Assembly (NCBI GenBank): GCA_964603065.1
Contig: CAZRTL010000004.1
Location: 9,686-73,685 of the forward strand
Source of the DNA: Candidatus Woesearchaeota archaeon
GTDB taxonomy: Archaea > Nanobdellota > Nanobdellia > SCGC-AAA011-G17 > PNOQ01
Length of the DNA stretch: 64,000 nt
Reading direction: 5' to 3'
Shown: positions 1-64,000 of the stretch, piece by piece
Layout of the letters: each line of letters opens with the position of its first letter
Position numbering within the stretch: the first letter of the stretch is position 1
The notes under the pieces: generated by a model
The model's database searches: none
What the model was told of the DNA's origin: nothing
Seen by the model: only the letters and a program-made list of their open reading frames with translations
Made by a program: the position numbers and the translations under genes

Positions 1-130
1 TCTTTTCGGAATAGTATTTGTGTTAATAGGTCTTAAGACATTATTTTGGAGACACTGTTGTCACTAAATAACTTCTTTTTTATTTTTTAGTATATAAGTT
101 TTTATAAATTGGAGTACTTTTTAATTCTAA

Positions 131-1960
131 ATGAAAGACTTATTTCCTTTTGAATCTTACAGAAAAGGCCAAGATTCTTTTATTAAAGTTGTAAATACTG
201 CTTTGGCGTATAAAAAAGATGTTTTGGCAAATGTTCCTACTGGAGTTGGGAAAACTGCTGCTACATTGGCCCCTACTTTAAAATATGCTATAGAGAACGA
301 TAAGACTGTTATTTTTTTAACTTCAAAGCATACTCACCATAAAATTGCTGTGGAGACCTTAAGAGAGATAAAAGAAAAACATAATGTTCAATTTCAGGTT
401 GCGGATTTTATTGGAAAGATTTGGATGTGTCCTCGTGAGGATATTGGAAGCTTGAATTCTAATGAATTTAGAGTTTTTTGTAAAAATGCTGTTGAAAATA
501 AAGAGTGTGACCACTATAAGAATTATTATGATAAGTCGAAGATATTTGTTAATCAAGGTTTAAAGCAAGATCTTAAAGACAATATTTATCATGTTGAGGA
601 GCTAGTTAATAGGTGTAGAAATGCCGAAGTTTGTACTTTTGAAGCTGCAGCAGATGTTGGGAAGAAAGCCAAAGTGATTATTGTTGACTATTTTCATATT
701 TTGAACCCTTCAACTAGGAAGGCTTTTTTGAAAAAGATAAATAAAGAGTTGGAAAACTGTATTTTAATTTGGGATGAGGCCCATAATCTGCCTTCTCGAG
801 CTAGAGATTTAATGTCAGATAATATTAGTACTTTCAGTTTAGATTCTGCAATTAAGGAAGCGGGTAGATTCAATCAAGAATTGGAACCTGAGATTATAGA
901 AATTAGAAATAAATTATTAATATTGAGTGAGAAATTGGGAGTTGAAAAGAGTGAAGTTTTAGTTAGTAAAGATGAATTCAGAGTTTTAAATGAAGCTTTG
1001 ATTGAAAATTTAGCTAAGACTTCTGAAAAAGTGGTTGAGGAGGAGAAGAGAAGTTTTTTGAATTCTTTGGCCGTGTTTTTGTCTTTATGGAAGAATGAGG
1101 ATAGCAGATTTTCAAGAATATTGAAAAGGAGTTTTACAAGGGCTGGAAAGCCCATCATTTCTTTGTTTTACAATTGTTTAGATCCTAGTATTGTTATGGA
1201 AGATATAATAAAAATTGCACATTCTAATATTTTTATGTCAGGAACTTTATATCCGTTAGACATGTATGGGGAAATTTTTGGCTTGGAATTGCCATTAAAA
1301 GTTGAATATGAAAATCCTTTTCCTAAAGAAAATAGATTGGATTTGGTTGTTCCAGCTATAACTACTAAATTTACTTCGAGAGGTAGTGAGATGTATGAAA
1401 GGATAGCCGATAATATAAATGAGTTAGTTGATATTATTAAAGGAAATAAAATATTCTTTTTTCCTAGTTATGATTTGATTAATAAAGTGAAAGATAAAAT
1501 TGAAGCTAAAAACTTATTTATTGAGGAGAGTGGGATGAGTAAGTTAGCCAGAGAAGATATCCTAAATAGGTTTTCTATATTGAAAGAAGAGGGCTGTACT
1601 TTGATAGCTGTGAGTTCTGGAAGTTTTGGAGAGAGTATAGATCTCAAGGGAGATAAACTAAAAGCAGTTGTTATTGTTGGATTGCCATTTGCTAAGAATG
1701 ATTTAGAAAATAAAGAATTAATTAGATATTATGATGAAAAGTTTGGAAAGGGTTTGGATTATGGGTATATTATTCCGGCATTTACAAATGTCTTACAAAA
1801 TGCTGGAAGATGCATTAGAAGTGAAATGGACAAAGGCGTCATTATTTACCTTGATGAGAGGTATGCTTGGAGTAATTATAGGAAATGTTTTCCTGCTTCT
1901 ATTGAATTGAATGGAGCAAGGAGCTATGATGATGTGAAAGAATTCTATTCTAAAATATAG
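131..1960 (+). CDS. xpd: XPD/Rad3-family SF2 DNA helicase with FeS-cluster domain
   Basis: Walker A (VPTGVGKTAA), DEAH box (WDEAHNL), four Cys (WMC, FCK, ECD, EVC) at the FeS-domain position, 609 aa, typical for archaeal XPD. Confidence 0.8.
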   Translation: MKDLFPFESYRKGQDSFIKVVNTALAYKKDVLANVPTGVGKTAATLAPTLKYAIENDKTVIFLTSKHTHHKIAVETLREIKEKHNVQFQVADFIGKIWMCPREDIGSLNSNEFRVFCKNAVENKECDHYKNYYDKSKIFVNQGLKQDLKDNIYHVEELVNRCRNAEVCTFEAAADVGKKAKVIIVDYFHILNPSTRKAFLKKINKELENCILIWDEAHNLPSRARDLMSDNISTFSLDSAIKEAGRFNQELEPEIIEIRNKLLILSEKLGVEKSEVLVSKDEFRVLNEALIENLAKTSEKVVEEEKRSFLNSLAVFLSLWKNEDSRFSRILKRSFTRAGKPIISLFYNCLDPSIVMEDIIKIAHSNIFMSGTLYPLDMYGEIFGLELPLKVEYENPFPKENRLDLVVPAITTKFTSRGSEMYERIADNINELVDIIKGNKIFFFPSYDLINKVKDKIEAKNLFIEESGMSKLAREDILNRFSILKEEGCTLIAVSSGSFGESIDLKGDKLKAVVIVGLPFAKNDLENKELIRYYDEKFGKGLDYGYIIPAFTNVLQNAGRCIRSEMDKGVIIYLDERYAWSNYRKCFPASIELNGARSYDDVKEFYSKI

Positions 1961-2006
1961 TTTTTTCTGCTATAATCCTTTTAAGTTGGATTAATTTACC
2001 AAAAAT

Positions 2007-2450
2007 ATGGAAAGAGGCCATTTTAATGAAAGTCATTTTGATATCAAACCTAGGAATGATTTATTAGCGAAGTGCAAAAAATGCGGCAATAAGGCTCCGG
2101 CTAAAGATTTTAAGATAGATGATGATCTTGGAGTTATGGTTTGTAGTAACTGTTTTCAGAGCACCAGTTTTAAAAAAGTAAAAAAAGAGATAAAAACTGT
2201 TGAGGAAAAAGAGGTGATTAAAGAGAAACCTAGGTCTATGGTTATCTATGATGAGGAGGATGTTTTTAGAGAGAATAGAAAAGAGAGAGTTGTTAAATCT
2301 AAAGTTCAAGATGATAGACTAAAGTTTATTTGTGATAAATGTGGTTTTGGGTTTAAATATAATCCAATAAAAATGTGGCCACGTGGATGCCCAGCTTGTG
2401 GTAGAAAAATAAGAGATATCAAAGAGGGTAGTTCAATTATGAAGCTTTAA
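2007..2450 (+). CDS. hypothetical double zinc-ribbon protein
   Basis: Two CxxC...CxxC pairs (CKKCGN..CSNC; CDKCG..CPACG); lysine-rich linker. Confidence 0.4.
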   Translation: MERGHFNESHFDIKPRNDLLAKCKKCGNKAPAKDFKIDDDLGVMVCSNCFQSTSFKKVKKEIKTVEEKEVIKEKPRSMVIYDEEDVFRENRKERVVKSKVQDDRLKFICDKCGFGFKYNPIKMWPRGCPACGRKIRDIKEGSSIMKL

Positions 2451-2916
2451 CTCTTTTTAGAATTTTTTTTAAATAATTAAATAATTCTGTATGTGATTTC
2501 ATTAAGTCTTTGTACATTTTGTATAACAATTCAACTCTTAGGATATATCTTTCTTTAAGTTGTTTTTTATCGTTAGGCATTGTTAATCCATTATGAATTA
2601 AGTCTGCCATTTTTAGGATTGCTCCTTCTTTGTCCGTTATTATAAATTTCCCATCTTCTTTTTTTGTTACCTGATTAACCAGATTTGCTACTCGTTCTCC
2701 AAAATGTTCTTCTACTTCTTCTAATTCTATTGAAGAGTCTTCAACTACATCGTGTAAAATTGCTGCTATTAAGATGTCATTATCTTTTACGTTAAATGTC
2801 CTTAGAATTCCCATAACTGCTAATGGATGAACTATGAATGGTGATCCGGTAAGTTCTCTTATTTGCCCTTCGTGTGCTTTTACAGCCATTTCGAAGGCTT
2901 TGTGAAATCTATCCAT
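2437..2916 (-). CDS. HD-domain phosphohydrolase
   Basis: H..HD motif (ILHDVVEDS) and a downstream conserved Asp, 159 aa. Confidence 0.6.
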   Translation of the reverse strand: MDRFHKAFEMAVKAHEGQIRELTGSPFIVHPLAVMGILRTFNVKDNDILIAAILHDVVEDSSIELEEVEEHFGERVANLVNQVTKKEDGKFIITDKEGAILKMADLIHNGLTMPNDKKQLKERYILRVELLYKMYKDLMKSHTELFNYLKKILKRVKAS

Positions 2917-3030
2917 AGAGTAATTAGAGTGTTAAAAAATATAAAAGGTTAACTGAGAATTATTGTCATTTTGTAGTAGTACATAAAGAAAAAGTTTATA
3001 AATCACGATTATTGGGTAAATCAAGAGAAA

Positions 3031-3564
3031 ATGGAAGATTTAATGTTGTATTCAACATCGGGATATCCTATTCAAGTGATCGGTGCGGGATATGATGGCC
3101 TAGTAGCTAGAGTTTCTATGGATCATGTTGCTAAGGTTTTCTTTAATAACAGGAGGGGCAAAAGAAGTTCAAAAGATTCTGCCAGGTGGGAATTTGATAT
3201 TGCGGAAAAACTATTTGGAAATGGGATTTCTGTTCCTGAACCCTTAGGAGTTTTTTTGTTCAGTGAACTAACTAAAAACATTCTTCATGATAATGATCCT
3301 TTTAAAGGGAATTTTAGAAGAAAGCTTCCCGAAAACCCAGCGGGGTATATCATGCACCACATTCCTGGGGCTGTAGACTTATGTAAAGTAAATTTTGCTT
3401 CAACTGAAGAAAAAAAGAGTTATTATGCATTATATGAAGAGGAAATTGAAAAAGCTAGAGAATTAGGTTTTGTTCCAAATGATTGTGGTCCTAGCAATAT
3501 GATTTATCAACAGGACGAAGGAAAAGTTTATTTAATTGATTTCGCTGCTTGGCTAATTAGTTGA
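3031..3564 (+). CDS. small atypical protein-kinase-like protein (Bud32/RIO/KdkA-like fold)
   Basis: Gly-rich loop GAGYDGLVARV, Lys in AKVF, catalytic-loop-like PNDCGPSNM, DFG-like LIDFAA. Confidence 0.4.
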   Translation: MEDLMLYSTSGYPIQVIGAGYDGLVARVSMDHVAKVFFNNRRGKRSSKDSARWEFDIAEKLFGNGISVPEPLGVFLFSELTKNILHDNDPFKGNFRRKLPENPAGYIMHHIPGAVDLCKVNFASTEEKKSYYALYEEEIEKARELGFVPNDCGPSNMIYQQDEGKVYLIDFAAWLIS

Positions 3565-3577
3565 TTTTTTAAAAAAA

Positions 3578-4975
3578 TCATGATAATTTGATATGTCTTA
3601 ATCTTACAGAGGGCCCACCCATTAAAACGGGGATGCCTTGCATAGGCTCGCCTTTCCCACAAGTTCCGGCGAAAAATTGTAGATTATTGGCAACTAAATC
3701 TATAGAAGACCATAATTTAGGAGTTGTTAATTCTAAAGCTGGACTTTTAACGGGCTTTGTTATTTCGCCATTTTCTATTAGGTAAGCTTCATTACCTACA
3801 TATTTTTGCTGATATCTTTTGTCATCAATGTTCCATTCCATAAAATTTTTGATATAAACTCCTTTTTTTGTTTCTTTGATTAATTCTTCTTCTGAAATTT
3901 TTCCAGGTTTTAAATAGGTATTTGCCATTCTAACCATTGGTTCTACAGAATAATGATTTGCACGAGCTGAACCGTTACTTTTTAGATTCATACTTCTTGC
4001 GGATTGTCTATCATGCAGAAATTCATTTATTTTTCCATTTTTGAATAAAACTCTTTCTTTAGCTTGTACTCCCTCGTCATCATATAAATAAAAACCATAA
4101 CTTCCTTCTAAAGTTGGGTCATCCACTATGGTTACTTCTTTAGATCCTATGTCAGAGTTTAACATTTCTTGAGTTACAAATGATTCTCCGGCTTGTGCTG
4201 CTTCTCTTCCAAAAATTCTATCTGCTTCTGTGGGATGACCGCATGCTTCGTGTACAGCGATTCCTGTAACTTCTGGAGCTACTACAACATCAACTTCATC
4301 TTTTGGAGCTGAGACTCCTTTTAACATATTGTCTCTTAAAGCTTTAACTTCCTTTTGTATTTCTGACATCAAGTTCCAATTTTTTAGAGCTTCATAGCCT
4401 GTTGTAGATCCTTTTTGTAAATATCTTTGAATTGATTGATTTTTTTCTATTAATGTTAAGAAGTAAAAGAAATTAACTCTTGGAATTTCTGAAGAAATTT
4501 GTGAACCCTCTGTATTTACATAGTATTTTTCTAATAAATTATCTGATAATGAAATATATTTGTGTTCTGCATCTATTCCTTTATCTATTTCAGTTAGAAA
4601 TTTAAATTTGTCTTCATGAGAAAAGTCTTGTATATTTTGTTTTTGTTTTACTTTGAAAGATTTTTTTACCGGTTTGCTTTCTGAGAAATCTATTTTTTCT
4701 GAAATTTTCGCCCCTTTTTGTGTTAATTTTAGTGATTTTTCTAATTGCTCTTTTAATTTTTCTTTTTTTAAATCATTTATAGAAACAAAACCCATATTAT
4801 TTTTTATTAGAAATCTTACCCCGATTCCTGCAGACTGGTCAAAACCAGTTACTTCAGGATTTGAATCTTTTAATATTAATCCCGTGGACGAATTAGTTTC
4901 TAGTCTTGCCTCTGCGTAATCTACTTCTTTTTTTCGTAGAAATTCAATTGAAAAATCAGCTAAGTCTTTGTACAT
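3578..4975 (-). CDS. tldD: TldD/PmbA-family metalloprotease
   Basis: HEACGH motif (GIAVHEACGHPTEADR), 465 aa. Confidence 0.8.
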   Translation of the reverse strand: MYKDLADFSIEFLRKKEVDYAEARLETNSSTGLILKDSNPEVTGFDQSAGIGVRFLIKNNMGFVSINDLKKEKLKEQLEKSLKLTQKGAKISEKIDFSESKPVKKSFKVKQKQNIQDFSHEDKFKFLTEIDKGIDAEHKYISLSDNLLEKYYVNTEGSQISSEIPRVNFFYFLTLIEKNQSIQRYLQKGSTTGYEALKNWNLMSEIQKEVKALRDNMLKGVSAPKDEVDVVVAPEVTGIAVHEACGHPTEADRIFGREAAQAGESFVTQEMLNSDIGSKEVTIVDDPTLEGSYGFYLYDDEGVQAKERVLFKNGKINEFLHDRQSARSMNLKSNGSARANHYSVEPMVRMANTYLKPGKISEEELIKETKKGVYIKNFMEWNIDDKRYQQKYVGNEAYLIENGEITKPVKSPALELTTPKLWSSIDLVANNLQFFAGTCGKGEPMQGIPVLMGGPSVRLRHIKLS

Positions 4976-4998
4976 GTATATTTTGAAACTTAGGTTGT

Positions 4999-5781
4999 TT
5001 ATATAGATTTCTGAATAACATAATAAAATTCGTTTTGAGTTTTTACTATTCTAAATTTGTATTTTAGTCTATTCAATAGTTTTTCAAACCATCCCCTTCT
5101 AGGATATTTCATCATTTTGTTAGATATTGTTTTTGTTGAGAACGAAGCCACTATAAATTTTGATTTTATTGATTTTAGTAATTCTTCTGAGAACTTATGT
5201 CCCTTTTTTACTTCTAATGGATCTATTACTTTGAATAAAAAAGCTATATCTGTTTTTGGTAAACCTTCTATGTTTTCTTTATTTATGGCTTTTAGTATTG
5301 CTTTCCCTTTTATATTTTTCATTTTGAAGTATTTATTTATGAAATTTACATCTTCTTCATCTATTTCTAAAGCAGTATAGCTAGGATCGCATTCTAGGAA
5401 AGGATAAGAAATTGGATTTATTCCAGAACCTAAATCTAAAATTGATTTTGGTTTATCTGTAATTAGAAAAATTCTGTGATATAGGGTGTTGTACGCCTTC
5501 ATCCTTTCTTTTGTTGATAGGTTTGTTTCTAATATTTTTCTGTGTAATTCTATTGAATTGGGATTATCTTTTAGTTCTTCTAATAATGTATCTCGCTTTT
5601 TTTTCTTTTTTACTTGAAAAGAACCATAGATTCTATGTAAACGTGCTTTGACTCCTTTTATTATTTCTTTGTCTTTTGCTTTAGGTTTTTTCTTTAGAAA
5701 ATTATTTATTTCTTGATCTATTATCTCATCAGATAAGGAAGCATATTTCTTTGATTTTATTTTATTTATTAGGGAATTCAT
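4999..5781 (-). CDS. SAM-dependent methyltransferase, FmrO/Rmt-like (16S rRNA m7G methyltransferase family) candidate
   Basis: ILDLGSGINPISYPF resembles the LD(I/L)xCGxNPL SAM motif of the Rmt/ArmA/Sgm family; N-terminal STKER-like helix; 260 aa. Confidence 0.45.
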   Translation of the reverse strand: MNSLINKIKSKKYASLSDEIIDQEINNFLKKKPKAKDKEIIKGVKARLHRIYGSFQVKKKKKRDTLLEELKDNPNSIELHRKILETNLSTKERMKAYNTLYHRIFLITDKPKSILDLGSGINPISYPFLECDPSYTALEIDEEDVNFINKYFKMKNIKGKAILKAINKENIEGLPKTDIAFLFKVIDPLEVKKGHKFSEELLKSIKSKFIVASFSTKTISNKMMKYPRRGWFEKLLNRLKYKFRIVKTQNEFYYVIQKSI

Positions 5782-7169
5782 TTCTTCGTAATTATGTAGC
5801 CTTCTTTAGAATCTTTTATTTCATAACCTTTAGAACTAATTTCGTCTCTTAATTTGTCTGATTCTTCCCAATCTTTGTCTTCTCTTGCTTTTAATCTTTT
5901 TTCTGCTAAACCTTTAATTTCTTTTGGGATTTTTTCTTCTTTGATATTTTTTAAATCTAAACCTAGGACTTCATCAAATTTGTAAAGTAATTCTAATTTT
6001 TCTTTAGAGCCTAATTCTTTATCCCTTAGGACATTCCATAAAACAGAAACGGCTTGAGGAGTATTTAGATCATCATTCAAACCAGATAAAAATTCCTTTT
6101 CATAAGTATTTTTTGTTTTGTTTGAATCTTTTTTTGTTTTTAATTCTAATATTATATTTTTTAATCTGTCATAAGCATTTTTTGCAGAATCTAAAACTTC
6201 TAATGAAAAAGCTAATTTTTTCCTATAATGTGTTAGTAAAGTTAAATATCTAAAATCTAAAGGAGAATAACCTTTTTCTCCTAAATCAGATATTGTGTAA
6301 ACATTTCCTTCAGACTTCGACATCTTTCCTTCTTTAAGAGTTAGCCACCTTAGGTGTAACCAATATTTTACCCAAGGTCTTTTTTTAGTAGCAGCTTCTG
6401 TTTGAGCTATTTCATTTGTATGATGGATTGGGATGTGTTCTTCTCCACCAGTGTGAATATCAAATTGTTCTCCTAAATATTTGGTTGACATTGCGGAACA
6501 TTCGATATGCCAGCCCGGAAACCCTCGGCCCCACGGTGAATCCCATTGCATAATATGGTTGGGCTGGTTTGTAATCCATAAAGCAAAATCTGAAGAATTT
6601 TTTCTTTCTGGGTCTCTTTCAACACGTGCCCCTTGTTTTAATTCTTCTAAATTTAAATTTCCTAGTTTAGTATAGTCTTTTGCTTTTGAAGTATCAAATA
6701 TAAGTCCAATTTTGGTTTTGTATGTGTAACCATTTTTTTCTATTTTTTTGATCATATCTATCATATCTTTAATATGTTCTGTTGCTTTTGCCCATTTTGT
6801 TGGTTCTAAAATATTTAATTTTTTTAAATCTTCAAAGAAAATATCTTCGTATTTTTTTGAGAGTTTTAATAATGATTCAGAAGTTAGAGGCAATTTTTCT
6901 CTTTTTAGAGCTTTCATCATCTTATCTTCACCTTCGTCTGCATCTGAAGTTAAGTGGCCTACATCTGTTATGTTGATTACATTTTTTACTTTTAGTTTGT
7001 TAAATAATAAGGTTCTTTTTAGAATATCTGTAAATATATACATACGCATGTTCCCGATGTGTTGATTCCAATAAGTAGTTGGACCACAAGAATAAGAAGT
7101 AGCAGTCCCTTTTTTTATTGGTTTGAACTCTTCCTTTTTTCTAGTTAGAGTATTATATAGTTTAAGCAT
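5778..7169 (-). CDS. cysS: cysteinyl-tRNA synthetase
   Basis: HIGN (HIGH) and KMSKS motifs, 463 aa; 4-bp overlap with the downstream gene. Confidence 0.9.
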   Translation of the reverse strand: MLKLYNTLTRKKEEFKPIKKGTATSYSCGPTTYWNQHIGNMRMYIFTDILKRTLLFNKLKVKNVINITDVGHLTSDADEGEDKMMKALKREKLPLTSESLLKLSKKYEDIFFEDLKKLNILEPTKWAKATEHIKDMIDMIKKIEKNGYTYKTKIGLIFDTSKAKDYTKLGNLNLEELKQGARVERDPERKNSSDFALWITNQPNHIMQWDSPWGRGFPGWHIECSAMSTKYLGEQFDIHTGGEEHIPIHHTNEIAQTEAATKKRPWVKYWLHLRWLTLKEGKMSKSEGNVYTISDLGEKGYSPLDFRYLTLLTHYRKKLAFSLEVLDSAKNAYDRLKNIILELKTKKDSNKTKNTYEKEFLSGLNDDLNTPQAVSVLWNVLRDKELGSKEKLELLYKFDEVLGLDLKNIKEEKIPKEIKGLAEKRLKAREDKDWEESDKLRDEISSKGYEIKDSKEGYIITKK

Positions 7170-7212
7170 AAGTTTTGTTTTGTTTTTTGATTTATATAGG
7201 TTATTGTTTGTT

Positions 7213-7255
7213 ATCTTGACAGCTTGCCATGTACGGCAAAAGGACTTATAAATGA
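7213..7255 (+). promoter_or_regulatory. conserved upstream motif (ATCTTGACAGCTTGCCAT...) + TATA box, copy 1
   Basis: One of five near-identical modules; TATA CTTATAAATG 19 bp before the ATG at 7274. Confidence 0.5.
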
Positions 7256-7273
7256 GATTTCCATTTTTTATTT

Positions 7274-7693
7274 ATGAAAAATAGATACTATGTAGATACT
7301 TCTATTTGGAGAGATTATTACGAGAATAGGTCTGACAAATTTAGGCCCTTGGGGGAATGGGCACTGGCTTTTTTTAATAATTCCTTAGAAAATGGAGATT
7401 TTATTCTTTATTCTGAGTTTGTTCTTTTAGAACTTGGAATTAAATATGATAGTGAGGAAATTGAAAAAATCTTGGAGATAGTGAATAGAAGAAATTTATT
7501 AGTTAAAGTAGAGATTACGGGGCAGCAAAGAAAAGAGGCCGCAATTCTCTGTAAGAAAAGGAAAGTTGCATTTGGAGATGCATTGCATATTATTTTAGCT
7601 AGAGATAACAACGCAATTATTATCACTAGAGATAAACATTTTTTAGAACTTGAAGATATATCTGAAATTAGAAAGCCGGAGAATTTAATCTAA
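7274..7693 (+). CDS. PIN-domain (VapC-like) ribonuclease
   Basis: N-terminal YYVDTSIW (PIN Asp), C-terminal ITRDKHF, 139 aa. Confidence 0.65.
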   Translation: MKNRYYVDTSIWRDYYENRSDKFRPLGEWALAFFNNSLENGDFILYSEFVLLELGIKYDSEEIEKILEIVNRRNLLVKVEITGQQRKEAAILCKKRKVAFGDALHIILARDNNAIIITRDKHFLELEDISEIRKPENLI

Positions 7694-7745
7694 TTTTATG
7701 CCAAATTTTTTGATGTATTTTTTCCCTACTTTTTCTCTAAGTTCT

Positions 7746-8036
7746 CTATCTTCTTTTAGAGTTGTGTTTGTTTTGGGTTTTCCAAAGTATTTTATTAGTT
7801 GATGTATTTGTTTTTGTTTGCTTAATTGTTTTTTTTTTTATGTTGTAACTGGTCTTTATCTTAGCTTTACCAAAGTATTTTTTTAGCTCATAAAGTGCTC
7901 TTTCTTTTTTTATTTCTTTTATTTTATCTCTGATAGCTTCTCTTATAAATTCTGTTTTTGTAGAATAATCTGATTTCATGGCTTGATCTATTTCTTTGGC
8001 CAAATTAGTTTCTACTTTAATTGTTATAGATTCCAT
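7746..8036 (-). CDS. ribbon-helix-helix (CopG/RHH) protein; C-terminal tail of doubtful validity
   Basis: N-terminal ITIKVETNLAKEIDQAMK...FIREAIRDKI is RHH-like; the last ~40 codons are low-complexity K/T-rich and overlap a poly-T/duplicated segment. Confidence 0.45.
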   Translation of the reverse strand: MESITIKVETNLAKEIDQAMKSDYSTKTEFIREAIRDKIKEIKKERALYELKKYFGKAKIKTSYNIKKKTIKQTKTNTSTNKILWKTQNKHNSKRR

Positions 8037-8121
8037 AGTAAGACTAAGTAAGACTAAGTAATATATAAAGTTTATGGTTTTTTAAGGAAAGTTTTAAATA
8101 ACTAAATCAAAAATCAATAGT

Positions 8122-9477
8122 ATGAAATATAAGACTCATAATTGCGGCGAACTAACTAAAAAAGAAGTTGGTAAGAATGTTATTTTATCTGGTTTTGTAG
8201 AATCAATTAGAAAGCACGGTAAGATTGGTTTTATTAATTTGAAGGATAGATATGGAATTACTCAAATTTTTTTAAGTAAAGAGTTTAATGAAGAATTATT
8301 GAAGTTAACTAGAGAGTCTGTTGTTAGAGTTGAAGGTGAAGTTAAGAAAAGACCTGATGCTAATAAAAAATTAAAAACGGGAGATATTGAAGTTTCTGCA
8401 AATAAATTTGAAATTTTAACTTTAGCTCCAGAATTGCCTTTAGAATTAAATGAAGATATTGAAAGTACTGAAGAAACTAGATTAAAATATAGATACTTAG
8501 ATTTGAGAAAACCTAAGATGCAGGATAATTTAGTTGTTAGGCATAAAATAATTAAAGCTATTAGAGATTTTTTGGATAAGGAGGATTTTTTAGATGTTGA
8601 AACTCCTTTACTAGCTAAGTCTACTCCAGAAGGAGCTAGAGATTATTTAGTTCCAAGTAGATTAGACAAGGGAAAGTTTTTTGCTTTACCACAAAGTCCG
8701 CAATTATTTAAACAGTTATTGATGATTGCTGGAATCGATAAATATTTTCAGATTGCTAAATGTATGAGAGATGAGGATTTGAGAGCAGATAGACAGCCGG
8801 AATTTACCCAATTAGATTTAGAGATGAGTTTTGTTGAGGAAGAAGATGTTTATGGTTTATTTGAGAAGATGTTAAAGTTTGTTTTCAAAGAAGTTTTGAA
8901 TGAAAATTTGAAAATTCCTTTTGAAAGAATTACTTACGAAGAATCTATGAAAAAATATAAATCAGATAAGCCCGATTTAAGAAAAAAAGGAGAAAAATTC
9001 AAGTTTGCTTGGGTGACTGAATTTCCATTATTTGAATGGAGTGAAGAGCAAAAGAGACATGTTTCTTGCCACCACCCGTTTACAGGAATACACCCAGAGG
9101 ATATCGATAAATTAGGTAAAACTCATGATATTAGAAGTAGAAGTTACGATTTAGTTATGAATGGTTGGGAGCTAGGTAGTGGAAGTGTAAGAATTCACGA
9201 TGGAAAATTACAAAGTGAAGTTTTCAAAGCTTTGAAGTTAGAGGAAAAAGATGCTAAAGAGAGATTTGGTTTCTTTTTAGACGCATTAAAGTTTGCTCCC
9301 CCTCATGCCGGCTTTGCAATAGGATTGGACCGGATGATAGCTTTGATTACTGAAAGTGAATCTATTAGAGAAGTTATTGCATTTCCAAAAAATAAAGATG
9401 CGAAAGATCTTATGTTGGATGCTCCAAGCAAAGTTGATAAAAAACAATTAGATGATTTAGGGATAAAGACAAAATGA
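8122..9477 (+). CDS. aspS: aspartyl-tRNA synthetase, archaeal type
   Basis: Class IIb motifs: FALPQSPQLFKQ, GxGxDR (AIGLDRM), N-terminal OB fold; 451 aa. Confidence 0.9.
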   Translation: MKYKTHNCGELTKKEVGKNVILSGFVESIRKHGKIGFINLKDRYGITQIFLSKEFNEELLKLTRESVVRVEGEVKKRPDANKKLKTGDIEVSANKFEILTLAPELPLELNEDIESTEETRLKYRYLDLRKPKMQDNLVVRHKIIKAIRDFLDKEDFLDVETPLLAKSTPEGARDYLVPSRLDKGKFFALPQSPQLFKQLLMIAGIDKYFQIAKCMRDEDLRADRQPEFTQLDLEMSFVEEEDVYGLFEKMLKFVFKEVLNENLKIPFERITYEESMKKYKSDKPDLRKKGEKFKFAWVTEFPLFEWSEEQKRHVSCHHPFTGIHPEDIDKLGKTHDIRSRSYDLVMNGWELGSGSVRIHDGKLQSEVFKALKLEEKDAKERFGFFLDALKFAPPHAGFAIGLDRMIALITESESIREVIAFPKNKDAKDLMLDAPSKVDKKQLDDLGIKTK

Positions 9478-10754
9478 AATTCATGCCAATAGAAGAAGCA
9501 TTAAAGAAAAAATCTGGAAAAGTAGCTATTCGGGGTTGGATTTATAGAATAAGGAAAATGAAAGATAAGAGTTTTATTGTTATGAGAGATTCTTCTGATA
9601 TTATTCAGTGTGTTTTGAAAACTCCTAAATTAGTTAAGGATGCTGATGATTTACTTATTGAAAGTTCTTTAGAGTTAGAGGGTACTTTGAATAAAGATAA
9701 GAGATCTCCCGGTGGTTATGAATTAAACATTTCTAAAATGAATATTATTCACAAGGCAGATGATTTCCCAATTGGTAAAGATCAAAGTCCTGAATTTTTA
9801 TTAGATCAAAGACATCTGTACATAAGAAGTAGAAAAATGACTGCAATTATGAAAATTAGAAGTACTGTTACTGGTGCTTTACATGAATATTTTAGAGGTA
9901 AAGATTTTTATGAATTTCAGAGTCCGATTATAATTCCTGGTGGAGCTGAAGAAGGGCCCACTATGTTTGAAATTAAATATTTTGATAGGCAAATGTTTTT
10001 GGCTCAAACTTGGCAATTGTATGCTGAAGCGGCAATGTTTGGTTTGGAGAAAATTTATTGTATTGCTCCTTCTTTCAGAGCGGAAAAGTCAAAAACTAGT
10101 AGACACTTAACTGAATACTGGCATACTGAAATGGAAGTTGCCTGGTGTGATTTAAGTCAACTAATGGATTATGCTGAAGAAATGGTCAAATTTGTTTTGG
10201 GTAAAGTTTTGAAGAAAAATAAAAAAGAGTTAGAACTTTTAGGTAGAGATGTTAAGAAATTAGAGCCTTCTCTAAAGAAAAAGTTTCCAAGAATTACTTA
10301 TGATGAGGCTCTAAAGAAATTGGAAAAAAACGGTATGAAGGTTGCTTGGGGTAAAGACTTGCGTACTTTGGAAGAAGAAAAACTAATGGAACTATATGAT
10401 ACTGTTGTTTTTGTAACTCACTATCCTAAAGAAGCTATGGCTTTTTACAAACCTAAGGACCCAAAAAATCCTAAAGTGTCCTTATGTTTTGATGCTCTAG
10501 GTCCTGAAGGGGTTGGAGAGTTGATTGGTGGAAGTGAGAGAGATACAAATATTAAAGAGTTAGTTGGTTCTTTAGAAAAATTAAATGAAAATATTGAAGA
10601 TTATAAATACTATTTAGATACAAGAAAATATGGTAGTGTCCCTCATGCTGGTTTTGGCTTAGGAACTGAAAGATTAATTAGATGGATATGTGGTTTGGAT
10701 TCAATAAAAGATGCCATAGGTTTTCCAAGAACAATACAGAGAACACAGCCTTAA
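9474..10754 (+). CDS. asnS: asparaginyl-tRNA synthetase
   Basis: Class IIb; N-terminal IRGWIYRIRK...FIVMRDSSDIIQCV; GLGTERL motif 3; ATGA overlap with aspS. Confidence 0.85.
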   Translation: MKFMPIEEALKKKSGKVAIRGWIYRIRKMKDKSFIVMRDSSDIIQCVLKTPKLVKDADDLLIESSLELEGTLNKDKRSPGGYELNISKMNIIHKADDFPIGKDQSPEFLLDQRHLYIRSRKMTAIMKIRSTVTGALHEYFRGKDFYEFQSPIIIPGGAEEGPTMFEIKYFDRQMFLAQTWQLYAEAAMFGLEKIYCIAPSFRAEKSKTSRHLTEYWHTEMEVAWCDLSQLMDYAEEMVKFVLGKVLKKNKKELELLGRDVKKLEPSLKKKFPRITYDEALKKLEKNGMKVAWGKDLRTLEEEKLMELYDTVVFVTHYPKEAMAFYKPKDPKNPKVSLCFDALGPEGVGELIGGSERDTNIKELVGSLEKLNENIEDYKYYLDTRKYGSVPHAGFGLGTERLIRWICGLDSIKDAIGFPRTIQRTQP

Positions 10755-11878
10755 ATTAATTCAAAAATCTGATTTATTATTCCAATTATAAAAACTAATA
10801 TTAATAAAAATCCTATCAAATGTTTTTTTCCTAGTTTGAATTCGGGTTGTCTTTCTCCATATTTTCTTGCACGCCAGAACATTAAAACTATTAAAATTCC
10901 ATCTATCCCTCCAGCAAAAGCTCCAGTTATTCCGATGACTTTAATAAAACTTTTTGCCCCAATTAAAAATATGATTAAAGGTATAAAGACCGTTAGGGCC
11001 CAGGATAAAAAAGGTTTTATTTTATAATCATACATATAAATTTGTTTCATTGCTAATCCAAGAGTTAGAAAAGAAGTGAACATTGCAAAGATAGCAAATA
11101 AATTTCCAAAGATCAAAATGGAGGGTCCTAGTAAGTTTCCTAAGCCAATTGTAGCTACTTCCGTTGTATTAATTCCTGTTGTTCCAACAACTGCAAAGGC
11201 AAATATCAAATAAAATAGTATTGGGATTATTGACCCTATTAAAATAGATTTTTTTAATTGTTTTCTGTCCCTGCAAAGACATTCTTTCATTTCTGGAATT
11301 GCTGCTGCGCCTACAAAGGCAAATAAGATGACTCCATAAGGAATTAAAATATTTTTTAGGTTGAACGTTGCCAGATTAGCTAGGTTAAATTTTCCAGAGA
11401 ATATTGAGAAGATTGAAATTGCTAAGACTAAGATCAAGATTATGGTTGAAAAAACTAATTCATATTTTACTATTGTTTTTAATCCTAAATAAACTAGGAT
11501 TGCTGATATCACAAAAAATATAAGTGAAAATATAAGAGGGGTGAATCCAAAAATTGCTGATAGTGATTCTCCTTCTCCAATCAGATATGCTACTAAAGCT
11601 CCATAAATTCCTGCAAACATGGAGAATAACATTATTCGTTTCCCCCATTTTCCCAAATATTTTTCTGCATATCCTGGAATCTGATGGTTTCCAGGAGTTC
11701 TTAGTATTACTTCTCCAAAAAATAAATTAAGGAATAGTATGGCAGATCCTAAAATTAAAATGGTTAGTAATCCCGTTAGAAAACCTGCCTTTGCTATAAC
11801 ATAGGGGATACCTAGGACGCCTGCACCAATTACAGTACCACATAGAAGCGCTGAAGCCCTGAAAACACCTTTATCCAT
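10751..11878 (-). CDS. polytopic membrane transporter, amino-acid-permease-like
   Basis: About 11 hydrophobic segments, 375 aa, no soluble domain. Confidence 0.45.
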   Translation of the reverse strand: MDKGVFRASALLCGTVIGAGVLGIPYVIAKAGFLTGLLTILILGSAILFLNLFFGEVILRTPGNHQIPGYAEKYLGKWGKRIMLFSMFAGIYGALVAYLIGEGESLSAIFGFTPLIFSLIFFVISAILVYLGLKTIVKYELVFSTIILILVLAISIFSIFSGKFNLANLATFNLKNILIPYGVILFAFVGAAAIPEMKECLCRDRKQLKKSILIGSIIPILFYLIFAFAVVGTTGINTTEVATIGLGNLLGPSILIFGNLFAIFAMFTSFLTLGLAMKQIYMYDYKIKPFLSWALTVFIPLIIFLIGAKSFIKVIGITGAFAGGIDGILIVLMFWRARKYGERQPEFKLGKKHLIGFLLILVFIIGIINQIFELI

Positions 11879-11915
11879 AGTATAACTTTTAGAATTTTTA
11901 TTTAAATAGTTTTTG

Positions 11916-12350
11916 TTAAATTATTTTCAATTTTTTAAACAATCTTTCCCATGCGGGTTCTAATTTTAAATGTTTTATCTCCTCTTGGGTGTACCATTCC
12001 ATAGATTTTGATTCATGGTTCCTTTTTACTTCTCCGGAATATTCTATTTCATATACATACCAATGATGGATATTTATCCCGTAAGAACACTCTCCAAAAT
12101 GATGTATATCTTCGATTAGTAATTTTGAGTTTTTTACATCTAGGTTACATTCTTCCTTAACTTCTCTTGTTAGGGATTGTTCTGGAGTTTCCCCTTTATC
12201 TACATGACCAGCTATGCAAGCGAATCCGAATGGCGGTTTCTTTCTATCCATTAACAAAAATTTGCCATCCTTCTTTATTATGGCTCCAACTGAAAAGTGC
12301 ATATCCCCTTTTTCAGTTTTTTTAATCTCTAATTCTGTCATTTTAACCAT
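11916..12350 (-). CDS. NUDIX hydrolase
   Basis: Nudix box GHVDKGETPEQSLTREVKEECNL. Confidence 0.8.
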   Translation of the reverse strand: MVKMTELEIKKTEKGDMHFSVGAIIKKDGKFLLMDRKKPPFGFACIAGHVDKGETPEQSLTREVKEECNLDVKNSKLLIEDIHHFGECSYGINIHHWYVYEIEYSGEVKRNHESKSMEWYTQEEIKHLKLEPAWERLFKKLKII

Positions 12351-14920
12351 ATCTTTCTAACTTCTAAAACAGCAACACCTACTAAGGAAACTGCTAAGAT
12401 TCTTATCCAGTCCATTAAGGCTAATCCAGTTAGATGGAACAAACCAGAAATTGGAGTGTAAATTAATAGTAAATGTAAAATTACTGATAATAAAACTGCC
12501 CCAATCAAATATTTGTTCGTTAAAAATCCTAGCTGGAATATGTTTTTCTTTTCAGATCTACAGGAAAACGCTAAAAATAATTCAAAAAATATTAATGTTG
12601 TTAATGCAATTGTTCTCGATTTATCTAAGTCTGATGTTGAAAAGTATTCTAAAGAGAATAATCCTAAAACAATTATTGTTGAAATTATAGTGGTTAGAAT
12701 AATAAATCCTCTTGTTCCCGCTAAAATAGTTTCTTTTGGAGATCTAGGTTTTCTTTTCATAATTCCATTTTCGGCTGGGTCCATTCCCAAAGCTAAAGCA
12801 GGTAATCCATCTGTAACTAAATTAATCCATAAAATTTGTAAAGGTAATAAAGGAAGAGGGAATGAAAATAATAAAGAGAAGAATATTACGGAGATCTCCC
12901 CTAAGTTAGCAGATAATAGAAATTTAACGAACTTTTTGATATTATCATAAATAGATCTCCCATATTTTACAGCCTTTACTATGGTTGAAAAATGATCGTC
13001 CATTAGAACCATATCTGAAGCTTCCTTTGAAACATCGGTTCCAGTAATGCCCATTGCAACTCCAACGTTGGCTTTTTTTAGAGCGGGAGCATCGTTAATT
13101 CCATCTCCAGTCATAGCTACAATGTGTTTATCTTGTTGTAGTGCGTGAAGAATTTTTACTTTATGTTCTGGGTTAACTCGGGCAAAGATTGAAGTTTGTT
13201 TTGCTGCGTTTTGTATTGCTTCATCTGACATTCTATCTAGTTGAACTCCAGTTATGACTTCAGATTTAATTCCTATTTGTTCTCCAATAGCTTGAGCTGT
13301 AAGAGCATTGTCTCCAGTTATCATGACTACTCTCATTCCTGCTTTTTTGGCTATTCTTATTGATTTAGCCACAGATTCACGGGGAGGATCTATCATTCCG
13401 ATTAAACCTAAGAAAATTAAATCTTTCATAGAACCATCTTCAGAATATGCAAAGGCCAGAACTCTTAGTGCGGAAGAAGCCATCTGGTTGTTCATTTCTA
13501 TGATTTTTTCTCTATCCTTATCTGTTAGTGGTCTTACTCTTGTTCCTGTGTTTATTTGTTTACACATCTTAAGAACTATTTCTGGAGCACCTTTCACGTG
13601 AGAATTTTTTGTTTTTCCTTTTTCATCTAAAGTGGCCATATATTTTTTAGAAGAATCAAAAGGAATTTCTTCTAGTCTTTTGAAGTCTGTTTTTATTTTT
13701 CCTTTTAGAGAAACTATTTTTAGAGCCAGTTCAGTAGGCATTCCCTGTTTTTCTTTTGGATCTGCATTATTACATAAATAGGCAGTTTCTAAGAGTTTGT
13801 GTATTTTTTGAGGGTTGTAAGGTTGGCCTCTTTCGGTAAATATTCCTGATGATGAATATCCTGAACCTGTAATGCTGATTAAAGAGTTATTTGCATATAT
13901 TGCTTTGGCAGTCATTTCGCCAGAAGTCATTGTTCCGGTTTTATCGGCACATATGACTGTTGTTGAACCTAGTGTTTCGACGGCTCCTAATTTTCTTATT
14001 AAAGCTTTATTTTTTACTAAACGCTTTACTCCTATGGCTAGAGAGATAGTTACTACAGCTGGCAGGCCTTCCGGAATTGCTGCCACAGCTAAACTTATAG
14101 AAGTCATTAAAGATTCAACTAGAGTTAATTTTTTTAGTAATCCAAGTAAGAAAACAACTATAATTACTCCCAAAGTTATGAATCCTAATTTTTTTCCGAA
14201 TTTTCCAAGTTTTCTTTGTAAAGGTGTAGTTTGTTCTTCAATAGTATGTAATGATTCTGCGATTTTTCCAAATTCGGTTTTATTTCCGGTTCCGGTTACA
14301 ATTGCTTTTCCTCTCCCGTAAGCAATTGCAGTTCCGGCAAAAACCATATTTATTTGATCGGCTAAAACTGAATCTTGTTTAATAGGATCTATGAATTTGT
14401 CTTTTGGTACTGATTCTCCAGTTAGAACTGCTTCGTTTACTCTTAGACTTGTAGATTCTATTATTCTGGCATCTGCAGGAATTTTATCTCCAGTTTCAAG
14501 AATTAGTATATCTCCTGGAACTAATTTGTTAGCTTCAATTTGTTTTATATGTCCGTTTCTTAGAACTTTGGCATGTGGAGCTGCCATTTTTTTTAGTAAT
14601 GCTAGGGCTTTTTCGGCTTTGTATTCTTGAGTAAATCCTAGAGCTGCGTTTATTATTACTATTGCAAGAATTACATAAGCGTCTAGAAAATGTTGTATTG
14701 CTAAGGAAATAATTATTGCTGCTAATAATATGTATACTAAAGGATTAATGAATTGTTGAATTAATATTTTTAGAGGTGAAAGCTTTTTTTCGTGTGTTAT
14801 TTCGTTTAAGCCGTATTTTTTTTGTCTTAGATCTACTTTTAGTTGTTTAAGCCCTATTTTTTCATCTACTTGTAATTTTTTTAGAACATCCTCTTTTGAT
14901 AGTTTATAGAACTCTGACAT
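12338..14920 (-). CDS. P-type cation-transporting ATPase (type II, Ca2+/cation)
   Basis: DKTGTMT phosphorylation site, TGES-like, MTGDGINDAPALKKA hinge motif, about 10 TM; 860 aa. Confidence 0.9.
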   Translation of the reverse strand: MSEFYKLSKEDVLKKLQVDEKIGLKQLKVDLRQKKYGLNEITHEKKLSPLKILIQQFINPLVYILLAAIIISLAIQHFLDAYVILAIVIINAALGFTQEYKAEKALALLKKMAAPHAKVLRNGHIKQIEANKLVPGDILILETGDKIPADARIIESTSLRVNEAVLTGESVPKDKFIDPIKQDSVLADQINMVFAGTAIAYGRGKAIVTGTGNKTEFGKIAESLHTIEEQTTPLQRKLGKFGKKLGFITLGVIIVVFLLGLLKKLTLVESLMTSISLAVAAIPEGLPAVVTISLAIGVKRLVKNKALIRKLGAVETLGSTTVICADKTGTMTSGEMTAKAIYANNSLISITGSGYSSSGIFTERGQPYNPQKIHKLLETAYLCNNADPKEKQGMPTELALKIVSLKGKIKTDFKRLEEIPFDSSKKYMATLDEKGKTKNSHVKGAPEIVLKMCKQINTGTRVRPLTDKDREKIIEMNNQMASSALRVLAFAYSEDGSMKDLIFLGLIGMIDPPRESVAKSIRIAKKAGMRVVMITGDNALTAQAIGEQIGIKSEVITGVQLDRMSDEAIQNAAKQTSIFARVNPEHKVKILHALQQDKHIVAMTGDGINDAPALKKANVGVAMGITGTDVSKEASDMVLMDDHFSTIVKAVKYGRSIYDNIKKFVKFLLSANLGEISVIFFSLLFSFPLPLLPLQILWINLVTDGLPALALGMDPAENGIMKRKPRSPKETILAGTRGFIILTTIISTIIVLGLFSLEYFSTSDLDKSRTIALTTLIFFELFLAFSCRSEKKNIFQLGFLTNKYLIGAVLLSVILHLLLIYTPISGLFHLTGLALMDWIRILAVSLVGVAVLEVRKIWLK

Positions 14921-14995
14921 GGTGTGATTTAATTACTATATGTTTAAATTTGTTTTGGTTGAAAGGAGAAGAAAGGGGTTTTATCCCCGTTTCTA

Positions 14996-15187
14996 TTATT
15001 CTTCTAGTCTCCTCTCCGCACCGTCCCTTAGGTAACGGATATCTGCTAGCCATACTTTTCTTTCATATTTGGAGCCAGGCTCGTCTGTATAGGGTTCACT
15101 ATCGGCTTGGCTGATTTTTCTTTCGAGTTTGTCTAGTTCTCTTACAAGTGTTTTTTGGAGTTGTCTTCGTTGATATTCGTCCGTCAT
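14996..15187 (-). CDS. small charged hypothetical protein in a GC-elevated island
   Basis: 63 aa; codon usage GC-richer than its neighbours; directly downstream of the PHPT1-like gene on the same strand. Confidence 0.35.
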   Translation of the reverse strand: MTDEYQRRQLQKTLVRELDKLERKISQADSEPYTDEPGSKYERKVWLADIRYLRDGAERRLEE

Positions 15188-15210
15188 TTTTTATTCCCCT
15201 TTGTTGGTTT

Positions 15211-15561
15211 TTAGTATCCTTTCCCCATTTGTACTAGTACTTCTTTTCCTAGGTCGGATGCATATTCTTTTAGTATCTTTTCTACTGTTTCTTGGTCTGC
15301 TTTGCCGTAGTCTCCGCTGTATCCGTATGCGTGGATTGAATCTTCCGTAACTTTGATTCTTCCTCCGCCCGAAACACTTTCTAGGTGGAATCCTATTGGT
15401 AATTTTCGCGGGTATTGATGTACAATATGCCTATGCCATTCTACTCCTGGCTGACCGACCAAGACCGTTCTTTCGTCTTTTCCATCCGTTACTTCAGCAA
15501 GGACAAACTTATATGTTCCTTCTGCTGGTAGGACCACTTGTTCCAAATCTTTTAGTTCCAT
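15211..15561 (-). CDS. PHPT1/Janus (Ocnus) family phosphohistidine phosphatase homolog
   Basis: Aligns along its whole length with the human 14-kDa phosphohistidine phosphatase: GTYKFVLAEV vs GVFKYVLIRV; VEWHRHI vs AEYHADI (catalytic His); SGGGRIKV...IHAYGYSGDYG vs LGGGRISH...IHVYGYSMAYG; C-terminal GKGY vs NDGY. Strong Shine-Dalgarno GGAGGT upstream. Confidence 0.7.
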   Translation of the reverse strand: MELKDLEQVVLPAEGTYKFVLAEVTDGKDERTVLVGQPGVEWHRHIVHQYPRKLPIGFHLESVSGGGRIKVTEDSIHAYGYSGDYGKADQETVEKILKEYASDLGKEVLVQMGKGY

Positions 15562-15695
15562 TTTCGTTTACCTCCTTCAGTTGCGTCATTGCGTCGTGCT
15601 CAGGTTTTTGAGCATTAAATGTGTAAATAAATATTTGTTGTGGATATTTCTACAACAATAGAAACATTTATAATTAAGAAAAATTTTAGAAAAGT

Positions 15696-16418
15696 ATGCA
15701 ATTTGAAGAGATTAGAGAAACTTTGAAGAAAATAGGATTGGGACATAATGAATCTAAAATATATTTGACTTTGTTGAGATTTGGCCCTAGTATGGCCGGA
15801 AGAATTGCTAAAGAAGCAAATATTGATAGAAGTGCTTGTTATGATTCTTTGAAGGCTTTATTGAAAAAGGGTTTAATTAGTTATGCTATAGAGGCCAATA
15901 GGAAAAAATTTGCCGTTAATGATCCACAGAGATTGAAAGATTATTTGAAAGAGAAAGAAGAGCTTGTTGATGATATATTGCCGAATTTGAGTTCTTGGTT
16001 TTCTAGTAAGGGTGAAAAATCCCAGGTTTTGATGTATAAAGGTTATAAGGGATTGAAATCTGTTTTTGAAGATATTTTAAAAGAGGCTAAAGAAAATTTA
16101 GTTATAGATTCTTCTGGAGCGTTTATGCAGAGGATGCCTTATTATGCTCCACATTTTATTAGAGGTTTAGAAAAGAAGAAAATTAAAGTTAGACATATTG
16201 TTAGAAGGAAAACAAATACTAATCCTAGTAAAACTACTAGCTTAAGATATTTTTCAAGAAATATTAAAGAAACTACAATAACCACTAATATTTACAATAA
16301 TAAAGTTGCTATGATTATATGGTCGGATGTTCCTGAGGCAGTTGTGATAGAAAATAAAGGAGCGGCAGAGGCTTATAGAGATTATTTTGAAATGTTGTGG
16401 AAACAGGCCAAGAAATAA
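15696..16418 (+). CDS. TrmB-family transcriptional regulator
   Basis: N-terminal wHTH LGHNESKIYLTLLRFGPSMAGRIAKEANIDRSACYDSLKALLKKGLI typical of TrmB; 240 aa. Confidence 0.75.
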   Translation: MQFEEIRETLKKIGLGHNESKIYLTLLRFGPSMAGRIAKEANIDRSACYDSLKALLKKGLISYAIEANRKKFAVNDPQRLKDYLKEKEELVDDILPNLSSWFSSKGEKSQVLMYKGYKGLKSVFEDILKEAKENLVIDSSGAFMQRMPYYAPHFIRGLEKKKIKVRHIVRRKTNTNPSKTTSLRYFSRNIKETTITTNIYNNKVAMIIWSDVPEAVVIENKGAAEAYRDYFEMLWKQAKK

Positions 16419-16473
16419 TAAAATAACAAAAGGGTGCGCGAGCCGCGACAAATACTCCAATTCCCGACCCTTT

Positions 16474-16514
16474 ATCTTGTCAGCTTGCCACGCACACGGA
16501 CAGAATTTATAAAT
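16474..16514 (+). promoter_or_regulatory. conserved upstream motif + TATA box, copy 2
   Basis: ATCTTGTCAGCTTGCCACGCACACGGACAGAATTTATAAAT; ATG at 16535. Confidence 0.5.
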
Positions 16515-16534
16515 TAATTTTGTTATATTAAGTT

Positions 16535-17287
16535 ATGAAAATTAATGAAGATCTTGCTGAAGCATTTGGAATTCATGCTGGAGATGGATATTTAAGAGTT
16601 AAAGAAAGAAACAGAGGCGAGATAGATATTAGTGGAAATATTGAAGAAAAAGGATATTATGATGACCACGTAGTTCCTTTGTTTAATAAAATATTTAATT
16701 TAGATATGGGAGGAAGATATTTTTCTAGAGGTACTTATGGGTTTGTTAATTGTCAAAAGGAAGTTAGAAACGTTTTTCTTGAAGCAGGTTTCCCTTCTGG
16801 TAAAAAATCGCAAATTGTAAAAACCCCAGATTGTATTTTGAATAGTGGAGATGAAAAAATATACTCTAAATTTTTAAGGGGATATTTTGATACTGATGGT
16901 TGTTTATATTTTTGTAACAAAAAGGGAGGGGGAAAATATTGTGATTTCAAGAAAAAGTTTCATTATTATCCTCTTTTATCAGTATCTAGTGTATCGAAAA
17001 GATTAATTGAGGATGTGGTGTTTATTCTTAATAGAATTGGATTGCCTCACTATACTTATGATTATCAACCAAAAAATAAAAGAGATAATCATAAATGGGT
17101 TATAACTATTGCTGGAAAAAGTAGACTAGAGAAATGGATGAAATTAATAGGCACTAAAAATCCAGTAAAGCTCAGTAGATATTTAGTTTGGAAAAAGTTT
17201 GGATTTTGTCCTCCACATACTACTTTAAAGCAAAGGGAAGATTTTTTAAATGATAAAGCAGATATCAATTTACTATATTCAGCTTAA
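16535..17287 (+). CDS. free-standing double-motif LAGLIDADG endonuclease-family protein
   Basis: Motif 1 LAEAFGIHAGDGYL, motif 2 FLRGYFDTDGCL; 250 aa. Confidence 0.75.
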   Translation: MKINEDLAEAFGIHAGDGYLRVKERNRGEIDISGNIEEKGYYDDHVVPLFNKIFNLDMGGRYFSRGTYGFVNCQKEVRNVFLEAGFPSGKKSQIVKTPDCILNSGDEKIYSKFLRGYFDTDGCLYFCNKKGGGKYCDFKKKFHYYPLLSVSSVSKRLIEDVVFILNRIGLPHYTYDYQPKNKRDNHKWVITIAGKSRLEKWMKLIGTKNPVKLSRYLVWKKFGFCPPHTTLKQREDFLNDKADINLLYSA

Positions 17288-17354
17288 TGGGAGCCGAATG
17301 GTGGAGTTTAAGTACAAACCAACTGTGAAACCGTATTTCGACATTAGGTTGTTT

Positions 17355-17428
17355 GGGCCTGTAGTTTAATCTGGATAAAATTCTCGGTTTCGGCCCGAAG
17401 GATCCCGGTTCAAATCCGGGCGGGCCCG
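17355..17428 (+). tRNA. tRNA-Arg (anticodon TCG)
   Basis: Acceptor GGGCCTG/CGGGCCC, anticodon stem TCGG/CCGA with loop TTTCGGC, T-arm CCCGG-TTCAAAT-CCGGG, 74 nt, no encoded CCA. Confidence 0.7.
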
Positions 17429-17442
17429 TTTTATTTTGAAAG

Positions 17443-18114
17443 ATGCACGAATTAGTTAGAGCGTATAAGGAGGAATTTAAGAAAAGTTCTGATAGTGAGT
17501 TTGCTAAAGGCGCTCAGAGATATATGAAGAGTGAGATGCCTTATTATGGAATAAGGAGTCCTATAAAGAAAAAAATTGATTCTAGATTAAGAAAGAAATT
17601 TGAATTGAAGAGTTATGACGAATGGTATTCTGTAATAAATGAATTGTGGGATGCTCAGTATAGGGAAGAGAGATATGCTGCCATGACTGTTTTAAGTCAA
17701 TATAAAGAATATCATACTTTGAAAATAATTCCTTTGATTGAACATATTATAGTTACGGGAGCTTGGTGGGATTTTATTGATGGAATTGCTCCTAGAACTG
17801 TTGGAGACTTATTAAAGAAATATCCTAAAGAAATGGAAAAAGTTTTGAGGAGTTGGAATAACTCAGAACATATGTGGCTTAGGAGAGCTTCAATATTAGT
17901 ACAATTAAAATTTAAAGGTGAGACTGATGAAAAACTATTGTATTCATTTATTAAAAATAGGATGCATGAAAAAGAGTTTTTTATTAGAAAGGCTATTGGT
18001 TGGGCATTGAGAGAATATTCTAAGACAAATCCTGAATCTGTTAAGAAATTTATTTCTGAGAATAAAGATAATTTATCAAATTTGAGTATTAGAGAAGGTA
18101 GTAAGTATGTTTAA
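17443..18114 (+). CDS. DNA alkylation repair protein (AlkC/AlkD-like HEAT-repeat glycosylase family)
   Basis: N-terminus MHELVRAYKEEFKKSSDSEFAKGAQRYMKSEMPYYGIRSP is typical of the DNA_alkylation family; 223 aa. Confidence 0.65.
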   Translation: MHELVRAYKEEFKKSSDSEFAKGAQRYMKSEMPYYGIRSPIKKKIDSRLRKKFELKSYDEWYSVINELWDAQYREERYAAMTVLSQYKEYHTLKIIPLIEHIIVTGAWWDFIDGIAPRTVGDLLKKYPKEMEKVLRSWNNSEHMWLRRASILVQLKFKGETDEKLLYSFIKNRMHEKEFFIRKAIGWALREYSKTNPESVKKFISENKDNLSNLSIREGSKYV

Positions 18115-19130
18115 TTAGATAGTCTTTCCTTAGTTTCAAAGTAATTTCTTCTGCTAATGAAATAGTCCATAAAATTCTCTGTTTCAGATGGGAATATCTT
18201 CTTTGGAACTGTTTGTGGTTCTAATTGATCATTAACAGAAACAAAAGTGAATCTGCATATGTTTGAAGTATAAACTGGTTTTCTAGTACTTGGATCTAAT
18301 TTCTCCACTCCTACTTGGACATTCAAAGATTTTTCACCAATATGAGTTACCATTGAAGTAAATTTAACTATATCTCCTAGAGAAAGAGGTTTATTAAAAT
18401 CCACTCTGTCAACACAAACAGGAAGAGGAGCAGTTTTTACATAAGGCATCGCAGTTTGCCAGGCTGACTCATATGCTAATCTTACTACCCTGCCTCCAAA
18501 AACAATATTATGAAGATTCTTGTCTTGGGGGAACATTTGAGGTGTGTTTATTATAGCAGTATCTTCCATTCTTGTAAACTGTTCTGGAGACTTTTGATAA
18601 CTTAGTATTAATCTGGCCATGTGATCTTGTTCTTCTGAAGTCAACTTTTCCTGAAACGGTTTGCACTTTCTTCTTTCTTTTATTGCGGCCATTCTAGCAA
18701 GTGCAGGTTCTAAAATTTCTGGATTAGGATCTTGTAATTTAGGAAGAGATTTTTTTTCTTTTAGGTCATTCGTAAGCCCCACAAAATATAAATATCCTGA
18801 TACTACTTTTTCTCCTTCTCCGGTAAATAACTCGATTTCCGTTTCCATGGAATACTTCCCGACTCCATTAACGGTTGAAATAAAATGTAGATCTTCATTT
18901 CCAGGTATTTGTTTCATTAAATCTAATCTATCCATTGAAACTGTGACTACCCTCATTTCATCTTCGCCAGAAATTTTTAGATATTCTGTAGCATTAGTAC
19001 CACAAAGTAAATCAATATCTTCTAATACTAATCCAAGTCTTAGAAATCCATTTGTATCTACGTATTGTTCTCTTAAAATTTCATCAGTACTAAAGTTTAG
19101 AAGTTTTTCTAGTTTTTTGTGGGTTCCCAT
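18111..19130 (-). CDS. hypothetical protein, possibly double hot-dog acyl-CoA thioesterase-like
   Basis: 339 aa; two internally similar halves; weak resemblance only. Confidence 0.3.
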   Translation of the reverse strand: MGTHKKLEKLLNFSTDEILREQYVDTNGFLRLGLVLEDIDLLCGTNATEYLKISGEDEMRVVTVSMDRLDLMKQIPGNEDLHFISTVNGVGKYSMETEIELFTGEGEKVVSGYLYFVGLTNDLKEKKSLPKLQDPNPEILEPALARMAAIKERRKCKPFQEKLTSEEQDHMARLILSYQKSPEQFTRMEDTAIINTPQMFPQDKNLHNIVFGGRVVRLAYESAWQTAMPYVKTAPLPVCVDRVDFNKPLSLGDIVKFTSMVTHIGEKSLNVQVGVEKLDPSTRKPVYTSNICRFTFVSVNDQLEPQTVPKKIFPSETENFMDYFISRRNYFETKERLSN

Positions 19131-19217
19131 CCTAATTTGAAGATAATAGGTGTTGTTTTAAGCTTTTCGAATGAAGGAAACAAAAAGTTTTAAAAGTTAG
19201 TTTAATTCAATGAGATT

Positions 19218-20666
19218 ATGAAAAAACAGAGTTTAGAAGGAATTACGGTTAAAAAGTCTGAGAATTTTTCTGAGTGGTACACTCAAGTTATTCAGAAAGC
19301 AGAAATAGTTGATTTGAGACTTGGAGTTAAAGGATTTATTATAGTTAGACCGTGGGGAGCTTTAGCTATGGAAAAAATGTTTCGCCTTTATGAAGATGAA
19401 CTACAAAGAAAGGGCCATAGTCCTGTAATAATGCCTTCTGTTATTCCAGAATCAAATTTGAAGAAAGAATCTAGTCATGTTGAAGGTTTTACACCGGAGG
19501 TATTTTGGTTGGATGGAGACAAAGATGAAGAAAGACTTGCTTTGAGACCTACAAGTGAAACTGTTTTTACACCTATGTTTGACTATTGGGTTAGAAGTCA
19601 TAGAGATTTGCCTTTAAAATTATATCAGAAAGGTTCGGTTTTTAGATATGATACTAAAGCAACTAGGCCTTTGATTAGAGGTAGAGAGTTTAATTGGATA
19701 GAGGCACATGATGCTTTTTCAACTAGAGAAGAGGCAGAAGCTCAAGTTCAAGAAGATATTCAAATGACTGAGAATATTATGCATCAAAAATTTGGAGTTC
19801 CTTTTTTAGCTATGAAAAGACCGCAGTGGGATAAATTTGCGGGAGCAGAATATACTATTGGATCCGATGTTATTATGCCCGATGGAAAATTAATACAGCA
19901 GCCTTCTACTCATTACATGGGGCAGATATTTTCTAGAGCATTTGGATCTAAATTTATTGATAAACATGATAAGGAAGAGTATTTGTATACTACAGCTTAT
20001 GGTCCTGCAATTTCTAGAATTTTAGTTTCTATTATTTGCATGCATGGGGATGATAAAGGATTAGTTTTACCATATTGCATTTCGCCATTAAACGTGGTTG
20101 TAGTTCCCATATACAAGAAAAACAACAAGGATAAGGTTTTGAAGTATGTAAAAAGTATTGAAAAAAAACTAACTGGAGTTAAATATAAAGTTGATGATCG
20201 AGAAGAATACAGTCCTGGATGGAAATTTAATGAATGGGAATTAAAAGGTGTTCCGTTTAGGCTAGAAATTGGAGAGAAAGAGGCGAAGAGCAAAAAATTA
20301 TCTTTATTTATTAGAGACACAGGAGAAAAAATAAGTATTTCGTTAAGTGAATTGAAAAATCTGAATAAGATGGGTAAGGAATTTGATGAGAGATTATTGA
20401 AGAAAGCCGATAGTTTTATGAGGGGTAAAATTGTTGATTGTAAAACAAAAGTTGAAATTAAAAAAGCTATGTCAGATGGAAAAATAGCTCGTGTTCATTG
20501 GTGTTCTTTAGATGGAAATGGAGTTGAATGTGCCGAAGCAATAGAAAAAGATTTTTTAGCAGAAGTTAGGGGCACTATGGCTAACAAGAGAGAGAAATCG
20601 AAAGGCAATTGTGTAATGTGTAAGAAACCGGCTAGTGAAATGGTTTATGTTGCTAAAAGTTATTAA
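19218..20666 (+). CDS. proS: prolyl-tRNA synthetase, archaeal/eukaryotic type
   Basis: Class IIa motifs, FRYDTKATRPLIRGREF, C-terminal Zn-binding Cys cluster; 482 aa. Confidence 0.9.
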   Translation: MKKQSLEGITVKKSENFSEWYTQVIQKAEIVDLRLGVKGFIIVRPWGALAMEKMFRLYEDELQRKGHSPVIMPSVIPESNLKKESSHVEGFTPEVFWLDGDKDEERLALRPTSETVFTPMFDYWVRSHRDLPLKLYQKGSVFRYDTKATRPLIRGREFNWIEAHDAFSTREEAEAQVQEDIQMTENIMHQKFGVPFLAMKRPQWDKFAGAEYTIGSDVIMPDGKLIQQPSTHYMGQIFSRAFGSKFIDKHDKEEYLYTTAYGPAISRILVSIICMHGDDKGLVLPYCISPLNVVVVPIYKKNNKDKVLKYVKSIEKKLTGVKYKVDDREEYSPGWKFNEWELKGVPFRLEIGEKEAKSKKLSLFIRDTGEKISISLSELKNLNKMGKEFDERLLKKADSFMRGKIVDCKTKVEIKKAMSDGKIARVHWCSLDGNGVECAEAIEKDFLAEVRGTMANKREKSKGNCVMCKKPASEMVYVAKSY

Positions 20667-20758
20667 TAACCTATCTAATAAAAAAATTTATTTTAGAGTA
20701 AATCTTATATACTTCTTGACACTATTTAATTGTTAACTAAAAGAGAAGGCTATATTCA

Positions 20759-21121
20759 ATGAAAAAGTCATATCAAGTTTATATTTTAATTGGAATTGTT
20801 CTAATCTTATTTATAATGCTGTTAATCACACGACCCATTATATTTAATTCACCAAATAATGGGGAAACTTGGATAGATAAAGATGGAAATATATGTCAAG
20901 CATCTCAAAATGATGCCAAACTATCCCCCGAAATTCAAAAAAGTGGAGCGAGTGGAACATGTCAATGTAGTACAAATGATCAAGGAGAAGAAATATGTTG
21001 TAAATGTAGTGTGGGGGGTTGTCCAGGTTGTTCTCCTTCCGGATCTTCCTGTCAATGCGAAGGGGGAGATTCCATTATACCTTTAGATACAACTTGGTCA
21101 AATATAAAAAATCTATTCTGA
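20759..21121 (+). CDS. small secreted/membrane-anchored Cys-rich protein
   Basis: N-terminal TM or signal (ILIGIVLILFIMLLI), 14 Cys in a 60-aa C-terminal region; immediately upstream of the protease gene. Confidence 0.5.
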   Translation: MKKSYQVYILIGIVLILFIMLLITRPIIFNSPNNGETWIDKDGNICQASQNDAKLSPEIQKSGASGTCQCSTNDQGEEICCKCSVGGCPGCSPSGSSCQCEGGDSIIPLDTTWSNIKNLF

Positions 21122-21125
21122 CAAA

Positions 21126-22925
21126 ATGAAAAAAATAATTTTTCTAATATTGTTCCTTGTTATCATTTCAAGCTGCATGATACAGGAAAAATCTCCACCC
21201 TCATTTAAAAAAATTTCGGAAATAGCTTCTGAAGAATATTGGGATTCTGGCTTTACTTATGATTTTCCTTACTCTTTTGATTGGTCTTATAGACATAATG
21301 ACAATTATATAACCGATCGGGACGAACAACATTCTAATAATTGTTGGTCTTACTCTACAGTTGCCGCTGTAGAATCTCATATGTTACTTACGGGGAGGGG
21401 AGAGTATGATTTTTCAGAACTAGGACTTATGTGGGAATGCCAAGAAAGGGTAGACTGTTATCTAATAAACTATATGGGTTGCAACGGCGGATCTGCGCGC
21501 CATGCAATTGGGATACTGGGGACTATTGCATATGAGGAAAGCTCTAATTGTTACCCAAATTCAGATCTAGAAAACCCTGGTTATCCTCATAATAGTTGTT
21601 CTTGTCCAAATTGTGTAGATCAAACTGATGATAATTCCAGTAATGACCCCTATAGTTGTAGCGCATATAATTTAGGAATCGGCTCAGGAATGAAACAAAA
21701 CATAATTATAACACAGGAAATGGTAAAATATCATTTGCTTTCAAGGGGTCCACTCACAGCCTCTTTCGCTCCAGGACCATATGGTGGAATTCATAATATG
21801 TTAATTTATGGTTACAGTGGAAATAATTGGATTGTTAAAGATAGCGCCTATAATAATTATCAAGATCGTCCTATGTCGGATACATTGTATAATATAGCCT
21901 GGCCAGAGAGCGGCTATTCTGAATTTTGCCAAAATGATGATGGTGATGCTTTTTGTTGGTGGGGAATAAGTTCAATGGTTGAATATCATGATCCGTTTGA
22001 AATATTTGGCTTACCTAGTAGCTGTGATGGGAAAGGATGTAGCAGAAATGAACCAGATTTTAATGATTATGTTGCTTGTGAAATAGATTCATCGGAAAAT
22101 TCTAATGGTGGGTGTGCACCCGAATTTGCCTGTGGTGATGGAGTTTGTCAGGGTTGGGAGTCATGCAGAACTGGTCCGCCGAATGGAGGGTGTTTTAACG
22201 ACTGCTACATACCTGGATATGGGGGCAGAAGTGATGCCTGTTGCGGGAACGGAATCTTCGAAGAGGTGGAAGATTGTTCAAACTGTCCACAGGACGTCCC
22301 AGGAGGCTGTCCCGAATGTTCTGATAGAATAGATAACGATGGAGATGGATTTGTTGATTACCAAGGTTATGTGTTTTCAGAATCAGATCAAGATTGTGAA
22401 AATTTTGAAGATGATTCAGAATCTACGGAAGAATGTATTTGTGGAGACAATAACTTGTGTGGCGACGAAATATGTGAATTAACTCAAGAAAGTAATGTGA
22501 TATGCTATGATGCTCTAGCACAAGATAAAAAATGTTATGGTCCATTTAGTTCATCTGATGATAGCTATTGGGATAAAGGAGCATGGATGGATAATAAATG
22601 TTATCCCTTGGTTGGAACAACTACTAGGGATTGCGAAAATTGTGAGAATTGGATTCCTAATTGGGATGATTGTAAAACTTGTCCTGCAGTTGACGGTATA
22701 AATCCGGAAGATTATTTGGAAAGAGTGTATGTGACAGAAACAGAATGTAGGCAAAAAAGATATTCGGATAATCAATGGGTAAATATTCCATTTGAAACAT
22801 ATCCTAGACAGTTTCCAAAAACAAAAGACATTCATTTCGAAGAACAGTCACCTGGAGAATCACTGAAAAGTTCTATTTGGAATAAACTTAAGTGTGCGTT
22901 GCTAACTTGTTCAGAGGATAGCTAG
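21126..22925 (+). CDS. secreted papain-like (C1-family) cysteine protease with Cys-rich, Ca-binding-like C-terminal extension
   Basis: Signal/lipobox (IISSCM), catalytic Cys NCWSYSTVAAVES, His HNMLIYGY, Asn/Trp downstream, DNDGDGFVD thrombospondin/dockerin-like motif; 599 aa. Confidence 0.75.
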   Translation: MKKIIFLILFLVIISSCMIQEKSPPSFKKISEIASEEYWDSGFTYDFPYSFDWSYRHNDNYITDRDEQHSNNCWSYSTVAAVESHMLLTGRGEYDFSELGLMWECQERVDCYLINYMGCNGGSARHAIGILGTIAYEESSNCYPNSDLENPGYPHNSCSCPNCVDQTDDNSSNDPYSCSAYNLGIGSGMKQNIIITQEMVKYHLLSRGPLTASFAPGPYGGIHNMLIYGYSGNNWIVKDSAYNNYQDRPMSDTLYNIAWPESGYSEFCQNDDGDAFCWWGISSMVEYHDPFEIFGLPSSCDGKGCSRNEPDFNDYVACEIDSSENSNGGCAPEFACGDGVCQGWESCRTGPPNGGCFNDCYIPGYGGRSDACCGNGIFEEVEDCSNCPQDVPGGCPECSDRIDNDGDGFVDYQGYVFSESDQDCENFEDDSESTEECICGDNNLCGDEICELTQESNVICYDALAQDKKCYGPFSSSDDSYWDKGAWMDNKCYPLVGTTTRDCENCENWIPNWDDCKTCPAVDGINPEDYLERVYVTETECRQKRYSDNQWVNIPFETYPRQFPKTKDIHFEEQSPGESLKSSIWNKLKCALLTCSEDS

Positions 22926-23287
22926 TATCCTATCAATAAAGAAGCCCAATCTTTCTTAGTTTTTCTGTTTTTAATTAAATAATTATGTAGTCTTTTTGAA
23001 GGAGAAGAAGAAATTGAATTTTTTATTTCTGGAAAAGGAATGGCTGGAAAAATAACTTCTTTGTCAATCTTTTTAACTATTTTTTTTTGAGGTTTTCTGA
23101 ATTTAGAATCGTGAAAAACCAGAATTATATTTTTTTTATTCAGAACCTCTTCCACTCCAATATTATTTGGTTCGTTTAATTTTCTAATTTTATTTATTTC
23201 TTTATTTTTTAGAGGGGTAGGACTATGTAACCCTTTAATAAACCTTAATTTTAAGATCTGAATAAATTTATTAATTGCCAATACCAT
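22922..23287 (-). CDS. hypothetical protein
   Basis: 121-aa ORF between protease and transglutaminase-like genes; lysine-rich; coding status uncertain. Confidence 0.25.
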   Translation of the reverse strand: MVLAINKFIQILKLRFIKGLHSPTPLKNKEINKIRKLNEPNNIGVEEVLNKKNIILVFHDSKFRKPQKKIVKKIDKEVIFPAIPFPEIKNSISSSPSKRLHNYLIKNRKTKKDWASLLIGY

Positions 23288-25155
23288 GGTAAATTATTAA
23301 TTATGATTCTTTGGGAGTACTCTTGAGTATAAATATTTCCATATTCATCTTCATATTCAATTGAAATTTGTATTCTTTCTGAGTTGAGTCCTTTAGAGTT
23401 TGCAGTTAGTGTAAAAGATTTGGTTCCTTGTAATTCTGGAAATTCTACTGGTTGAAATCTATTAATTTTTAGAATAATATTTTTTAATGGGGTTGGGGAA
23501 TTGATTTCTATAGGGATTTTTATTTCTTCATTATAATTTATTTGATTAATATCTATTTGTGAAATTTCAATTTTAGGTTTTTCGATTATACTTAGAATAA
23601 CATTTCTTCTAACTTCTATTTCTGAATTTTTTAGTATTGCTTTTATTGGTTTGTTTAAGTTGGCAAAAGTAAATATGAATTCTTTCTCTGAATTCGCCGG
23701 CATATCAAAATTTTGACAATCTTCATTTAAACATAAACTTAAACCATTTATATTATTGTTAAAGGTTCTGACTAAACAATTCACTTCAGCCTCTTCGAAA
23801 GAATAAAAGTAAGTTTTTTTAGGGTTACAATTAAGAACTATTTGGTTAGAGTATGAATCCTCCTCATCAATTTCTAAAGAATCCACTATTTCTTGGGCTG
23901 CTTCTAGTGTTACTGATTCACCTCCTAAGAAAAAAGTTACTACTGTTGATTCTCTGGACCCATATAGATCAATAAATTCTATTGTTGTTGTGTAAGTATA
24001 TCCTTCTTGTGCTTCTTTCGGAAGTTTAAATATCCAGAATGTTTCTTTTTCTCCCCTTGGTTTCAATGCTATTAATTTTTGATTGTTTTCTATTTCTCCC
24101 GGAGCTTTTGTTAATATTATTGAATTCGATAAATAAGCATCATAAGGATTATTAACTTTTATTCTTACGGGAACATAGCTCCCTGGAGCAACATTATCTT
24201 TTAAGACAACTATGGAAGTTTCAAAGGGAGATATTATTTTGTTTCCCTGATTAGTTATTGTTGCGACGGTTGATATTTCTTGAGATGTATCTATGTTAAG
24301 CTGACCCGAAGATTCCCATTCGTATAGGATGGAAGTTTCTATGTCCTCCGATTTTTGGAGTGCTATGTGAGTTGGATCTATCCATCCTAATTGTCCATAA
24401 GTAACATCATAAGGCACCCATCCATATTCTGGGAAGTAGACTTCTGCCCATCCGTGATTTCCAAATTTGTCTCCTAAATTAGTGTAGGCCATTCCTGAAA
24501 TGAATCTAGCTGGAATTCCTATTGACCGAGTCATAGAAATAAATAAGGAACTTATTTCATCACATACCCCATATTCATTTTCTAAAACCCAAGAAGATTT
24601 TTGTGAAGCTTTTTCTGTAAGTGTAGTTAAATTGTATTCTATATTATCGTTTATCCACATTCCTATTTTGTGTACTGCCATATAAGCATTATCTTCAGAC
24701 TGAATAATCTCTGATGTTTTTGAGATTATTTCTGGAGTTATATCTATTTTTTCTTCTGATTGTAAATATTTATTATAATCTGAGGATAAATCTGAATAGG
24801 GAAAACTGATTTCTGGAACTTGATATAATTTGTTTGTTGTTTCAATCTGTTTGTTAAATCCAAATGAATAATCAGTTGACTGTTGCTCCCATATATATGT
24901 TATGAAGCCATCTGAAGTTATTTGGGAATTGGGAGAAGAATATTCTTCTGAGGATAAAATTTCTTGTATGTTATCATTTATTGGATTTAAAAAAACAGTG
25001 GCCATTAACTCATTTAAACTCCCAGATCCGACTAGGGAAACTTGAGAATCTAAAGAGAAATCAATTTGTAAAGTTTGGTAAATATTATAATTATCTTGAG
25101 CAAGAACTAAATTAAATGATAGGAATATTAATATTAACAAAAATATTTTTTTCAT
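23251..25155 (-). CDS. secreted transglutaminase-like (Cys-His-Asp) domain protein
   Basis: Signal peptide; core YGVCDEISSLFISMTRSIGIPARFISG...GNHGWAEVYFPEYGWVPYDVT (Cys, His, Asp triad); 634 aa. Confidence 0.7.
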   Translation of the reverse strand: MKKIFLLILIFLSFNLVLAQDNYNIYQTLQIDFSLDSQVSLVGSGSLNELMATVFLNPINDNIQEILSSEEYSSPNSQITSDGFITYIWEQQSTDYSFGFNKQIETTNKLYQVPEISFPYSDLSSDYNKYLQSEEKIDITPEIISKTSEIIQSEDNAYMAVHKIGMWINDNIEYNLTTLTEKASQKSSWVLENEYGVCDEISSLFISMTRSIGIPARFISGMAYTNLGDKFGNHGWAEVYFPEYGWVPYDVTYGQLGWIDPTHIALQKSEDIETSILYEWESSGQLNIDTSQEISTVATITNQGNKIISPFETSIVVLKDNVAPGSYVPVRIKVNNPYDAYLSNSIILTKAPGEIENNQKLIALKPRGEKETFWIFKLPKEAQEGYTYTTTIEFIDLYGSRESTVVTFFLGGESVTLEAAQEIVDSLEIDEEDSYSNQIVLNCNPKKTYFYSFEEAEVNCLVRTFNNNINGLSLCLNEDCQNFDMPANSEKEFIFTFANLNKPIKAILKNSEIEVRRNVILSIIEKPKIEISQIDINQINYNEEIKIPIEINSPTPLKNIILKINRFQPVEFPELQGTKSFTLTANSKGLNSERIQISIEYEDEYGNIYTQEYSQRIIINNLPWYWQLINLFRS

Positions 25156-26183
25156 TTTAAATATTCTTTGAACTTTTTTATGAATTCCTCAAATTGATTT
25201 ATATTTATTGAAGCTCCACAGGCATTTTCGTGTCCCCCACCGAATCCATCTAGTTCTTCGAGGGCTTTTGTTAAGGGGTCTCGGATGTTTATACCCTGAC
25301 TTCTTAGGCTCATCATGATTCTATCTTCTTTTTTTCTAACACTTATTATTATTTTCGTAGGATGTTTATAAATTAAATAGTTTGAAATTGTACTTATATG
25401 GGAATTCTTGGATTTTGGAAGTTCTATTATGAATAACTTATCTTTCGAGGGTTTTTGTTTCTCAACATACTTCATCATTTTATCGTAATCAGATAACAAA
25501 ACTCCTACTTCTCTAAGGATAAATTTTGATCTTGATGTTTTTCCTTCAATTAATTCATAAGGATCATCTATTTTTAGAAGTAAGTTTGCTATTCTATGTA
25601 CTTTTGATGTGGACGTTTTTAATGAAAGGGAAAATATATTAATTATTTCTCCTAGCTTTGAATCAAAAATCGCCTCAGGGGGAGTTTTTAATTTACTTGG
25701 CAGGATATCTGGATATTTTTTTGAGAATTCTTTTGCAAATTCTGGCAGATACCAATCTGCTATGCTTCCCAAGGTTCCTAAAAACAGTTCTTTTTCTTCT
25801 GTTATTTTGTACGCCATGTATGTAGTAGGTACTGTTTTATTTGATTTTAACATAGGATTAAAATATTTCACATTCTTTCTTTTTATTGGACTGTGGTGAT
25901 CTAGCCATATAATAGGAGCATCACATCTATCTATAAACTCTTGAGAAACTATTGGCACATCTAGAATGAAAATTACATCAGGATTATATTCCTCTACTTT
26001 ATGGTGCAAATTTACATCTAGGACAGAAGTTGTTTTTAGAACTGCGCCTTTTCCTTTGTCTATATATTTTTTTAGTATTAGGTATGAGCAGAGTCCATCC
26101 GGATCATCATCAAAGAAAAATAGAGGATTCTTTGCTTCTTTTAGATATTTTCTAAATTCTTTGATTTGTGTTTGAGTTAACAT
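25152..26183 (-). CDS. DHH/DHHA1-family phosphoesterase (NrnA/RecJ-like)
   Basis: DDDPDG, ILDVP, WLDHH motifs and DHHA1 GGGHENACGASI; 343 aa. Confidence 0.7.
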   Translation of the reverse strand: MLTQTQIKEFRKYLKEAKNPLFFFDDDPDGLCSYLILKKYIDKGKGAVLKTTSVLDVNLHHKVEEYNPDVIFILDVPIVSQEFIDRCDAPIIWLDHHSPIKRKNVKYFNPMLKSNKTVPTTYMAYKITEEKELFLGTLGSIADWYLPEFAKEFSKKYPDILPSKLKTPPEAIFDSKLGEIINIFSLSLKTSTSKVHRIANLLLKIDDPYELIEGKTSRSKFILREVGVLLSDYDKMMKYVEKQKPSKDKLFIIELPKSKNSHISTISNYLIYKHPTKIIISVRKKEDRIMMSLRSQGINIRDPLTKALEELDGFGGGHENACGASININQFEEFIKKFKEYLK

Positions 26184-26214
26184 AAATTTAATTTAAGAGA
26201 AGGATTTATAAGTT

Positions 26215-26778
26215 TTACTTAGAACGGCCCTTGTTTGCTCTTCTACTTGGTCTTATTTTTTCGGCTCCCTTTCCTTTTTTGTATAATCCTCTAGATTTTT
26301 TGGCTGCTGAAGTCAAACCATGTGTTACTCTTTTTTTATTGGCACCCTTTCCTAACATATTTAATTTTTTGTTAGATTTAATTTGTGGATGTTCTGGATC
26401 AATCATTATTATTTCAAACCAATAATGTTTTCCGTCTTTTCCCACTTTATATGAATTTAAAACTTCTAAATTTTTATAGAATTTTTGAGCTCTTTGTTCT
26501 GCTACCCATTGATATGACATTCCTACAATCTTTTTCCTTCTTGCAGCTTTTGAACGTCTTCCTTTTTTTATTTGTTCTCTTTTTCTTCCACCACGTATTA
26601 CTCTTACTCTAACTGTTATGAAACCTTGTTTTGCTTTATACCCGATAGATCTAGCTGATGCTAGGTTTGTAGGTTTATCTATTCTTAAAATAGCTGGGTC
26701 TCTTCTCCACTCTATTAATCTATCTCTTAATAAAGATTTTTCTGGAGATTTCCATAAGCTTCTTAATGACTTGTACAT
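26215..26778 (-). CDS. rpl15e: ribosomal protein L15e
   Basis: MYKSLRSLWKSPEK N-terminus and a very basic 187-aa protein characteristic of L15e. Confidence 0.85.
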   Translation of the reverse strand: MYKSLRSLWKSPEKSLLRDRLIEWRRDPAILRIDKPTNLASARSIGYKAKQGFITVRVRVIRGGRKREQIKKGRRSKAARRKKIVGMSYQWVAEQRAQKFYKNLEVLNSYKVGKDGKHYWFEIIMIDPEHPQIKSNKKLNMLGKGANKKRVTHGLTSAAKKSRGLYKKGKGAEKIRPSRRANKGRSK

Positions 26779-26876
26779 AATAAGAAATTGTGGAGATGGT
26801 TGGTTTATAAATGTTTCTAATGTATATTGTCAAGTACATAAATTAAGTATTTAAATAAAGTAAAACTCCTAATTAC

Positions 26877-28070
26877 ATGGGGGAGAGTGGATATAGTCAA
26901 AGAGATGCTACAAAATTTAATTTTGCTAATCTAGATTTAAACAGTTTGGATTTTTCTGGAAATAGTCCACCAGCAGTTTTTGTCGGTAGATTTGGTTATC
27001 CAAAGGTAAATGTGGGTGTTTTGAGTCCTACCCAGAAAGATGAACACTCCTTCTTGATGGATAACCCTAAAGAATGGGTTAAGAGGGGATTTAAAGATCA
27101 TGAAATTTTGAAATTAAGAGCTCAGCTAGTTAATGCTAGATTTCAGAGTCAAGTGAAAAATTTTGATAATAGATTAACAGATTTATCACAGGAAGTTGGA
27201 ATGGCACATAAACCTGTGGATATGGAAGTTTTCTTGAAAAATAAACCAAGAAATGTTTTGAAAATGGAAAATGTTGCTAAGCCATTGAGTAATAATGCTA
27301 ATGTTAAGAATATAAAATTACAAGAAAATCCAAAAATAAAAACTTCTGTAGATAAAGTAGTATCTGATGGAGATATGAAATCTGTTGACGGGATTTACAA
27401 ATTATACAATAAAGGATTTGATGATAATTTTTTATCTAAAGTTTTAAGCATAGGTTTACTTGGAAAAACTAAAAATAGAAAGTTAGTTCCTACGAGATGG
27501 TCAGTTACGGCAACCTATAGCACATTAGGTAATGAAATACTGAAAGATGTTAGATATAATGAATCTACTGAAAATCAATTATATTTTGAAAGTTATCTTG
27601 GTAATAATTATTTAGTCATGTTTTTTCCTGGAGTTTGGAGTTTTGAGCTATTTGAAATGCCGGTCCCGATGCGAGTTAATCCCTGGAGTAAACATGGAAA
27701 TTTTTATGCCACAGATTATGAAGGTTTTTTTGGTAGAAAATATTATGTTGAGGAAACTGCTGGAGGTTATGCCGCTGCAAGGTTTCCAATAATAGAGAAA
27801 TTAAAAAAATTGAGAAAGCAGGGAAGTGTTTTAGTTTTAAGATTTATTACTCATGAAGATAAGTATCCTTTGGGTAGTTGGGTCTGCGCTGAAGCAAGTA
27901 GAAAATCAATTGAAAGTACACCAATAAACTTTGAAGATAAAGAAACTATGCTGGAATATGCTAAGTTATTAATTAAGAAAAAATTTAATTTTGATATTGA
28001 GAAATTATTGAAAATTAGTAAAATTTTAAATGAAGAAAGAACTCAGATGAGAATGTCTGAGTTTATATAG
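26877..28070 (+). CDS. hypothetical protein
   Basis: 397 aa; no motif recognised. Confidence 0.4.
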   Translation: MGESGYSQRDATKFNFANLDLNSLDFSGNSPPAVFVGRFGYPKVNVGVLSPTQKDEHSFLMDNPKEWVKRGFKDHEILKLRAQLVNARFQSQVKNFDNRLTDLSQEVGMAHKPVDMEVFLKNKPRNVLKMENVAKPLSNNANVKNIKLQENPKIKTSVDKVVSDGDMKSVDGIYKLYNKGFDDNFLSKVLSIGLLGKTKNRKLVPTRWSVTATYSTLGNEILKDVRYNESTENQLYFESYLGNNYLVMFFPGVWSFELFEMPVPMRVNPWSKHGNFYATDYEGFFGRKYYVEETAGGYAAARFPIIEKLKKLRKQGSVLVLRFITHEDKYPLGSWVCAEASRKSIESTPINFEDKETMLEYAKLLIKKKFNFDIEKLLKISKILNEERTQMRMSEFI

Positions 28071-29265
28071 CGACCCATAAAATATTTCTTCCTTTTTTTC
28101 CAAATCTCGCTGTTTTATTATTTTTTTCTAAATTCCCTAAATGCTCTCGGATAGAAGAATTCCCATAATTTAGTATTTCAACTAGTTCCGCTGTTGTTTT
28201 TGGACTATTACTAAGAATTCTTAGGATCTTATCTCTAGTTGCTCCATCTTTTTCTTTTATTAATCCTCTTTGTTTTCTTTTGATTAGTATTCTAAAATTT
28301 TTTGTTTTGTGGGCAAAATTGCATAGAGGGAATGCTATTTCTAATTTCTCTATATCTTTGGCTAAATTCAAATAACTTTCTGAAGAGATTAAAAATCGAT
28401 ATGAATCAAAGACTCCGTATCTATATTTCTTTTTTATTGGCATACAGCTATAACTACATTTTATTGCTATTTCCCCTACATCTTTTATTAATCTATAATT
28501 TTTTGAATATATTTCTATTACTTCTCCAATGTTCCCATCATCAATTACAAAAGAAACTAATCCTGCTAATAGAAAGTTTTTTGGAAGGGATTTTATATTA
28601 TTAGGAATATATGCATCAAAGGTATTGGTATTTGGTAAATTAAAGTAATAGTTATAAAATTTTGTAATTATTTTTGGGATATACAACTTCCCCAATTTGA
28701 ATTCATTTTCACTATACTTAAAATCTCCGAAAATATTATTTAGTTTTGATAAAAAATTGTTTAATCCTTCGTTATTCATTTGTCTATATGAAGAATTTGT
28801 TTTCTTATCTCCAATATGCCCATCTCCGCAAAAGTGAAATATTACAGAAATTAATTCCGGAGTTAGATATATAGGCAATTTTGGGTTGTATATTCTGCTT
28901 GATCCAGATATTGCATTATAATATTTTATGTTTCTCTCAATTTCTTTCATTAATTTATTATTTCTGGTTTTACTTCTTGTGATTAATTTGGATATCTCTA
29001 TTAATACCCACAATGGGATTGTTCTAGCTTTCTTTTGATTGTTTGGTCCAGAATATCCTTTTTTCCAGTAAAAAAACATTCCCCTTGAATACTTTCTTTT
29101 TAGATTATACTTTCTACTTTGATTGTTAAGATAGTTTATTGCTTTATTTTCACTTTGGAATTGATTAATAAATCGTGCAAGTAAATTATATCTGAACTTC
29201 TCTTTTAATTTAATGTATGTTTCGATCGGAGGAAAATCCCAAATATGGATTTCTTTATATTTCAT
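28063..29265 (-). CDS. LAGLIDADG endonuclease-family protein with C-terminal winged HTH
   Basis: Motif 1 FHFCGDGHIGD, motif 2 LLAGLVSFVIDDGNIG; C-terminal ArsR-like wHTH (KILRILSNSPKTTAELVEILNYGNSSIREHLGNLEK); 400 aa. Confidence 0.65.
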   Translation of the reverse strand: MKYKEIHIWDFPPIETYIKLKEKFRYNLLARFINQFQSENKAINYLNNQSRKYNLKRKYSRGMFFYWKKGYSGPNNQKKARTIPLWVLIEISKLITRSKTRNNKLMKEIERNIKYYNAISGSSRIYNPKLPIYLTPELISVIFHFCGDGHIGDKKTNSSYRQMNNEGLNNFLSKLNNIFGDFKYSENEFKLGKLYIPKIITKFYNYYFNLPNTNTFDAYIPNNIKSLPKNFLLAGLVSFVIDDGNIGEVIEIYSKNYRLIKDVGEIAIKCSYSCMPIKKKYRYGVFDSYRFLISSESYLNLAKDIEKLEIAFPLCNFAHKTKNFRILIKRKQRGLIKEKDGATRDKILRILSNSPKTTAELVEILNYGNSSIREHLGNLEKNNKTARFGKKGRNILWVAI

Positions 29266-29285
29266 ACCCTAATATTGATTTTTTT

Positions 29286-29326
29286 GTTTAAATAGTCTGT
29301 GTCCGTGTATGGCAAGCTGACAAGAT
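29286..29326 (-). promoter_or_regulatory. conserved upstream motif + TATA box, copy 3 (minus strand)
   Basis: Reverse complement reads ATCTTGTCAGCTTGCCATACACGGACACAGACTATTTAAAC; minus-strand start codon at 29265. Confidence 0.5.
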
Positions 29327-29371
29327 AAATTAATGAACAGGAAAAGTAAACAAAAGAGGTTGGCAAGTTAT

Positions 29372-29713
29372 TTATAGATATTTTAGAAATTTGTTGTTTT
29401 CATCTACTAAAATATTTTTGGGTTCTATTTCTTCATCTGTTATTTCGAACCCCATAATTATGATTTCTTCATCTTTTTTTATTAAATGGGCGGAGGCACC
29501 ATTCATACAGATTACTCCTGAGTTCCTTTCTCCAAGAATTACATAGGTTTCTAATCTATTTCCGGAAGTATTGGATACAACCAAAACTTTTTCTCCTTCT
29601 TTGAAACCGGCTTTTTCTACCAATTCTTGATCTATTGTTATTGAACCTATATAATCTAAATTCGCCTCTGTTACGGTGGCTTTATGTATTTTTGATCTGA
29701 GTATGGATCTCAT
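29372..29713 (-). CDS. panD: aspartate 1-decarboxylase, pyruvoyl-dependent (PanD)
   Basis: MRSILRSKIHKATVTEANLDYIGSITID with the Gly24-Ser25 self-cleavage site and the family's conserved C-terminal region; 113 aa. Confidence 0.85.
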   Translation of the reverse strand: MRSILRSKIHKATVTEANLDYIGSITIDQELVEKAGFKEGEKVLVVSNTSGNRLETYVILGERNSGVICMNGASAHLIKKDEEIIIMGFEITDEEIEPKNILVDENNKFLKYL

Positions 29714-29785
29714 ATGTTGTTAAAAAATTTTAGTATTTATAAAACTTAACAAAACTTTTAAAAAAGAGTTTAATTTCATTCTATC

Positions 29786-30349
29786 ATGGTTTTAATAACG
29801 GCTGTTGAAATTATCAAATTGGCAGTGACTGCTATAGTTTTAGGAATAATTTTTATGGGTTTATTTCAGAAGAAACCCAGAACAGTTTATGATATGATGC
29901 ACAAAAAAGTTTTCAAGTGGGAAAACCTTTGGTTTGCTGTTTTGGTAGCTGCTCCTGCTGTTGTTTTTCACGAATTGGCCCATAAATTTGTAGCTATGGG
30001 TTTTGGGTACTCGGCAAGTTTTGAAATTTTTTATTTGGGCCTAGGATTAGGTTTGGTTTTAAGACTTATTAATTCGCCTTTTTTAATTATTGCTCCAGGT
30101 TATGTTACAATTCCACCAGAAGTTGCTATTAATCCTTTAGCCTATAAGATGATTGCTTTTGCTGGACCTTTATTTAATTTGGCCTTATGGGGATTTGCTT
30201 TTTTTATGATAAAAACTAGAAAACATAAAATGAGTCATGGAGCTTTGAGTTTTTGGTTAATGACTAGAAATATTAACTTGATATTATTCATATTCAATAT
30301 GATTCCATTTGGGCCCTTAGATGGAGCTAAGGTTTTCTTTGGACCTTAG
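29786..30349 (+). CDS. small membrane metalloprotease, M50/site-2-protease-like
   Basis: HExxH inside a TM helix (VFHELAHKFV), about 5 TM, C-terminal LDGAKV (S2P-like Asp motif); 187 aa. Confidence 0.5.
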   Translation: MVLITAVEIIKLAVTAIVLGIIFMGLFQKKPRTVYDMMHKKVFKWENLWFAVLVAAPAVVFHELAHKFVAMGFGYSASFEIFYLGLGLGLVLRLINSPFLIIAPGYVTIPPEVAINPLAYKMIAFAGPLFNLALWGFAFFMIKTRKHKMSHGALSFWLMTRNINLILFIFNMIPFGPLDGAKVFFGP

Positions 30350-30839
30350 TTTTTATTTCATTTAGTGCTCTTAGAAGTTCATTATCATCTTCAGGTAGAA
30401 TTACTTTATCTTCAATTATTCCTATTGGAACATATTGTCTCACGGGAATATAAACTATTTCATATTTTTTAAAATCCAATTTTTCCTCTTTTAGAATATT
30501 TGGTTTATAATCTGGTTCGTCGGGAAACATTGCATCTTCAACATGTACAATCAAGGAGTCTTGGAAATGCCCGTAACCGGCCCCTTTGCTTTTTCTAGAA
30601 AATCTCGTCCATGGCCAGTATTGAAAATCATTTATTAATTCTTCTGGAAAATTATGATTTAATATTTTGAAAGCTGTTTCTTTCCCTATATGGGTGCATA
30701 AATATCTTGAGTCAAATAGTTTTTGGGTTTCTCTTAAGAAATCACCGGCATAAGGTCTTACGTAAGTTTCCATTCCCTTCTGAGTAAATAGATTTGAAAA
30801 TAGAGTCTCATCTAAATCTAACATTAAAATTTTATTCAT
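30327..30839 (-). CDS. HAD-superfamily phosphatase, NIF/FCP1-like
   Basis: LMLDLDETLF DxDx(T/V) motif at the N-terminus; 170 aa. Confidence 0.55.
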   Translation of the reverse strand: MNKILMLDLDETLFSNLFTQKGMETYVRPYAGDFLRETQKLFDSRYLCTHIGKETAFKILNHNFPEELINDFQYWPWTRFSRKSKGAGYGHFQDSLIVHVEDAMFPDEPDYKPNILKEEKLDFKKYEIVYIPVRQYVPIGIIEDKVILPEDDNELLRALNEIKTKVQRKP

Positions 30840-30841
30840 TA

Positions 30842-31378
30842 TTATGCAGTTGCTTCTGCAACTGTAGAATGCTCTTCAGGTATTTCTTCTAGAATTGAGA
30901 GTTCTTTTTTTAATTCTCTAATTATTTTTTTATTGTCAATTTCTTTTAGGACTTTTTCACATTCTGGGCATCTGAAACTATTTTCTAAAGCATTATCAAA
31001 TTTTACTCTTAGGCACTTTGTTGAACATGTATAAAATATGCTCGAATCTTCTCTTTCAAGTCTCTTTTTTAAGTTGAAAATACGACTTTCTTTCATTCTT
31101 TTTACTGTTGCCTTAGCTTCTGGATGATTAAATGTCCAGTAATATATGTACCATCCTTTTTTCTTGTCTTTTTTTCTTATAAATGTGATTAAATTATTCT
31201 CTTGAAGTCTATAAAGCATGTTTCTAATAGCATTTATTGGCACTTCTAGGGCTTCAGCAATTAGAAATTCTGATACATTTTCACCTTGAGAAAGAATATA
31301 TCTGACTACATCTACTGTCTCTTCTCCAGTTAATTGAGATACAAGTGTGTTTATTTCTTTTTCTGTCAGATCGGTCAT
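30842..31378 (-). CDS. tfe: transcription factor E (TFE/TFIIE-alpha homolog)
   Basis: N-terminal winged helix plus Zn ribbon CSTKC...CPEC; 178 aa. Confidence 0.8.
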   Translation of the reverse strand: MTDLTEKEINTLVSQLTGEETVDVVRYILSQGENVSEFLIAEALEVPINAIRNMLYRLQENNLITFIRKKDKKKGWYIYYWTFNHPEAKATVKRMKESRIFNLKKRLEREDSSIFYTCSTKCLRVKFDNALENSFRCPECEKVLKEIDNKKIIRELKKELSILEEIPEEHSTVAEATA

Positions 31379-31513
31379 TTTTCACCTTTATTAATTCTGG
31401 TTGTAGTATATTTAAAAATTTTGCCATTTATAAACTTTACTATTTCTTAGTAGTAAAGAAGGTTTATATAATGTTAAAATCAAATTTTAATAACTTTCGG
31501 AGGTGGTATTTAA

Positions 31514-31963
31514 ATGCCATTATTTAAGAAAAAAGAGAAAAATTTTGATTCTGAAGTTCCTGAATTCAAACCATTGCCCCTTGATAAACCAAAAATGGGG
31601 ATGGCTGATACGCCTAAATTACCTAATTATGATAATGAATTTGGGACCATTAAGAAAGAAGTTGGTATGCCAAAACCTATGCCTATGCCAAAAGTAAGCA
31701 TTCCTGAAAGGAGAAAACCTGAAACTGTTGGAAGTCCTTCTATGTCAGGAGATAAACCAATTTTTGTTAAAATAGATAATTATAGGGATGCTATGGAAAA
31801 TATAACAACTATTAAGGAATTATGTAATGAGGCCGATAGTTTGTTAGATAGTATCCATAAAATTAGAAATGAAGAAGACAGAGAATTGGAAAAATGGCAC
31901 AGAGATTTAGATAAGGTTAAAGATAGACTTTTGAATGTAGATAAAAAACTGTTTGAAATGTGA
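31514..31963 (+). CDS. hypothetical protein (Pro/Lys-rich N-terminus, coiled-coil C-terminus)
   Basis: 149 aa ORF. Confidence 0.35.
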   Translation: MPLFKKKEKNFDSEVPEFKPLPLDKPKMGMADTPKLPNYDNEFGTIKKEVGMPKPMPMPKVSIPERRKPETVGSPSMSGDKPIFVKIDNYRDAMENITTIKELCNEADSLLDSIHKIRNEEDRELEKWHRDLDKVKDRLLNVDKKLFEM

Positions 31964-31969
31964 TATTAA

Positions 31970-32374
31970 ATGGCTAAAAAGCGGGCTAAAAAAACAACTA
32001 GAACTCATCACAAAAAAGAGGATGATAGTGTTACTTATGTGAAAGTAGATTCTCCTCACCCTTTGAGAAAAGATGTTCTAGAAACTGCTATTGAATCTGC
32101 TGAGCTATTAAAAAAATGGGAAAGTTACCATAAATTAAAAGAGGAAAAAGCAGAGATTTATAAAAAATTAGTTGGTGTTATGAAGAAAATTGATAAAGAA
32201 ATTACTTCTTTGAAAAGACATATCCCAAAGATGGATGAAGTAGATGTAAAAGAAGAAAAACCAATTAAAGTTAAAGAATCTATAGAAAGTCCAGTAGTTA
32301 AAAAAAGCCATGAGTCGGAATTAGATCGAGAAATTGATGAAATTCATTCTAGATTAAACAAATTAAAAATATAA
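31970..32374 (+). CDS. hypothetical charged coiled-coil protein
   Basis: 134 aa ORF immediately after the previous one. Confidence 0.35.
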   Translation: MAKKRAKKTTRTHHKKEDDSVTYVKVDSPHPLRKDVLETAIESAELLKKWESYHKLKEEKAEIYKKLVGVMKKIDKEITSLKRHIPKMDEVDVKEEKPIKVKESIESPVVKKSHESELDREIDEIHSRLNKLKI

Positions 32375-32386
32375 TTATTTTTTCTT

Positions 32387-32650
32387 TTATTCTCTAAAAG
32401 ATAATATTTGGAATCCGAAATTAGATATATCCTTATCTGATCCAACTTCTAGTTCTTTTGTGTTTAATACGTTAGAAATTTCCTTTTCTACTATTCTTCC
32501 AGTATAATCCTCTTTTTCAGGGTCCCATTCCCTTAATATTAGTAAATCTCCTGGTTTAGCTTCAAAATCTGCTAATCTTACATCTGATTTTTTAGTCCCG
32601 CTCACTACTTGTTCAAATCGTTCTGGCCAAAGCTTTTTTTCGATTTTCAT
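32387..32650 (-). CDS. ASCH/PUA-like small protein (DUF3850-like)
   Basis: KIEKKLWPERFEQVVSGTKKSDVRLADFEAKPGDLLILREWD fits the DUF3850 pattern; 87 aa. Confidence 0.5.
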   Translation of the reverse strand: MKIEKKLWPERFEQVVSGTKKSDVRLADFEAKPGDLLILREWDPEKEDYTGRIVEKEISNVLNTKELEVGSDKDISNFGFQILSFRE

Positions 32651-32760
32651 AAAGTTATTTTGATTTTTGAGTTTATATGAATTTTGTAGGTTAATTCTAT
32701 AAGTTTGATTAGTTATATTATAGGCAAAAATTTTTAAATTGGAGATCTTTTTATATCTGT

Positions 32761-34482
32761 ATGGATTTAAAGAAGAAATATATAGAATTTTTTAAAAGTA
32801 AAGATCATAAGGAGATCAGAAATAGTTCTTTGGTTCCAGAAAATGATCCTACTGTTTTATTCACTACGGCTGGAATGCATCCTTTAGTTCCTTTTTTGCT
32901 TGGAGAAAAACATCCCTCTGGAAAAAAATTGGTTAATATTCAGAGATGTTTGAGAACTGGGGATATAGAAGAAGTGGGGGATGATACTCATTTAACGTTT
33001 TTTGAAATGTTGGGAAATTGGTCTTTGGGAGATTACGAGCGGGAAGATGCAATTAAGTTTACTTATGAGTTTTTTACAAAAGAATTAGGTTTAGATAAAG
33101 ATAAATTAGCTATTTCTGTTTTTAAAGGAGATAAAGATGTTCTTAAAGATGAAGAAAGTTATAATGTTTGGTTAGATTTGGGAGTTCCTAAGGAAAGAAT
33201 TGTTTTTTTAAATAGAAAAGAGAATTTTTGGGAACCTGCTGGGAAAACTGGCCCGTGTGGTCCCGATACAGAAATGTTCTATTATGTTGGTAGAAAGGCG
33301 CCTAAGAAATTTGATGTTAAGGATGAAAAATGGGTTGAAATTGGAAATGATGTTTTTATTGAGTATAACAAAGATGAAAAAGGCAAGTATAAAGAGTTAA
33401 AACAAAAGAATGTTGATTTCGGTGGAGGATATGAGAGATTATATTATATTCTAGAAGGTAAGAAAAATGTTTACGAATGTAGTTTATTTTTTCCAATTAT
33501 TGAAAAAATCAAAGAGTTATCTAAAAATAAAGATGAAAAAGCTTTAAGAAAAGTTGCTGACCATTTAAGAGCTTCAGTTTTTTTATTGATGGACGGTATT
33601 GTTCCTGCAAATGTTGATCAAGGTTATGTTTTGAGAAGGTTAATTAGAACTAGTGTTAGATATGGAAGAATTCTAGGAATAAATGATAATTTTTGTAAGG
33701 AGATTGGGAAGGTTGTTATTGATATTAATAAGAAAGGTTATCCTTTGTTAAAAGATAAGAAAGATTTGATTTTGGAAGAGTTAGATAAGGAAGAAACTAA
33801 ATTTAAACAAACTTTGGAAAAAGGTCTTAGAAGATTTGAAAAATTTAGTAAAGATAAAAAATTGAATGGAAAGGAATCCTTTTTGTTGTTCCAATCATTT
33901 GGATTTCCCATAGAAATGACTTTAGAATTAGCCAAAGAGAAAAAAGTTAAGGTTGATGTTAAAGGTTATAATGAAGAATTAAAGAGGCATCAAGAACTAA
34001 GTAGAACTGCTACAAAAGGTAAATTTGGAAGTGGTTTGGCAGATACTTCTACTGAAACAACTAAATTACACACTGCTTGTCATTTGTTACATTCTGCTTT
34101 GCAGGAAGTTCTAGGAGAAAAGGTGGAGCAAAGAGGTTCTAATATTAATGCCGAAAGATTAAGATTTGATTTTAGTTTTGATAGAAGATTAGAAGATGAT
34201 GAGTTGAAAAGAGTTGAAGATTTAGTTAATAAAAAAATAAAAGAAAGTATTGATATTGTAAAAAATGAAATGAGTGTTCAGGAAGCAAAAAAGAGGGGTG
34301 CCGAAGGTGCCTTTGAGCATAAGTATGGCGAGAAAGTTTTTGTTTATTTTGTTGGGAACTTTTCAAAAGAAATTTGTTCTGGTCCTCATGTTAAAAATAC
34401 TAAAGAGTTAGGTAAATTTAAAATTATTCAGCAAAAATCTGTTGGTTCTGGAGTTAGAAGAATAAAAGCCATTTTAGAATAA
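32761..34482 (+). CDS. alaS: alanyl-tRNA synthetase, short form (catalytic + editing, no C-Ala domain)
   Basis: N-terminal AlaRS catalytic signature (FTTAGMHP, RCLRTGDIE, GNWSFGDY-like), editing HxxxH (HTACHLLH) and CxxxH (CSGPH), ends GVRRIKA; only 573 aa. Confidence 0.85.
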   Translation: MDLKKKYIEFFKSKDHKEIRNSSLVPENDPTVLFTTAGMHPLVPFLLGEKHPSGKKLVNIQRCLRTGDIEEVGDDTHLTFFEMLGNWSLGDYEREDAIKFTYEFFTKELGLDKDKLAISVFKGDKDVLKDEESYNVWLDLGVPKERIVFLNRKENFWEPAGKTGPCGPDTEMFYYVGRKAPKKFDVKDEKWVEIGNDVFIEYNKDEKGKYKELKQKNVDFGGGYERLYYILEGKKNVYECSLFFPIIEKIKELSKNKDEKALRKVADHLRASVFLLMDGIVPANVDQGYVLRRLIRTSVRYGRILGINDNFCKEIGKVVIDINKKGYPLLKDKKDLILEELDKEETKFKQTLEKGLRRFEKFSKDKKLNGKESFLLFQSFGFPIEMTLELAKEKKVKVDVKGYNEELKRHQELSRTATKGKFGSGLADTSTETTKLHTACHLLHSALQEVLGEKVEQRGSNINAERLRFDFSFDRRLEDDELKRVEDLVNKKIKESIDIVKNEMSVQEAKKRGAEGAFEHKYGEKVFVYFVGNFSKEICSGPHVKNTKELGKFKIIQQKSVGSGVRRIKAILE

Positions 34483-34493
34483 GAAAAAAAAGA

Positions 34494-35516
34494 TTATTTC
34501 CAAAACATAAGATTGGAAATAACTCTTTCTAAAAAGTTTTTAAACTTTGTGTTGGTTGGTTCTCTTACAAAATCTCCTGTTAGATCTTCTAAAGAATCAC
34601 TATTATATTCTACTCCGGCAGCAGTTGCTTCTTGCATAAGTGCTTTTCCTGCAAAAATTCCAAAATTGTTTGTCATTACAGAGTCTGATGCTGCTTCATA
34701 ATCTGGAGCGGTTCTTGTTTCATGCATATATTCTACTGGGATTGCTCTTTCCTCATAGTACTCTCGAACATTCCTTCTTTCATAGAATAAATTTATATGA
34801 GACCCACCGGTTTTTCTCGCAATCGTTTTCCACTGGTTCATTCCCTCTTGGTTCATTCCAGATCCTGATGCTGTATAGATTCTAATGTTTTTATCTTGTG
34901 CATCATCTATAGCATCTTTCCAATTATACTTATGATAATTTGGTTCTGGCTCATTCCCATAATAATTTTGATTTGGATAATTTCTTGCTGGAGCATCTCC
35001 AACTAAAATTATTATTTTATGAGCTGAACTTCTCCAGTTCATATGATTAATTGCTTCATCTAGGCCAGCTTCAACAGCTTCTTCATAATCTCCTCCACCA
35101 TAAGATTCGATACTTTTAATAAATTTAACCGCATCTTTTGTGTTTCTTGTTAGAGGTGTTTCTCTAGTTAGATAGCTGTGTTCATATGGTTCGTAATCTC
35201 TATAGGTGACTACTCCCACTCTTACGTCAGGTCTAGGGTAACCAGAGTTTACTTTTCCTACTATGTTTCTTAATTCTTCTTTTACTGTTCTTATTTCGTC
35301 ATGCATAGATCCTGTTGAATCTATTACAAAAACTATATCTAATTGTATTTGTTCCGATGGAACATAGTTTGGCCCCACTTCTGAACAAGATATTTCAGTT
35401 GTGGATTGCATAAATTCACATGGCAGGTCGTAATCTCTTTGTCTCTCATCGTATGCCAGTGTGAATGTTGAAAGTAATATCAATCCAACGAAAATCATGC
35501 TTAATATTTTTTTCAT
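34494..35516 (-). CDS. secreted von Willebrand factor A (vWA) domain protein
   Basis: Signal peptide; MIDAS DxSxS (DIVFVIDSTGSM); 340 aa. Confidence 0.75.
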   Translation of the reverse strand: MKKILSMIFVGLILLSTFTLAYDERQRDYDLPCEFMQSTTEISCSEVGPNYVPSEQIQLDIVFVIDSTGSMHDEIRTVKEELRNIVGKVNSGYPRPDVRVGVVTYRDYEPYEHSYLTRETPLTRNTKDAVKFIKSIESYGGGDYEEAVEAGLDEAINHMNWRSSAHKIIILVGDAPARNYPNQNYYGNEPEPNYHKYNWKDAIDDAQDKNIRIYTASGSGMNQEGMNQWKTIARKTGGSHINLFYERRNVREYYEERAIPVEYMHETRTAPDYEAASDSVMTNNFGIFAGKALMQEATAAGVEYNSDSLEDLTGDFVREPTNTKFKNFLERVISNLMFWK

Positions 35517-35612
35517 TTTATTTGAACCTCCTTAAAGTTCTAAGAACTAGTAAGATAGAATTATATTTAAACGTCGTTTAGGCTTTAAGTTGATTTGAAG
35601 TAAAAGTAGAAA

Positions 35613-36209
35613 TTATTTTTTTCTTAGAAGTGACAATAATAAAAGTATCAGAATTACAAATAAAGAACCCATTAGGAAAACTAGAGCATAGTTTGGATCT
35701 ACAGCTTGGGTTGCTACTTCTACTGCCAAATCTGTAGCTTGATCTTTTCCGGGGAGAGCTTTACCTGCTACTTCTGTTTGTGCCTCAGATAGGGAGCTTA
35801 CAGTTTTTGTAGCGAATGTTCTAGTATTCTGCCATAAGTAAATTATGCCGGATCCAACTAAACTTAACAGAGTAACTGGAAGAAGATTTTTTAATTTTGA
35901 TAAGTTATTTTCAGAAGAATCCGGTGCGATTATAATATATTTTTTTGCTAGTTTGTACACTAACATTTCTTTTCCTTTTTTACTCCAGAAAAATTCTTTT
36001 GCTTCTATTAATTTAGCTTTTTTTAATTGCTGAATATTATAATGTATTGTTGGAAGAGGCACTTTTAGTTCTTTTGCTATGTCTGATTCTGTAGATTCTT
36101 TATGTTCTGCTAGATATGAGATTATTTTTTGAGCAGTTTTGTTTGACATGGCATCTGCTACTGCTTTTGAATCTTTCATTGAGAGTAGCATAAATGTTTC
36201 GTCTTTCAT
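35613..36209 (-). CDS. ArsR-type wHTH regulator with C-terminal membrane anchor
   Basis: HTH LPTIHYNIQQLKKAKLIE; C-terminal TM LVFLMGSLFVILILLLLSLL; 198 aa. Confidence 0.55.
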   Translation of the reverse strand: MKDETFMLLSMKDSKAVADAMSNKTAQKIISYLAEHKESTESDIAKELKVPLPTIHYNIQQLKKAKLIEAKEFFWSKKGKEMLVYKLAKKYIIIAPDSSENNLSKLKNLLPVTLLSLVGSGIIYLWQNTRTFATKTVSSLSEAQTEVAGKALPGKDQATDLAVEVATQAVDPNYALVFLMGSLFVILILLLLSLLRKK

Positions 36210-36269
36210 TTTATTTTAAAGGTAGAAGTTAATTTATAAAGGTTATTTTGGGTTTGAATCTGATTGAAG

Positions 36270-38876
36270 CTATTCTATTTGTATCCCTGGTTTTAATGGC
36301 ATAGCTTTTGGATTGTTTTTTTCTATTTCAATTGGAATTCCCAGTTCTTCAGTAATTAAATCTTTATTTTTCATCAAAGTTTCAATCTCTGTTTTTTGAT
36401 CTAACAATACTTTTGGAATTTTTGATTCATTTTTTAATAAAGAAGGAACTATTTTAGAAATATCTTTAGCGTGTTTTTTATCCATGACTTTGTCCATTAT
36501 CTTTTTCAAGTCGTGAGTTTTTTCCATTTCTTTTTTCAAATTTTTAATTAGATTATACTTCCATTCTTCAGCTACTGAAACTGTAGCTTTTTTAGGTTCT
36601 ATCTTAATAAAATCAAAAATTCTTTTTATATCTCTTATTGTATTTTCAATTAGATCTTGTTGTGCGTCAATTTCTGGGTCTATTTTAGATTCCTCAAAAG
36701 TTGGCCATTCTTGTAACATTACAAATTCTTTATTTCCTAATTTAAACCATAACTCTTCTGCTAAGTGGGGCATAAAAGGACTAATTAACTTAGACAAAAC
36801 TTCTATTGATTCTTTTGTTATTTCATTCTTTGATAAAAAGTTAATATATTCTGATAATAATATTGTTGACATGTTGAATTGCATATTTTCAATTGTTTCA
36901 GTAATTTCTTTGGTTGTTTTATTTTGAATGTTATCTAATTCTGGATAAGATTTTTTTATGAATTGTTTTTCGGTTAAAGGCAAAATTTTATTTGTTAATC
37001 TAAATGCTCCTTCAATTCCTTTGTCTGTCCAGTCTTTATCCTTATCTGGAGCCGATAATGAATATAGAAAAAACCTTGCTGTATCTATCCCGTATTTTTC
37101 TGCTATTGGTTCTTGATTTACAATGTTTCCTAGAGATTTTGACATTTTGTGTCCATCTCTATTTAACATTCCTTGATTGAATAATTTTTGAGCTGGCTCG
37201 TCAAAACTTAATAACTTTAAATCTCTTAGAACTTTTGTTATGAACCTACAATAGATTAAGTGAAGTGTTGCGTGTTCTTTTCCCCCTATGTATAAATCTA
37301 TTGGCATCCAGCGATTTACTTTTTCCTTTGAGAACATTTCATCGAAATTATGGGAGTCTATAAATCTTAGGAAGTACCATGAAGAGTCCATAAATGTGTC
37401 CATTGTATCTGTTTCTCTTTTTGCTTTTGCACCACACTTTGAACATAAAGCATTTTTATATTCTTCAGATGTTTCTAGAGGGTTTCCTCCTTTTGTGAAA
37501 GTTACGTCTTCTGGTAATTTTACAGGCAGGTTCTCTTCTTTCTCTGGAACCAGACCACAGGATTCACAATTTAACATTGGGATAGGTGTTCCCCAGTATC
37601 TTTGTCTTGATAATAACCAGTCTCTTAATCTATATTGAATTGTTTTTTTACCTAATTTTTGTTCTTCTAGATATTTTGTTATTTTTTTTATTGCGTCTCT
37701 GTTTTTTAAATCGTTAAAATCATTTGAATTAATTAGGATTCCATCTTCTATGTATGCCTTTTCTAAAAGTTCAGGTAATTCTTTATCTTTAGGTTTAATT
37801 ACAGTTTTGATATCTATATCGAATTTTTTTGCGAATTCGAAATCTCTTTGATCATGAGCTGGTACGGCCATTACTGCTCCGCCACCATAATCTGCAACTA
37901 CGAAGTTTCCTATATAGATTGGAACCTCTTCTTTTGTTAATGGATTAATTGCATATTTTCCGATAAACATTCCTTCTTTTTCTACGCTTTCAGAAATTCT
38001 TTCAAATTTGTCTTGAGTTGATACTTTTTTTATGAATTTTTTTGTTTCTTCTTCATATTTAGTTCCTTTAATTAACTCTAAAACTTTTGGATGTTCAGGG
38101 GCAAATACCATAAAAGTAACCCCATGAATTGTATCTGCTCTTGTTGTAAATATTGGAATCTCTTCGTTTGTATCTTTAAATTTGAAATTTATTGTTGTAC
38201 CTTCAGATTCTCCTATCCAGGTTTTTTGCATCTGTTTGATGTTTTCTGGCCAATCTAATTTTTCTAAATCTTTTAGTAATTCTTTTGTGTAAGCCGTGGT
38301 TTTGAAGAACCACTGGTTTAGTTCTTTTAGTATAACCTCTGTTTTACTGTGTCTCCAACAACAACCATTTACAACCTGTTCATTTGCTAATACAGTGTTA
38401 CACTCTGAACACCAATTTACTGGGGCCGTTTTTTTGTAGGCCAATCCTTTTTCAAACATTTTTAGGAAAAGCCATTGATTCCATTTGTAATATTCTGGAT
38501 CATGAGAGTAAATCATTCTGGACCAATCATAACTTATTCCTAATTCCTTAAGTTGTCTAATATAATTTGTTATTGCTTTATCTGTGTAAATTTTTGGGTG
38601 AGTATTGTCTTTCATTGCCGCATTTTCTGCCGGCAATCCAAAAGAATCAAATCCTGATGGATGTAAGACATTAAAACCTTTCATTTTTTTATATCTAGCT
38701 ATTACATCCGTAATTGTGTAGTTTACAGCATGGCCCATATGGAGGCCATAAGCCGATGGATAAGAATACATCCCTAGGCAATAAAATTTTGGCTTCTTTG
38801 AAGTTTCTTCTGTTAAGAAGATTTCTGATTTTTCCCAGGCCAATTGCCACTTTTTCTCAATCTTATGGTAATTCAT
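36270..38876 (-). CDS. leuS: leucyl-tRNA synthetase, archaeal type
   Basis: HMGH (HIGH variant), KMSKS, CP1 editing insertion; 868 aa. Confidence 0.9.
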   Translation of the reverse strand: MNYHKIEKKWQLAWEKSEIFLTEETSKKPKFYCLGMYSYPSAYGLHMGHAVNYTITDVIARYKKMKGFNVLHPSGFDSFGLPAENAAMKDNTHPKIYTDKAITNYIRQLKELGISYDWSRMIYSHDPEYYKWNQWLFLKMFEKGLAYKKTAPVNWCSECNTVLANEQVVNGCCWRHSKTEVILKELNQWFFKTTAYTKELLKDLEKLDWPENIKQMQKTWIGESEGTTINFKFKDTNEEIPIFTTRADTIHGVTFMVFAPEHPKVLELIKGTKYEEETKKFIKKVSTQDKFERISESVEKEGMFIGKYAINPLTKEEVPIYIGNFVVADYGGGAVMAVPAHDQRDFEFAKKFDIDIKTVIKPKDKELPELLEKAYIEDGILINSNDFNDLKNRDAIKKITKYLEEQKLGKKTIQYRLRDWLLSRQRYWGTPIPMLNCESCGLVPEKEENLPVKLPEDVTFTKGGNPLETSEEYKNALCSKCGAKAKRETDTMDTFMDSSWYFLRFIDSHNFDEMFSKEKVNRWMPIDLYIGGKEHATLHLIYCRFITKVLRDLKLLSFDEPAQKLFNQGMLNRDGHKMSKSLGNIVNQEPIAEKYGIDTARFFLYSLSAPDKDKDWTDKGIEGAFRLTNKILPLTEKQFIKKSYPELDNIQNKTTKEITETIENMQFNMSTILLSEYINFLSKNEITKESIEVLSKLISPFMPHLAEELWFKLGNKEFVMLQEWPTFEESKIDPEIDAQQDLIENTIRDIKRIFDFIKIEPKKATVSVAEEWKYNLIKNLKKEMEKTHDLKKIMDKVMDKKHAKDISKIVPSLLKNESKIPKVLLDQKTEIETLMKNKDLITEELGIPIEIEKNNPKAMPLKPGIQIE

Positions 38877-38911
38877 AGAGGTTTGGTAATTTAGAGAATT
38901 TAAATAAGTTT

Positions 38912-39130
38912 TTATTTAACTCTTAAATTGCGAGCTTTTTCGGATAGGCGGAATATACCCTCTTGTTGCTCTTTCACTTTTTTTGCGTTTTCCAATCCCT
39001 GCCTTATTAGTTCTTCTAAATCATTTTTTGTTAATGGTTTTTGTGGAACTTCTTTAGGTTTGTAACTTTCTAAATTTTTAGATTTATAAATTCCTATGTA
39101 ATTTAAAGCTCTTTTAATGTAATCTATCAT
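38912..39130 (-). CDS. hypothetical small protein
   Basis: 72 aa ORF, 4-bp overlap with the upstream ORF. Confidence 0.3.
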   Translation of the reverse strand: MIDYIKRALNYIGIYKSKNLESYKPKEVPQKPLTKNDLEELIRQGLENAKKVKEQQEGIFRLSEKARNLRVK

Positions 39131-39447
39131 TTGTATCTCCTTTTGTATTCTTCTGGGGGTATTTGGAATAACGGCTCATATTCTTCACGAACTTTTTTGG
39201 CTATTTCTTCTCCTTCCTCCAATAAATATCTTAAACCTAATATTCTATCGTCTAATCCTTCTAAATCTTGACGTCTTGTAAAATCAGATAAAAACTTATC
39301 CAGAGTTAATTTGAGTGTCTTTCTGAATCTTCTTTTATCATCATAGAGAACTTTTAATTTTACGGATTTTTCATCTATAAAAGTGACTTCGTAAAAACCG
39401 CCTTTGTGATGTTTGTATATACCTAGCTCTATTTTATCTTTAAACAT
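39127..39447 (-). CDS. hypothetical protein
   Basis: 106 aa ORF. Confidence 0.3.
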   Translation of the reverse strand: MFKDKIELGIYKHHKGGFYEVTFIDEKSVKLKVLYDDKRRFRKTLKLTLDKFLSDFTRRQDLEGLDDRILGLRYLLEEGEEIAKKVREEYEPLFQIPPEEYKRRYK

Positions 39448-39530
39448 AAAAGGAATACAAGTTATTAATTTAAATAGATTTTGGTTTAAAAGAAAGAAAA
39501 AGAATTATTTTCAAGGAGTAAATTAGTTGT

Positions 39531-39571
39531 ATCTTGTCAGCTTGCCACGCACGCAGGTAGAGTTTATAAAT
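39531..39571 (+). promoter_or_regulatory. conserved upstream motif + TATA box, copy 4
   Basis: ATCTTGTCAGCTTGCCACGCACGCAGGTAGAGTTTATAAAT; ATG at 39592. Confidence 0.5.
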
Positions 39572-39591
39572 AAAAAACTATATTTTAAGGT

Positions 39592-40437
39592 ATGGAAATG
39601 GATGTTGAAAGCACTTCTAAATTAATAAGGGGTAAGAAGGAAATTTGTGTTTTTTATAATGATAAAATTTTTGAAGAAGTTATGTCTAATTTGAATCCAA
39701 AAGAAATTATGGGAATTTCTAGAAGATCTGTTTATTATTGGAAGCAAAAAGAGAGACCTATTCCAGTTTCTCATTTAGTCAGTATTTGTAAAAATAATAA
39801 TATTGAAAAAATTAATCTTGTGTCTTTATCTACCAATAGCGGAAATAAAATTAATTTACCTGAAAGCAATAATTTATCTTTATATCATTTTTTGGGATTA
39901 TTATTGGGAGACGGATGTCTTTGTATAAGTAAAGAAAGAGAATTGAAGAGACAAAGCTACACAGTTAGAATTGCTGTTAATAGCAAAAATAGAATAAATC
40001 AAATTTCTAGATTAATGGAGTCTCTTTTTGGAATTAAACCTAGTTGTCATAAATGTAAAGGGTGCTATGAAGTTTGTATTTACTCTAAGGCTTTGTTATT
40101 TTTCTTGAATACATATTATGAAATCCCCATTGGTGAAAAATATCCACTTATGAAGGTTCCTTTGAGAATAAAAAATGATTTTGATAGTATAAGATATTTT
40201 CTAAGAGGATTAATGGATAGCGATGGAAATCAATATATCTATAGGGGGAGATTGTGTTTTCAATTGAGACAAAAATCTGGAGAATTTCTTAGTGAAGTCT
40301 ATAACTTATTTCATAAAATTGGTATGAATATAAATGGGCCCTATTTTGATAAAGCTAATAATTCTTGGGTGATTTGGTGTAGTAAAAAAAACATTGTAGA
40401 TAAATTTATAAATGAAATAGATGCTCTTAAAATTTAG
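39592..40437 (+). CDS. LAGLIDADG endonuclease-family protein with N-terminal HTH
   Basis: Motif 1 LYHFLGLLLGDGCL, motif 2 FLRGLMDSDGNQ; N-terminal HTH-like segment (EIMGISRRSVYYWKQK); 281 aa. Confidence 0.7.
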   Translation: MEMDVESTSKLIRGKKEICVFYNDKIFEEVMSNLNPKEIMGISRRSVYYWKQKERPIPVSHLVSICKNNNIEKINLVSLSTNSGNKINLPESNNLSLYHFLGLLLGDGCLCISKERELKRQSYTVRIAVNSKNRINQISRLMESLFGIKPSCHKCKGCYEVCIYSKALLFFLNTYYEIPIGEKYPLMKVPLRIKNDFDSIRYFLRGLMDSDGNQYIYRGRLCFQLRQKSGEFLSEVYNLFHKIGMNINGPYFDKANNSWVIWCSKKNIVDKFINEIDALKI

Positions 40438-40438
40438 T

Positions 40439-40560
40439 GGACTGGTAGCTCAGCTTGGATAGAGCACTAAAGAAGTTTTGCGCGAGTATGCTTCTGTGTA
40501 GGCCTTCTAAACCAAGTTGAAGAAAGCTAGGGGTCGAGGGTTCAAATCCCTTCCAGTCCG
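40439..40560 (+). tRNA. tRNA-like gene interrupted by a ~48-nt insertion (intron-containing tRNA or pseudo-tRNA); anticodon unresolved
   Basis: Perfect 7-bp acceptor stem GGACTGG/CCAGTCC; canonical D-arm TAGCTCAGCTTGGATAGAGCA; T-arm GAGGG-TTCAAAT-CCCTT; ~48 extra nt between them. No single-intron model gives a canonical anticodon loop. It starts 2 nt after the stop codon of the LAGLIDADG gene. Confidence 0.5.
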
Positions 40561-40566
40561 CTTTTT

Positions 40567-41088
40567 TTAAAAATCAAAATTAACAAGTAATTTGTATTCT
40601 AATTCTCTGTCTTGATCTAGATTTAATTTGTATTGTGCACGAGTCCCTCTGATATTTCTTGTTAATTCAAAATTTAGATCGCTTAGTCTTGAAGATCCAT
40701 CGTAACCTAAATCTAATATGGCTTCCGTACTTAGTTTAAATTGTCCCGGTAAATTTGCATTTAAAGCATTTCTAAGGATTATTCCATCCCGATCTAAGCC
40801 ATATACATCTGTTTTAATATTAGAATCAAAATAAGGTGGGCCAAATTGTGTATTCGGAGAATATTTTTTGAGGGATTTTTCCAATTCAGCCAAAGTATTA
40901 TCCCGAGGTTTTTCTTTGGCAGAAAGATTTAAGGAGCTTCCATCAAACATTTCAACCAATCTTCTGTTTTCCTCTTGTTTTAGCTGTTTTTTAACATAAT
41001 TTATATCTATGTCTTGAGAAGTGAATTGGAGCACAGCTAGTAATATTATTGATGCTTTTTTTCCAATATTTTTCCATAGTGTCATTTT
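40567..41088 (-). CDS. secreted hypothetical protein
   Basis: Probable start at MTLWKNIGKKASIILLAVLQF (signal peptide); the longer ORF in the track runs into tRNA-Cys, so the internal start is preferred. Confidence 0.4.
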   Translation of the reverse strand, partial: KMTLWKNIGKKASIILLAVLQFTSQDIDINYVKKQLKQEENRRLVEMFDGSSLNLSAKEKPRDNTLAELEKSLKKYSPNTQFGPPYFDSNIKTDVYGLDRDGIILRNALNANLPGQFKLSTEAILDLGYDGSSRLSDLNFELTRNIRGTRAQYKLNLDQDRELEYKLLVNFDF

Positions 41089-41178
41089 TACTACCAATGA
41101 TTGGTAACTTTTACTTATAAATGTACTGTTTGTATAAGAAAGATATTTAAAGTTTAAATTACATCTTATTTCACAAGT

Positions 41179-41249
41179 GCGCACGTGGCCAAGCGGTAAG
41201 GCAAGAGGCTGCAACCCTCTGATCCCCGGTTCGATTCCGGGCGTGCGCT
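41179..41249 (+). tRNA. tRNA-Cys (anticodon GCA)
   Basis: Acceptor GCGCACG/CGTGCGC, discriminator U73, anticodon stem AGAGG/CCTCT with loop CTGCAAC, T-arm CCCGG-TTCGATT-CCGGG; 71 nt. Confidence 0.8.
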
Positions 41250-41252
41250 TTT

Positions 41253-41624
41253 TTAATGAATATAACCTTTTATTCTATATTCTTCATATAATAACATATA
41301 ATGGTATGCTTGGGCCACCCAGTATAATTTATCTCCCTCTGTAGAATGAATTGTAAATTCCGATCCCATATTCAGACTACACTCTGCAACTATCTTTTCC
41401 AGCTCATTGACTTTTTGTTGTCTTCTTACTGTTAAATCAACTTTTTTAACCCAATCTTCTTTAATATTTTTAGTTAAGAAATCATAAACATTTTGGGGAG
41501 TAAATTTCTTTCCATCCCTAAGTTCGGCTATAAATGGGTTTATTCCTTCTCGTTTCATACGTCTCGATTTAGAATTTTCTTTTCTTATCGCTCTTGCTTC
41601 AGATGTTCTTTTTTTAGTAGCCAA
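41253..41624 (-). CDS. hypothetical basic protein
   Basis: 123 aa ORF abutting tRNA-Cys. Confidence 0.35.
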   Translation of the reverse strand: MATKKRTSEARAIRKENSKSRRMKREGINPFIAELRDGKKFTPQNVYDFLTKNIKEDWVKKVDLTVRRQQKVNELEKIVAECSLNMGSEFTIHSTEGDKLYWVAQAYHYMLLYEEYRIKGYIH

Positions 41625-41696
41625 TATATAAGGGTAAATCTGATTTAATTAATAAGAATTGTTGTTATATAAATATAATAAGAAAAAAGAAAGAAA

Positions 41697-43415
41697 TTAT
41701 CTTCTTTTCCTAAATAATAGGACTAAGAAGTATATTGCTACGATTACTAAGACGATATCTCCTAGTATCCAAAAGACTGTTGTCCAAGTACCCTCTTCTA
41801 AACCAAGACCTGCCCATCCTGTTGGTAGGAATACCATATTTTGTTCTTCTTGATTTTCTTGAGTAGTGTCTACTATTACTTCTTCTTCAAGCACTTCAGT
41901 AGCAACACAACCCGAAAGAGTTATTGATTCAACATAGTTCTTTTGTTCATCTAAATCATCGTAGTATAGTGTAAAAGTCAGTGTATAGTCTTGATTTTCC
42001 ATGTCCGCAGGTATATCTGCAGTTAGGTAAACAGTATTGTCATCATCACTATCATCATATTTGTCCAGTTCAAATGTTTCTGAATATATATCGATTCCTA
42101 ATGCTGAATTGTACATTCTAACTTTTACTGCATCATCATTTCTTCTTCCAACATTTTTGACATCTAATTCTGCTGTGAATGTTCCTTCACAACTTAGTGT
42201 AATTGGAGTGATTATGATTTCGTCTATGATAACTTTGTGATCTGGTCTATCAATATCTACTACTTCAACTTCTTCGATACATTGTTCATCTTCATTATCA
42301 TCTTCGTATGCAATAACATGAACTTCATAATCTCCATCGTCTAAATCATCATCTAGATCAAGTTCAAATTGGAAAGATTCTTTCTTATCTTCATCTATGT
42401 CGATTCGATCACTTTCTTCTGATTCAATTTTTCTTGTTTTACCTTCTTCAGTAATCCATACTTCGACAATAACATCGTCTATATCATCATTTCCACGATT
42501 TTCAACTTCTACGTCAACAATTATTGTGTCTCCTGGAGAATATTCATCATCGTCTAGATCAAAATCTTCTATTCTAAGATCTCCAACGTCACAAAGATCA
42601 TCTTCACCTAGTATGTTAACATCCTCCTTTACCTTAACATCATGATGAGTTGCTTCGTCATCTGTTTTGTAGGCTTTAACGTAAAGATCATAGTTGTCAT
42701 TTGGATCTAAATTTTCATGAAGATCTAAATCAATTGTAAATGTTTCATCTTGTCCATCATCTATTGTTTGATCACTAGATGATTCTTCAAAAGCTACTAC
42801 TTGTTTAAGATCTGAATTATATAACCATACTTCTAACATAACATTAGTTGTTAGATCTTCGTTTCCAGTATTTTCAACATCTATATTTAATTCTATTGTT
42901 CTCCCAGCTCTCATTTGATCTGGAATATCATCATATGAATCTGTATCTACAATCTCAAGGTATCCTGCTTGACCGGTATATTGGTCAACAAAAACTGTTG
43001 CAGTTATAACTGCTGTAGTTATATCTTGGTTTATTGTATCATTATATAGTGCTGTAAATGTAGCAGTATATTGTCCCATCATTGTGCTTAATGAAGGAAC
43101 TGTCATTGTTACGTTTACATCTTCTGATTCATCCGGTATTAATGTAAAGTTGTTCGGACTAAAAATTGTGGACCCCTCAAAACTTTTATTTCCTATAAAT
43201 TCGTTTGAGTAACTGAATAATCCTGAATCCAGTGTAATCTCTGTTGCATTTTCTGGACCTGGATTTGTTATTGTTAATGTTGTTTCAACACTTGAATCTT
43301 GGTTTGCATCTCCAAAATCTACAGAAACTGGGTCAAAAGCCAGTTCTGCGCTTACAAATGCTGCTAATAACATTAAAAATATACCTAAAAATGATATTTT
43401 TTTATTCATTGTCAA
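41697..43415 (-). CDS. acidic cell-surface protein with CARDB-like repeats and C-terminal LPTG-TM-RKRR anchor
   Basis: Signal peptide; repeated ...N.GN.D...V.L.V motifs (CARDB-like) in D/E-rich spacers; C-terminus FLPTGWAGLGLEEGTWTTVFWILGDIVLVIVAIYFLVLLFRKRR. Confidence 0.65.
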   Translation of the reverse strand: MTMNKKISFLGIFLMLLAAFVSAELAFDPVSVDFGDANQDSSVETTLTITNPGPENATEITLDSGLFSYSNEFIGNKSFEGSTIFSPNNFTLIPDESEDVNVTMTVPSLSTMMGQYTATFTALYNDTINQDITTAVITATVFVDQYTGQAGYLEIVDTDSYDDIPDQMRAGRTIELNIDVENTGNEDLTTNVMLEVWLYNSDLKQVVAFEESSSDQTIDDGQDETFTIDLDLHENLDPNDNYDLYVKAYKTDDEATHHDVKVKEDVNILGEDDLCDVGDLRIEDFDLDDDEYSPGDTIIVDVEVENRGNDDIDDVIVEVWITEEGKTRKIESEESDRIDIDEDKKESFQFELDLDDDLDDGDYEVHVIAYEDDNEDEQCIEEVEVVDIDRPDHKVIIDEIIITPITLSCEGTFTAELDVKNVGRRNDDAVKVRMYNSALGIDIYSETFELDKYDDSDDDNTVYLTADIPADMENQDYTLTFTLYYDDLDEQKNYVESITLSGCVATEVLEEEVIVDTTQENQEEQNMVFLPTGWAGLGLEEGTWTTVFWILGDIVLVIVAIYFLVLLFRKRR

Positions 43416-43446
43416 ATAACCCCCATGGTATTGATATTTGTTATGA

Positions 43447-44046
43447 TTGTGGAGTTGTGAATCGCTTATAAAGGTTTCTATGGCAAATTTTATAAGTTCG
43501 TTTTCTGAGAATATTGCTATGATTAGGTACTATTATAATCTTATAATTAGATTATTAATTATTTTAATTGTTACTATAAATTATCCTCTGTTTTATGTTA
43601 TTTTGAGTCCCATTACTGTATATTTGAGTTATTTTATACTTGGATTATTTTATGATGTTTTGTTAATTGGAAGTAGTATTGGGATAAATGGTGCAGGGTT
43701 TAGGTTTATTGAGGCTTGTGTTGCTCCTGCTGCCTACTATTTATTGTTTATTTTAATTATTGGATTGAAGGATTTAGACTGGAAAAAAGGTTTGAAAATG
43801 TTCTTTTTGGGCAGTTTATTGATTTTAGGAATGAATTTGTTAAGAATTATTATACTAATTGTTTTAGATGTTGAGTTTGGGAAAGATTATTTTGATGCTG
43901 TCCATCTGATATTTTGGAACTTTGTCTCCGGAGTTTACATAGCTTTAGTTTGGATTTTTTTGGTTAAAAAGTTCAAAGTCAGTAAAATTCCGTATTATTC
44001 TGATTTGAAATATTTCTATAAAAAGAGTTTTCTTAGAAAGAAGTAA
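43447..44046 (+). CDS. polytopic membrane protein, exosortase/archaeosortase-like candidate
   Basis: About 6 TM; Cys in IEACVAPAAY and Arg in MNLLRIII, resembling the Cys/Arg signature helices of the exosortase family; divergent from the surface-protein gene; true start probably internal. Confidence 0.4.
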   Translation: MWSCESLIKVSMANFISSFSENIAMIRYYYNLIIRLLIILIVTINYPLFYVILSPITVYLSYFILGLFYDVLLIGSSIGINGAGFRFIEACVAPAAYYLLFILIIGLKDLDWKKGLKMFFLGSLLILGMNLLRIIILIVLDVEFGKDYFDAVHLIFWNFVSGVYIALVWIFLVKKFKVSKIPYYSDLKYFYKKSFLRKK

Positions 44047-44485
44047 ACCCAAAGTAAATAGATGAAACTATTAGGGCAGCTACAAAAACGCCCAAGGCTA
44101 TTGTTAGTATTGCTTTTATTCTGTTTATTTTGAATAACCAAGCGGCTAAAGCTCCTGTATATGCTCCAGTTAATGGAAAAGGGATAGCTACGAATAAAAA
44201 TAAGGTGGGCAATTCCCATTTCGTTCCGATTTTATGTTCTATTTTTTTTCTCGCCCTATTTACCCATTTATTAAAAAAATATCTATAGGGTTTTATTTTG
44301 TAAAATTGATGATGTAATGTATCTAGAAATATCAAAAATATTGGAACTATCAATATATTTGCTAAAATAGAAAAAATGAACGCCGTTGGAAAACTTATTC
44401 CAGTTTGTAGAGCATAAGGTAGGCCACCTCTAACTTCGGAGATAGGAAGCATACTAAGAATTATTGAGTTTAATAGATTGTTCAT
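44033..44485 (-). CDS. small membrane protein (small multidrug-export/COG2426-like)
   Basis: PISEVRGGLPYAL motif and 4 TM; 150 aa. Confidence 0.4.
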   Translation of the reverse strand: MNNLLNSIILSMLPISEVRGGLPYALQTGISFPTAFIFSILANILIVPIFLIFLDTLHHQFYKIKPYRYFFNKWVNRARKKIEHKIGTKWELPTLFLFVAIPFPLTGAYTGALAAWLFKINRIKAILTIALGVFVAALIVSSIYFGFTSF

Positions 44486-44511
44486 AAAATTGGATAATAT
44501 TTAAAGTTTAT

Positions 44512-45216
44512 TTAAGTTTTGTTATTAAGAATTTGTGTAATCAATTGTTTTTGTCCACTTAAAAAATTCCAATCTGGATTATTTGAAAAATTCTCTTCAA
44601 AGTTGGGTATTTTCATCTTTAAAACTTCTTTTGCATAAAGATTTGTATAACCGTGCCGTATTTCCTTAAATTGAAAAGGCAATTTATGCTTAAATATATT
44701 CAAAAAACTATCATCTTCTACTTCAATTTCTACAAATAAACCTAGATTATTAACAGAGTCGATACAAATCTTACAATTCTCATTTTCTGCAGACCATCTA
44801 GTTTTTTTGATTTTTATTTTCTCAATAAATTTAAGTTTTTGAAAAAGCTCTTTAAGTTTATTACTATCTATTTTGTTTGGTAAATCCATATTATGATTAA
44901 TATTTGCAATATTGAACAAATGAGCTAAATCTTTTTTAGAAATGGGTAAATTATATTCTTTTTCCAATACAAACCAGGGATTTGGTTTTTTTTCCGGTAT
45001 AAGAAATAAAGCTTTGTAAGCAACCTCTTTATCATTTCTTATTCTTAATACATGATTTAGTTTAAAATAAAAATTATCTTTCAAATCATAATAAGTATCA
45101 TTATCCTGCTTTACACTTTCAAATTTAATATCGAATAATTCTTCAATTATTTTCTTGATATTATAGATACTATGATTTCCTAAGATTCTTACTTTAATTT
45201 CTTTTTCTTCCCCCAT
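44512..45216 (-). CDS. CYTH-domain (CyaB/thiamine-triphosphatase-like) protein candidate
   Basis: N-terminal ExExK (EKEIKVRI); 234 aa; weak. Confidence 0.4.
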   Translation of the reverse strand: MGEEKEIKVRILGNHSIYNIKKIIEELFDIKFESVKQDNDTYYDLKDNFYFKLNHVLRIRNDKEVAYKALFLIPEKKPNPWFVLEKEYNLPISKKDLAHLFNIANINHNMDLPNKIDSNKLKELFQKLKFIEKIKIKKTRWSAENENCKICIDSVNNLGLFVEIEVEDDSFLNIFKHKLPFQFKEIRHGYTNLYAKEVLKMKIPNFEENFSNNPDWNFLSGQKQLITQILNNKT

Positions 45217-45316
45217 ATTGGTAGATTGGTATCCATTTATATAAATCTTCTTGAAATGGGTCTTGTAAATATCTTTGGGACGATAACTTTTTATATCTCA
45301 ATTATAGTTAATCATT

Positions 45317-45562
45317 ATGGACTGGAATTTTGAAAAATATGGGTTTAAGATAATGAAGTGGGATTTTCCTGAAGAGGATATGCCCCATTGTGAAATAGCA
45401 TTACGAATCAATACTGGTTTAAAAAAAATAGATGATGAAACCTACTCATTTTCAGGTTCTCCGCTCCCATGGGATGGAGAATTAGAAATGCTTAAAAATT
45501 TGAAAAAAAGTATTGAGTTGGCAATTAAAGAAATTGAAGATAAAGTGAAGGATTCTAAATGA
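45317..45562 (+). CDS. hypothetical small protein
   Basis: 81 aa ORF. Confidence 0.3.
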   Translation: MDWNFEKYGFKIMKWDFPEEDMPHCEIALRINTGLKKIDDETYSFSGSPLPWDGELEMLKNLKKSIELAIKEIEDKVKDSK

Positions 45563-45651
45563 ATCTTTAAATTTGATTGGGCAATATGGGCAATTATACC
45601 TCTTTTATCGAAAGAGATATATAATAGTCATCTTATCCACTTTAAACAAAA

Positions 45652-46044
45652 ATGAAAGAAATTTTAATGTATGAAAATAGAAAGTCTGGAACTTATATTT
45701 GGGATATTTCTACACCTGAACTTAAAGATCAAGCTTTCTTAAAATTATTTAGAGTCTTAGATGAAGAATGGAACGTTTATTTTGAGTTAAAGGAATTAAA
45801 ACAACCTGAATCTCCTGGAATGAGTAGAGAAGAAGTGGAAGCAATGCCTGAAGGATCAATTCGAGAGAGTGCATTGGAAGCATTATTAAAATATGAAAAA
45901 TCCCTAAAAGAATTTAGATTGTTAGAGGAAGACAGTAAACTATATGAATTGGCTAAAGAAGGAGATGTAAGCAAGGCAAAATTACTTTTAGAATTACATA
46001 GAGATTATGAGTACGAAAAATGGGATACTCATCAGGTCATGTAA
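45652..46044 (+). CDS. hypothetical acidic protein
   Basis: 130 aa ORF; its stop codon overlaps the left 48-bp repeat. Confidence 0.3.
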   Translation: MKEILMYENRKSGTYIWDISTPELKDQAFLKLFRVLDEEWNVYFELKELKQPESPGMSREEVEAMPEGSIRESALEALLKYEKSLKEFRLLEEDSKLYELAKEGDVSKAKLLLELHRDYEYEKWDTHQVM

Positions 46045-46091
46045 AAATATTATTACTTTTTATCTTGAGATCCTTGAAAAATCATTAAATC
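46044..46091. repeat. 48-bp direct repeat, copy A (TTACTTTTTATCTTGAGATCCTTGAAAAATCATTAAATCTTCGGTTGT)
   Basis: 47/48 identical to copy B at 47019..47066; on the minus strand it encodes TTEDLMIFQGSQDKK*, identical to the C-terminus of gene 47019..47864. Confidence 0.85.
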
Positions 46092-46110
46092 TTCGGTTGT
46101 TAATTACTTT

Positions 46111-46947
46111 TTATGGAAAGAAAGTATATTTTGGCATATTTAATATCCTAATGGAATCATAATCTTTTATTATGTCGGAAAAACTATTCGTTAGCTCCAT
46201 TGTGAAATTTTTTAACTGATTTACATCTTTCATCTCTAAGTCAATTTCATAATCCCATTCGGCCAATGTTCTTATTACAGATATTACTCGATTGTTTGAT
46301 CTGCAGAAAGAAAGTAATTTGTCCTCCTTTTGTTTAGATAAATTGCTCAGAAATATTAACAGTTTATAGTGGGATTGATTGATTTTTTCCTGATCTAAGA
46401 TTATGTTATATCCTAGGATAATCTCTTCTTTCTTTAATTTTTTTAATCTTTGTAAAATTGTATCTGGAGAGATTTTAATTTCCTTGGACAATTCTATGGC
46501 ACTTGTCCTAGAGTTTTTTCCTAAAATCGTACATATTTGATTATCTATTTCATCTAGCTCTATGAAATTTTTATAATACTTGTAAGAAATTTTTTTAAAA
46601 CTAGTTCTTTCTTTATCTATTAGATAATCTCTTGGGAAAAATTCTGCATTTAAACTAATCGATATGGTTTTTTTCATAATATATTTATTGAATTTTTCAA
46701 ATAGAGTATTGATTGTTTCTTGCAATTGTACTTGATCTTTTACATATGCAATGAAAGCGATATCGTAATTCCCTTCTAAATTTCCGATCCATGCTATTTT
46801 TGGATGATTTATTAAATATTTTAAGATGGTATTTCTTTTCTGCTCATTTATATTATGCAATTTTAACATAACTTGATAATAAGAATTACCTAATTTAGTG
46901 CTGTTTAAGATTGTTAGAAATTTTCGTATTATCCCCTCCCGTTCCAA
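46111..46947 (-). CDS. Lrp/AsnC-family transcriptional regulator with unusual RAM-HTH-RAM domain order
   Basis: Central HTH_AsnC (IDNQICTILGKNSRTSAIELSKEIKISPDTILQRLKKL) with RAM-like regions on both sides; 278 aa; flanked by the 48-bp repeats. Confidence 0.6.
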   Translation of the reverse strand: MEREGIIRKFLTILNSTKLGNSYYQVMLKLHNINEQKRNTILKYLINHPKIAWIGNLEGNYDIAFIAYVKDQVQLQETINTLFEKFNKYIMKKTISISLNAEFFPRDYLIDKERTSFKKISYKYYKNFIELDEIDNQICTILGKNSRTSAIELSKEIKISPDTILQRLKKLKKEEIILGYNIILDQEKINQSHYKLLIFLSNLSKQKEDKLLSFCRSNNRVISVIRTLAEWDYEIDLEMKDVNQLKNFTMELTNSFSDIIKDYDSIRILNMPKYTFFP

Positions 46948-47018
46948 GGAATTAATTCTATACCTTATAGTTTCTTGTTTTATTCCTGTAGCCTTTGCTA
47001 TTTGGGAATAGATTTAGC

Positions 47019-47066
47019 TTACTTTTTATCTTGAGAACCTTGAAAAATCATTAAATCTTCGGTTGT
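47019..47066. repeat. 48-bp direct repeat, copy B (3' end of gene 47019..47864)
   Basis: See copy A. Confidence 0.85.
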
Positions 47067-47864
47067 AAGTTTTTTCTTTGTTTTTAATTTCTCTTCAACT
47101 TCTCTAGTTTTTTCTTTAAGAACTTTATCTGTTTCTCTTTTGTTCTTTGAAATTATTTCTTCGCCCAATTCTTTAGCATTTTTTAGTTTATTTTTTAACT
47201 GTTCATTAACTTTAGAAAATTTTTCTTTGGATTCTATAAATTTTTTAAAAGCCTCTTCTTGCTCTTTTCTTAATTCATTTATCTTTTTTGTTAACTCGAA
47301 AAATTCAGAATATCCTTTTGCTTCTTTAGATTCATCTCTTATTTTTTTATGATATTCTTCTGCTTTTTGTTTTGTTTTTGTTATTTTATCAGAAAGTTCT
47401 TTTAATTCCTTGAATAATGATTGTACATCTCCTGCATCTTGGAGTTGTTTTTTAAATTGATTAATTTGCCTCATGATTGTCTTTTCTTTTTCAAAAGACA
47501 CCCCTTCTGTTTCTATCGTAAACTCTAATTTTTCAATTTTCTTTATTATTCCAGATGGATCGAAGTTAATCTTCTTTTCCTTTAGAATTTTTTGTTTTTC
47601 TTTGTTTAGTTCTTGAAACTTTTTAATTAATCCCTGGACTTCTTTGTTATATTTGTCTCTTTCTGTTTTTAATTTCTGAATATTTTCACTTGATTTATCT
47701 TTTTTTGTTTTTAAAGATTTAATTTTGTTAATTAGACTAGAAATATCTTTTTTCAAGTTCTCCTTTTTAGAAAACCAGTTTTCTTTCTGGATATTTAATT
47801 CGTTCAAACTTTTTTTTAGTTGAATTATTTCTTCTTTAAGTTTCGTTGATTGTTTTTTGTCCAT
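47019..47864 (-). CDS. K/E-rich coiled-coil protein
   Basis: 281 aa, heptad-rich; last 16 codons lie in repeat B. Confidence 0.4.
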   Translation of the reverse strand: MDKKQSTKLKEEIIQLKKSLNELNIQKENWFSKKENLKKDISSLINKIKSLKTKKDKSSENIQKLKTERDKYNKEVQGLIKKFQELNKEKQKILKEKKINFDPSGIIKKIEKLEFTIETEGVSFEKEKTIMRQINQFKKQLQDAGDVQSLFKELKELSDKITKTKQKAEEYHKKIRDESKEAKGYSEFFELTKKINELRKEQEEAFKKFIESKEKFSKVNEQLKNKLKNAKELGEEIISKNKRETDKVLKEKTREVEEKLKTKKKLTTEDLMIFQGSQDKK

Positions 47865-47909
47865 TAAGCATCACTCAATAAAAAATATAAAAAAAGAAAA
47901 AGGAAAAAT

Positions 47910-48206
47910 TTAACCGAAAAGAGCTCCTAGTCCAGCAGCTGCTTGACCTTCATCTTTCTTTTCTTCTTCTTTCTTTTCTTCCTTCTTTTCTTCAGATGGT
48001 GTACTTTCTGAAGATGGAGCGGCACTTACAACAGCGGCTTCTTTGATTGCTTTTTCTATATCGACACCATCTAAAGCAGCAACTAATGCTTTAACTTTGG
48101 TATCATCTACTTTTGCGCCAGCTGCATCCATGACTTTTTTTAATTTTTCTTCATTGATTTCACTACCTGATTTGTGAAGGAGTAATGCTGCATATATGAG
48201 TTCCAT
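47910..48206 (-). CDS. rpl12: ribosomal stalk protein P1 (L12e)
   Basis: MELIYAALLLH... and acidic EEKKEE...GLGALFG tail. Confidence 0.85.
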   Translation of the reverse strand: MELIYAALLLHKSGSEINEEKLKKVMDAAGAKVDDTKVKALVAALDGVDIEKAIKEAAVVSAAPSSESTPSEEKKEEKKEEEKKDEGQAAAGLGALFG

Positions 48207-48224
48207 TTTAATACCTCCAATGAA

Positions 48225-49130
48225 TTATGATTCATTTGCCTCCTGTGTGTTGTTTTCTTCTTTATTCTCTTCTGCCTTTGTTTCTTCTGTTGTCTCTTCT
48301 TTTTGTTCCTCTGTTGTCTCTTCTTGTTTTTCTACTGGTTTCTCTTCAGTAGATTCTTCAGGTACTTTTGTTGATAAAGCCAAAGCTTCACGCTCCGCCT
48401 TTTGAAGTAATATTTCAGTAGTTTCCTGAGTAGGATATGATATGAACACAGCTAAATTTAGTGCTTCTCTAGCCATATTTTGTAAATTTTCTATATATTC
48501 TTCTTCTCTTACAGATAATACATCCGATCTGAATATTTGTCCATCTTGGTATATTGCTTTTAGATTTAGCCCAATTTGTATTGGTTCTATTCCAAATTTA
48601 TCCAGAACTCCAGTTTGTTTTTCTGTCAGTGTATCTCCTTCTTTTGCAATCACTGTTTCTTTTTGAACAACTATCTTACCATCTTCAACTGCAGCAATTA
48701 TCCCTGCTTGTCCAAGTTCTCCTATAATCGGTCCTGGTGTGAAAGCAGTTGGCCCCGCAGGTATAACTAAATCCTTAGGAGCTATTTGTCCTGGCTTAGC
48801 TGCCATATTGGTTTTATTTTGATCAAGAGTTTTTGCTATTTTGAAAGCGTCTTCTTCTGTGACTAATAAAGCAGGAATACATTTTTCTAAATCTTTTTCT
48901 AATTCTTCTATTCCTTTTTTATTTTCTTTTATTTTTTCTAGAGCTAATTTAATTAGAGATTTTTTAGTAACTGTTATTTGTAATTTATCTTTTAGTTTTG
49001 ATTTAATTTTTTGAAATTGTGCAGAAGGCAAACTAGTTAGATCAACTATTCCTATATTTTTGGAATTCTTGATTAGATTAATTATTCTTGCAAGTTCTTT
49101 TTTCTTTGCTTCTGATACGTGAGCTTTCAT
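48225..49130 (-). CDS. rpl10: ribosomal protein P0 (L10)
   Basis: L10 core plus acidic C-terminal tail; follows L1 in a conserved operon. Confidence 0.85.
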   Translation of the reverse strand: MKAHVSEAKKKELARIINLIKNSKNIGIVDLTSLPSAQFQKIKSKLKDKLQITVTKKSLIKLALEKIKENKKGIEELEKDLEKCIPALLVTEEDAFKIAKTLDQNKTNMAAKPGQIAPKDLVIPAGPTAFTPGPIIGELGQAGIIAAVEDGKIVVQKETVIAKEGDTLTEKQTGVLDKFGIEPIQIGLNLKAIYQDGQIFRSDVLSVREEEYIENLQNMAREALNLAVFISYPTQETTEILLQKAEREALALSTKVPEESTEEKPVEKQEETTEEQKEETTEETKAEENKEENNTQEANES

Positions 49131-49867
49131 TTCTTAACCTCTTTAGGTTCTTTTTTTTTAGGTTCTGTCTTTTTCTTTACTTTTACTTTTTTTTCATGAA
49201 CTATTGGCCCTTTATCGGTTATTTCAACAGAAGGGCTCATTGTGAATTTGATAAATACAGATTTTATATTATCTTTTTCTCTTGGTAATGCATGTAATAA
49301 AGTATTATAGGCAAAATGGATATTTTCGACTATATCTTCTTCTGTCATATCTTCTGATCCTACCGAGGATTTAACTAAAAGTTGATCTTTCATTACAAAT
49401 CTTACTGTAGATTCTATTTTCTTTTTTATTGGTTCCAAAGTTGGGATTACTGGGGGAACAATACAACCTGCTTTCGGGTTTGGCATCTTTCCTTTTGGTC
49501 CAAAAACCTTACCAAACGCTGTGGCTATTTCTCCCATTAAATTTGCTTGTGCTACAAAATAGTCGAATTCTATAGCTAACTTTTTTGTTGCTTTTTTGTC
49601 TTTTGAATATTTTTGAAAATCTTCTTTTAGAATTACTTTATCAAAAATTTTAGCTTTTGTTTCTAACTCTTTGTCAACTAAAGCACAAATTTTTGGTTTT
49701 TTTTGTTTTTCTTTAGGTAATTGTAAGAATAAATCTACTTTTTGTTCTGAATTTTTTGGATTTAATTGTTTAAGATTTACGATTAAGTCAATCGATTGAT
49801 TAAACTTCCTTTTTTTAGAAATCCCACGTAATTTTTTTGTTGATTCTAATATAACTTTTTTATCCAT
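49127..49867 (-). CDS. rpl1: ribosomal protein L1
   Basis: FGKVFGPKGKMPNPKAGCIVPP signature; 246 aa. Confidence 0.9.
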   Translation of the reverse strand: MDKKVILESTKKLRGISKKRKFNQSIDLIVNLKQLNPKNSEQKVDLFLQLPKEKQKKPKICALVDKELETKAKIFDKVILKEDFQKYSKDKKATKKLAIEFDYFVAQANLMGEIATAFGKVFGPKGKMPNPKAGCIVPPVIPTLEPIKKKIESTVRFVMKDQLLVKSSVGSEDMTEEDIVENIHFAYNTLLHALPREKDNIKSVFIKFTMSPSVEITDKGPIVHEKKVKVKKKTEPKKKEPKEVKK

Positions 49868-49981
49868 ATTTCCCTCCTACTAAACGTAGTACTAATGGGT
49901 TATTAGTTGGTTTTTTGAGGCATTTATAAAGATTTTGGTTGATAGGAAATAATATAAAATTGACCACTTCCTCAATTAATT

Positions 49982-50236
49982 ATGGTTGATAATCCCAAAT
50001 GTTTATTTCCTGAACGGGAGGTTTGTTTGAGCACAAAAATAATTCCTATTGTTCTTTCTTTTGGGAGGGGGGCCATTTCTAGTTGTTTTGATCCTTTTTA
50101 TTTGAAAAAATTAAACCAAGATATAAATCATGGGAAAGATAATGTTATTGAACTTCTTTGTGACACTGCAGGATTAGTCGGCTATGCTTCTGGTTTTGGA
50201 ACAATAATTTACTCGATTACTCAATTGTTAGGATAA
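49982..50236 (+). CDS. hypothetical small protein
   Basis: 84 aa ORF. Confidence 0.25.
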   Translation: MVDNPKCLFPEREVCLSTKIIPIVLSFGRGAISSCFDPFYLKKLNQDINHGKDNVIELLCDTAGLVGYASGFGTIIYSITQLLG

Positions 50237-50295
50237 GGATTGATTGTGATTTAATCTATATATAATTTGGGCTCCAGATCTATTGGCATAAAGTT

Positions 50296-50814
50296 TTATT
50301 CAATTAAATATACATATAAAGTTTCGAATGGAATTTTTTCTTTGTCTAATTCTTTAAATTTGTAGTTTAATTTTTTTAGATTGTTATCTACTTCAGGGGT
50401 TAGAGACGAAAAAACTATTAGAATTTTTCCTTTTTCACTTAAATGAGGTTTAGCCTGTTCTAAAAATTTAACTAGAATTTCATTACCTTTTTTTCCTCCT
50501 GTGGTAGATAATTGAGAATCTTTTGGTTCTCGAGGTTCTTCAGGTAGATAAGGAGGATTAAATATAATGAGATCAAATTTTTCTTTTATATTTTCAAATA
50601 ATTTAGATTGTATTGCTTCTATTCCTAATTTTTTTACATGCTCAACACATTTTGGATTTATGTCTGCGGCCAAAACTTCAGCGCCTAGCGCATGTGCTTC
50701 CAGGGCTTGAATTCCAGAGCCAGTACCCATATCTAAAACTTTCATTTTACTTTTGATAATATTTTTTAATTGCTTTTTTAGAAGAAAGGAATCTTCGGCT
50801 GGTTCGTAAATCAT
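50296..50814 (-). CDS. HemK/Mtq2-family N5-glutamine (release factor) methyltransferase-like
   Basis: SAM motif LDMGTGSGI, catalytic NPPY (IIFNPPYLP); 172 aa. Confidence 0.6.
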   Translation of the reverse strand: MIYEPAEDSFLLKKQLKNIIKSKMKVLDMGTGSGIQALEAHALGAEVLAADINPKCVEHVKKLGIEAIQSKLFENIKEKFDLIIFNPPYLPEEPREPKDSQLSTTGGKKGNEILVKFLEQAKPHLSEKGKILIVFSSLTPEVDNNLKKLNYKFKELDKEKIPFETLYVYLIE

Positions 50815-51266
50815 TTTAAAGCTTTGAAATACTCTTCAACTCTTTCCAGAATATTACTTAGATAGAAATTTTTTATTCTTTTCTCAAAAATTTCATGTAG
50901 TTCTTCAAACTCAGTTATTCTGTAATCTGTTTTGACATTTTCAATTAAATGTAGGTCTTTTAATCTCTTTAATTGTCTCCTTACATTAGAGGAGGCAACT
51001 CCTTTCAAAGGGAGATTATATTTTTTTCTATTGGCTATTACTTTATCCCTAACTTCTTCAGAATTCATTAATATTTTATCTTTTTTATTAATCATTAAAA
51101 CTTGAAAAACATCTACAATGATATCCCTAGAATCTCCCGGTTGTAGTAATCCAACTGATAAACATAATTTTCTTGTTAAATCTCTTTTAGAAGCCGTATA
51201 AGGTTTTTCATATCTCCTCAAGGTTATTTCGGATAAAGGTATATCTCTTGAAATTGTTTTAGGCAT
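50811..51266 (-). CDS. hypothetical wHTH protein
   Basis: 151 aa; 4-bp overlap with the methyltransferase gene. Confidence 0.35.
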   Translation of the reverse strand: MPKTISRDIPLSEITLRRYEKPYTASKRDLTRKLCLSVGLLQPGDSRDIIVDVFQVLMINKKDKILMNSEEVRDKVIANRKKYNLPLKGVASSNVRRQLKRLKDLHLIENVKTDYRITEFEELHEIFEKRIKNFYLSNILERVEEYFKALK

Positions 51267-51359
51267 AATTAAGAAATATTTATAATTGTTTAAATAGTTT
51301 TGGTTTTGCTGATAATAAAAAAGTTTATATAGTAATTTATCTACTGTAAAGTAGAAAAA

Positions 51360-51731
51360 ATGGTAAGACCTCCAAAACTTCCTAGGACTAAAAAAGAATT
51401 AAAACAATTGGGTATACCTTATAATATTTATAAGAGCGTTATAATGGAGAATAAGGGATATGATATTCCTTATGATGATGAAATGGCTCTTGATGAAAGA
51501 GATGGAGATATACTTATGAATGTTTATGCTCCTGGAAGTCCGAACGTAAAAATAACGCAAAGTATAAGCGGTAGAACATTGGATATTTTAATTGAGGGGG
51601 CATCTCTTGAAGGAGGAAAAGGAATTTTTGTTACAACTCCCTTACATCCGGATGTTGATGGTTCTGAAAAAGAATTTGAAATTAAAAAGTTAGAAGATGC
51701 TATTATTGTAGTCATGCCCAAAAAAAACTAA
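51360..51731 (+). CDS. small heat-shock protein (Hsp20/alpha-crystallin) candidate
   Basis: DILMNVYAPGSPNVKITQSISGRTLDILIEG...IIVVMPKK resembles the alpha-crystallin domain pattern. Confidence 0.5.
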   Translation: MVRPPKLPRTKKELKQLGIPYNIYKSVIMENKGYDIPYDDEMALDERDGDILMNVYAPGSPNVKITQSISGRTLDILIEGASLEGGKGIFVTTPLHPDVDGSEKEFEIKKLEDAIIVVMPKKN

Positions 51732-51765
51732 ATATTTATATATCAGTTCTCTTTGTTTTAGATAA

Positions 51766-52119
51766 ATGGCAGATTTAATAGCAGTTTTATCTACGGGAAA
51801 GGGCACTTGGGGACATGTGAATGGTTTAATTAGTGGTGAAGAATGGGATAAAATTTATTTATTGACTAATGATTTTGGGAAAGATACTTTTAAGGCAAAT
51901 GATAAAACAGAGTTGATTGTTTTTAATTTTAATGCTAAAGTTGAAGAGTTGGCTAAAGAAATGGAAGAGAAATTGAAAGAGAAGATTTCTGGAGAAGTGG
52001 GGGTTAATTTTATTTCTGGAGCGGGAAAGGAGCATATGGCTTTAGTTAGTGCTTTGATTAAGTTAGGGGTTGGTTTTAGATTAGTTGTTTCTGAGATGGA
52101 TGGTGTTAAGGAGTTATAG
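51766..52119 (+). CDS. hypothetical Rossmann-like protein (weak CARF-like motifs)
   Basis: IAVLSTGKGTW and FISGAGKEHMALVSALI loosely resemble CARF motif-1/motif-2; 117 aa; speculative. Confidence 0.3.
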   Translation: MADLIAVLSTGKGTWGHVNGLISGEEWDKIYLLTNDFGKDTFKANDKTELIVFNFNAKVEELAKEMEEKLKEKISGEVGVNFISGAGKEHMALVSALIKLGVGFRLVVSEMDGVKEL

Positions 52120-52154
52120 TAAGATTTATATCTAACTTAATTCTTCTTTTTCAT

Positions 52155-53198
52155 ATGGGTTTATTTGATGATATTCTACACGATAATGAATCGCTTTTCA
52201 TTAATGAGCAGGCTCTAGATTATGATTATGTTCCTAAAGAAATCCCTCATAGAGAAAATCAGCAGCATTACATTGCAGAAGTGATAAAACCTTTATTTCA
52301 AAGAAAATCTGGAAGAAATTTATTTATTACTGGAGTTCCTGGAATTGGAAAAACAGTTGCTGTTAAACATGTTTTAAGAGAGTTAGAGGAAAAGACGGAT
52401 GATATTTTTACAGTATATATTAATTGCTGGAAGAAAGATACTAGTTATAAAATTTTATTGGATATTTGTGAGCAGCTAAATTACAAGTGGATTCATAATA
52501 AGAGAACAGATGAATTAATGAAAATTGTTTCTGATTTGGTTAATAAAAAATCTGTTGTTGTTGTTTTAGATGAAGTAGATAGGGTTAAGGAGTTAGATAT
52601 TTTGTATAATTTCTCCGAGGATTTTTATAAAAAATGTATTTTAATGATTGCTAATAATGGAGATTGGATTATTAATTTGGATGAAAGAATAAAATCTAGA
52701 CTAAATGTTGATATTTTGGAGTTTAAGTCTTATAATTATAATGAGACTTTTGATATTTTGAAACAAAGAGCAAACTATGCTTTTGTTGAAAATGTTGTTG
52801 ATGAGAAAGTTATTGAATTAACTGCTAGTAAAGCCTTTGAGAATGGTGATGTTAGAACGGGAATATTTTTGTTGAGAGAAAGTGGGAATGTTGCCGAGAT
52901 GAAAGCTTCTAGGAATATCTTGGTTGAGCATTGTGAGAAGGCTATTGAAAAAATGAATAATTTTAAAATTAAAAATGTTGATGAATTTGGTGAAGAGGAA
53001 AAGAAGATTTTAGAGCTAATAAAAGAAAATTCTGGATTAACCATAAAAGAGTTGTTTGATTTGTATTCTGGAGGGGTCTCATATAGGACATTTCATAGGA
53101 AAATAGAAGAATTAGATAAAAATAATATGATTTCTTTGGGGGAATTAAAAGATAAGTCTAAAGTTGTTAATTATAATAAGAAATTGAGTGAGTTCTAG
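52155..53198 (+). CDS. orc1: Orc1/Cdc6 AAA+ replication initiator
   Basis: Walker A GVPGIGKT, Walker B VVVLDEVD, C-terminal winged helix; 347 aa. Confidence 0.85.
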   Translation: MGLFDDILHDNESLFINEQALDYDYVPKEIPHRENQQHYIAEVIKPLFQRKSGRNLFITGVPGIGKTVAVKHVLRELEEKTDDIFTVYINCWKKDTSYKILLDICEQLNYKWIHNKRTDELMKIVSDLVNKKSVVVVLDEVDRVKELDILYNFSEDFYKKCILMIANNGDWIINLDERIKSRLNVDILEFKSYNYNETFDILKQRANYAFVENVVDEKVIELTASKAFENGDVRTGIFLLRESGNVAEMKASRNILVEHCEKAIEKMNNFKIKNVDEFGEEEKKILELIKENSGLTIKELFDLYSGGVSYRTFHRKIEELDKNNMISLGELKDKSKVVNYNKKLSEF

Positions 53199-53232
53199 TA
53201 ATACTTATAAGTTTTCCTCAATTCCCTTTTTC

Positions 53233-53553
53233 ATGGGTAAAAAGCTAACCTTAGGATTAATTGTATTAGGATCTTTTGCCTTGGGTTTTGTTACTAAGGG
53301 AAATATGGAGTTTGGAAAACCTGCCAAAATTGTTAGAAATCCTGGAACTATGTTAACTGGAGCCGAGATAGAAACTCAATTTGGGATTATGAATCGATTG
53401 AATGTTTATTTTTCGGATGGTAATATTTACACTTTAGAATATATTAGAAATAGTCTTCCTGGACAGTTTATTAATCCTTTTGTTGAAGAAAGAAATTATC
53501 CTGAATTTAATACTACAAGACAAGATAATTTGAGGGAGGATTTTTATATTTGA
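53233..53553 (+). CDS. small secreted hypothetical protein
   Basis: Start taken at MGKKLTLGLIVLGSFALGFV (signal peptide); the track ORF starts earlier at 53188. Confidence 0.35.
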   Translation: MGKKLTLGLIVLGSFALGFVTKGNMEFGKPAKIVRNPGTMLTGAEIETQFGIMNRLNVYFSDGNIYTLEYIRNSLPGQFINPFVEERNYPEFNTTRQDNLREDFYI

Positions 53554-53624
53554 GGATAATATATTTTCGATAATATAATTATTTAAAAAAGTTAATTGGT
53601 TTAAACTTATAGGAGGAATAAAAA

Positions 53625-55040
53625 ATGGCTGAAGAAAAAACAAAATCTGGAATATATGTTATTACTGCTGCGCAAGCAGTTCAATCTGAGAGAAATGGAG
53701 AGAGATACTCCGATATAGAAACCTCTGCTCAAGGATCTGAAAGAGGTGCCCCGAATAAGAATTTAATAAAGGGGTTAGAAAGATATTGCAAAGATAATGG
53801 GGCAGAGCTTAATATTATCAGGATGAGTGGGATGAATAATTCTGAAAGAGAATTACATTCTTTCTTTCAAGATAGAGAAGATGTTCATGACCACCATAAT
53901 AAAAAATTGAATAGCAACATTGAAATTTCAAATATGGTTGTTCCTCCTCAAAATGTGGATCCTGCTTCTGGAAGAGATAGGTTTGTTCAGAGGGAATTAA
54001 CTAAGGTTGTTGCACACTCTAAACAGAGATTTAAGGCGATTCCTGCAAGCAATGCTGACTTGCCAAAACTTTTTGTGAGTACTGGTTGTGTTACACACCC
54101 AAACTATCACCCATTAAATCATAGGGGGGATGCTGCTAAGAGAGATCATATGTATGGGGCAGTAGTTGTTGAAGTTATAGATGATAAATTTTATAATGTT
54201 AGAATAATGAGGAGTCAGAAAAATGGAATATTTGCAGACATGGGTCTAAAATATGATGGTGGTAAGAAACCAAGTAAAGCTAAAGTTGAAGCTTTGATTT
54301 TAGGAGATTGGCATGTGGGAGATCATGACCCTACAACAGTGGATGCAAATTATGAGATGATTGATTTTTTTAATCCATCTAGAATTTTTGTTCATGACTT
54401 ATTTAATGCACATAGTGTAAATCCTCATGAAAAAGATAATCTAGCTAGTAGGGTCAGAATGTTTGAAGAAGGAAGACTTTACTTAGAGCAAGAATTCAAA
54501 GAAAACTATGATGAAGTTTGTAGATTAGCAAAGGCTATGGGAAAAAGAGAAGTTAATGTAGTTGCTGCAAATCATCCTTTCTTTGTAGATAGGTACTTAG
54601 AAAGAGGAGAGTTTATGAAAGAACCTTGGAATGCTAGAATTGCTTCCAAACTTGTTGAAGCTGTAATGGATAAGAAAGATCCGGTTGAAGAAGGAATAAG
54701 AATGATGGGAAAAGTTCCTTCTAATGTTAATTTCTTAGGACTTGGGGACGATTATAAGGTCTGGGGGTGGCAATGTGCCAGTCATGGACATATGGGAATG
54801 TCTGGAGCTAGAGGGAGTGTTCGTAGCAGAGAAATAAACCATGGAAAAAGTTTTACTGGACATACTCACACACCCGAAATACTGCGAGACACTTTTATAG
54901 TTGGGACAAGTACTGATTTGAATCTAGATTATACTAAAGGTCAGGGTTCTGCTTGGATGGGTGCAAATGGATTAATTTATGAAGGGGGTTTGGCTCAGTT
55001 GCTTCCAATTATAAAAGGTAAATGGAGAATAAAAAATTAA
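53625..55040 (+). CDS. large hypothetical protein with degenerate calcineurin-like metallophosphoesterase motifs in the C-terminal half
   Basis: GDWHVGDHD, ANHPFF, GHMG, GHTHTP motifs; 471 aa; N-terminal half unrecognised; codon usage slightly GC-richer. Confidence 0.45.
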   Translation: MAEEKTKSGIYVITAAQAVQSERNGERYSDIETSAQGSERGAPNKNLIKGLERYCKDNGAELNIIRMSGMNNSERELHSFFQDREDVHDHHNKKLNSNIEISNMVVPPQNVDPASGRDRFVQRELTKVVAHSKQRFKAIPASNADLPKLFVSTGCVTHPNYHPLNHRGDAAKRDHMYGAVVVEVIDDKFYNVRIMRSQKNGIFADMGLKYDGGKKPSKAKVEALILGDWHVGDHDPTTVDANYEMIDFFNPSRIFVHDLFNAHSVNPHEKDNLASRVRMFEEGRLYLEQEFKENYDEVCRLAKAMGKREVNVVAANHPFFVDRYLERGEFMKEPWNARIASKLVEAVMDKKDPVEEGIRMMGKVPSNVNFLGLGDDYKVWGWQCASHGHMGMSGARGSVRSREINHGKSFTGHTHTPEILRDTFIVGTSTDLNLDYTKGQGSAWMGANGLIYEGGLAQLLPIIKGKWRIKN

Positions 55041-55075
55041 TTTTCTTTTCTTTTTTAATTCTTAAGTAACAAACC

Positions 55076-55118
55076 ATCTTGTCAGCTTGCCACGCACGCG
55101 GATAGGATATTTAAATGG
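55076..55118 (+). promoter_or_regulatory. conserved upstream motif + TATA box, copy 5
   Basis: ATCTTGTCAGCTTGCCACGCACGCGGATAGGATATTTAAAT; first plausible ATG at 55150 preceded by GGTGA. Confidence 0.5.
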
Positions 55119-55149
55119 AATTTGTAATAGGTTGGTTAGAGGTGATAAA

Positions 55150-55278
55150 ATGATACTAAGACCAACAAAATACATGGAATGGGAAGAATTCAAAGTTATG
55201 GATTCTGAGGCTCAATTTTGGAACTCTGTTAATAGTGACTTTATGAGATTTTTTAAGCAAAAAGAGGTGGTAATATGA
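55150..55278 (+). CDS. tiny hypothetical ORF (43 aa)
   Basis: MILRPTKYMEWEEF...; start chosen downstream of the motif. The track ORF at 55087 begins inside the motif and is rejected. Confidence 0.3.
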   Translation: MILRPTKYMEWEEFKVMDSEAQFWNSVNSDFMRFFKQKEVVI

Positions 55279-55373
55279 ATATTTACTCTATGGAAGATCA
55301 GGATGAATTAATTGAAATTGGAGCTATTGATGAATATGATAGTGCCTTGATGGTAGGCTATTTGGGGGCCTAA
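55275..55373 (+). CDS. tiny hypothetical acidic ORF (32 aa)
   Basis: ATGA overlap with the previous ORF; not in the ORF track because of its length. Confidence 0.25.
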   Translation: MNIYSMEDQDELIEIGAIDEYDSALMVGYLGA

Positions 55374-55374
55374 G

Positions 55375-55590
55375 ATGGCTAAGAGAGAAACTTTAGAAAG
55401 TCTAGAGAAATTTCTCAGACTAGAACAACAAATTAGGAGAGTTGGAAAGGAACATCCCTATTCTAATTTGTATCATCAAATTTTGGACGCAATTCCAGAT
55501 TTGACAAAAGAGGCGTACGATTATGGGGCCAGTAAAGAAGAAGTTCAAGGATTATATAGTCAATATTTTGATACAAAAGCAAAAACATAA
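55375..55590 (+). CDS. small hypothetical protein (71 aa)
   Basis: Starts 2 nt after the previous stop. Confidence 0.3.
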   Translation: MAKRETLESLEKFLRLEQQIRRVGKEHPYSNLYHQILDAIPDLTKEAYDYGASKEEVQGLYSQYFDTKAKT

Positions 55591-55623
55591 GTCTTAAAAA
55601 ACTTATTTTTCTTTGTTTTATTT

Positions 55624-56220
55624 ATGAAGATTTTAGCATTTACAGATGTACATGGAAATGATAACATCATAAAGGAAGTTTGTAAATTAGCTAGGTTGAA
55701 AAAACCTGATTTATTAGTTTGTCCAGGGGACTTAACTATATTTGGACAGGATTTGAATGAAGTTTTGTTTAAGTTTAATAAGATTGATATCCCCTTAATA
55801 GTTATTCCTGGAAATCATGAAGAAGGGGAAGATATGAAAAAGATTTGTGATAAATTCAAAAATATTATTTATCTACATCGAGGAATTTTTGAAATTGAAA
55901 ATTATATTTTCTTTGGTTTTGGAGGGGATGGATTTAGCCAAACAAATACAGAATTTGAAAAGATATCAAAAATTATAGGGAAGAAGTTTAAAGGGAAAGA
56001 AATAATTTTGATTACTCATCAGCCACCATATGGGACAAAATTGGATTATTTAGAATATTTTGAACATGTTGGCAACAAATCTTATAGAAAATTTATAGAA
56101 GAATTTAAACCGATTTTAGCTTTATCTGGACACTTGCATGAGAATTTTGGTGAGATGGATAATCTTGGAACAACAATTTTGATTAATCCGGGCCCATTGG
56201 GAAAGATGATTAAAATTTAA
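55624..56220 (+). CDS. metallophosphoesterase (YfcE/MJ0936-like)
   Basis: FTDVHGN, CPGDLTIFG, PGNHE, GHLHE motifs; 198 aa. Confidence 0.7.
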   Translation: MKILAFTDVHGNDNIIKEVCKLARLKKPDLLVCPGDLTIFGQDLNEVLFKFNKIDIPLIVIPGNHEEGEDMKKICDKFKNIIYLHRGIFEIENYIFFGFGGDGFSQTNTEFEKISKIIGKKFKGKEIILITHQPPYGTKLDYLEYFEHVGNKSYRKFIEEFKPILALSGHLHENFGEMDNLGTTILINPGPLGKMIKI

Positions 56221-57139
56221 GTACTCTATCTTCATAATTTTCTTTTGCCAACAAAATTGCTTTTGATTCTTTGTGAGTATCAATAACTTTATAATTAATT
56301 AGTTTGGCAATTTTTTCTGCGAACCCCAAACAATCTTCATAAGATGGCACATTTTCTAAATTTAGTCTTTCTCTAGATTCGCCTACCCAAGAATAAGATT
56401 TAATTTCTACGAATTTTGGATTTGCTTTTTTTATTAGTTTAGCATAATCAGATTCATTACACATATTTAATTCTTTTACTGCTGTTATTCTAATCACTGT
56501 TCTGGTTTTTAGTCTTGATAATATTTCTAGAGATTTGTTAAAACGTTCCCAGTAATCTTTTAGCATAGGATTATCTATTTTTTTGTATAGTTCCTTTGTT
56601 GGAGCATCTAAAGATAAATACATTTGAGTAGGTAATTCTTTTAGATTTTCTAAAGCTTCTGGAAACATACCATTGGTAACTAAAAAAGATGTAAATTTTT
56701 GTTTATGTAACTCTTTTAATAATTCGTTTAATTTTGGATAAATTGTCGGTTCTCCAGTTAGAGAAATTGCAAAATGTTTCGGTTTGAATGATTCTTCTAA
56801 CAATTTTTTATCTGATTTTTTAGTTCCACCAAATCCCGCTAATAATAATTTTTGTTCTTCTAAAGATTTTTTTATTATTTCTTTTGGTTCATCTAGTTCT
56901 TCCATTGTTTCTGCAGTATAAAGATCTAGAGAACGCCAACAAAATTGGCACCTATTTGGACACACCATTGTGGGAGTCATTTGTACACATTGATGTGTGT
57001 TAATTCCGTAAAATTTTTGTTTGTAGCAGACTCCTTCGTTTCTTAATGCTTTTTTTGTCCAGTCGCAAATTTTTACAGAACTATGTTTTCCAGTGAATCT
57101 ATATCCTTGTTTTTCCAACTGTTTTTTTCCAGCGCTCAT
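56210..57139 (-). CDS. taw1: radical-SAM tRNA 4-demethylwyosine synthase (Taw1/TYW1)
   Basis: CPNRCQFCW CxxxCxxC cluster; upstream YGINTHQCVQMTP and second Cys cluster typical of TYW1; 309 aa. Confidence 0.75.
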   Translation of the reverse strand: MSAGKKQLEKQGYRFTGKHSSVKICDWTKKALRNEGVCYKQKFYGINTHQCVQMTPTMVCPNRCQFCWRSLDLYTAETMEELDEPKEIIKKSLEEQKLLLAGFGGTKKSDKKLLEESFKPKHFAISLTGEPTIYPKLNELLKELHKQKFTSFLVTNGMFPEALENLKELPTQMYLSLDAPTKELYKKIDNPMLKDYWERFNKSLEILSRLKTRTVIRITAVKELNMCNESDYAKLIKKANPKFVEIKSYSWVGESRERLNLENVPSYEDCLGFAEKIAKLINYKVIDTHKESKAILLAKENYEDRVLKF

Positions 57140-57903
57140 TTTGTATATTGTCTTACTAATCTTTCGGTTCTATTTTTTATTTTTTCTGCCACTTCCAAAG
57201 GGACTTTTTCTTTAGCCGCCTGATATGAAAAATGAGTATTTAATATGTTGGTATTTTTTAAATTTATATTGGGCCCATATTCTTTTAATAATTGACCTAC
57301 GGTTGTTTGCCATACCTTTGATTCTAATTTAGTAAATAGTCCATTTTTCTCAAAAATTATATCTCCACTAAAGAAATAATCTTGTCTTGGGGGAACTCCC
57401 CAATATTTTCCGTTGACTAAGGCAGGTTTTTCAAAAATAAATCCTTTTTCATAAGGTTTTATTTTTCTATCAAATGAAATTTTTTCTCCACCAAATGTAA
57501 ATGCTTCTTGGGAACTTCTTGGTTTTGTGGACCTGTATCCTTTCAAACTACCTTGAAGGGTACAAAAATCAATATACCCTTCTTTTTCATAAACAAATGA
57601 GTTTACTTCAACTCCTTCCAGATAATTAGTTGCCCAGAATAAGTTAATCTTTCCCTCCTTGAAAGCATTTATTGCTTCCCGTGGCAGTTTACCTTTGAAT
57701 AAATCTTTCCTTAATAATTCACCTAGTTGATTTTTTTCTATTACTACAACCATGTCTATGTCTGATTTTTCTGTTACTGAATAATTCTGACCGAATCCCA
57801 TTGATCCGCCTAGCATTATCCCTTGGACACAATTCTCTAGCGATTTGGAGATTCTTCTGGATATTTCAAGTCTTTTTTCGGTTTCTTTTTTGGAGGCTGT
57901 CAT
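57136..57903 (-). CDS. nucleotidyltransferase-fold (Pol-beta superfamily) protein
   Basis: GGSMGFGQ...SDIDMVVV = GS-x(n)-DxD NTase signature; 255 aa; ATGA overlaps with both neighbours. Confidence 0.5.
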   Translation of the reverse strand: MTASKKETEKRLEISRRISKSLENCVQGIMLGGSMGFGQNYSVTEKSDIDMVVVIEKNQLGELLRKDLFKGKLPREAINAFKEGKINLFWATNYLEGVEVNSFVYEKEGYIDFCTLQGSLKGYRSTKPRSSQEAFTFGGEKISFDRKIKPYEKGFIFEKPALVNGKYWGVPPRQDYFFSGDIIFEKNGLFTKLESKVWQTTVGQLLKEYGPNINLKNTNILNTHFSYQAAKEKVPLEVAEKIKNRTERLVRQYTK

Positions 57904-58643
57904 TTTGCAAATAAATTTTGATAATTCATAAAAATTATTTTTTCCAATTCTTCTTCAGAAATATGTTTTAATTCTGCAATCTTTCTTATTGTTTCTTTTA
58001 TGAAAGAAGGTTCATTTCTTTTTCCTTCGTAAGGAGATAAAAGTGGTGCGTCTGTTTCGGTTAAAATGGATTTTAATTGTATTCTTTTAGCTAATTTTCT
58101 GAAAGTTTTACTCTTAACTATCGTAGCTGGAATTGAAAATAAATATCCAAGTTCTTCTGCTTCTTTGGTTAATTCGGCATTTCCACAAAAACAATGTAAA
58201 ATTACTTTCTTTGCTTCATTTTCTTTTAAGAAATCGATTGTTTCTTTTTCTGCTTTCCAGGAATGGATTATTATGGGTATATCTAAATTTTTTGATAGAT
58301 TAATTAATTTTTTAAAAACTTTTTTTTGTTTTTCTAAATCCTTCCCATATTTTAAATCAAGTCCGATTTCTCCTATTGCTACTGGATTATTTTTCTCTAT
58401 GAATTCTAAGGTTTCGTTTATTTTTTCTTCGGACATTGATTCTGCTTCGGTTGGATATAATCCAAAAGCGGGTTTAACAATATCATATTTTTTTGATAAT
58501 TCTAAAACTTTTTTGTTTTTTTCTAGATTGGTACCGTTAGAAATTATAACCTTAACATTATTTTTTTTAGCTCTTTCTATAACTTCATCTCTATCTTTAT
58601 CAAATTCTTCAAAATCCAAATGGCAATGTACATCCACTATCAT
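57900..58643 (-). CDS. tatD: TatD-family metal-dependent hydrolase/DNase
   Basis: IVDVHCHLDF N-terminus and conserved His/Glu/Asp ladder; 247 aa. Confidence 0.8.
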   Translation of the reverse strand: MIVDVHCHLDFEEFDKDRDEVIERAKKNNVKVIISNGTNLEKNKKVLELSKKYDIVKPAFGLYPTEAESMSEEKINETLEFIEKNNPVAIGEIGLDLKYGKDLEKQKKVFKKLINLSKNLDIPIIIHSWKAEKETIDFLKENEAKKVILHCFCGNAELTKEAEELGYLFSIPATIVKSKTFRKLAKRIQLKSILTETDAPLLSPYEGKRNEPSFIKETIRKIAELKHISEEELEKIIFMNYQNLFAK

Positions 58644-58674
58644 TTTAATTTAGAGAATAAATTGGCTTTATAAA

Positions 58675-59880
58675 TTATATGAAAGGAGAAATTAAAAGAT
58701 TGAATAGCTGTGGTAAAATTAATAGTACCAATAATAATATTAGAATTATATTTGTAAATTTCCAAATTTTCTTGGTTATCATTTCATTTTTAGTTAAATG
58801 CAATATTGCTAGATAGAACATTTTTCCACCATCGAGAATTCCTAATGGTAGAAGATTAAACATTCCAACCCCGAGATTAATCATAAATAACCATGAGAAC
58901 AACATCGTAATCCATATCATTGTTTTTATAAAAAAAGTTCCATACTTTTCTTCTATTTCTGGATTATAAATTTGCTCTTTTGCGGTCAAAAATACACCTA
59001 AATGGGCTTTTCCAGATTCTTCTGTTGATTCAGTCAAAGTTACATAATAAGTTGAGTTTTCTGTTTGTAAAGAAATTTTTTCATTTGGTGAGTACCTATC
59101 TAGTTCTTGTTTAAATTCGTCCAAACTATTTATTGGAACATCATTTATAGCAACAACTGTTTCATTCATTTTTATTCCTGCTTGTTCTGCGGGTCCCCCC
59201 TCTTTTAGACCTGCTATAACCACCCCTGTTTCTTGTAACATATTTCCAACAACGGGACCCAATACAAAACCAAATATCACTAGAGCTATAATTGCGGTAA
59301 TAAAATTAGCAAATGATCCTGCAGATAAAACGGATAATTGAGCTTTTTTTGGGGCTTTTTCCATCGATTTTTCATCCGGCTCTACAAAAGCAGCAGGTAT
59401 TATGGGAAGTACTATTCCAAATAGGGCAAATCCTGAAGATTTAACTTTTATTTTATTTAGCCTAGCAAATACTCCATGAGAAAATTCGTGAACAGAAGCT
59501 AGAATAAAAATTGTGATTATCCAATGAAAGAATGATAATTTGGGAAGCCCGGGAATCGTTTCGACTCCTGGTAATACTAGACCAACTGGAGAAGGCATAT
59601 CTAAGAATAAAAATTCATATGCGCCCTTGAATAAAAAGAATATAATAAATGCCATTCCTAGGTAACCTATTGTTATGGAGACATAACTCAAAATATTAAG
59701 AGACCTAGGAAACTTGCTAGCCAGTTTATCCATTTTATTTAGGCCCAATTTAGTCCGGTAGATAATCATATAGAGAAATGGGAATGCAATTTTTTGTAAT
59801 TCGGTTCTTTTTTTATTTAGTAGCATAACTACCAATAATATCGAACCAAATATTACTAAAAATAATAAGTCATAATTCAT
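58675..59880 (-). CDS. site-2 protease (M50/RseP-like) with PDZ domain
   Basis: HEFSHGVFA HExxH in a TM helix, PDZ-like GGPAEQAGIKMNETVVAINDV, C-terminal LDGG; 401 aa. Confidence 0.75.
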   Translation of the reverse strand: MNYDLLFLVIFGSILLVVMLLNKKRTELQKIAFPFLYMIIYRTKLGLNKMDKLASKFPRSLNILSYVSITIGYLGMAFIIFFLFKGAYEFLFLDMPSPVGLVLPGVETIPGLPKLSFFHWIITIFILASVHEFSHGVFARLNKIKVKSSGFALFGIVLPIIPAAFVEPDEKSMEKAPKKAQLSVLSAGSFANFITAIIALVIFGFVLGPVVGNMLQETGVVIAGLKEGGPAEQAGIKMNETVVAINDVPINSLDEFKQELDRYSPNEKISLQTENSTYYVTLTESTEESGKAHLGVFLTAKEQIYNPEIEEKYGTFFIKTMIWITMLFSWLFMINLGVGMFNLLPLGILDGGKMFYLAILHLTKNEMITKKIWKFTNIILILLLVLLILPQLFNLLISPFI

Positions 59881-59881
59881 T

Positions 59882-60049
59882 TTATTTTGCTTTTCTCAAA
59901 GGTCTGAAAGCTTTACTGCCACATTTTTTGCAAAGTATCTTTCCTTCTATTACTTTTTGCATAGTCGATCTTCGTTTAGATTTACATTTTTTACAAACAA
60001 AAACATTTGCAAAAAGTCTTCTTTGTGTTTCTGGGAATTTTGTTGCCAT
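59882..60049 (-). CDS. rpl40e: ribosomal protein L40e
   Basis: Not in the ORF track. Translation MATKFPETQRRLFANVFVCKKCKSKRRSTMQKVIEGKILCKKCGSKAFRPLRKAK matches the L40e pattern (MARFPEAEARxF...C.KC...N...A..CRKCG...LRPK); 55 aa. Confidence 0.7.
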   Translation of the reverse strand: MATKFPETQRRLFANVFVCKKCKSKRRSTMQKVIEGKILCKKCGSKAFRPLRKAK

Positions 60050-60050
60050 T

Positions 60051-60446
60051 TTATTTTTGTTTTAAAACTTTCTCCCCCATTATTATCCAATAACTTACCT
60101 GGTCCCCTTCTTTTACTTGCCCTTGTAAATCTTCGGGCACATCTAAATCAAAAGTCTCATAGGTTTTCATATCCATTACGTTTGCTTTACTTCCAGATAC
60201 AGATAATACTTGAGCAGATTCTTTTTCTATTATTGGAACTTCAACTTTATCATGGCCCGGATACAACTTAACTTTTTTTGTTCCATCTGTCAAAGATATT
60301 GCTGCTATTCTTGCTTTTGCATGTCCGTGTTTTCCCGTCCTTGAAATATCAATTGAGGATACTTTACAAGCAACATTATCAAAAATGACATATCCTCCAA
60401 CTTTTAAGCTAGAAGCACCTACCACTTTTTTGTCTGAACCTTCCAT
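60051..60446 (-). CDS. aif5a: translation initiation factor 5A (aIF5A)
   Basis: Hypusination loop SRTGKHGHAKARI; 131 aa. Confidence 0.9.
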   Translation of the reverse strand: MEGSDKKVVGASSLKVGGYVIFDNVACKVSSIDISRTGKHGHAKARIAAISLTDGTKKVKLYPGHDKVEVPIIEKESAQVLSVSGSKANVMDMKTYETFDLDVPEDLQGQVKEGDQVSYWIIMGEKVLKQK

Positions 60447-60487
60447 ACAAGAGAAAGAGAAAAAGGGATGTTTATAAAATTTTTGTT

Positions 60488-60826
60488 TTAAAACTTCTTT
60501 AAGGTTTTTATTAATTTATCCACATCTTCTTTCTTTTTTTTAGTTCTAAGGTGTTTTTTCTTTTCTTCTAGCAATTCTACTACTATTGCTTCTAAATATT
60601 TTATTCTTACTTTTGATTCTCGCAGATCCTTGGATAGTTGTGCTAGGGAAATCCATAGCTGAGCTATTTTTTGATCTTTAGCTAAAACAATATCCTCTTT
60701 GTATTCTGCAGAACCCTTTATTACCTTATCAAGATGCAACTTTAAAGGAGATTTTATATTTTCTCGCCAATTTGCCATGAAAGAGGGAATTGAGGAAAAC
60801 TTATATAGCTTTTTAATATAACTCAA
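60488..60826 (-). CDS. hypothetical coiled-coil protein
   Basis: 112 aa ORF. Confidence 0.3.
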   Translation of the reverse strand: MSYIKKLYKFSSIPSFMANWRENIKSPLKLHLDKVIKGSAEYKEDIVLAKDQKIAQLWISLAQLSKDLRESKVRIKYLEAIVVELLEEKKKHLRTKKKKEDVDKLIKTLKKF

Positions 60827-60873
60827 TTTTATAATTAGTAAACTTTAAATAAAGTATTAGTTCTCGTTTTCCT

Positions 60874-61548
60874 ATGGTTAAGATAAAGAAAGGCGACTTC
60901 ATAGAGTTAGATTACACTGGTAAGTTAGATAATGATAGAATTTTTGATACTAGTGTGAAGGAAGTTGGAGAAAAAGAGGGAATAAATAAATCTAAATATG
61001 AACCCTTAATAATTTGTGTAGGCGAAGGCCAAGTAATCAAAGGTTTGGATAAACAGCTAGAAGGGAGCGAAACTGAAAAAGATTATACTTTCAACATTGG
61101 ATCAGAAGAAGCTTATGGGAAAAAAGATGCTAAATTGATAAGAGTTGTTTCAAGATCATTATTCACAAAACAAAAATTAAACCCCTACCCAGGGATGCAA
61201 ATAAATGCAGAGAATATGATGGGCGTTGTTAGGAGTGTTTCCGGGGGAAGAATTTTTGTAGATTTTAACCATCCTTTGGCTGGAAGAGATTTAATTTTTG
61301 AGGTAAAAATAAAAAGAATTCTTGAAGATGCTAAGGAAAAAGTTGAAAATTTGTTGGGAGCCATGTTAAGGATGGACCCTTCTAAATATAATTTGGAAAT
61401 TGAAGGTAAGAAGCTAAAAATAAAGAGCGAAATTAATCTTCCAGATGTTTTTTTAAATATTATTAAAGAAAAGATTCCTAAATTGATACCAGAAATTAAT
61501 TCTATCGAGTTTATAGAGGAAAAAAGTAAAGCAACTACTTCAGAATAA
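60874..61548 (+). CDS. FKBP-type peptidyl-prolyl cis-trans isomerase (SlyD-like)
   Basis: MVKIKKGDFIELDYTGKLDNDRIFDTS FKBP N-terminus plus IF-domain insertion; 224 aa. Confidence 0.8.
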   Translation: MVKIKKGDFIELDYTGKLDNDRIFDTSVKEVGEKEGINKSKYEPLIICVGEGQVIKGLDKQLEGSETEKDYTFNIGSEEAYGKKDAKLIRVVSRSLFTKQKLNPYPGMQINAENMMGVVRSVSGGRIFVDFNHPLAGRDLIFEVKIKRILEDAKEKVENLLGAMLRMDPSKYNLEIEGKKLKIKSEINLPDVFLNIIKEKIPKLIPEINSIEFIEEKSKATTSE

Positions 61549-61589
61549 TTAACTTTATATATTGATATCATTTCCCCCAAATATCACGA

Positions 61590-62717
61590 TTGAAGGGGTT
61601 TAAGATGGAAAGCTTTATTGAAAATGCAAGGTCTGTTGATTCGATTTCTAGGGCACTGCCCGAAAAATTGAGTAATATTGATGAGGAGTTGGAGTCTTTA
61701 ATTTCTACACAAAAAGCTAAAATAAAAGTTATTGGTGCCGGAGGTGCTGGTAATAATACTATTAATAGAATTTCTGAAGTGGGTATTGCGGGTGCACAAA
61801 CTGTTGCAATCAATACTGATGCTCAAGACTTGTTATATACTAATGCTAATACTAAAATTTTGATTGGAAAAGAGCTTACTCAAGGACTAGGAGCTGGAAG
61901 TGTTCCTCAAGTGGGGGAAGAAGCTGCTAGAGAGAGTGAACATGAAATTAGAGATGCTATGAAAGGAGCAGATATGATTTTTGTTACTTGTGGTCTTGGT
62001 GGTGGAACGGGTACAGGAAGTGCTCCTGTTGTTGCAGATATTGCTAAGAAACTAGGTATACTTACTGTAGGGATTGTTACAATTCCTTTTGAAATGGAAG
62101 GTCAAAGAAGGTATGAAAATGCTATTATTGGTTTAGAAAAATTAGAAAGTATTGTTGATACTTTGATTGTTATTCCAAATGATAAATTATTGGATTTAGC
62201 ACCGGATCTGCCTTTACATACTTCTTTTAAGGTTGCAGATGAGATTTTAACTAACGCTGTAAAAGGTATAGCTGAATTGGTTACAAAAGCAGGTTTAGTT
62301 AACTTGGATTTTGCTGATATTAAGACTGTTATGGGGAAGGGAGGTGCTGCTTCTATTGGTGTTGGCGAATCTGATAGTGAAAATAGAGCGATGGAAGCTG
62401 TTGAACATGCAATAAACAATCCGTTGCTTGATGTTGATATAACTGGAGCGGATGGTGCCCTAATTAACATTGTAGGTGGCTCTGATATGTCTTTGGCGGA
62501 GGCAAAAGGGGTCGTTGAAAGTGTTTCTCAGAGGTTGGATGAAGACGCTAAGATTATTTGGGGAGCGCAAATTTCTGAAGACATGGATAAAACACTTAGA
62601 GTAATGTTAATTGTAACAGGTGTTCAAAGTCCTCAAATATTTGGTCACAAGAATATTCCATCTGATAAGAAAAGAAAAGATATTGAGAATGAGCTTGGAA
62701 TAGAGTTTGTAGATTAA
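61590..62717 (+). CDS. ftsZ: cell division GTPase FtsZ
   Basis: GGGTGTG tubulin signature, T7 loop; 375 aa. Confidence 0.9.
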
Positions 62718-62777
62718 TTTTTTTTATTTAATTAATTTTACATAGGTTTTATTAAATAGTTATAAACCTCTTAAATT

Positions 62778-63077
62778 ATGATATGTCCTAAAAACTTGAG
62801 GGAACTTTTAGTTCGCATAGATCCAAAGATATCGAATGGTGAAGAAAAATATTATATTGATGATGTCAAAAGGGATTTGGTTGAGCATATGGGACATTGT
62901 CCCGAATGTAAACAGAGTTATGTTAAGTATATTATCGAATTGACTTTGAGCGATCTTTATAGGAGCGAAGTTATTCAGGGATCTTGTTGGGGTTCAAGGG
63001 AAACTGCTTTGAAAATCTTAGAAGATAAGTTGGATTATTCTTTATTAAATATCAGGCCTTTTGATAGTGTAAAATGA
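62778..63077 (+). CDS. hypothetical small Cys/His-containing protein
   Basis: 99 aa with a HCPEC motif. Confidence 0.3.
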   Translation: MICPKNLRELLVRIDPKISNGEEKYYIDDVKRDLVEHMGHCPECKQSYVKYIIELTLSDLYRSEVIQGSCWGSRETALKILEDKLDYSLLNIRPFDSVK

Positions 63078-63667
63078 TAAAGGAAGAATTTGAAAAAAAG
63101 AAAAAAATTATTCAGAATAGATTAAAGGAATTTTCTGAAATTGATGAAAAAGACTATTTTTACGAATTATGTTTTTGTTTATTGACTCCTGGCTCGAAAG
63201 CAAGACAAGCAGAGAAGGTTATTGATTTTTTGAAGAAAGAAGATTTTGAAAATAAATCTATTAAATTTGGTGATGAATTAAAAAAAGTTAGATTTCATAA
63301 TAATAAAAGAAGAAATTTAGTTGAAATGAAAGAGAAATATTCTGAAATTTTTAATAAATTGAATGGGGAGAACGATAATTTAAGATTAAGAGAATATTTA
63401 GTTAAAAATGTTCGTGGACTAGGATATAAAGAAGCTAGTCATTTTTTGAGAAATATTGGAAGAAAAAATTTAGTTATTTTGGATAGACATATCCTAAAAA
63501 ATATGGTCACGTCTGGAGCCTTGGATAAAATTCCCCATTCATTGAGTAGGAAAAGTTATTTGGAAATTGAGAGAAAATTCAAGAAATTGGCTAAAGAGAG
63601 TAGTATTTCTGTAGATGAATTAGATTTGTTATTTTGGAGTTTTGAAACAGGCGAAGTTTTTAAGTAG
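63074..63667 (+). CDS. ogg: 8-oxoguanine DNA glycosylase/lyase, archaeal Ogg2-like (HhH-GPD)
   Basis: HhH RGLGYKEASHFLRNIG with catalytic Lys, followed by an Asp (ILDRH); 197 aa. Confidence 0.7.
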   Translation: MIKEEFEKKKKIIQNRLKEFSEIDEKDYFYELCFCLLTPGSKARQAEKVIDFLKKEDFENKSIKFGDELKKVRFHNNKRRNLVEMKEKYSEIFNKLNGENDNLRLREYLVKNVRGLGYKEASHFLRNIGRKNLVILDRHILKNMVTSGALDKIPHSLSRKSYLEIERKFKKLAKESSISVDELDLLFWSFETGEVFK

Positions 63668-63730
63668 AAACCTTTATAAATCTAGTAAAAGCAACATTTT
63701 TAAATTCTTAATTATCAAAGAACCTAGAGA

Positions 63731-63925
63731 ATGGAGCACGAAAAACAAAGTTTCGGATCAAAAGCAAAGAGTTTTTATCTGAAAAATAAGAGAGTATTGA
63801 AAATCACGAGGAAACCTAATAAAGAGGAATTTAAGATAACCTTAAAGGTGGCCGGATTAGGTACTCTTTTAATAGGATTTATTGGTTTCATAATTTACAT
63901 GGTAGGAGCACTAATAACAAAATGA
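63731..63925 (+). CDS. secE: preprotein translocase subunit SecE (Sec61-gamma)
   Basis: Single C-terminal TM GLGTLLIGFIGFIIYMVGALI after a basic N-terminus; followed by the Spt5 start. Confidence 0.7.
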   Translation: MEHEKQSFGSKAKSFYLKNKRVLKITRKPNKEEFKITLKVAGLGTLLIGFIGFIIYMVGALITK

Positions 63926-64000
63926 GCGAAGAAGAAAGAACATATATTTTTGCTTTGAGAACCACTGCAAATAGGGAAGATCAAGTATTAGATTTTGTAG
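63922..64000 (+). CDS. spt5: transcription elongation factor Spt5/NusG, 5' fragment (window edge)
   Basis: MSEEERTYIFALRTTANREDQVLDFV NGN-domain start; conserved SecE-Spt5 synteny. Confidence 0.55.
   Translation, partial: MSEEERTYIFALRTTANREDQVLDFV

Follow-up and report, generated by a model that had tools for sequence, protein, structure and literature searches.

A putative papain-type protease cassette abutting a transglutaminase-like gene string in a Candidatus Woesearchaeota genome

The window analysed here, a 64,000-nt stretch of contig CAZRTL010000004.1, derives from a low-GC genome of Woesearchaeota type, and the local DNA has 31% GC. The three open reading frames that an earlier note had claimed for positions 20759-25155 are present at 20759-21121 (+), 21126-22925 (+) and 23251-25155 (-). 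They are not chance ORFs, since all have homologues and since ORFs of 599 and 634 codons are unexpected at 31% GC. Hydrophobic signal-like segments are found at the N-termini of the 120-aa, 599-aa and 634-aa proteins, in agreement with the export-type signals proposed earlier, and judging from such segments the encoded proteins would be exported, and the protease lipidated. The interval contains a fourth real gene that the note had overlooked, at 22922-23287 (-), encoding 121 aa. The features are as follows.

20664..20682, no strand: imperfect direct repeat, copy bordering the cassette on the left (TAATAACCTATCTAATAAA); its first three nt are the ProRS stop codon
20683..20758, +: cassette leader, intergenic (sequence inspection)
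20759..21121, +: small acidic exported or signal-anchored protein, 120 aa (ORF, homologues, pairing with the protease)
21126-22925, +: protease ORF, 599 aa (ORF, family profile, fold search)
21126..21176, +: predicted signal peptide with lipobox (MKKIIFLILFLVIISS-C17; sequence, ISSC/LISSC motif)
21264..21995, +: predicted C1A papain-fold catalytic domain, ~residues 47-290 (profile against PDB, AlphaFold2/Foldseek)
21342-21344, 21792-21794 and 21840-21842, +: codons of Cys73, His223 and Asp239, accompanied by Gln68 (profile alignment)
21996..22922, +: Cys-rich C-terminal extension, residues 291-599 (invariant alignment columns)
22332-22349, +: invariant ECSDRIDNDGDG loop, with DNDGDG as residues 403-408 (alignment)
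22923..22940, no strand: right repeat copy, TAGTATCCTATCAATAAA, beginning with the protease stop codon and overlapping the orf121 3' end
22922..23287, -: orf121, conserved basic protein, 121 aa, last gene of the DHH-TGase-orf121 string (synteny in relatives)
23251..25155, -: exported transglutaminase-like (TGase-like) protein, 634 aa (Pfam, PDB profile, homologues)
24406-24717, -: Transglut_core, residues 147-250 (Pfam)
25152..26183, -: DHH/DHHA1 protein, 343 aa (Pfam, synteny)

The 634-aa protein belongs to the transglutaminase-like superfamily (PF01841). It passes the Pfam threshold (Transglut_core, E=3.7e-25) and is matched by profile to PDB entry 3ISR (E=4e-13), and its aligned Cys198, His234 and Asp250 are conserved in 120/120 homologues, which bears out the earlier description of a secreted Cys-His-Asp protein. 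At least 1284 homologues occur across Woesearchaeota/Nanoarchaeota, and the best 120 of these are all full-length proteins from Woesearchaeota/Nanoarchaeota; the gene is thus of the widespread housekeeping kind that the note itself had named as speaking against its proposal. Compared with PF01841 generally, the protein falls into a ~635-aa exported orthologue group of Woesearchaeota/Nanoarchaeota. In this group four Cys are invariant, the ~380-aa C-terminal region lacks a Pfam match and ends in a conserved tail (PWYWQLINLFRS), and the gene is in every case coupled to one for a DHH/DHHA1 protein. We know of no member of this group with a known function. The DHH/DHHA1 stop and the TGase start share 4 nt, an overlap suggestive of translational coupling. 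An identical overlap exists in relatives L014/L015 and, at 40% identity, in L016, and relatives as distant as 40% identity retain the arrangement together with its convergent ProRS gene. Downstream, orf121 shares 37 nt with the TGase 3' end and 4 nt with the protease gene at its stop codon. Its length and the 37-nt overlap are unchanged in two relatives, it is 70% identical to the L014 copy, and a Pfam search gives no significant match. The DHH, TGase-like and orf121 genes form a lineage-core string (Unit 2, 22922-26183, -).

The 599-aa protein alone gives no match to Pfam PF00112 at E<=0.1, and only weak matches in a single-sequence PDB search. A 7-sequence family profile retrieves C1A proteases from PDB (E=7e-13) in an alignment that matches CW, H and VK[DN]S, the homologues exceed the PF00112 threshold, and Foldseek with an AlphaFold2 model of residues 40-295 (pTM 0.72) places cathepsin K/S/L on top (probability 1.00, TM 0.5-0.6), all of which upholds the earlier assignment to the C1 papain fold. 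The protein shares the two-lobe fold of the papain family (MEROPS C1A / PF00112; cathepsins L/K/S, papain, ficin), its Gln-Cys(Trp)-His motifs align, and a CGI-like "CWWGI" strand lies near the domain end. The note had listed Cys, His and Asn as all present. Cys73 and His223 do align, whereas the third residue is Asp239, aligned with papain Asn175 (VKDS vs VKNS); in addition, papain's Trp177 is replaced by Ala, and this DSA instead of NSW occurs in 6/35 aligned sequences, all from the subfamily of the window protease. Gln68 lies 5 residues before Cys73 instead of 6. With a score below the Pfam C1 threshold and a Gln displaced by one residue, the window protein is not certain to be active.

In contrast to the papain family, the protein has a shorter pre-His segment, no Cys22-type Cys and no I29-type prodomain, and adds a lipobox signal and a 300-aa Cys-rich tail. 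Only ~29 residues separate Cys17 from the mature-type FDW start, the type-A homologues have almost none between the signal Cys and this start, and the Pfam search finds no Inhibitor_I29 in the protease. The N-terminus, MKKIIFLILFLVIISSC, agrees with the lipobox pattern [LVI][ASTVI][GAS]C, as expected from the lipoprotein-like signal noted before, and shares the ISSC/LISSC motif with P0005-P0007, though Pfam LPAM_1 is sub-threshold (E=0.053). The protease is probably lipid-anchored at Cys17.

The Cys-rich extension with its DxDxDG motif was also described correctly: the protein has 42 Cys in total, DNDGDG occupies residues 403-408, and the terminus reads S-I-W-N-K-L-K-C-A-L-L-x-C. The tail has no family match in Pfam, NCBIfam or PDB. 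Its profile positions 368-450 are repeated 5-22x in giant surface proteins and also occur in many bacterial MAGs. The invariant CPECSDRIDNDGDGxxDYxGY loop of the protease fits the DxDxDG pattern of calcium-binding loops, and its module is the one repeated in these very large proteins, which include DUF11/PKD/Ig domains; the protease has a single copy. The DNDGDG loop probably binds Ca2+, and the tail probably mediates surface attachment. Cwp84 of Clostridioides difficile (PDB 4CI7/4D59) is another exported multidomain C1A protease from a prokaryote. Its non-catalytic C-terminal domains anchor it to the cell surface, as proposed here, and it gives weak direct sequence matches (E=0.009-0.01). 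However, Cwp84, which matures an S-layer precursor, contains a prodomain, a lectin-like domain and CWB2 wall-binding repeats, all absent from the window protease.

Upstream of the protease, the 120-aa protein contains 10 Cys, not the 14 counted before. Cys-richness does not define it either, one paralogue type having 2 Cys only; the conserved trait is the C-terminal motif [ST]W[ST][DN][IL]KxL[WYF] (TTWSNIKNLF in the window), which across the window and loci L001-L016 is confined to the C-termini of these small ORFs. Both the homologues and the 120-aa NCBI/ENA gene call support the MKK start. No match is found in Pfam, NCBIfam, PDB or known inhibitor families. A profile search yields 9 homologue clusters, every one a small protein of the same family and none with a Pfam domain on record, and each homologue with readable context lies <=2 genes upstream of a protease gene. 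Type-A members carry a signal cleavage site of AxA type (VQA↓), and cleavage there would leave the mature part as a free ~55-aa, 7-Cys peptide. Type-B members consist of two tandem units, EPRPC-x(3-6)-[ST]TW[SG]D[VIL]KxL[YW], linked by S-G/P, a duplication also compatible with a multi-core precursor. The terminal Trp-Gly codons (TGGGG) may be conserved partly as the ribosome-binding site of the protease gene. The leader (20683..20758) has A/T-rich TATA-like stretches, TTTATTTT and CTTATATAC, and may serve as a promoter; a purine-rich GAGAAGG lies ~14 nt ahead of the small-ORF ATG.

Gene order supports the earlier suggestion that small protein and protease form a cognate pair. A motif-bearing small ORF lies directly upstream of the protease, 1-7 nt apart, in 6/9 lineages (window, L001, L002-5, L006-8, L010/L017, L012-13); in a seventh (L009) one other gene intervenes, and in an eighth the protease is preceded by a small ORF of unread sequence. 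No small ORF is called upstream of the paralogue P0007, and the 69-aa ORF upstream of P0005 (sequence not read) is not recovered by the small-protein profile search. Due to the distance of only 4 nt from the small-ORF stop to the protease ATG, co-translation is probable in the window.

The note considered papain-fold proteases and transglutaminases rare in free-living archaea. This is overstated in general: the description of TGase-like proteins in archaea dates from 1999 (Makarova et al., PMC2144420, cited in PMC10318531), and C1A peptidases are reported from all major archaeal lineages including DPANN, patchily and in low copy (PMC10380794). Rarity does apply to the particular C1 subfamily, with ~6 clusters among 1.84 billion representatives, below which scores drop from 318 to 159 bits, 2 MAGs among 185,579 species genomes, 4 loci in metagenomes and none in viral contigs. 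Relative to the close relative L014, the cassette is a ~2.25-kb insertion: DNA homology stops at 20681 and restarts at 22935, between genes 67-89% identical to those of L014. It is flanked by the ~19-nt direct repeat, whose copies are identical at 16/19 positions with one gap, a score equalled by 29/2000 random 50-nt pairs. From one context to the next, the cassette adjoins different housekeeping genes.

The note had combined all three proteins into one secreted module remodelling a host cell surface. Their export signals and adjacency in the window fit this proposal, as does a close relative in which the cassette likewise lies <=1 kb from the DHH-TGase block; in another, the place beside this block is taken by a secreted protease of another type (S8, lipobox), which implies that secreted proteases tend to neighbour the block. 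Synteny nevertheless largely refutes the three-gene module. The TGase-like gene is coupled to DHH and not to the protease, which it adjoins only in the window and one close relative, and its synteny is kept at 40-67% identity without a C1 cassette nearby. In relatives the cassette is placed elsewhere or missing from the locus, and TGase genes are distant from the type-A and type-B cassettes. In the window the cassette and the TGase string converge, the cassette is an insertion relative to L014, and the TGase family is ~200x more widespread than the protease family. Such a module is very improbable. We are confident instead of the joint reading in which two unrelated units, a protease cassette and the TGase-like gene string, merely abut and the 599-aa protein is a divergent C1A protease; the real module is a two-gene cassette of a small exported protein and a papain-type cysteine protease.

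That the small protein regulates the protease in trans is a tentative proposal, to which we give somewhat less than an even chance; the best overall explanation, blending the anatomy with this step, is about evenly balanced. The small ORF could also be a substrate, a secreted precursor cut by its dedicated protease into a peptide signal, toxin or archaeocin-like Cys-rich peptide. The type-B tandem units resemble multi-core precursors, type-A cleavage at VQA↓ would free a peptide, and K-x-L-[WY]↓[GS] places Leu at P2, the classical S2 preference of the papain family. We nonetheless regard this as unlikely: no modifying enzyme or transporter is conserved beside the cassette across the loci compared, the window protein stops exactly at ...KNLF and leaves nothing to cleave off, and the spacing from the last Cys to the motif, 4 to 19 residues, speaks against a defined macrocycle. 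Precursors usually have variable cores and conserved recognition parts, whereas the mature type-A peptide is conserved over nearly its whole length. Less probable still is a merely co-localised surface or anchor protein whose motif is a lineage-wide retention or sorting tail. Unrelated signal-peptide proteins do end in similar short aromatic/amphipathic tails (the TGase-like protein; a VWA protein at 34494-35516, ...ERVISNLMFWK; the L014 S8 protease, ...FELISNLFSK), as do the long C1 proteases themselves (...W-x-x-[LF]-K-C-x-[LF]), so that the motif may be a generic surface tail and not a protease-docking element. A post-hoc pattern is found in 11/22 signal-peptide ORFs and 3/151 others, but this test is circular, because the sequences were already in view when the pattern was drawn up and the small proteins and TGases themselves supply most of the matches. 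Moreover, register and residues differ (K follows W at +4 in the small proteins but at +3 in the TGases), and a generic tail would not account for the small ORF accompanying the protease gene to different places in the genome.

Regulation in trans would have parallels elsewhere. In staphostatin/staphopain and Spi/SpeB, a papain-fold cysteine protease (clan CA) is encoded beside a dedicated small inhibitor gene, and Spi resembles the propeptide of its own protease. By contrast with the window, staphostatin and Spi are encoded downstream and are cytoplasmic, their proteases, of families C47 and C10, carry prodomains, and neither shows similarity to the small protein. The potempin/KLIKK operons of Tannerella forsythia agree with the cassette in gene geometry and size range: a 98-132-aa ORF with an export or lipoprotein signal is reported to lie directly upstream of each KLIKK peptidase gene, each potempin specifically inhibiting its secreted peptidase (PMC9890683). 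That system is bacterial, located on the outer membrane and built on peptidases of other families, and no sequence similarity between potempins and the small protein is detected.

In the proposed mechanism, Unit 1 (20759-22925, +) would be an accessory cassette encoding a Sec-exported C1A cysteine endopeptidase with a Cys73-His223-Asp239 centre and no prodomain. The small partner, whose role may be that of a latency factor, inhibitor, anchor or substrate, would bind the protease via its C-terminal tail and replace in trans the prodomain of other papain-type enzymes, keeping the protease latent or correctly positioned on the cell surface until release. Once released, the protease would digest extracellular or host-surface proteins, its putative physiological substrates.

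The window is AT-rich (~31% GC) and carries archaeal genes such as those for Nre, an archaeal-type ProRS and L15e. Metagenome contigs, which come from Saanich Inlet, the Arabian Sea and other oxygen-minimum zones, encode identical or near-identical proteins; among relatives with a name, the closest are MAGs labeled "Candidatus Woesearchaeota archaeon". The three open reading frames that an earlier note had grouped into one secreted module are present where that note placed them, together with a fourth, orf121, that it had missed. JGI calls give alternative starts for two of them:

20759-21121, plus strand: small protein of 120 aa
21126-22925, plus strand: papain-type (C1A) protease of 599 aa
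22922-23287, minus strand: orf121, lysine-rich protein of 121 aa
23251-25155, minus strand: transglutaminase-like (TGase-like) protein of 634 aa
20816, plus strand: JGI start of the small protein (Met20, 101 aa), signal peptide lost
21177, plus strand: JGI start of the protease (Met18, 582 aa), signal peptide lost

The long forms of the small protein and the protease (120 and 599 aa), whose genes are here called the cassette, are backed by NCBI/ENA calls and by the conserved MKK-hydrophobic N-termini of their homologues. Since the short JGI starts drop the signal peptides, a database annotation of these proteins as non-secreted would be an artifact. The small protein contains 10 Cys, instead of the 14 previously counted, and the protease 42, with DNDGDG at residues 403-408. 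orf121 overlaps the 3′ end of the TGase-like gene (37 nt) as well as the protease stop (4 nt); its length and overlap geometry are repeated in two relatives, its product is 70% identical to the copy in the related locus L014, and it has no significant match in Pfam. There is no second copy of the protease, small-protein or TGase-like gene within the window. Rfam detects nothing in the interval and only tRNAs window-wide; one of these matches (40439-40560, plus strand, 122 nt) has no ARAGORN report and is probably an intron-containing archaeal tRNA.

As a single sequence, the 599-aa protein does not match Pfam PF00112 at E ≤ 0.1 and gives weak matches to C1 enzymes in the PDB (E ~ 3e-4). Among 5.8 billion proteins its homologues form 6 clusters, all of which contain PF00112 (34-55 bits in the homologues P0002, P0005 and P0006; cutoff 20.7). 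A seven-sequence family profile matches 149 PDB C1A chains (best E = 7e-13), covers nearly the whole mature domain and places the Q...CW, H and VK[N/D]S motifs in register with these chains. The AlphaFold2 model of residues 40-295, built from a 35-sequence alignment (pLDDT 68.5, pTM 0.72), has 198 Foldseek matches in the PDB at E ≤ 1e-3, and the top ones are cathepsins K, S and L (probability 1.00). A full-length model (599 aa, 7-sequence alignment; pLDDT 33, pTM 0.24) was discarded. The predicted fold of the protein is that of papain, with an α-helical L lobe and a β-barrel R lobe.

All family members share Cys73-Trp74 and His223, which align with the papain-type CW and H. Given this profile alignment and the fold match, the catalytic Cys73 and His223 are in place, as the earlier note had it; the Asn that it listed with them is not, and Asp239 aligns with papain Asn175. 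Asp239-Ser-Ala thus replaces papain Asn175-Ser-Trp177. Among the 35 aligned sequences Asp occupies this column in six, all members of the subfamily, and Asn in 26, the DS[AGS]/DT[S] signature being limited to the subfamily in the same alignment. Asp is the usual third catalytic residue in other clan CA families, which makes protease activity plausible. The oxyanion-hole Gln is invariant in the seven-sequence alignment; its canonical position is six residues before the catalytic Cys, but in the window protease it lies five residues ahead of Cys73 (DEQHSNNCW).

The protease is devoid of a zymogen-type prodomain, whether of the I29 or the cathepsin-B kind. The family search matches no I29 or other prodomain in the 599-aa protein, and ~29 residues extend from lipobox Cys17 to the mature-type "FDW" start (fewer than 15 in homologues from type-A cassettes, one of two cassette classes, A and B, found in relatives). 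The lipobox I-S-S-C17 fits and is kept in the homologues P0005-P0007 and in the S8 protease of a relative; LPAM_1 scores 14.4 bits on the N-terminus (cutoff 20), and type-A homologues have no lipobox Cys. Judging from its N-terminus, the protease is probably exported and lipid-anchored.

A Cys-rich stretch makes up the C-terminal 300 residues and contains an invariant CPECSDRIDNDGDGxxDYxGY loop, in which D403-N-D-G-D-G408 and the downstream acidic ligand D411 are identical in 7/7 sequences, a predicted calcium-binding pattern of the DxDxDG type. The tail module is repeated many times in giant surface proteins and is also found in many bacterial MAGs. No family in Pfam, NCBIfam or the PDB covers it, and the tail alone has no match in the PDB even at E ≤ 10; its lone Pfam match, a sub-threshold zinc finger (19.6 bits, cutoff 27), was ignored. 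On a marine contig (L047, 1305-2162), a 285-aa protein joins the post-catalytic "DGDDFCFWGI" segment and the Cys-rich tail to an unrelated N-terminus, and may be a remnant or domain-shuffled derivative of the protease family.

Scanned exhaustively with HMMER, 1.84 billion cluster representatives yield about six members of the specific family; the next matches, at 159 bits after 318, are generic C1 domains or tail repeats. About 1166 hits reach E ≤ 1e-10, and the cluster records of the nearest C1 matches outside the family bear no taxonomy that would point to a donor lineage. Only two of 185,579 species-representative genomes, both Woesearchaeota MAGs, carry the protease, one of them as two paralogues. 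Viral contigs contain no cassette relatives, and a JGI metagenome scan adds no new lineage except the tail-only, truncated L047. Papain-family proteases are reported from every major archaeal lineage, DPANN among them, at low copy and with a patchy distribution (PMC10380794). The rarity therefore belongs to this subfamily and not to the fold, so that the idea of papain-fold proteases being rare in archaea holds for the former and is overstated for the papain family as a whole.

Nine protease lineages were inspected for pairing. In six of them (the window, L001, L002-5, L006-8, L010/L017, L012-13) a small signal/anchor ORF is located 1-7 nt upstream of the protease gene, and its product ends in [ST]W[ST][DN][IL]KxL[WYF](G). 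In L009 one gene intervenes between the motif-bearing small ORF and the protease gene, a 69-aa ORF known by length only fills the partner position in the P0005 lineage, and no small ORF is called upstream of P0007. A search of the window and loci L001-L016 finds the motif at small-ORF C-termini and nowhere else. The Cys-rich region is not universal among the partners, which contain 7 Cys in type-A cassettes, 10 in the window and 2 in type-B cassettes; the type-B partner carries two tandem units, EPRPC...TWSDIKxL[YW], with one Cys each.

The small protein matches no family in Pfam or NCBIfam (E ≤ 0.1 or E ≤ 1), and a profile of nine small proteins finds nothing in the PDB below E = 0.68. It is without similarity to the I29 propeptide, cystatin, chagasin, staphostatin or thyropin. 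Profile-profile comparison of the small-protein and protease families matched signal peptides only, which leaves the idea of a detached protease piece or propeptide without sequence support, and this was rejected. In most small ORFs the Trp-Gly codons lie 5-10 nt ahead of the protease ATG. The terminal Trp-Gly codons at L001 7985-8003, L006 4433-4451 and L012 6217-6235 read TGGGG[A/T] and are Shine-Dalgarno-like; they may double as a ribosome-binding site, and because of this resemblance part of the "conserved C-terminus" may represent a nucleotide-level constraint. The end of the window small ORF (…AATCTATTCTGA) is without the TGGGG element.

Type-A cassettes include an extra gene for a signal-peptide protein of 201-214 aa:

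L001, 7110-7745: type-A extra gene
L002, 45-689: type-A extra gene
L009, 591-1196: type-A extra gene
L010, 5360-6004: type-A extra gene

This gene overlaps the next cassette gene by 4 nt, and its product lacks both a significant Pfam match and a homologue within the window. The strongest tblastn match there, at 50814-50993 (E = 0.003), lies within an ORF of 151 aa that looks cytoplasmic, and was discarded.

The cassette is accessory, fast-diverging and, in evolutionary terms, mobile. The window and L014 share the genes for L15e, DHH (the DHH/DHHA1 gene upstream of the TGase-like gene), TGase, orf121, ProRS and a DNA-alkylation repair protein, at 67-89% protein identity; in L014 the C1 cassette is absent from this locus, and the stops of ProRS and orf121 overlap. 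DNA homology between the two ends at 20681 and restarts at 22935, which delimits a 2.25-kb insert, flanked by an imperfect 19-nt direct repeat:

20664-20682: left repeat copy, a decayed duplicate
22923-22940: right repeat copy, encoding the C-terminus of orf121

The copies agree at 16/19 positions, a score equaled by 29/2000 random pairs, and either copy starts at the stop codon of the preceding plus-strand gene. The repeat looks like a target duplication from the insertion.

On the P0005 contig, from another relative, a cassette flanks the block at its other end, with L15e and DHH as neighbours, and the protease is 38% and the TGase 73% identical to those of the window. The slot between L15e and DHH in L014 (1836-3941) is occupied by a 701-aa lipobox subtilase (S8), whose C-terminal Cys module (NNCQECGCPTG...) resembles that of the type-B C1 protease. 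The positions on either side of the DHH-TGase block seem to vary and to accommodate secreted lipoprotein proteases. Two other conserved loci harbor the type-A and type-B cassettes, type A beside a DHHA1 paralogue and type B between KH/PNO1 and TopoVI-B. Such an accessory, fast-diverging and site-shifting pattern is typical of biotic-interaction genes.

The TGase-like gene is another case. Its 634-aa product matches Pfam Transglut_core (PF01841; E = 3.7e-25, 88.7 bits, cutoff 23), as do 40/40 homologues tested, and Cys198, His234 and Asp250 are conserved in 120/120 homologues, with the Cys-His-Asp residues in register with 3ISR. These matches, together with the signal peptides common to the homologues, support its description as a secreted transglutaminase-like protein, which may act as a protease, a cross-linking enzyme or a deamidase. 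At least 1284 homologues exist; the best 120 of these are full-length (~575-658 aa), mostly from Woesearchaeota/Nanoarchaeota, and share signal peptides, a conserved tail at the C-terminus and four Cys that are invariant. In the window the TGase start overlaps the DHH/DHHA1 stop by 4 nt, and the overlap is 4-7 nt across the pairs compared:

Window, 23251-26183, minus strand: DHH-TGase pair
L014, 3973-6905: DHH-TGase pair
L016, 3967-6929: DHH-TGase pair

The pair and the convergent downstream ProRS are kept down to 40% identity (L016) in Woesearchaeota/Nanoarchaeota. The DHH/DHHA1 phosphoesterase has no signal-like N-terminus, though it is paired with an exported protein. With so many homologues and a conserved synteny, the TGase-like gene behaves as a widespread housekeeping gene of related archaea, which the earlier note itself had named as a refutation of its proposal. 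The appearance of a "three-part module" comes from chance adjacency, as this gene is coupled to DHH and the cassette lies elsewhere in relatives. TGase-like proteins have been known in archaea since Makarova et al. 1999 (PMC2144420, cited in PMC10318531), and to call them rare there is an overstatement. The gene is an ordinary lineage-core exported-protein gene and not an exotic acquisition.

The comparisons establish a C1A enzyme, predicted to be exported and probably lipid-anchored, that has no prodomain, retains the Cys-His pair with Asp as third residue, and is tightly coupled to a co-inherited small partner, likewise predicted to be exported. The reading we prefer, though tentatively and at rather less than an even chance, is that the partner binds the enzyme by its C-terminal tail and replaces the prodomain function in trans. 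The conserved tail would make the contact, the partner would supply the latency or placement function of papain-type prodomains, and the Cys-rich DNDGDG tail would give the enzyme a Ca2+-stabilised surface attachment. The enzyme may serve to feed the cell or to attack a host surface. The gene arrangement has a precedent in the potempin/KLIKK-peptidase operons (PMC9890683). The small ORFs could amount to a new family of partners, encoded in trans and confined to this archaeal C1 subfamily.

Less probably, the partner may instead be a precursor or substrate of the protease. The tandem units of type-B partners and the Leu at the P2-equivalent position suit such a role, but a RiPP-type precursor system is argued against by the lack of a conserved adjacent modifying enzyme or export ABC transporter, the neighbours being housekeeping genes that differ in each context. 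It is improbable, in our estimate, that the small ORFs are multi-unit secreted precursors from which a dedicated prodomain-less papain-type protease frees surface-active or signalling peptides; if true, this would be a DPANN peptide-maturation or signalling cassette, perhaps tied to a lineage-wide C-terminal aromatic tail of exported proteins. An AgrD-like thiolactone or macrocycle was set aside because the Cys-to-motif spacing varies (4-19 residues) and the window protein ends at the motif, with no residue after it. The partner tail may also, though with low probability, be a generic surface tail, since unrelated signal-peptide proteins end in similar tails (...ISNLMFWK, ...WQLINLFRS, ...ELISNLFSK, ...WSNIKNLF). 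Aromatic/amphipathic tails occur at:

34494-35516, minus strand: VWA protein
23251-23300, minus strand: TGase-like protein
21092-21121, plus strand: small protein
L014, 3890-3941: S8 protease

The enrichment (11/22 signal-peptide ORFs against 3/151 others) comes from a post hoc test, which weakens the case for a generic tail. Such a tail might serve, in this lineage specifically, to retain proteins at the surface or to sort them by their C-termini.

The TGase-like gene can be re-annotated as encoding an exported protein of the lineage core, and it always goes together with a DHH phosphoesterase gene. To our knowledge, almost no surface or secreted enzymes of DPANN archaea, such as Woesearchaeota, have been experimentally characterised. 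Host interaction and nutrient scavenging of DPANN provide the setting in which the cassette is a compact, testable case. Its partner could prove to be the first of a new family of protease regulators, or a peptide precursor of a new kind, and the cassette is an experimental target for DPANN surface biology.

What the first reader, a model, noticed from the sequence alone, without database searches (positions are those of the whole stretch)
40435..40560. tRNA-like gene with a ~48-nt insertion starting 2 nt after a LAGLIDADG gene; anticodon arm cannot be reconstructed
The acceptor stem is perfect (GGACTGG/CCAGTCC) and the D-arm and T-arm (GTTCAAATCC) are canonical. About 48 extra nucleotides sit where the anticodon arm should be. 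I tried every single-intron splice position and none produced a 5-bp stem with a 7-nt loop carrying U33. The insertion contains internal repeats: GAAG/CTTCT occurs twice and CTAAA occurs twice. This could be a tRNA with a non-canonical intron, or with more than one intron, as occurs in some small archaea. It could instead be a disrupted tRNA, with the adjacent homing-endonuclease-family gene implicated. The zero-distance linkage between a LAGLIDADG ORF and an interrupted tRNA is striking, given that such endonucleases spread through RNA introns.
Basis: seen in the sequence. Interest (0 to 1): 0.6.

Follow-up and report, generated by a model that had tools for sequence, protein, structure and literature searches.

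The report
Two-intron tRNA-Arg beside optional LAGLIDADG gene
The odd "tRNA-like" stretch is a working arginine tRNA gene of a tiny archaeon split by two short introns, and it forms an optional package with a neighbouring DNA-cutting enzyme gene; close relatives that lack the enzyme gene also lack the introns, which hints at how such introns spread.

Summary
Window 40439-40560 (+) is a tRNA gene (Rfam 42.5 bits) with 47 extra nucleotides in the anticodon arm, and no single intron can explain it. Exactly one two-intron solution gives a cloverleaf with bulge-helix-bulge (BHB) splice motifs at both introns. These are a 32-nt intron at position 29/30 (40470-40501) and a 15-nt canonical intron at 37/38 (40510-40524). 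The product is tRNA-Arg(UCU). Relatives confirm both junctions, including intronless alleles with exactly the predicted exon joins. This part is a new member of a known kind: multi-intron tRNAs are known in DPANN and TACK archaea.

The link to the LAGLIDADG gene is also real, and it is more interesting. All 19 loci encoding the 281-aa I-DmoI-like protein or a homologue (36-100% identity) have tRNA-Arg(UCU) abutting the 3' end of the gene. Seventeen of those tRNAs carry introns. Three related lineages that lack the gene at the same syntenic site all carry an intronless tRNA with its own promoter. The tRNA promoter of the gene-bearing allele lies inside the last codons of the ORF. More distant LAGLIDADG clades abut other, often multi-intron, tRNA genes.

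My best reading is an optional, probably mobile, endonuclease-plus-intron-bearing-tRNA cassette. This reading is an inference; no cleavage or splicing was shown.

The parts
40439..40560 (+). Precursor tRNA-Arg(UCU) gene, 122 nt, from G1 to discriminator G73. No CCA is encoded.
   Evidence: Rfam RF00005 42.5 bits, model positions 1-71. Cloverleaf solved. Orthologues.
40439..40469 (+). Exon 1: tRNA positions 1-29 (acceptor 5' strand, D-arm, A26, C27 U28 A29).
   Evidence: An intronless allele joins ...GAGCACTA directly to GCCTTCT (alignment A3).
40470..40501 (+). Intron 1: 32 nt at non-canonical position 29/30. Relaxed BHB of the HBh' type. The 4-bp central helix is GCAC/GUGU, flanked by 3-nt bulges UA|A and AG|G. 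The inner helix is 6 bp (AGAAGU/GCUUCU). There is no outer helix, and the central helix borrows two D-stem bases.
   Evidence: The same intron is 30/32 identical in L084. L093 has a 32-nt intron at 28/29 with a different but still perfect central helix, AGCG/CGCU. The intron is absent from L092, L087, L117, L119 and L121.
40502..40509 (+). Exon 2: 8 nt, GCCUUCUA, tRNA positions 30-37. The anticodon UCU is at 40506-40508.
40510..40524 (+). Intron 2: 15 nt at the canonical position 37/38. The central helix pairs anticodon-loop CUUC with intron GAAG. The bulges are UA|A and AA|A. The outer helix is the 5-bp anticodon stem once intron 1 is out (3 bp before that).
   Evidence: A canonical intron of 12-46 nt sits at the same place in 17 of 19 loci that carry the LAGLIDADG gene.
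40525..40560 (+). Exon 3: tRNA positions 38-73 (A38, anticodon-stem 3' strand GCUAG, variable loop GGGUC, T-arm, acceptor 3' strand, discriminator G).
40562..40568 (+). Run of seven T directly after the tRNA, a probable archaeal transcription terminator.
   Evidence: Read from the sequence. The function is inferred.
39592..40437 (+). Free-standing LAGLIDADG gene, 281 aa. It has an N-terminal domain of about 85 aa and an I-DmoI-like core with two motifs (LLGDGC with D107; MDSDGN with D211).
   Evidence: PF14528. Both catalytic Asp are invariant in 22 homologues. PDB profile hits to I-DmoI and intein endonucleases. Model pLDDT 92.8, target-normalised TM-score about 0.8 to I-DmoI.
40405..40412 (+). 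TTTATAAA, the probable TATA box of the tRNA gene, 27-34 nt upstream of G1. It lies inside codons F272-I273-N274 of the LAGLIDADG ORF.
   Evidence: Sequence. F272 and I273 are invariant. Synonymous sites of the last 20 codons are 87-94% conserved against about 60-70% elsewhere in the gene. The promoter function is inferred.
39533..39557 (+). 25-nt GC-rich element CTTGTCAGCTTGCCACGCACGCAGG, 5 nt upstream of the TATA box of the LAGLIDADG gene (TTTATAAAT, 39563-39571). It starts at the left boundary of the DNA that is specific to the gene-bearing allele.
   Evidence: Three copies in the window against 0 expected. Among fetched loci it occurs only upstream of the LAGLIDADG gene. Junction comparison.

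Best explanation
SHOWN BY SEQUENCE AND COMPARISON. 40439-40560 is a functional tRNA-Arg(UCU) gene of a Woesearchaeota-like DPANN archaeon. It is interrupted by two bulge-helix-bulge introns: 32 nt at 29/30 (relaxed HBh' type) and 15 nt at the canonical 37/38. The precursor is presumably transcribed from a TATA box inside the last codons of the upstream ORF and terminated at the T-run. The archaeal splicing endonuclease (EndA) would cut at the four bulges and an RtcB-type ligase would join the exons, giving a 75-nt tRNA with the anticodon arm CUAGC-CUUCUAA-GCUAG.

INFERRED. The tRNA and the abutting I-DmoI-like LAGLIDADG gene form one optional cassette, which I call the 'H allele'. It consists of the GC-rich element, a promoter, the endonuclease ORF whose 3' end supplies the tRNA promoter, and the intron-bearing tRNA. 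Related lineages carry an alternative 'E allele' at the same syntenic site, with a native promoter, an intronless tRNA and no endonuclease gene.

The most likely mechanism is homing of a free-standing endonuclease gene. The enzyme cuts the E allele in or just upstream of the tRNA gene. Repair from an H allele then copies the endonuclease gene together with the tRNA body and its intron(s). There are two sub-variants. In the first, the introns interrupt the recognition site and protect the H allele ('collaborative homing', as with F-CphI and the psbA intron of cyanophages). In the second, the recognition site spans the 5' junction and the introns merely hitch-hike by co-conversion.

My confidence is about 0.95 for the two-intron tRNA, about 0.75 for the optional cassette, and about 0.5 for homing as the mechanism. 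The single confidence figure given for this explanation (0.6) is for the whole statement taken together.
For: tRNA and introns:
- There are 0 single-intron solutions and 23 combinatorial two-intron arms. Only one has a perfect 4-bp central helix with 3-nt bulges at both introns. None of 2000 shuffles reaches this.
- L084 has the same two introns with compensatory acceptor-stem changes.
- L092 has only the canonical intron and an uninterrupted CUAGC stem. L117, L121 and L119 have no intron and exactly the predicted joins.
- The 16 spliced or intronless orthologues pair at 100% of 336 cells, and 16 of 21 pairs show compensatory change.
- Position 29/30 is a known non-canonical intron site (PMC4090602). 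DPANN archaea, including Woesearchaeota, are known to have disrupted tRNA genes (PMC5829648).

Cassette:
- 19 of 19 loci encoding the protein or a homologue have tRNA-Arg(UCU) 1-21 nt after the ORF or overlapping it, in at least two different gene neighbourhoods.
- Many homologues end in '...APVAQPG', which is a translation of the tRNA 5' end.
- 17 of the 19 tRNAs carry introns.
- Three lineages without the gene (L117/L118 and L121 in the same clade as L084, with LeuRS 84-90% identical to it; L119 in a sister clade) all have intronless tRNAs and share a native promoter.
- The left junction is precise...GTAGTAAGGTTT|TCTTGTCAGC... against ...GTAGTAAGGTTT|ATAAAACAAG....
- The acceptor stem differs between L084 (GGAUCGG) and the E alleles of the same clade (GGGUCCG), although the flanks are 82-84% identical. 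The whole tRNA therefore belongs to the swapped unit.
- Both catalytic Asp are invariant, and the fold is I-DmoI-like.

Generality:
- A second LAGLIDADG ORF in this window lies 66 nt upstream of tRNA-Arg(UCG).
- A distant clade lies upstream of a tRNA-Lys(CUU) with 1-3 introns.
- A sister-family gene overlaps an intron-bearing tRNA-Gln.
- 23 of 121 relatives end in tails that translate tRNA 5' ends, against fewer than 0.3 expected.
Against: - No cleavage, splicing or expression data exist, and no EndA gene was found in the window. 30 of the 37 ORFs of 200 aa or more, plus four small ORFs next to the tRNA, were scanned against Pfam.
- L102/L103 have an intact LAGLIDADG gene next to an intronless tRNA-Arg(UCU). 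The window's second LAGLIDADG gene also precedes an intronless tRNA. Introns therefore cannot be a universal immunity device.
- LAGLIDADG divergence tracks LeuRS divergence (70/72, 71/70, 46/55, 44/53, 40/54 %). There is no excess similarity apart from the last 20 codons. This looks like long vertical inheritance under purifying selection rather than recent transfer.
- The direction of change, gain of H or loss to E, is unresolved.
- Only three E lineages have DNA. Two more are known from gene lists alone.
- The loci are phylogenetically non-independent, so the intron/gene correlation (17/19 against 0/3) is only suggestive.
Confidence: 0.6

Rival explanations
1. Frozen synteny. The LAGLIDADG gene is an old resident that stays next to tRNA-Arg(UCU) only because the tRNA promoter has come to lie inside its 3' end. 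On this view the introns are unrelated, and the E alleles arose by independent loss of the gene and of the introns.
For: LAGLIDADG and LeuRS identities co-vary. LeuRS-LAGLIDADG-tRNA synteny extends to lineages with about 53-55% LeuRS identity. The promoter is embedded in the ORF. L102/L103 combine the gene with an intronless tRNA.
Against: A captured promoter would preserve only the last 40 nt or so, not an intact 281-codon ORF with invariant catalytic residues in 19 or more lineages. Three independent losses would each have had to remove the gene and all introns precisely. They would also have had to regenerate the same native promoter sequence shared by L117, L121 and L119. Other LAGLIDADG clades abut other tRNAs.
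Confidence: 0.2
2. Domesticated LAGLIDADG protein. The protein works for the host at this locus rather than as a selfish endonuclease. It could be a DNA-binding regulator of tRNA transcription, or a maturase-like helper for folding and splicing of the intron-bearing pre-tRNA.
For: Conservation at a housekeeping-like rate. An extra N-terminal domain of about 85 aa with a conserved SxRSxYYW...RPIP motif. LAGLIDADG maturases exist, and bI3 maturase is among the structural matches.
Against: Close relatives do without the gene altogether. Maturases and WhiA-type regulators typically lose the catalytic acids (my own knowledge), whereas here both are invariant. BHB splicing is not known to need a helper protein. 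The gene also accompanies intronless tRNAs (L102/L103).
Confidence: 0.12
3. Disrupted tRNA. The 47-nt insertion is debris that has inactivated the tRNA, perhaps through endonuclease-caused damage.
For: Standard predictors fail or miscall the gene. The minimum-free-energy fold of the precursor is not a cloverleaf.
Against: Both insertions have exact BHB geometry. They are 92-97% conserved in L084, while the flanking DNA is 56-62% identical. The spliced product is a perfect tRNA with covariation. A terminator and a promoter are in place.
Confidence: 0.03
4. Self/non-self nuclease. The endonuclease is kept by the host to cut incoming DNA that carries an intronless tRNA-Arg(UCU) sequence, such as viral tRNA genes or attP sites. 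The host copy would be protected by its introns or by its 5' junction.
For: The catalytic residues are intact in what looks like a vertically inherited gene. Introns as protection of tRNA genes against integrating elements is a published idea (Randau and Soll, cited in PMC4090602).
Against: There is no direct evidence. No homologue was found in 50,697 phage records. Relatives lack the gene. L102/L103 have no intron.
Confidence: 0.05

Closest known systems
Multi-intron and non-canonical-intron tRNA genes of archaea (Thermoproteales, Nanoarchaeota and other DPANN; reviewed in PMC4090602; Kaneta et al. 2018, PMC5829648)
   Same: BHB or relaxed HBh' motifs. One canonical 37/38 intron is combined with one non-canonical intron. 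29/30 is a listed non-canonical position. The host is a DPANN archaeon.
   Different: Nothing essential differs for the tRNA itself. This particular tRNA-Arg(UCU) with 29/30 plus 37/38 introns is simply a further example. What is new is that the intron content varies (0, 1 or 2) among close relatives in step with a neighbouring gene.
I-DmoI, and I-Tsp061I / I-PorI-type enzymes: LAGLIDADG endonucleases encoded inside BHB-type introns of archaeal rRNA genes
   Same: Monomeric two-motif LAGLIDADG fold (target-normalised TM-score about 0.8). Archaeal host. Association with a stable-RNA gene that carries BHB introns.
   Different: Here the ORF is free-standing. It lies upstream of the RNA gene rather than inside the intron, which at 15-32 nt is far too short to hold it. 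It has an extra N-terminal domain. Its 3' end doubles as the tRNA promoter.
[quoted passage not shown] 2009, described in PMC6083498), and T4 mobE / I-TevIII (PMC2790892)
   Same: A free-standing endonuclease gene lies next to an intron-bearing gene. Alleles without the endonuclease gene are intronless. The endonuclease gene and the intron would move together.
   Different: Those systems are phage-borne, with self-splicing group I introns in protein-coding genes and non-LAGLIDADG enzymes. Here the setting is a cellular archaeon, the introns are protein-spliced BHB introns in a tRNA, and the enzyme is LAGLIDADG. Cleavage at the intron insertion site is untested, and one lineage has the gene without an intron.
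Phage T4 SegB, a free-standing homing endonuclease in the tRNA gene cluster (my own knowledge; mentioned in PMC13096335)
   Same: A free-standing homing endonuclease gene embedded among tRNA genes, using a tRNA-gene region as its target and landing site.
   Different: SegB is a GIY-YIG enzyme of a phage. No introns are involved and the promoter is not shared.

Membership tests
Archaeal BHB (bulge-helix-bulge) tRNA intron | Two 3-nt bulges separated by a 4-bp helix, with the cut after the second base of each bulge. | tested here: met
   Intron 1 has GCAC/GUGU with bulges UA|A and AG|G. Intron 2 has CUUC/GAAG with bulges UA|A and AA|A.
Archaeal BHB (bulge-helix-bulge) tRNA intron | Flanking helices h (outer) and h' (inner). 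The strict form has both; the relaxed HBh' or hBH forms have one. | tested here: met
   Intron 2 has h = 5 bp (the anticodon stem) and h' = 1 bp, so it is near-strict and minimal. Intron 1 has h' = 6 bp and h = 0, so it is the relaxed HBh' type.
Archaeal BHB (bulge-helix-bulge) tRNA intron | Removal of the intron restores a canonical cloverleaf. | tested here: met
   A unique solution CUAGC-CUUCUAA-GCUAG. It is identical to the natural intronless alleles. Pairing is 100% with covariation.
Archaeal BHB (bulge-helix-bulge) tRNA intron | The host has a splicing endonuclease able to cut relaxed motifs (an alpha2-beta2 or epsilon2 enzyme, or an alpha4 enzyme with the L3 loop). | tested here: inconclusive
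   The host is archaeal (XPD, archaeal-type ProRS, Nre, Cdc6, L10P). No EndA was found among the ORFs of this 64-kb window that were scanned against Pfam. The rest of the genome is not available.
Archaeal BHB (bulge-helix-bulge) tRNA intron | Splicing is observed, as mature tRNA and excised or circular intron. | not testable with these tools
   This needs RNA data.
LAGLIDADG homing endonuclease (I-DmoI-like, monomeric) | Two LAGLIDADG motifs, each ending in a catalytic acidic residue. | tested here: met
   LLGDGC (D107) and MDSDGN (D211) are invariant in 22 sequences. Both motifs were found in 12 of 13 further loci; in L096 the regular expression for the first motif did not match.
LAGLIDADG homing endonuclease (I-DmoI-like, monomeric) | Tandem alpha-beta-beta-alpha-beta-beta-alpha fold. 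| tested here: met
   AlphaFold model with pLDDT 92.8. Foldseek against I-DmoI gives E = 4e-11, target-normalised TM-score 0.81 and rmsd 2.6 A. The model is a prediction, not a solved structure.
LAGLIDADG homing endonuclease (I-DmoI-like, monomeric) | Sporadic presence or absence among close relatives, with a defined empty site. | tested here: met
   L084/L120 carry the gene, while L117/L118 and L121 lack it at LeuRS 84-90% identity. The left junction is precise.
LAGLIDADG homing endonuclease (I-DmoI-like, monomeric) | Site-specific double-strand cleavage of the allele that lacks the gene. | not testable with these tools
   This needs a biochemical assay on E-allele DNA.
LAGLIDADG homing endonuclease (I-DmoI-like, monomeric) | Gene phylogeny incongruent with the host (horizontal spread). 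| tested here: not met
   Pairwise identities of the LAGLIDADG protein track those of LeuRS. There is no excess similarity except in the promoter-bearing last 20 codons. The sample is small and no tree was built.
Collaborative homing (free-standing endonuclease gene plus protective intron) | The endonuclease gene is adjacent to an intron-bearing gene, and alleles without the endonuclease gene are intronless. | tested here: met
   17 of 19 H loci carry introns, and 3 of 3 E lineages are intronless.
Collaborative homing (free-standing endonuclease gene plus protective intron) | The intron is required to protect the host allele from its own endonuclease. | tested here: not met
   L102/L103 have an intact endonuclease gene next to an intronless tRNA. 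This is one lineage, and enzyme activity is unknown.
Collaborative homing (free-standing endonuclease gene plus protective intron) | The enzyme cuts the intronless allele at the intron insertion site. | not testable with these tools
   This needs cleavage mapping.

The most novel reading that the evidence does not exclude
Free-standing LAGLIDADG endonuclease genes docked at the 5' flank of tRNA genes are a widespread class of archaeal mobile element, found in DPANN and also in GC-rich soil archaea. On this reading they drive horizontal gain and turnover of BHB tRNA introns by co-conversion. In many cases the introns would double as the self-immunity that lets the endonuclease coexist with its target. 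That would supply the missing DNA-level mechanism for archaeal tRNA intron gain and 'transposition'.
Probability: 0.3. Interest if true: 0.85.

Novelty: new variant of a known kind. Interest (0 to 1): 0.7.

Why it matters
The tRNA alone is a tidy but ordinary example of a multi-intron archaeal tRNA that standard predictors miss or miscall. That is useful for annotation, because tRNA-Arg(UCU) would otherwise appear to be absent from this genome.

The cassette matters more. [quoted passage not shown] Here close relatives offer a natural comparison. The same tRNA exists with 0, 1 or 2 introns, and intron presence goes with an abutting gene for an I-DmoI-like endonuclease with intact catalytic residues.

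This makes the question directly testable. One can express the protein, offer it the intronless allele, and map the cut. It also points to a large, apparently undescribed set of tRNA-flanking LAGLIDADG genes whose 3' ends overlap tRNA promoters or the tRNA itself.

Tried and rejected
- Default ARAGORN does not find the gene. With introns allowed it forces 'tRNA-Pro(agg), intron 25 nt'. I rejected this call because it ignores the second intron and disagrees with all orthologues.
- Single-intron enumeration gave 0 solutions.
- Of the 23 combinatorial two-intron arms, 22 were rejected because at least one intron lacks a 4-bp central helix.
- The unconstrained minimum-free-energy fold of the precursor is not a cloverleaf and is uninformative.
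- Sub-threshold Rfam hits (sR24 and a plastid 3'UTR element) are chance matches.
- The LeuRS loci of GTDB species representatives (L004-L012, L040) have neither the LAGLIDADG gene nor tRNA-Arg(UCU) nearby, so they gave no comparison.
- I looked for a co-conversion gradient, meaning higher identity nearer the tRNA. Only the last 20 codons stand out, and the embedded promoter explains that equally well.
- I considered the 25-nt GC-rich element as a cassette terminus. A third copy sits before unrelated small ORFs, so a shared promoter or operator is more likely.
- I considered that E alleles are internal deletions of the ORF between short repeats. The similarity of the E promoter to the ORF 3' end beyond the BRE/TATA is weak, so this stays unresolved.
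- A tblastn search against phage records gave no match.
- Three look-ups returned gene lists but no DNA.
Full report
1. THE OBSERVATION

The sequence at 40439-40560 (+) reads GGACUGG-UA-GCUC-AGCUUGGAUA-GAGC-A, then 64 nt, then GGGUC-GAGGG-UUCAAAU-CCCUU-CCAGUCC-G. Rfam's tRNA model matches it end to end at 42.5 bits (gathering score 29) with a 58-nt insertion in the anticodon arm. ARAGORN in default mode does not report it. The upstream ORF (39592-40437) ends with TAG at 40435-40437, one base before tRNA position 1. It matches PF14528 LAGLIDADG_3.

2. SOLVING THE ANTICODON ARM

I enumerated every way of deleting one or two segments from the 64 nt so as to leave a 5-bp stem and a 7-nt loop with U33 and a purine at position 37. 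One segment gives 0 solutions. Two segments give 23 different arms.

I then scored each candidate intron for the archaeal bulge-helix-bulge geometry: a 4-bp central helix flanked by 3-nt bulges, with the cut after the second bulge base. Only one combination has a perfect central helix at both introns.
- Intron 1 is 40470-40501, 32 nt, between tRNA positions 29 and 30. Its central helix is GCAC/GUGU, its bulges are UA|A and AG|G, and its inner helix AGAAGU/GCUUCU has 6 bp. It has no outer helix, so it is the relaxed HBh' type.
- Intron 2 is 40510-40524, 15 nt, at the canonical 37/38 site. Anticodon-loop CUUC pairs with intron GAAG, the bulges are UA|A and AA|A, and the outer helix is the anticodon stem.
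- The mature arm is CUAGC-CUUCUAA-GCUAG, so the gene encodes tRNA-Arg(UCU).

None of 2000 shuffles of the 64-nt region gave an equivalent solution. A T7 run follows the gene at 40562-40568.

3. THE HOST

The window encodes an XPD helicase, an archaeal-type ProRS, Nre, Cdc6/Orc1, ribosomal proteins L1 and L10P, and a wyosine-synthesis enzyme. Its bacterial-type LeuRS is closest to Candidatus Woesearchaeota / Nanoarchaeota MAGs. The same contig family comes from a JGI metagenome.

Non-canonical and multiple tRNA introns are documented for DPANN, including a Woesearchaeota genome. They are linked to EndA variants with broadened specificity (PMC5829648). Position 29/30 is a listed non-canonical site (PMC4090602). 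The tRNA is thus a new member of a known kind.

4. COMPARATIVE CONFIRMATION OF THE JUNCTIONS

- L084 (LAGLIDADG protein 70% identical) has the same two introns. The 32-nt intron is 30/32 identical and the 15-nt intron 12/15. Its acceptor stem is GGAUCGG/CCGGUCC, a compensatory variant.
- L092 (71%) has only a 17-nt canonical intron and an uninterrupted CUAGC stem.
- L093 has a 32-nt intron one position earlier (28/29). Its central helix AGCG/CGCU is different but again perfect. It also has a 12-nt canonical intron.
- Three loci have no intron and read exactly ...GAGCACTA-GCCTTCTA-AGCTAG... or a compensated equivalent.
- On an alignment of 16 spliced or intronless orthologues, the cloverleaf is paired in 100% of 336 cells. 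Compensatory changes occur in 16 of 21 pairs, four of them in the anticodon stem. No shuffle or slid control comes close.

The 'disrupted tRNA' reading is therefore rejected.

5. THE LAGLIDADG GENE

The protein has 31 full-length relatives of 274-294 aa at 36-100% identity. Both motif aspartates (D107 in LLGDGC, D211 in MDSDGN) are invariant. A profile search of the PDB hits I-DmoI and intein endonuclease domains. An AlphaFold model with pLDDT 92.8 superposes on I-DmoI at a target-normalised TM-score of about 0.8 and rmsd of about 2.6 A. An N-terminal domain of about 85 aa is additional.

6. THE LINKAGE IS CONSERVED

- In every locus I could read, tRNA-Arg(UCU) starts 1-21 nt after the ORF match or overlaps it. 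These loci are the window, L084, L087 and L090 from look-ups, and L092-L106 from a metagenome scan. That makes 19 of 19, with two truncated by contig ends.
- The surrounding genes differ between these loci. Some have a LeuRS neighbourhood and others a TFIIB / S8e / LSm neighbourhood.
- Many homologues end in '...APVAQPG'. This is the translation of GCC CCT GTA GCT CAG CCT GGA TAG, the tRNA 5' end, with the stop codon in the D-loop.
- The TATA box for the tRNA (TTTATAAA, 40405-40412) lies in codons 272-274 of the ORF. F272 and I273 are invariant. Synonymous sites in the last 20 codons are 87-94% conserved, against about 60-70% in the rest of the gene. The ORF's 3' end therefore probably doubles as the tRNA promoter; this is an inference.
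- Intron content among these loci is as follows. Three lineages have two introns (window, L084, L093). Most have the canonical intron only, at 12-46 nt. L102/L103 have none.

7. RELATIVES WITHOUT THE GENE

Using LeuRS relatives, I read the syntenic site in further lineages.
- L117/L118 have LeuRS 90% identical to L084, with flanking DNA 82-84% identical. L121 is 84-86% identical, and L119 belongs to a sister clade at about 76%.
- All three lack the LAGLIDADG gene. All three carry an intronless tRNA-Arg(UCU) preceded by a shared native promoter, TTTATAAAA.A.GAAT.GCCTCA.
- Two more loci, known from gene lists only, also lack a gene of about 280 aa there.
- The left boundary is sharp. L084 reads ...TTGCTGTAGTAAGGTTT|TCTTGTCAGCTTGTCACGC... 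and L121 reads ...TTGTTGTAGTAAGGTTT|ATAAAACAAGAATAGCCTCATTTTTATTAC|tRNA.
- On the right, similarity resumes inside the 3' part of the tRNA. The acceptor stem of L084 differs from that of the E alleles of its own clade at three base pairs.

Two allele classes therefore exist. H has the endonuclease gene plus an intron-bearing tRNA. E has a native promoter plus an intronless tRNA. The two classes are interspersed among close relatives and differ as whole units.

8. MECHANISM

This pattern has four parts: catalytic residues intact, sporadic presence, a precise empty site, and co-variation of flanking markers. It is what a free-standing homing endonuclease gene produces.

Because the endonuclease gene lies within 40-80 bp of the intron sites, any repair tract that copies the gene would also copy the introns. 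I therefore propose endonuclease-driven co-conversion of BHB tRNA introns. There are two variants. In one, the introns split the recognition site and give immunity. This is collaborative homing, as described for F-CphI and psbA (PMC6083498) and for mobE / I-TevIII (PMC2790892). In the other, the site spans the 5' junction and the introns hitch-hike.

Several points count against a simple version of this model.
- L102/L103 keep an intact gene next to an intronless tRNA.
- LAGLIDADG identities track LeuRS identities (70/72, 71/70, 46/55, 44/53, 40/54 %). No region of excess similarity exists beyond the promoter-bearing end. The H allele is therefore old and largely vertically inherited in the sampled lineages.
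- Whether E alleles are ancestral, reacquired by recombination, or products of deletion is unresolved.

The rival explanations are frozen synteny, a domesticated protein, and a defence nuclease. I give them about 0.2, 0.12 and 0.05.

9. GENERALITY

- The same window holds a second LAGLIDADG_3 ORF (16535-17287) 66 nt upstream of the intronless tRNA-Arg(UCG) at 17355-17428. Two of the window's three tRNA genes therefore have such a neighbour.
- A distant clade (21-25% identity, 211 aa, GC-rich soil and peat contigs L109-L115) lies 14 nt (L114) to about 26 nt (L109) upstream of a tRNA-Lys(CUU) in the two loci where the stop codon was located. That tRNA carries 1-3 introns at four different positions. 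A TATA-like TTTAAT again lies inside the ORF end.
- A sister-family protein (P0039, L116) has its stop codon overlapping a tRNA-Gln(CUG) with a 10-nt intron.
- Of 121 free-standing-size relatives from an exhaustive profile search, 23 end in peptide tails that are translations of tRNA 5' ends. Fewer than 0.3 are expected.
- I found no paper describing this association. The one paper that mentions both LAGLIDADG and Woesearchaeota concerns group I introns in rRNA genes.

10. VERDICT

The finding is confirmed and explained. It is a functional two-intron tRNA-Arg(UCU), which is ordinary for DPANN and of annotation value. It is embedded in an optional LAGLIDADG-tRNA cassette whose distribution ties endonuclease presence to intron presence.

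The cassette is best filed as a new variant of a known kind: free-standing homing endonuclease with collaborative homing, transposed to archaeal BHB tRNA introns. Its mechanism is inferred, not shown.

I score interest at 0.7, because the cassette makes the origin and mobility of archaeal tRNA introns experimentally testable.

Noticed in passing
window 16535-17287 (+) and 17355-17428 (+): A second LAGLIDADG_3 ORF (250 aa, PF14528 E=8e-11, motifs HAGDGYL and FDTDGCL, no N-terminal extra domain) lies 66 nt upstream, on the same strand, of the intronless tRNA-Arg(UCG). Two of the three tRNA genes in the window therefore have a LAGLIDADG gene directly upstream.
   Followed up: partly
window 16476-16500, 39533-39557, 55078-55102 (all +): A 25-nt GC-rich element, CTTGTCAGCTTGCCACGCACGC(A/G)G(G/A), occurs three times against 0 expected. 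Each copy sits about 5 nt upstream of a TATA box. Two copies precede the two LAGLIDADG genes and the third precedes small ORFs of unknown function. Among fetched loci it is found only upstream of the LAGLIDADG gene, starting at the left boundary of the allele-specific DNA. It is probably a shared operator or promoter module.
   Followed up: partly
L109-L111, L113-L115 (e.g. L114 ORF 2992-3627, tRNA 3642-3765): A distant LAGLIDADG clade (211-212 aa, 21-25% identity, GC-rich soil and peat archaea) sits just upstream of a tRNA-Lys(CUU). Across the six loci that tRNA carries 1-3 introns drawn from four positions: D-loop, about 25/26, 37/38 and T-arm.
   Followed up: partly
L116 1193-2176 (ORF) and about 2174-2258 (tRNA): The sister-family LAGLIDADG protein P0039 (327 aa) has a stop codon that overlaps the first base of a tRNA. 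I read this as tRNA-Gln(CUG) with a minimal 10-nt intron at 37/38. ARAGORN calls it 'Pyl(cta)'.
   Followed up: partly
proteins P0032-P0181; L102 2263-3150; L094 3001-3894: Many LAGLIDADG ORFs of this superfamily run into the downstream tRNA gene. 23 of 121 end in tails such as ...ALVAQSG...SPVV or ...ASVA. In L102 and L094 the ORF reads as far as the anticodon arm or the intron. How a stop codon inside a tRNA is compatible with 5' processing of that tRNA is unclear.
   Followed up: partly
window 40470-40501 compared with L084 4879-4910: The 32-nt intron is 30/32 identical between two lineages whose LAGLIDADG and LeuRS proteins are only 70-72% identical and whose neighbouring intergenic DNA is 56-62% identical. 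Its 13-nt loop seems constrained beyond what a BHB motif needs, and I have no explanation.
   Followed up: no
window 36270-38876 (-): The LeuRS is of the bacterial type. Beyond the DPANN hits, its best matches are Firmicutes and other bacteria at 45-51% identity, and the same type is shared by many Woesearchaeota and other DPANN MAGs. This suggests an old inter-domain transfer.
   Followed up: no
window 41179-41249 (+) and the same position in most related loci: An intronless tRNA-Cys(GCA) follows tRNA-Arg(UCU) at distances from 3 nt to about 2.5 kb in nearly all relatives, with or without the LAGLIDADG gene. It is an old tRNA-Arg/tRNA-Cys pair that serves as an internal control without introns.
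   Followed up: partly
window 5778-7169, 8122-10754, 19218-20666, 32761-34482, 36270-38876: The window has an unusual density of aminoacyl-tRNA synthetase genes: CysRS, two adjacent class II Asp/Asn/Lys-type genes, ProRS, AlaRS and LeuRS.
   Followed up: no

Follow-up and report, generated by a model that had tools for sequence, protein, structure and literature searches.

A probable pacearchaeosortase and dedicated PACE-CTERM surface protein pair in a Woesearchaeota/Pacearchaeota-type archaeon

The precedent for archaeosortase action is ArtA of Haloferax volcanii, for which cleavage and lipid anchoring are documented and a Cys and an Arg are essential (PMC9263693, PMC7157517). These residues are Cys173 and Arg214 (PMC9263693), and the SLG of this species is among the substrates of the enzyme. 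PGF-CTERM proteins number from 1 to 52 per genome, and reviews still confine archaeosortases to a subset of Euryarchaeota (PMC6098224). A Cys/Arg/His chemistry has been proposed for both sortase A and the exosortase/archaeosortase families, in which these residues form the family triad, and whether archaeosortases are one-step transpeptidases has been listed as unresolved (Haft 2023). NCBIfam holds two further models, NF033505 (‘pacearchaeosortase’) and NF033506 (‘PACE-CTERM-PROT, putative S-layer protein’), whose members come from metagenome-assembled genomes (MAGs) of Woesearchaeota, Pacearchaeota and Nanoarchaeota. This family has been catalogued, never studied: our search of one literature library for work on pacearchaeosortase, PACE-CTERM, or archaeosortases of Woese-, Pace- or Nanoarchaeota found no relevant paper.

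The subject here is a divergent gene pair in a 64-kb stretch of archaeal DNA, the whole of which we term the window. We consider it likely that the pair consists of a pacearchaeosortase and its dedicated PACE-CTERM substrate, carrying out archaeosortase-type C-terminal processing in a marine archaeon of Woesearchaeota/Pacearchaeota type (DPANN). Its two genes are adjacent, score above the cutoffs of the two NCBIfam models and share their taxonomic range; nothing essential differs, the window clade merely lacking the PAP2 gene that can intervene in relatives. Identical proteins are present in NCBI, and GenBank homologues at 78% and 57% identity bear the names pacearchaeosortase and PACE-CTERM-PROT. 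The contig is also present in JGI 3300007510 and in ENA SUTE22-1 samples. Because NCBIfam models exist for precisely such a pair, it is not a new class, and the claim of discovery in the first-pass annotation, which had proposed a novel CTERM class, is pre-empted.

The enzyme gene occupies 43519..44046 on the forward strand and, read from its ATG at 43519, encodes 175 amino acids (aa). Two other starts are available, the ATG at 43480 (the NCBI call, 188 aa) and the TTG at 43447 (199 aa), which opens the open reading frame (ORF) 43447..44046(+). The ATG at 43519 is probably the true start, because it coincides with the beginning of the homologues and of the NF033505 profile, and because of a palindromic TATA-like sequence, TTATAAA, at 43466-43472. 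That sequence falls within the intergenic region shared by the two divergent genes (43410..43518), which on sequence reading would serve as promoter region. NF033505 matches the protein with 142.7 bits against a cutoff of 80, over profile positions 2-166 of 167, and the exosortase/archaeosortase signature TIGR04178 matches with 38.5 bits (cutoff 23), its profile positions 5-92 of 97 being aligned to residues 89-172. These hidden Markov model searches bear out the earlier reading of the ORF at 43447..44046 as an exosortase/archaeosortase-family member. Homologues number 55; in the set of 31 used below, NF033505 matches all and TIGR04178 all except one (30/31). PF09721 (Exosortase_EpsH) gives 21.1 bits for the window sortase, short of its gathering score of 25.7, and several homologues have a precomputed match to it.

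Among better known relatives, ArtA belongs to the same TIGR04178 superfamily, although the ArtA-family model itself has no match to the window sortase, and weak ArtE matches occur in 6 of the 31 homologues and weak ArtD matches in 3. ArtA has ∼300 aa, against ∼175 aa in five helices for the window enzyme. The small bacterial exosortases XrtF (TIGR04128) and XrtX (NF046081) are closer in size, with profiles of 168-174 positions, and show a weak, consistent likeness (24.5 and 22.3 bits, respectively) that extends along the catalytic half, XrtX being matched by 15 of the 31 homologues. These scores are however far under the cutoffs of 90 and 170, and both exosortases belong to another domain of life and have other substrate signals.

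Five residues, R35, C91, N130, R133 and H153, are invariant across the 31 homologues. Cys91 (codon 43717..43719, forward strand, in the motif IEACVAP) is the putative nucleophile and is placed by hydropathy and the AlphaFold2 (AF2) model at the outer start of the third transmembrane helix (TM3); Arg133 (codon 43843..43845, forward strand, in N130-L-L-R133) lies in TM4, and His153 (codon 43903..43905, forward strand) at the predicted outer start of TM5. The first-pass annotation had singled out the Cys and the Arg, to which His153 can now be added, and had expected a polytopic protein, in agreement with the five helices predicted by hydropathy and AF2. The AF2 model (pLDDT 90.9), together with hydropathy and the positive-inside rule, predicts that C91, R133 and H153 face the outer leaflet and that the basic C-terminal tail is cytoplasmic. 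We found no solved structure of the sortase fold for active-site geometry. The spacing from Cys to Arg is 42 residues in the window sortase (Cys91-Arg133) and 41 in ArtA (Cys173-Arg214), a comparison by inference and not an alignment.

The substrate gene lies at 41697..43409 on the reverse strand, within an ORF (41697..43415(-)) that encodes 572 aa if the TTG at 43415 is taken as the start and 570 aa if the ATG at 43409 is; the latter is the start in public records, where P0056 is 100% identical to the substrate. NF033506 matches it with 158.3 bits against a cutoff of 110. Its architecture is that of a secreted-type protein with a PACE-CTERM tripartite tail, namely a signal-peptide-like N-terminus, a helix reading VFWILGD...LLF and a terminal RKRR. 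A putative Sec-type signal peptide read from the sequence, MNKKISFLGIFLMLLAAFVSA (43347..43409, reverse strand), is common to homologues and would be cleaved after VSA; in the AF2 model (pLDDT 84.7) it corresponds to a helix at residues 5-17, after which the first beta domain begins. Four acidic beta-sandwich domains of the Ig-like CARDB/DUF11 type follow (41916..43346, reverse strand; aa 22-143, 146-267, 278-386 and 393-498), with Pfam matches to CARDB (33.0 bits, cutoff 22.7) and DUF11 (33.2 bits, cutoff 24.6) and also to DUF4832 above its cutoff. All five N-x-S/T sequons are within domain 1. The pI is 4.05, and Asp and Glu make up 27% of the ectodomain. A low-complexity acidic/Thr/Gln linker or stalk (41835..41915, reverse strand) follows the domains; the model shows disorder over residues 504-537, including the LPTG, at pLDDT <50, and a terminal helix at 539-569. 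The acidic CARDB-type surface protein with its FLPTG, hydrophobic helix and RKRR is thus present as first described.

Foldseek searches with the substrate model match Ig-array proteins, among them the H. volcanii S-layer structure 7ptp_A (E 6e-11). ArtA and the window sortase are alike, then, in being paired with an Ig-array surface protein that bears a tripartite signal, and the SLG structure is itself the one matched. By analogy with this fold, and given the database name and the acidity, the substrate is probably the main surface or S-layer protein.

The C-terminus reads ...NMVFLPTGWAGLGLEEGTWTTVFWILGDIVLVIVAIYFLVLLFRKRR and then stops. On the reverse strand it resolves into the motif VFLPTG (41817..41834), conserved in the subfamily as [VI][FY][LIM]PTG; a 13-residue spacer, WAGLGLEEGTWTT (41778..41816), separating the PTG motif from the hydrophobic helix; the transmembrane helix VFWILGDIVLVIVAIYFLVLLF (41712..41777), with the AF2 helix starting at residue 539; and the basic cluster RKRR (41700..41711), the predicted cytoplasmic end of the signal, beyond which come the stop codon and then a T-rich, terminator-like run. 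A profile built from the tail only recovered 88 cluster representatives at E<=1e-3 from 1.84 billion proteins, nearly all at the extreme C-terminus, so that the tail is far from a chance resemblance. The most conserved element is the helix start FWILGD (41757..41774), which contains F546, W547 and D551. Among 100 tail representatives, 3-4 bits are found at F0, W1, I2, G4, D5, L8, F15, L18 and F20, in line with the argument that strong helix conservation is to be expected where an intramembrane enzyme reads the signal (Haft 2023). The tail profile search favours the helix block, so that the ‘universality’ of the helix among the 100 representatives is partly circular; the 12 sortase-linked loci described below form an unbiased set, and in 11 of their 12 substrates W-x-x-x-D stands at the helix start. 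By this sequence comparison the common signal element is the strongly conserved helix start FW-I-x-G-D. The ArtA signal differs in having PGF, absent from the window tail; in the PACE-CTERM signal the helix starts with FW-I-x-G-D, and an upstream PT[GST] is optional.

The LPTG calls for separate treatment, as the first-pass annotation had taken it for an LPxTG-like motif. We rejected an LPXTG pentapeptide in the substrates: the window motif is LPTG, without the X, and lies within a disordered linker, 13 residues separating it from the helix; [LIMY]PTG is present in 30 of 100 tails, and only 5 of the 12 sortase-linked substrates have LPTG or, set off by a spacer, a PT[GS] variant. What the system has in common with sortase A is a tripartite tail in which a spacer separates the helix from a motif containing P-T-G, whereas the enzyme fold is unrelated, the X-less motif is not family-wide and there is no peptidoglycan target. 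That the LPTG is a genuine LPXTG-type signal, cut by a classical sortase (class A-F) whose gene lies at another place in the genome, is a reading to which we give almost no credence. It draws on a superficial likeness of LPTG, helix and basic tail to Gram-positive signals, and is opposed by the missing X position, by the dedicated, co-conserved archaeosortase-family gene next door and by Pfam results: the classical sortase family PF04203 matched none of 46 scanned window ORFs and has no entry in public Pfam annotation covering the ∼21.7 kb in which the pair lies.

A variant that keeps the same enzyme-substrate pair would put the scissile or recognition site at LPTG/[FY]xPT[GST] in the linker, with a spacer as in sortase A and the helix only docking, a convergent sortase-A-like logic on an archaeosortase fold. 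In an alignment of 32 substrates otherwise 23-73% identical, Pro529 is invariant, one of only five invariant columns across the entire alignment, and Thr530 is nearly so, the two forming an island of conservation within the low-complexity disordered linker. Moreover [FY]xPT is found in 54 of the 100 representatives, with a preferred distance of 17-18 residues from FW, and proline-containing signature motifs such as PEP and PGF are typical of exosortase/archaeosortase signals. Against this, the motif is missing from 35 of 100 representatives and from 4 of 12 sortase-linked substrates, and in three others [IV]P[TL]S directly abuts the helix. Where a sorting enzyme lies deep in the membrane, the motif of its signal adjoins the helix directly and a spacer is lacking (Haft 2023), and the predicted position of Cys91 is at the membrane interface, ∼13 residues away from the LPTG along the chain. 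We therefore regard this variant as unlikely. More doubtful still is an elaboration in which the PACE-CTERM signal would be bipartite, with a scissile LPXTG-like [FY]xPT[GST] ∼13-18 residues above the membrane and an FW-I-x-G-D helix that docks through pairing of its buried Asp with an invariant intramembrane Arg of the enzyme, the surface layer being anchored to host-derived lipid in a lipid-auxotrophic DPANN cell. If true, such a signal would be an undescribed hybrid of sortase-A and archaeosortase logic, and the PAP2 gene that recurs beside the pair in relatives would hint at a lipid-phosphate step.

The pairing of the two genes is conserved beyond the window. All 31 sortase loci from GTDB are in Woesearchaeota or Nanoarchaeota MAGs, in keeping with the DPANN origin first suggested. 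Exactly one tail-bearing ORF was found at each of 12 sortase-anchored GTDB species loci (nine at E<=1e-5, three only weakly), always upstream and divergent, at 65-3392 nt from the sortase. In the reverse direction, two tail-bearing proteins on long contigs (L040 and L042/43) both have a sortase upstream and divergent; three others (P0129, P0100 and P0151) are on short contigs of 5-8 kb with no sortase in reach, which is uninformative and not negative. Since about 10 of the 31 sortase loci, mostly those of more divergent sortases, have no tail-bearing gene within 6 kb, the pairing is common but not universal. When every ORF of the window was searched with the tail profile, the substrate was the single match (68.4 bits, E 4e-20). 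One tail protein per genome fragment fits a dedicated one-substrate system, and one substrate per pacearchaeosortase locus stands in contrast to the 1 to 52 of ArtA. The dedicated pair proposed at first is accordingly seen across related loci. Of the further expectation that other proteins share the signal, the wide recurrence across genomes (the 88 representatives) stood, and a second bearer in the window did not; the first-pass annotation had named the absence of other bearers as grounds for rejection, a misleading test for a one-substrate system.

These data also bear on a different account, that the tail is a permanent transmembrane anchor of one protein family, that the archaeosortase homologue is inactive or acts elsewhere, and that the proximity of the genes is synteny beside a ribosomal L1/L10/P1 block. 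The entire region is indeed syntenic, some sortase loci have no nearby tail gene, and the sampled tail proteins look like one broad family sharing two membrane-proximal domains. Of ten tested against NF033506, eight match, five above cutoff, and P0129 and P0142 do not match; P0121 differs in its N-terminal domains and has the two membrane-proximal domains in common, at 28% identity over 303 aligned residues. P0121, P0129 and P0142 thus give at best partial support for carriage of the tail by unrelated proteins. Yet the helix, with 3-4 bits per position and a buried Asp, greatly exceeds the ectodomain in conservation, a pattern unusual for a passive anchor; the divergent pairing persists where the N-terminal domains vary and where the genes between the two (PAP2 and others) do; and the enzyme has an invariant catalytic triad. 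We judge the passive-anchor account highly improbable.

On the preferred reading, of a sortase acting on its neighbour, the substrate would be exported by the Sec pathway through its N-terminal signal peptide and first retained in the membrane by its C-terminal helix, with RKRR on the cytoplasmic side. The sortase would be a minimal five-helix intramembrane cysteine protease/transpeptidase of the archaeosortase family, with Cys91, Arg133 and His153 near the outer membrane face, reading the FW-I-x-G-D helix start and possibly also the upstream [FY]xPT[GST]. It would cut the substrate just outside the helix and, on the precedent of Haloferax ArtA, the new C-terminus would be transferred to a membrane lipid.

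Abundant, uncultivated ultrasmall marine archaea probably owe their outermost surface to this pair, a layer that is their contact face with hosts, viruses and nutrients. With its 175 aa and one adjacent substrate, the minimal enzyme would moreover be a simple model for how archaeosortases read their signals, and could show whether they are one-step transpeptidases.

The organism probably cannot make its own lipids. Neither pssA nor pssD, which figure in comparison with the ArtA system, was seen in the window, in Pfam scans of 46 ORFs and the public annotation of the ∼21.7 kb in which the pair lies. Relatives have a different recurrent lipid-related neighbour, a PAP2 phosphatase gene, found between the pair in 13 of 31 related loci. 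It is missing in the window clade, where the two genes are directly head-to-head, and a search of every ORF of the 64-kb window found neither PAP2 nor a second tail-bearing substrate. On the other side of the sortase, a convergent gene for a membrane protein of the Sm_multidrug_ex family (PF06695, 111.8 bits; 44033..44485, reverse strand) shares its last 14 nt with the 3′ end of the sortase gene; this neighbour recurs in most related loci and is linked to the pair by synteny only.

Two divergent genes, a 572-aa ORF read from TTG at 41697..43415(-) and a polytopic membrane-protein ORF at 43447..44046(+), lie exactly where the first-pass annotation placed them, and were proposed there to encode a surface protein with a sorting signal and an exosortase/archaeosortase-like enzyme. 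Profile searches bear out the enzyme: against a cutoff of 80 it reaches 142.7 bits with NCBIfam model NF033505 ‘pacearchaeosortase’, and against a cutoff of 23 it reaches 38.5 bits with TIGR04178, the exosortase/archaeosortase signature. The surface protein matches NF033506, ‘PACE-CTERM-PROT, putative S-layer protein’, at 158.3 bits, where the cutoff is 110. Family profiles, invariant residues and conserved pairing show the feature to be real and the functional guess essentially right. The further proposal of a novel CTERM class fails: since both proteins exceed the cutoffs of two purpose-built models, the pair was already described by NCBI curators, and these exact proteins are already public. 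GenBank names homologues pacearchaeosortase (78% identity to the sortase) and PACE-CTERM (57% to the substrate). Our literature search for the pacearchaeosortase/PACE-CTERM system found no paper mentioning it, and a 2018 review still confined archaeosortases to ‘a subset of Euryarchaeota’ (PMC6098224).

We put the sortase start at the ATG at 43519, giving 175 aa, in line with its homologues, with the family profile and with the position of a TATA-like TTATAAA (43466-43472); the gap between the head-to-head genes is 70-109 nt. The 55 sortase homologues are each 170-210 aa long. Aligning 31 of them gives R35, C91, N130, R133 and H153 among the invariant residues. The Cys and Arg that had been singled out in the first pass, in IEACVAP and NLLR, are C91 and R133, and with H153 they make up the full Cys/Arg/His set given for the superfamily (Haft 2023). 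AF2 predicts the fold with confidence (pLDDT 90.9): five helices (4-44, 46-66, 89-105, 112-144, 146-175) together with a small beta sheet (71-86); a search of solved structures found none resembling this fold. The loop KDLDWKKGLK and a basic C-tail (10 Lys/Arg) point to the cytoplasm and the acidic loop DVEFGKDYFD to the outside; on this topology we infer a position toward the outer leaflet for C91, R133 and H153. In Haloferax ArtA, Cys173, Arg214 and Arg253 are essential (PMC9263693); by direct count, with no alignment, the Cys-to-Arg spacing is 41 residues in ArtA and 42 in the window's sortase.

Public gene calls start the substrate at the ATG at 43409, two codons past the TTG, giving 570 aa; this protein is 100% identical to a public entry (P0056) in NCBI, JGI and ENA, carried by contigs as long as 76.5 kb. 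With a pI of 4.05 and 27% Asp+Glu in the ectodomain, it is strongly acidic; it has CARDB and DUF11 matches above Pfam cutoffs and ends in ...NMVFLPTG-WAGLGLEEGTWTT-VFWILGDIVLVIVAIYFLVLLF-RKRR. Its AlphaFold2 model (mean pLDDT 84.7) has a signal helix at the N-terminus, then four beta-sandwich domains (22-143, 146-267, 278-386, 393-498) and, after the LPTG-containing disordered linker (504-537), a terminal helix (539-569). The model resembles Ig-array proteins, among them a Haloferax S-layer structure (7ptp_A, E 6e-11), a match compatible with a surface-layer role without proving it. Two other large secreted proteins in the window are without the PACE tail: a 599-aa protein at 21126-22925(+), whose N-terminus resembles a lipobox (LVIISSC) and which matches no Pfam family, and a 634-aa transglutaminase-core protein at 23251-25155(-).

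Scanning GTDB with each species represented by one genome gave 31 sortase loci, every one from Woesearchaeota or Nanoarchaeota MAGs. A tail profile built from 100 tails was searched against every ORF of these loci and the window. Twelve loci have exactly one tail-bearing ORF, nine at E<=1e-5 and three (L005, L007, L014) weakly (E 0.006-0.29), the latter all having a W-x-x-x-D helix start despite the weak match. The tail-bearing ORF is always upstream of and divergent from the sortase, at 65-3392 nt. In a thirteenth locus (L004, substrate at L004:3583-5187) the tail is N-masked in the GTDB copy directly after ...NVQY; its public counterpart, P0098, has NVQYLPTG... at this point. In the reverse direction, both tail-bearing proteins found on long contigs have a pacearchaeosortase upstream and divergent, and a PAP2 gene too (L040:5670-6242, L042:6737-7300). 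In about 10 of the 31 loci, mostly those with more divergent sortases, no gene with the tail lies within 6 kb, which makes the pairing common rather than universal.

The expectation that other proteins would share the tail held among public sequences and not within the window, where the substrate is the sole match. Against 1.84 billion cluster representatives the tail-only profile found 88 matches (E<=1e-3), nearly all at the extreme C-terminus, mostly of 430-740-aa proteins with a signal-peptide-like start; some are short fragments. Ten diverse tail-bearing proteins fell five above the NF033506 cutoff, three below it and two without a match. The tail-bearing protein P0121 has cadherin-like N-terminal domains and shares the two membrane-proximal domains with the window substrate (28% identity over 303 aligned residues). 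These proteins look like a single broad family of surface proteins that differ in their outer domains and have a dedicated enzyme.

The signal had been called LPxTG-like; LPTG is not LPXTG, and is this subfamily's version of an optional upstream motif. In 100 helix-aligned tails, F0, W1, I2, G4, D5, L8, F15, L18 and F20 carry 3-4 bits and the upstream P/T/G positions only 0.9-1.5; [FY]xPT occurs in 54, [LIMY]PTG in 30, and P[TS] nowhere in 35. As the profile search favours the helix block, the 12 substrates reached via their sortase are a fairer sample: 11 have W-x-x-x-D at the helix start, five have PT[GS] with a spacer, three have [IV]P[TL]S immediately next to the helix, and four have none of these P-T motifs. 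The common denominator is the helix start, not LPTG. In signals of deeply embedded sorting enzymes the motif abuts the helix, while LPXTG has a spacer (Haft 2023); on that basis the enzyme more probably recognises FW-I-x-G-D. A bipartite signal is a less likely possibility. Real constraint acts on the PT dipeptide in the window's subfamily: an alignment of 32 whole substrates has five invariant columns, one of them Pro529, with Thr530 close to invariant.

The most likely order of events would be export of the substrate via Sec, transient anchoring by its C-terminal helix, recognition of that helix inside the membrane, a cut close to the outer interface made by Cys91 with help from Arg133 and His153, and, by analogy with Haloferax ArtA substrates, transfer to lipid. 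Lipid transfer has been shown for the Haloferax substrates, where PssA and PssD are also needed (PMC7157517). Pfam scans of 46 window ORFs, and public annotation over ~21.7 kb around the pair, showed no classical sortase, pssA or pssD. In 13 of the 31 loci the sortase has a gene for a PAP2-family phosphatase immediately upstream (for example L003:5315-6004, L010:2045-2623, L012:5290-5865); this gene lies between sortase and substrate genes wherever the substrate was found, and may provide a lipid-phosphate step tied to anchoring or glycosylation. It is absent next to the sortase in the window and its closest relatives, and a search of every window ORF found none.

The sortase 3′ end overlaps by 14 nt a conserved convergent neighbour, the membrane-protein gene Sm_multidrug_ex (PF06695; 44033-44485(-)), beyond which a DUF7121-like gene and ribosomal P1/L10/L1 genes (47019-49867(-)) show conserved synteny with the sortase across many Woesearchaeota loci. 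A 198-aa winged-helix protein (HTH_20/TFIIE-alpha-like; 35613-36209(-)) with a C-terminal hydrophobic helix and RKK has the look of a transcription regulator tethered to the membrane; its C-terminus gives no match with the PACE tail profile. Tandem class-II (Asp/Asn/Lys-type) aminoacyl-tRNA synthetase paralogues at 8122-9477(+) and 9474-10754(+) overlap by 4 nt. Two LAGLIDADG_3 ORFs, both free-standing, sit directly 5′ of same-strand tRNA genes: 16535-17287, 66 nt before tRNA-Arg(TCG) (17354-17429), and 39592-40437, 1 nt before a tRNA (40439-40560) that ARAGORN missed and whose anticodon region carries an insertion (intron) of ~47 nt. tRNA-Cys(GCA) at 41179-41249(+) lies beneath two mechanical ORFs: 40567-41214(-) from TTG, shortened in public gene calls to 172 aa (40567-41085), and 41177-41344(+), which is nothing more than the tRNA translated as protein.
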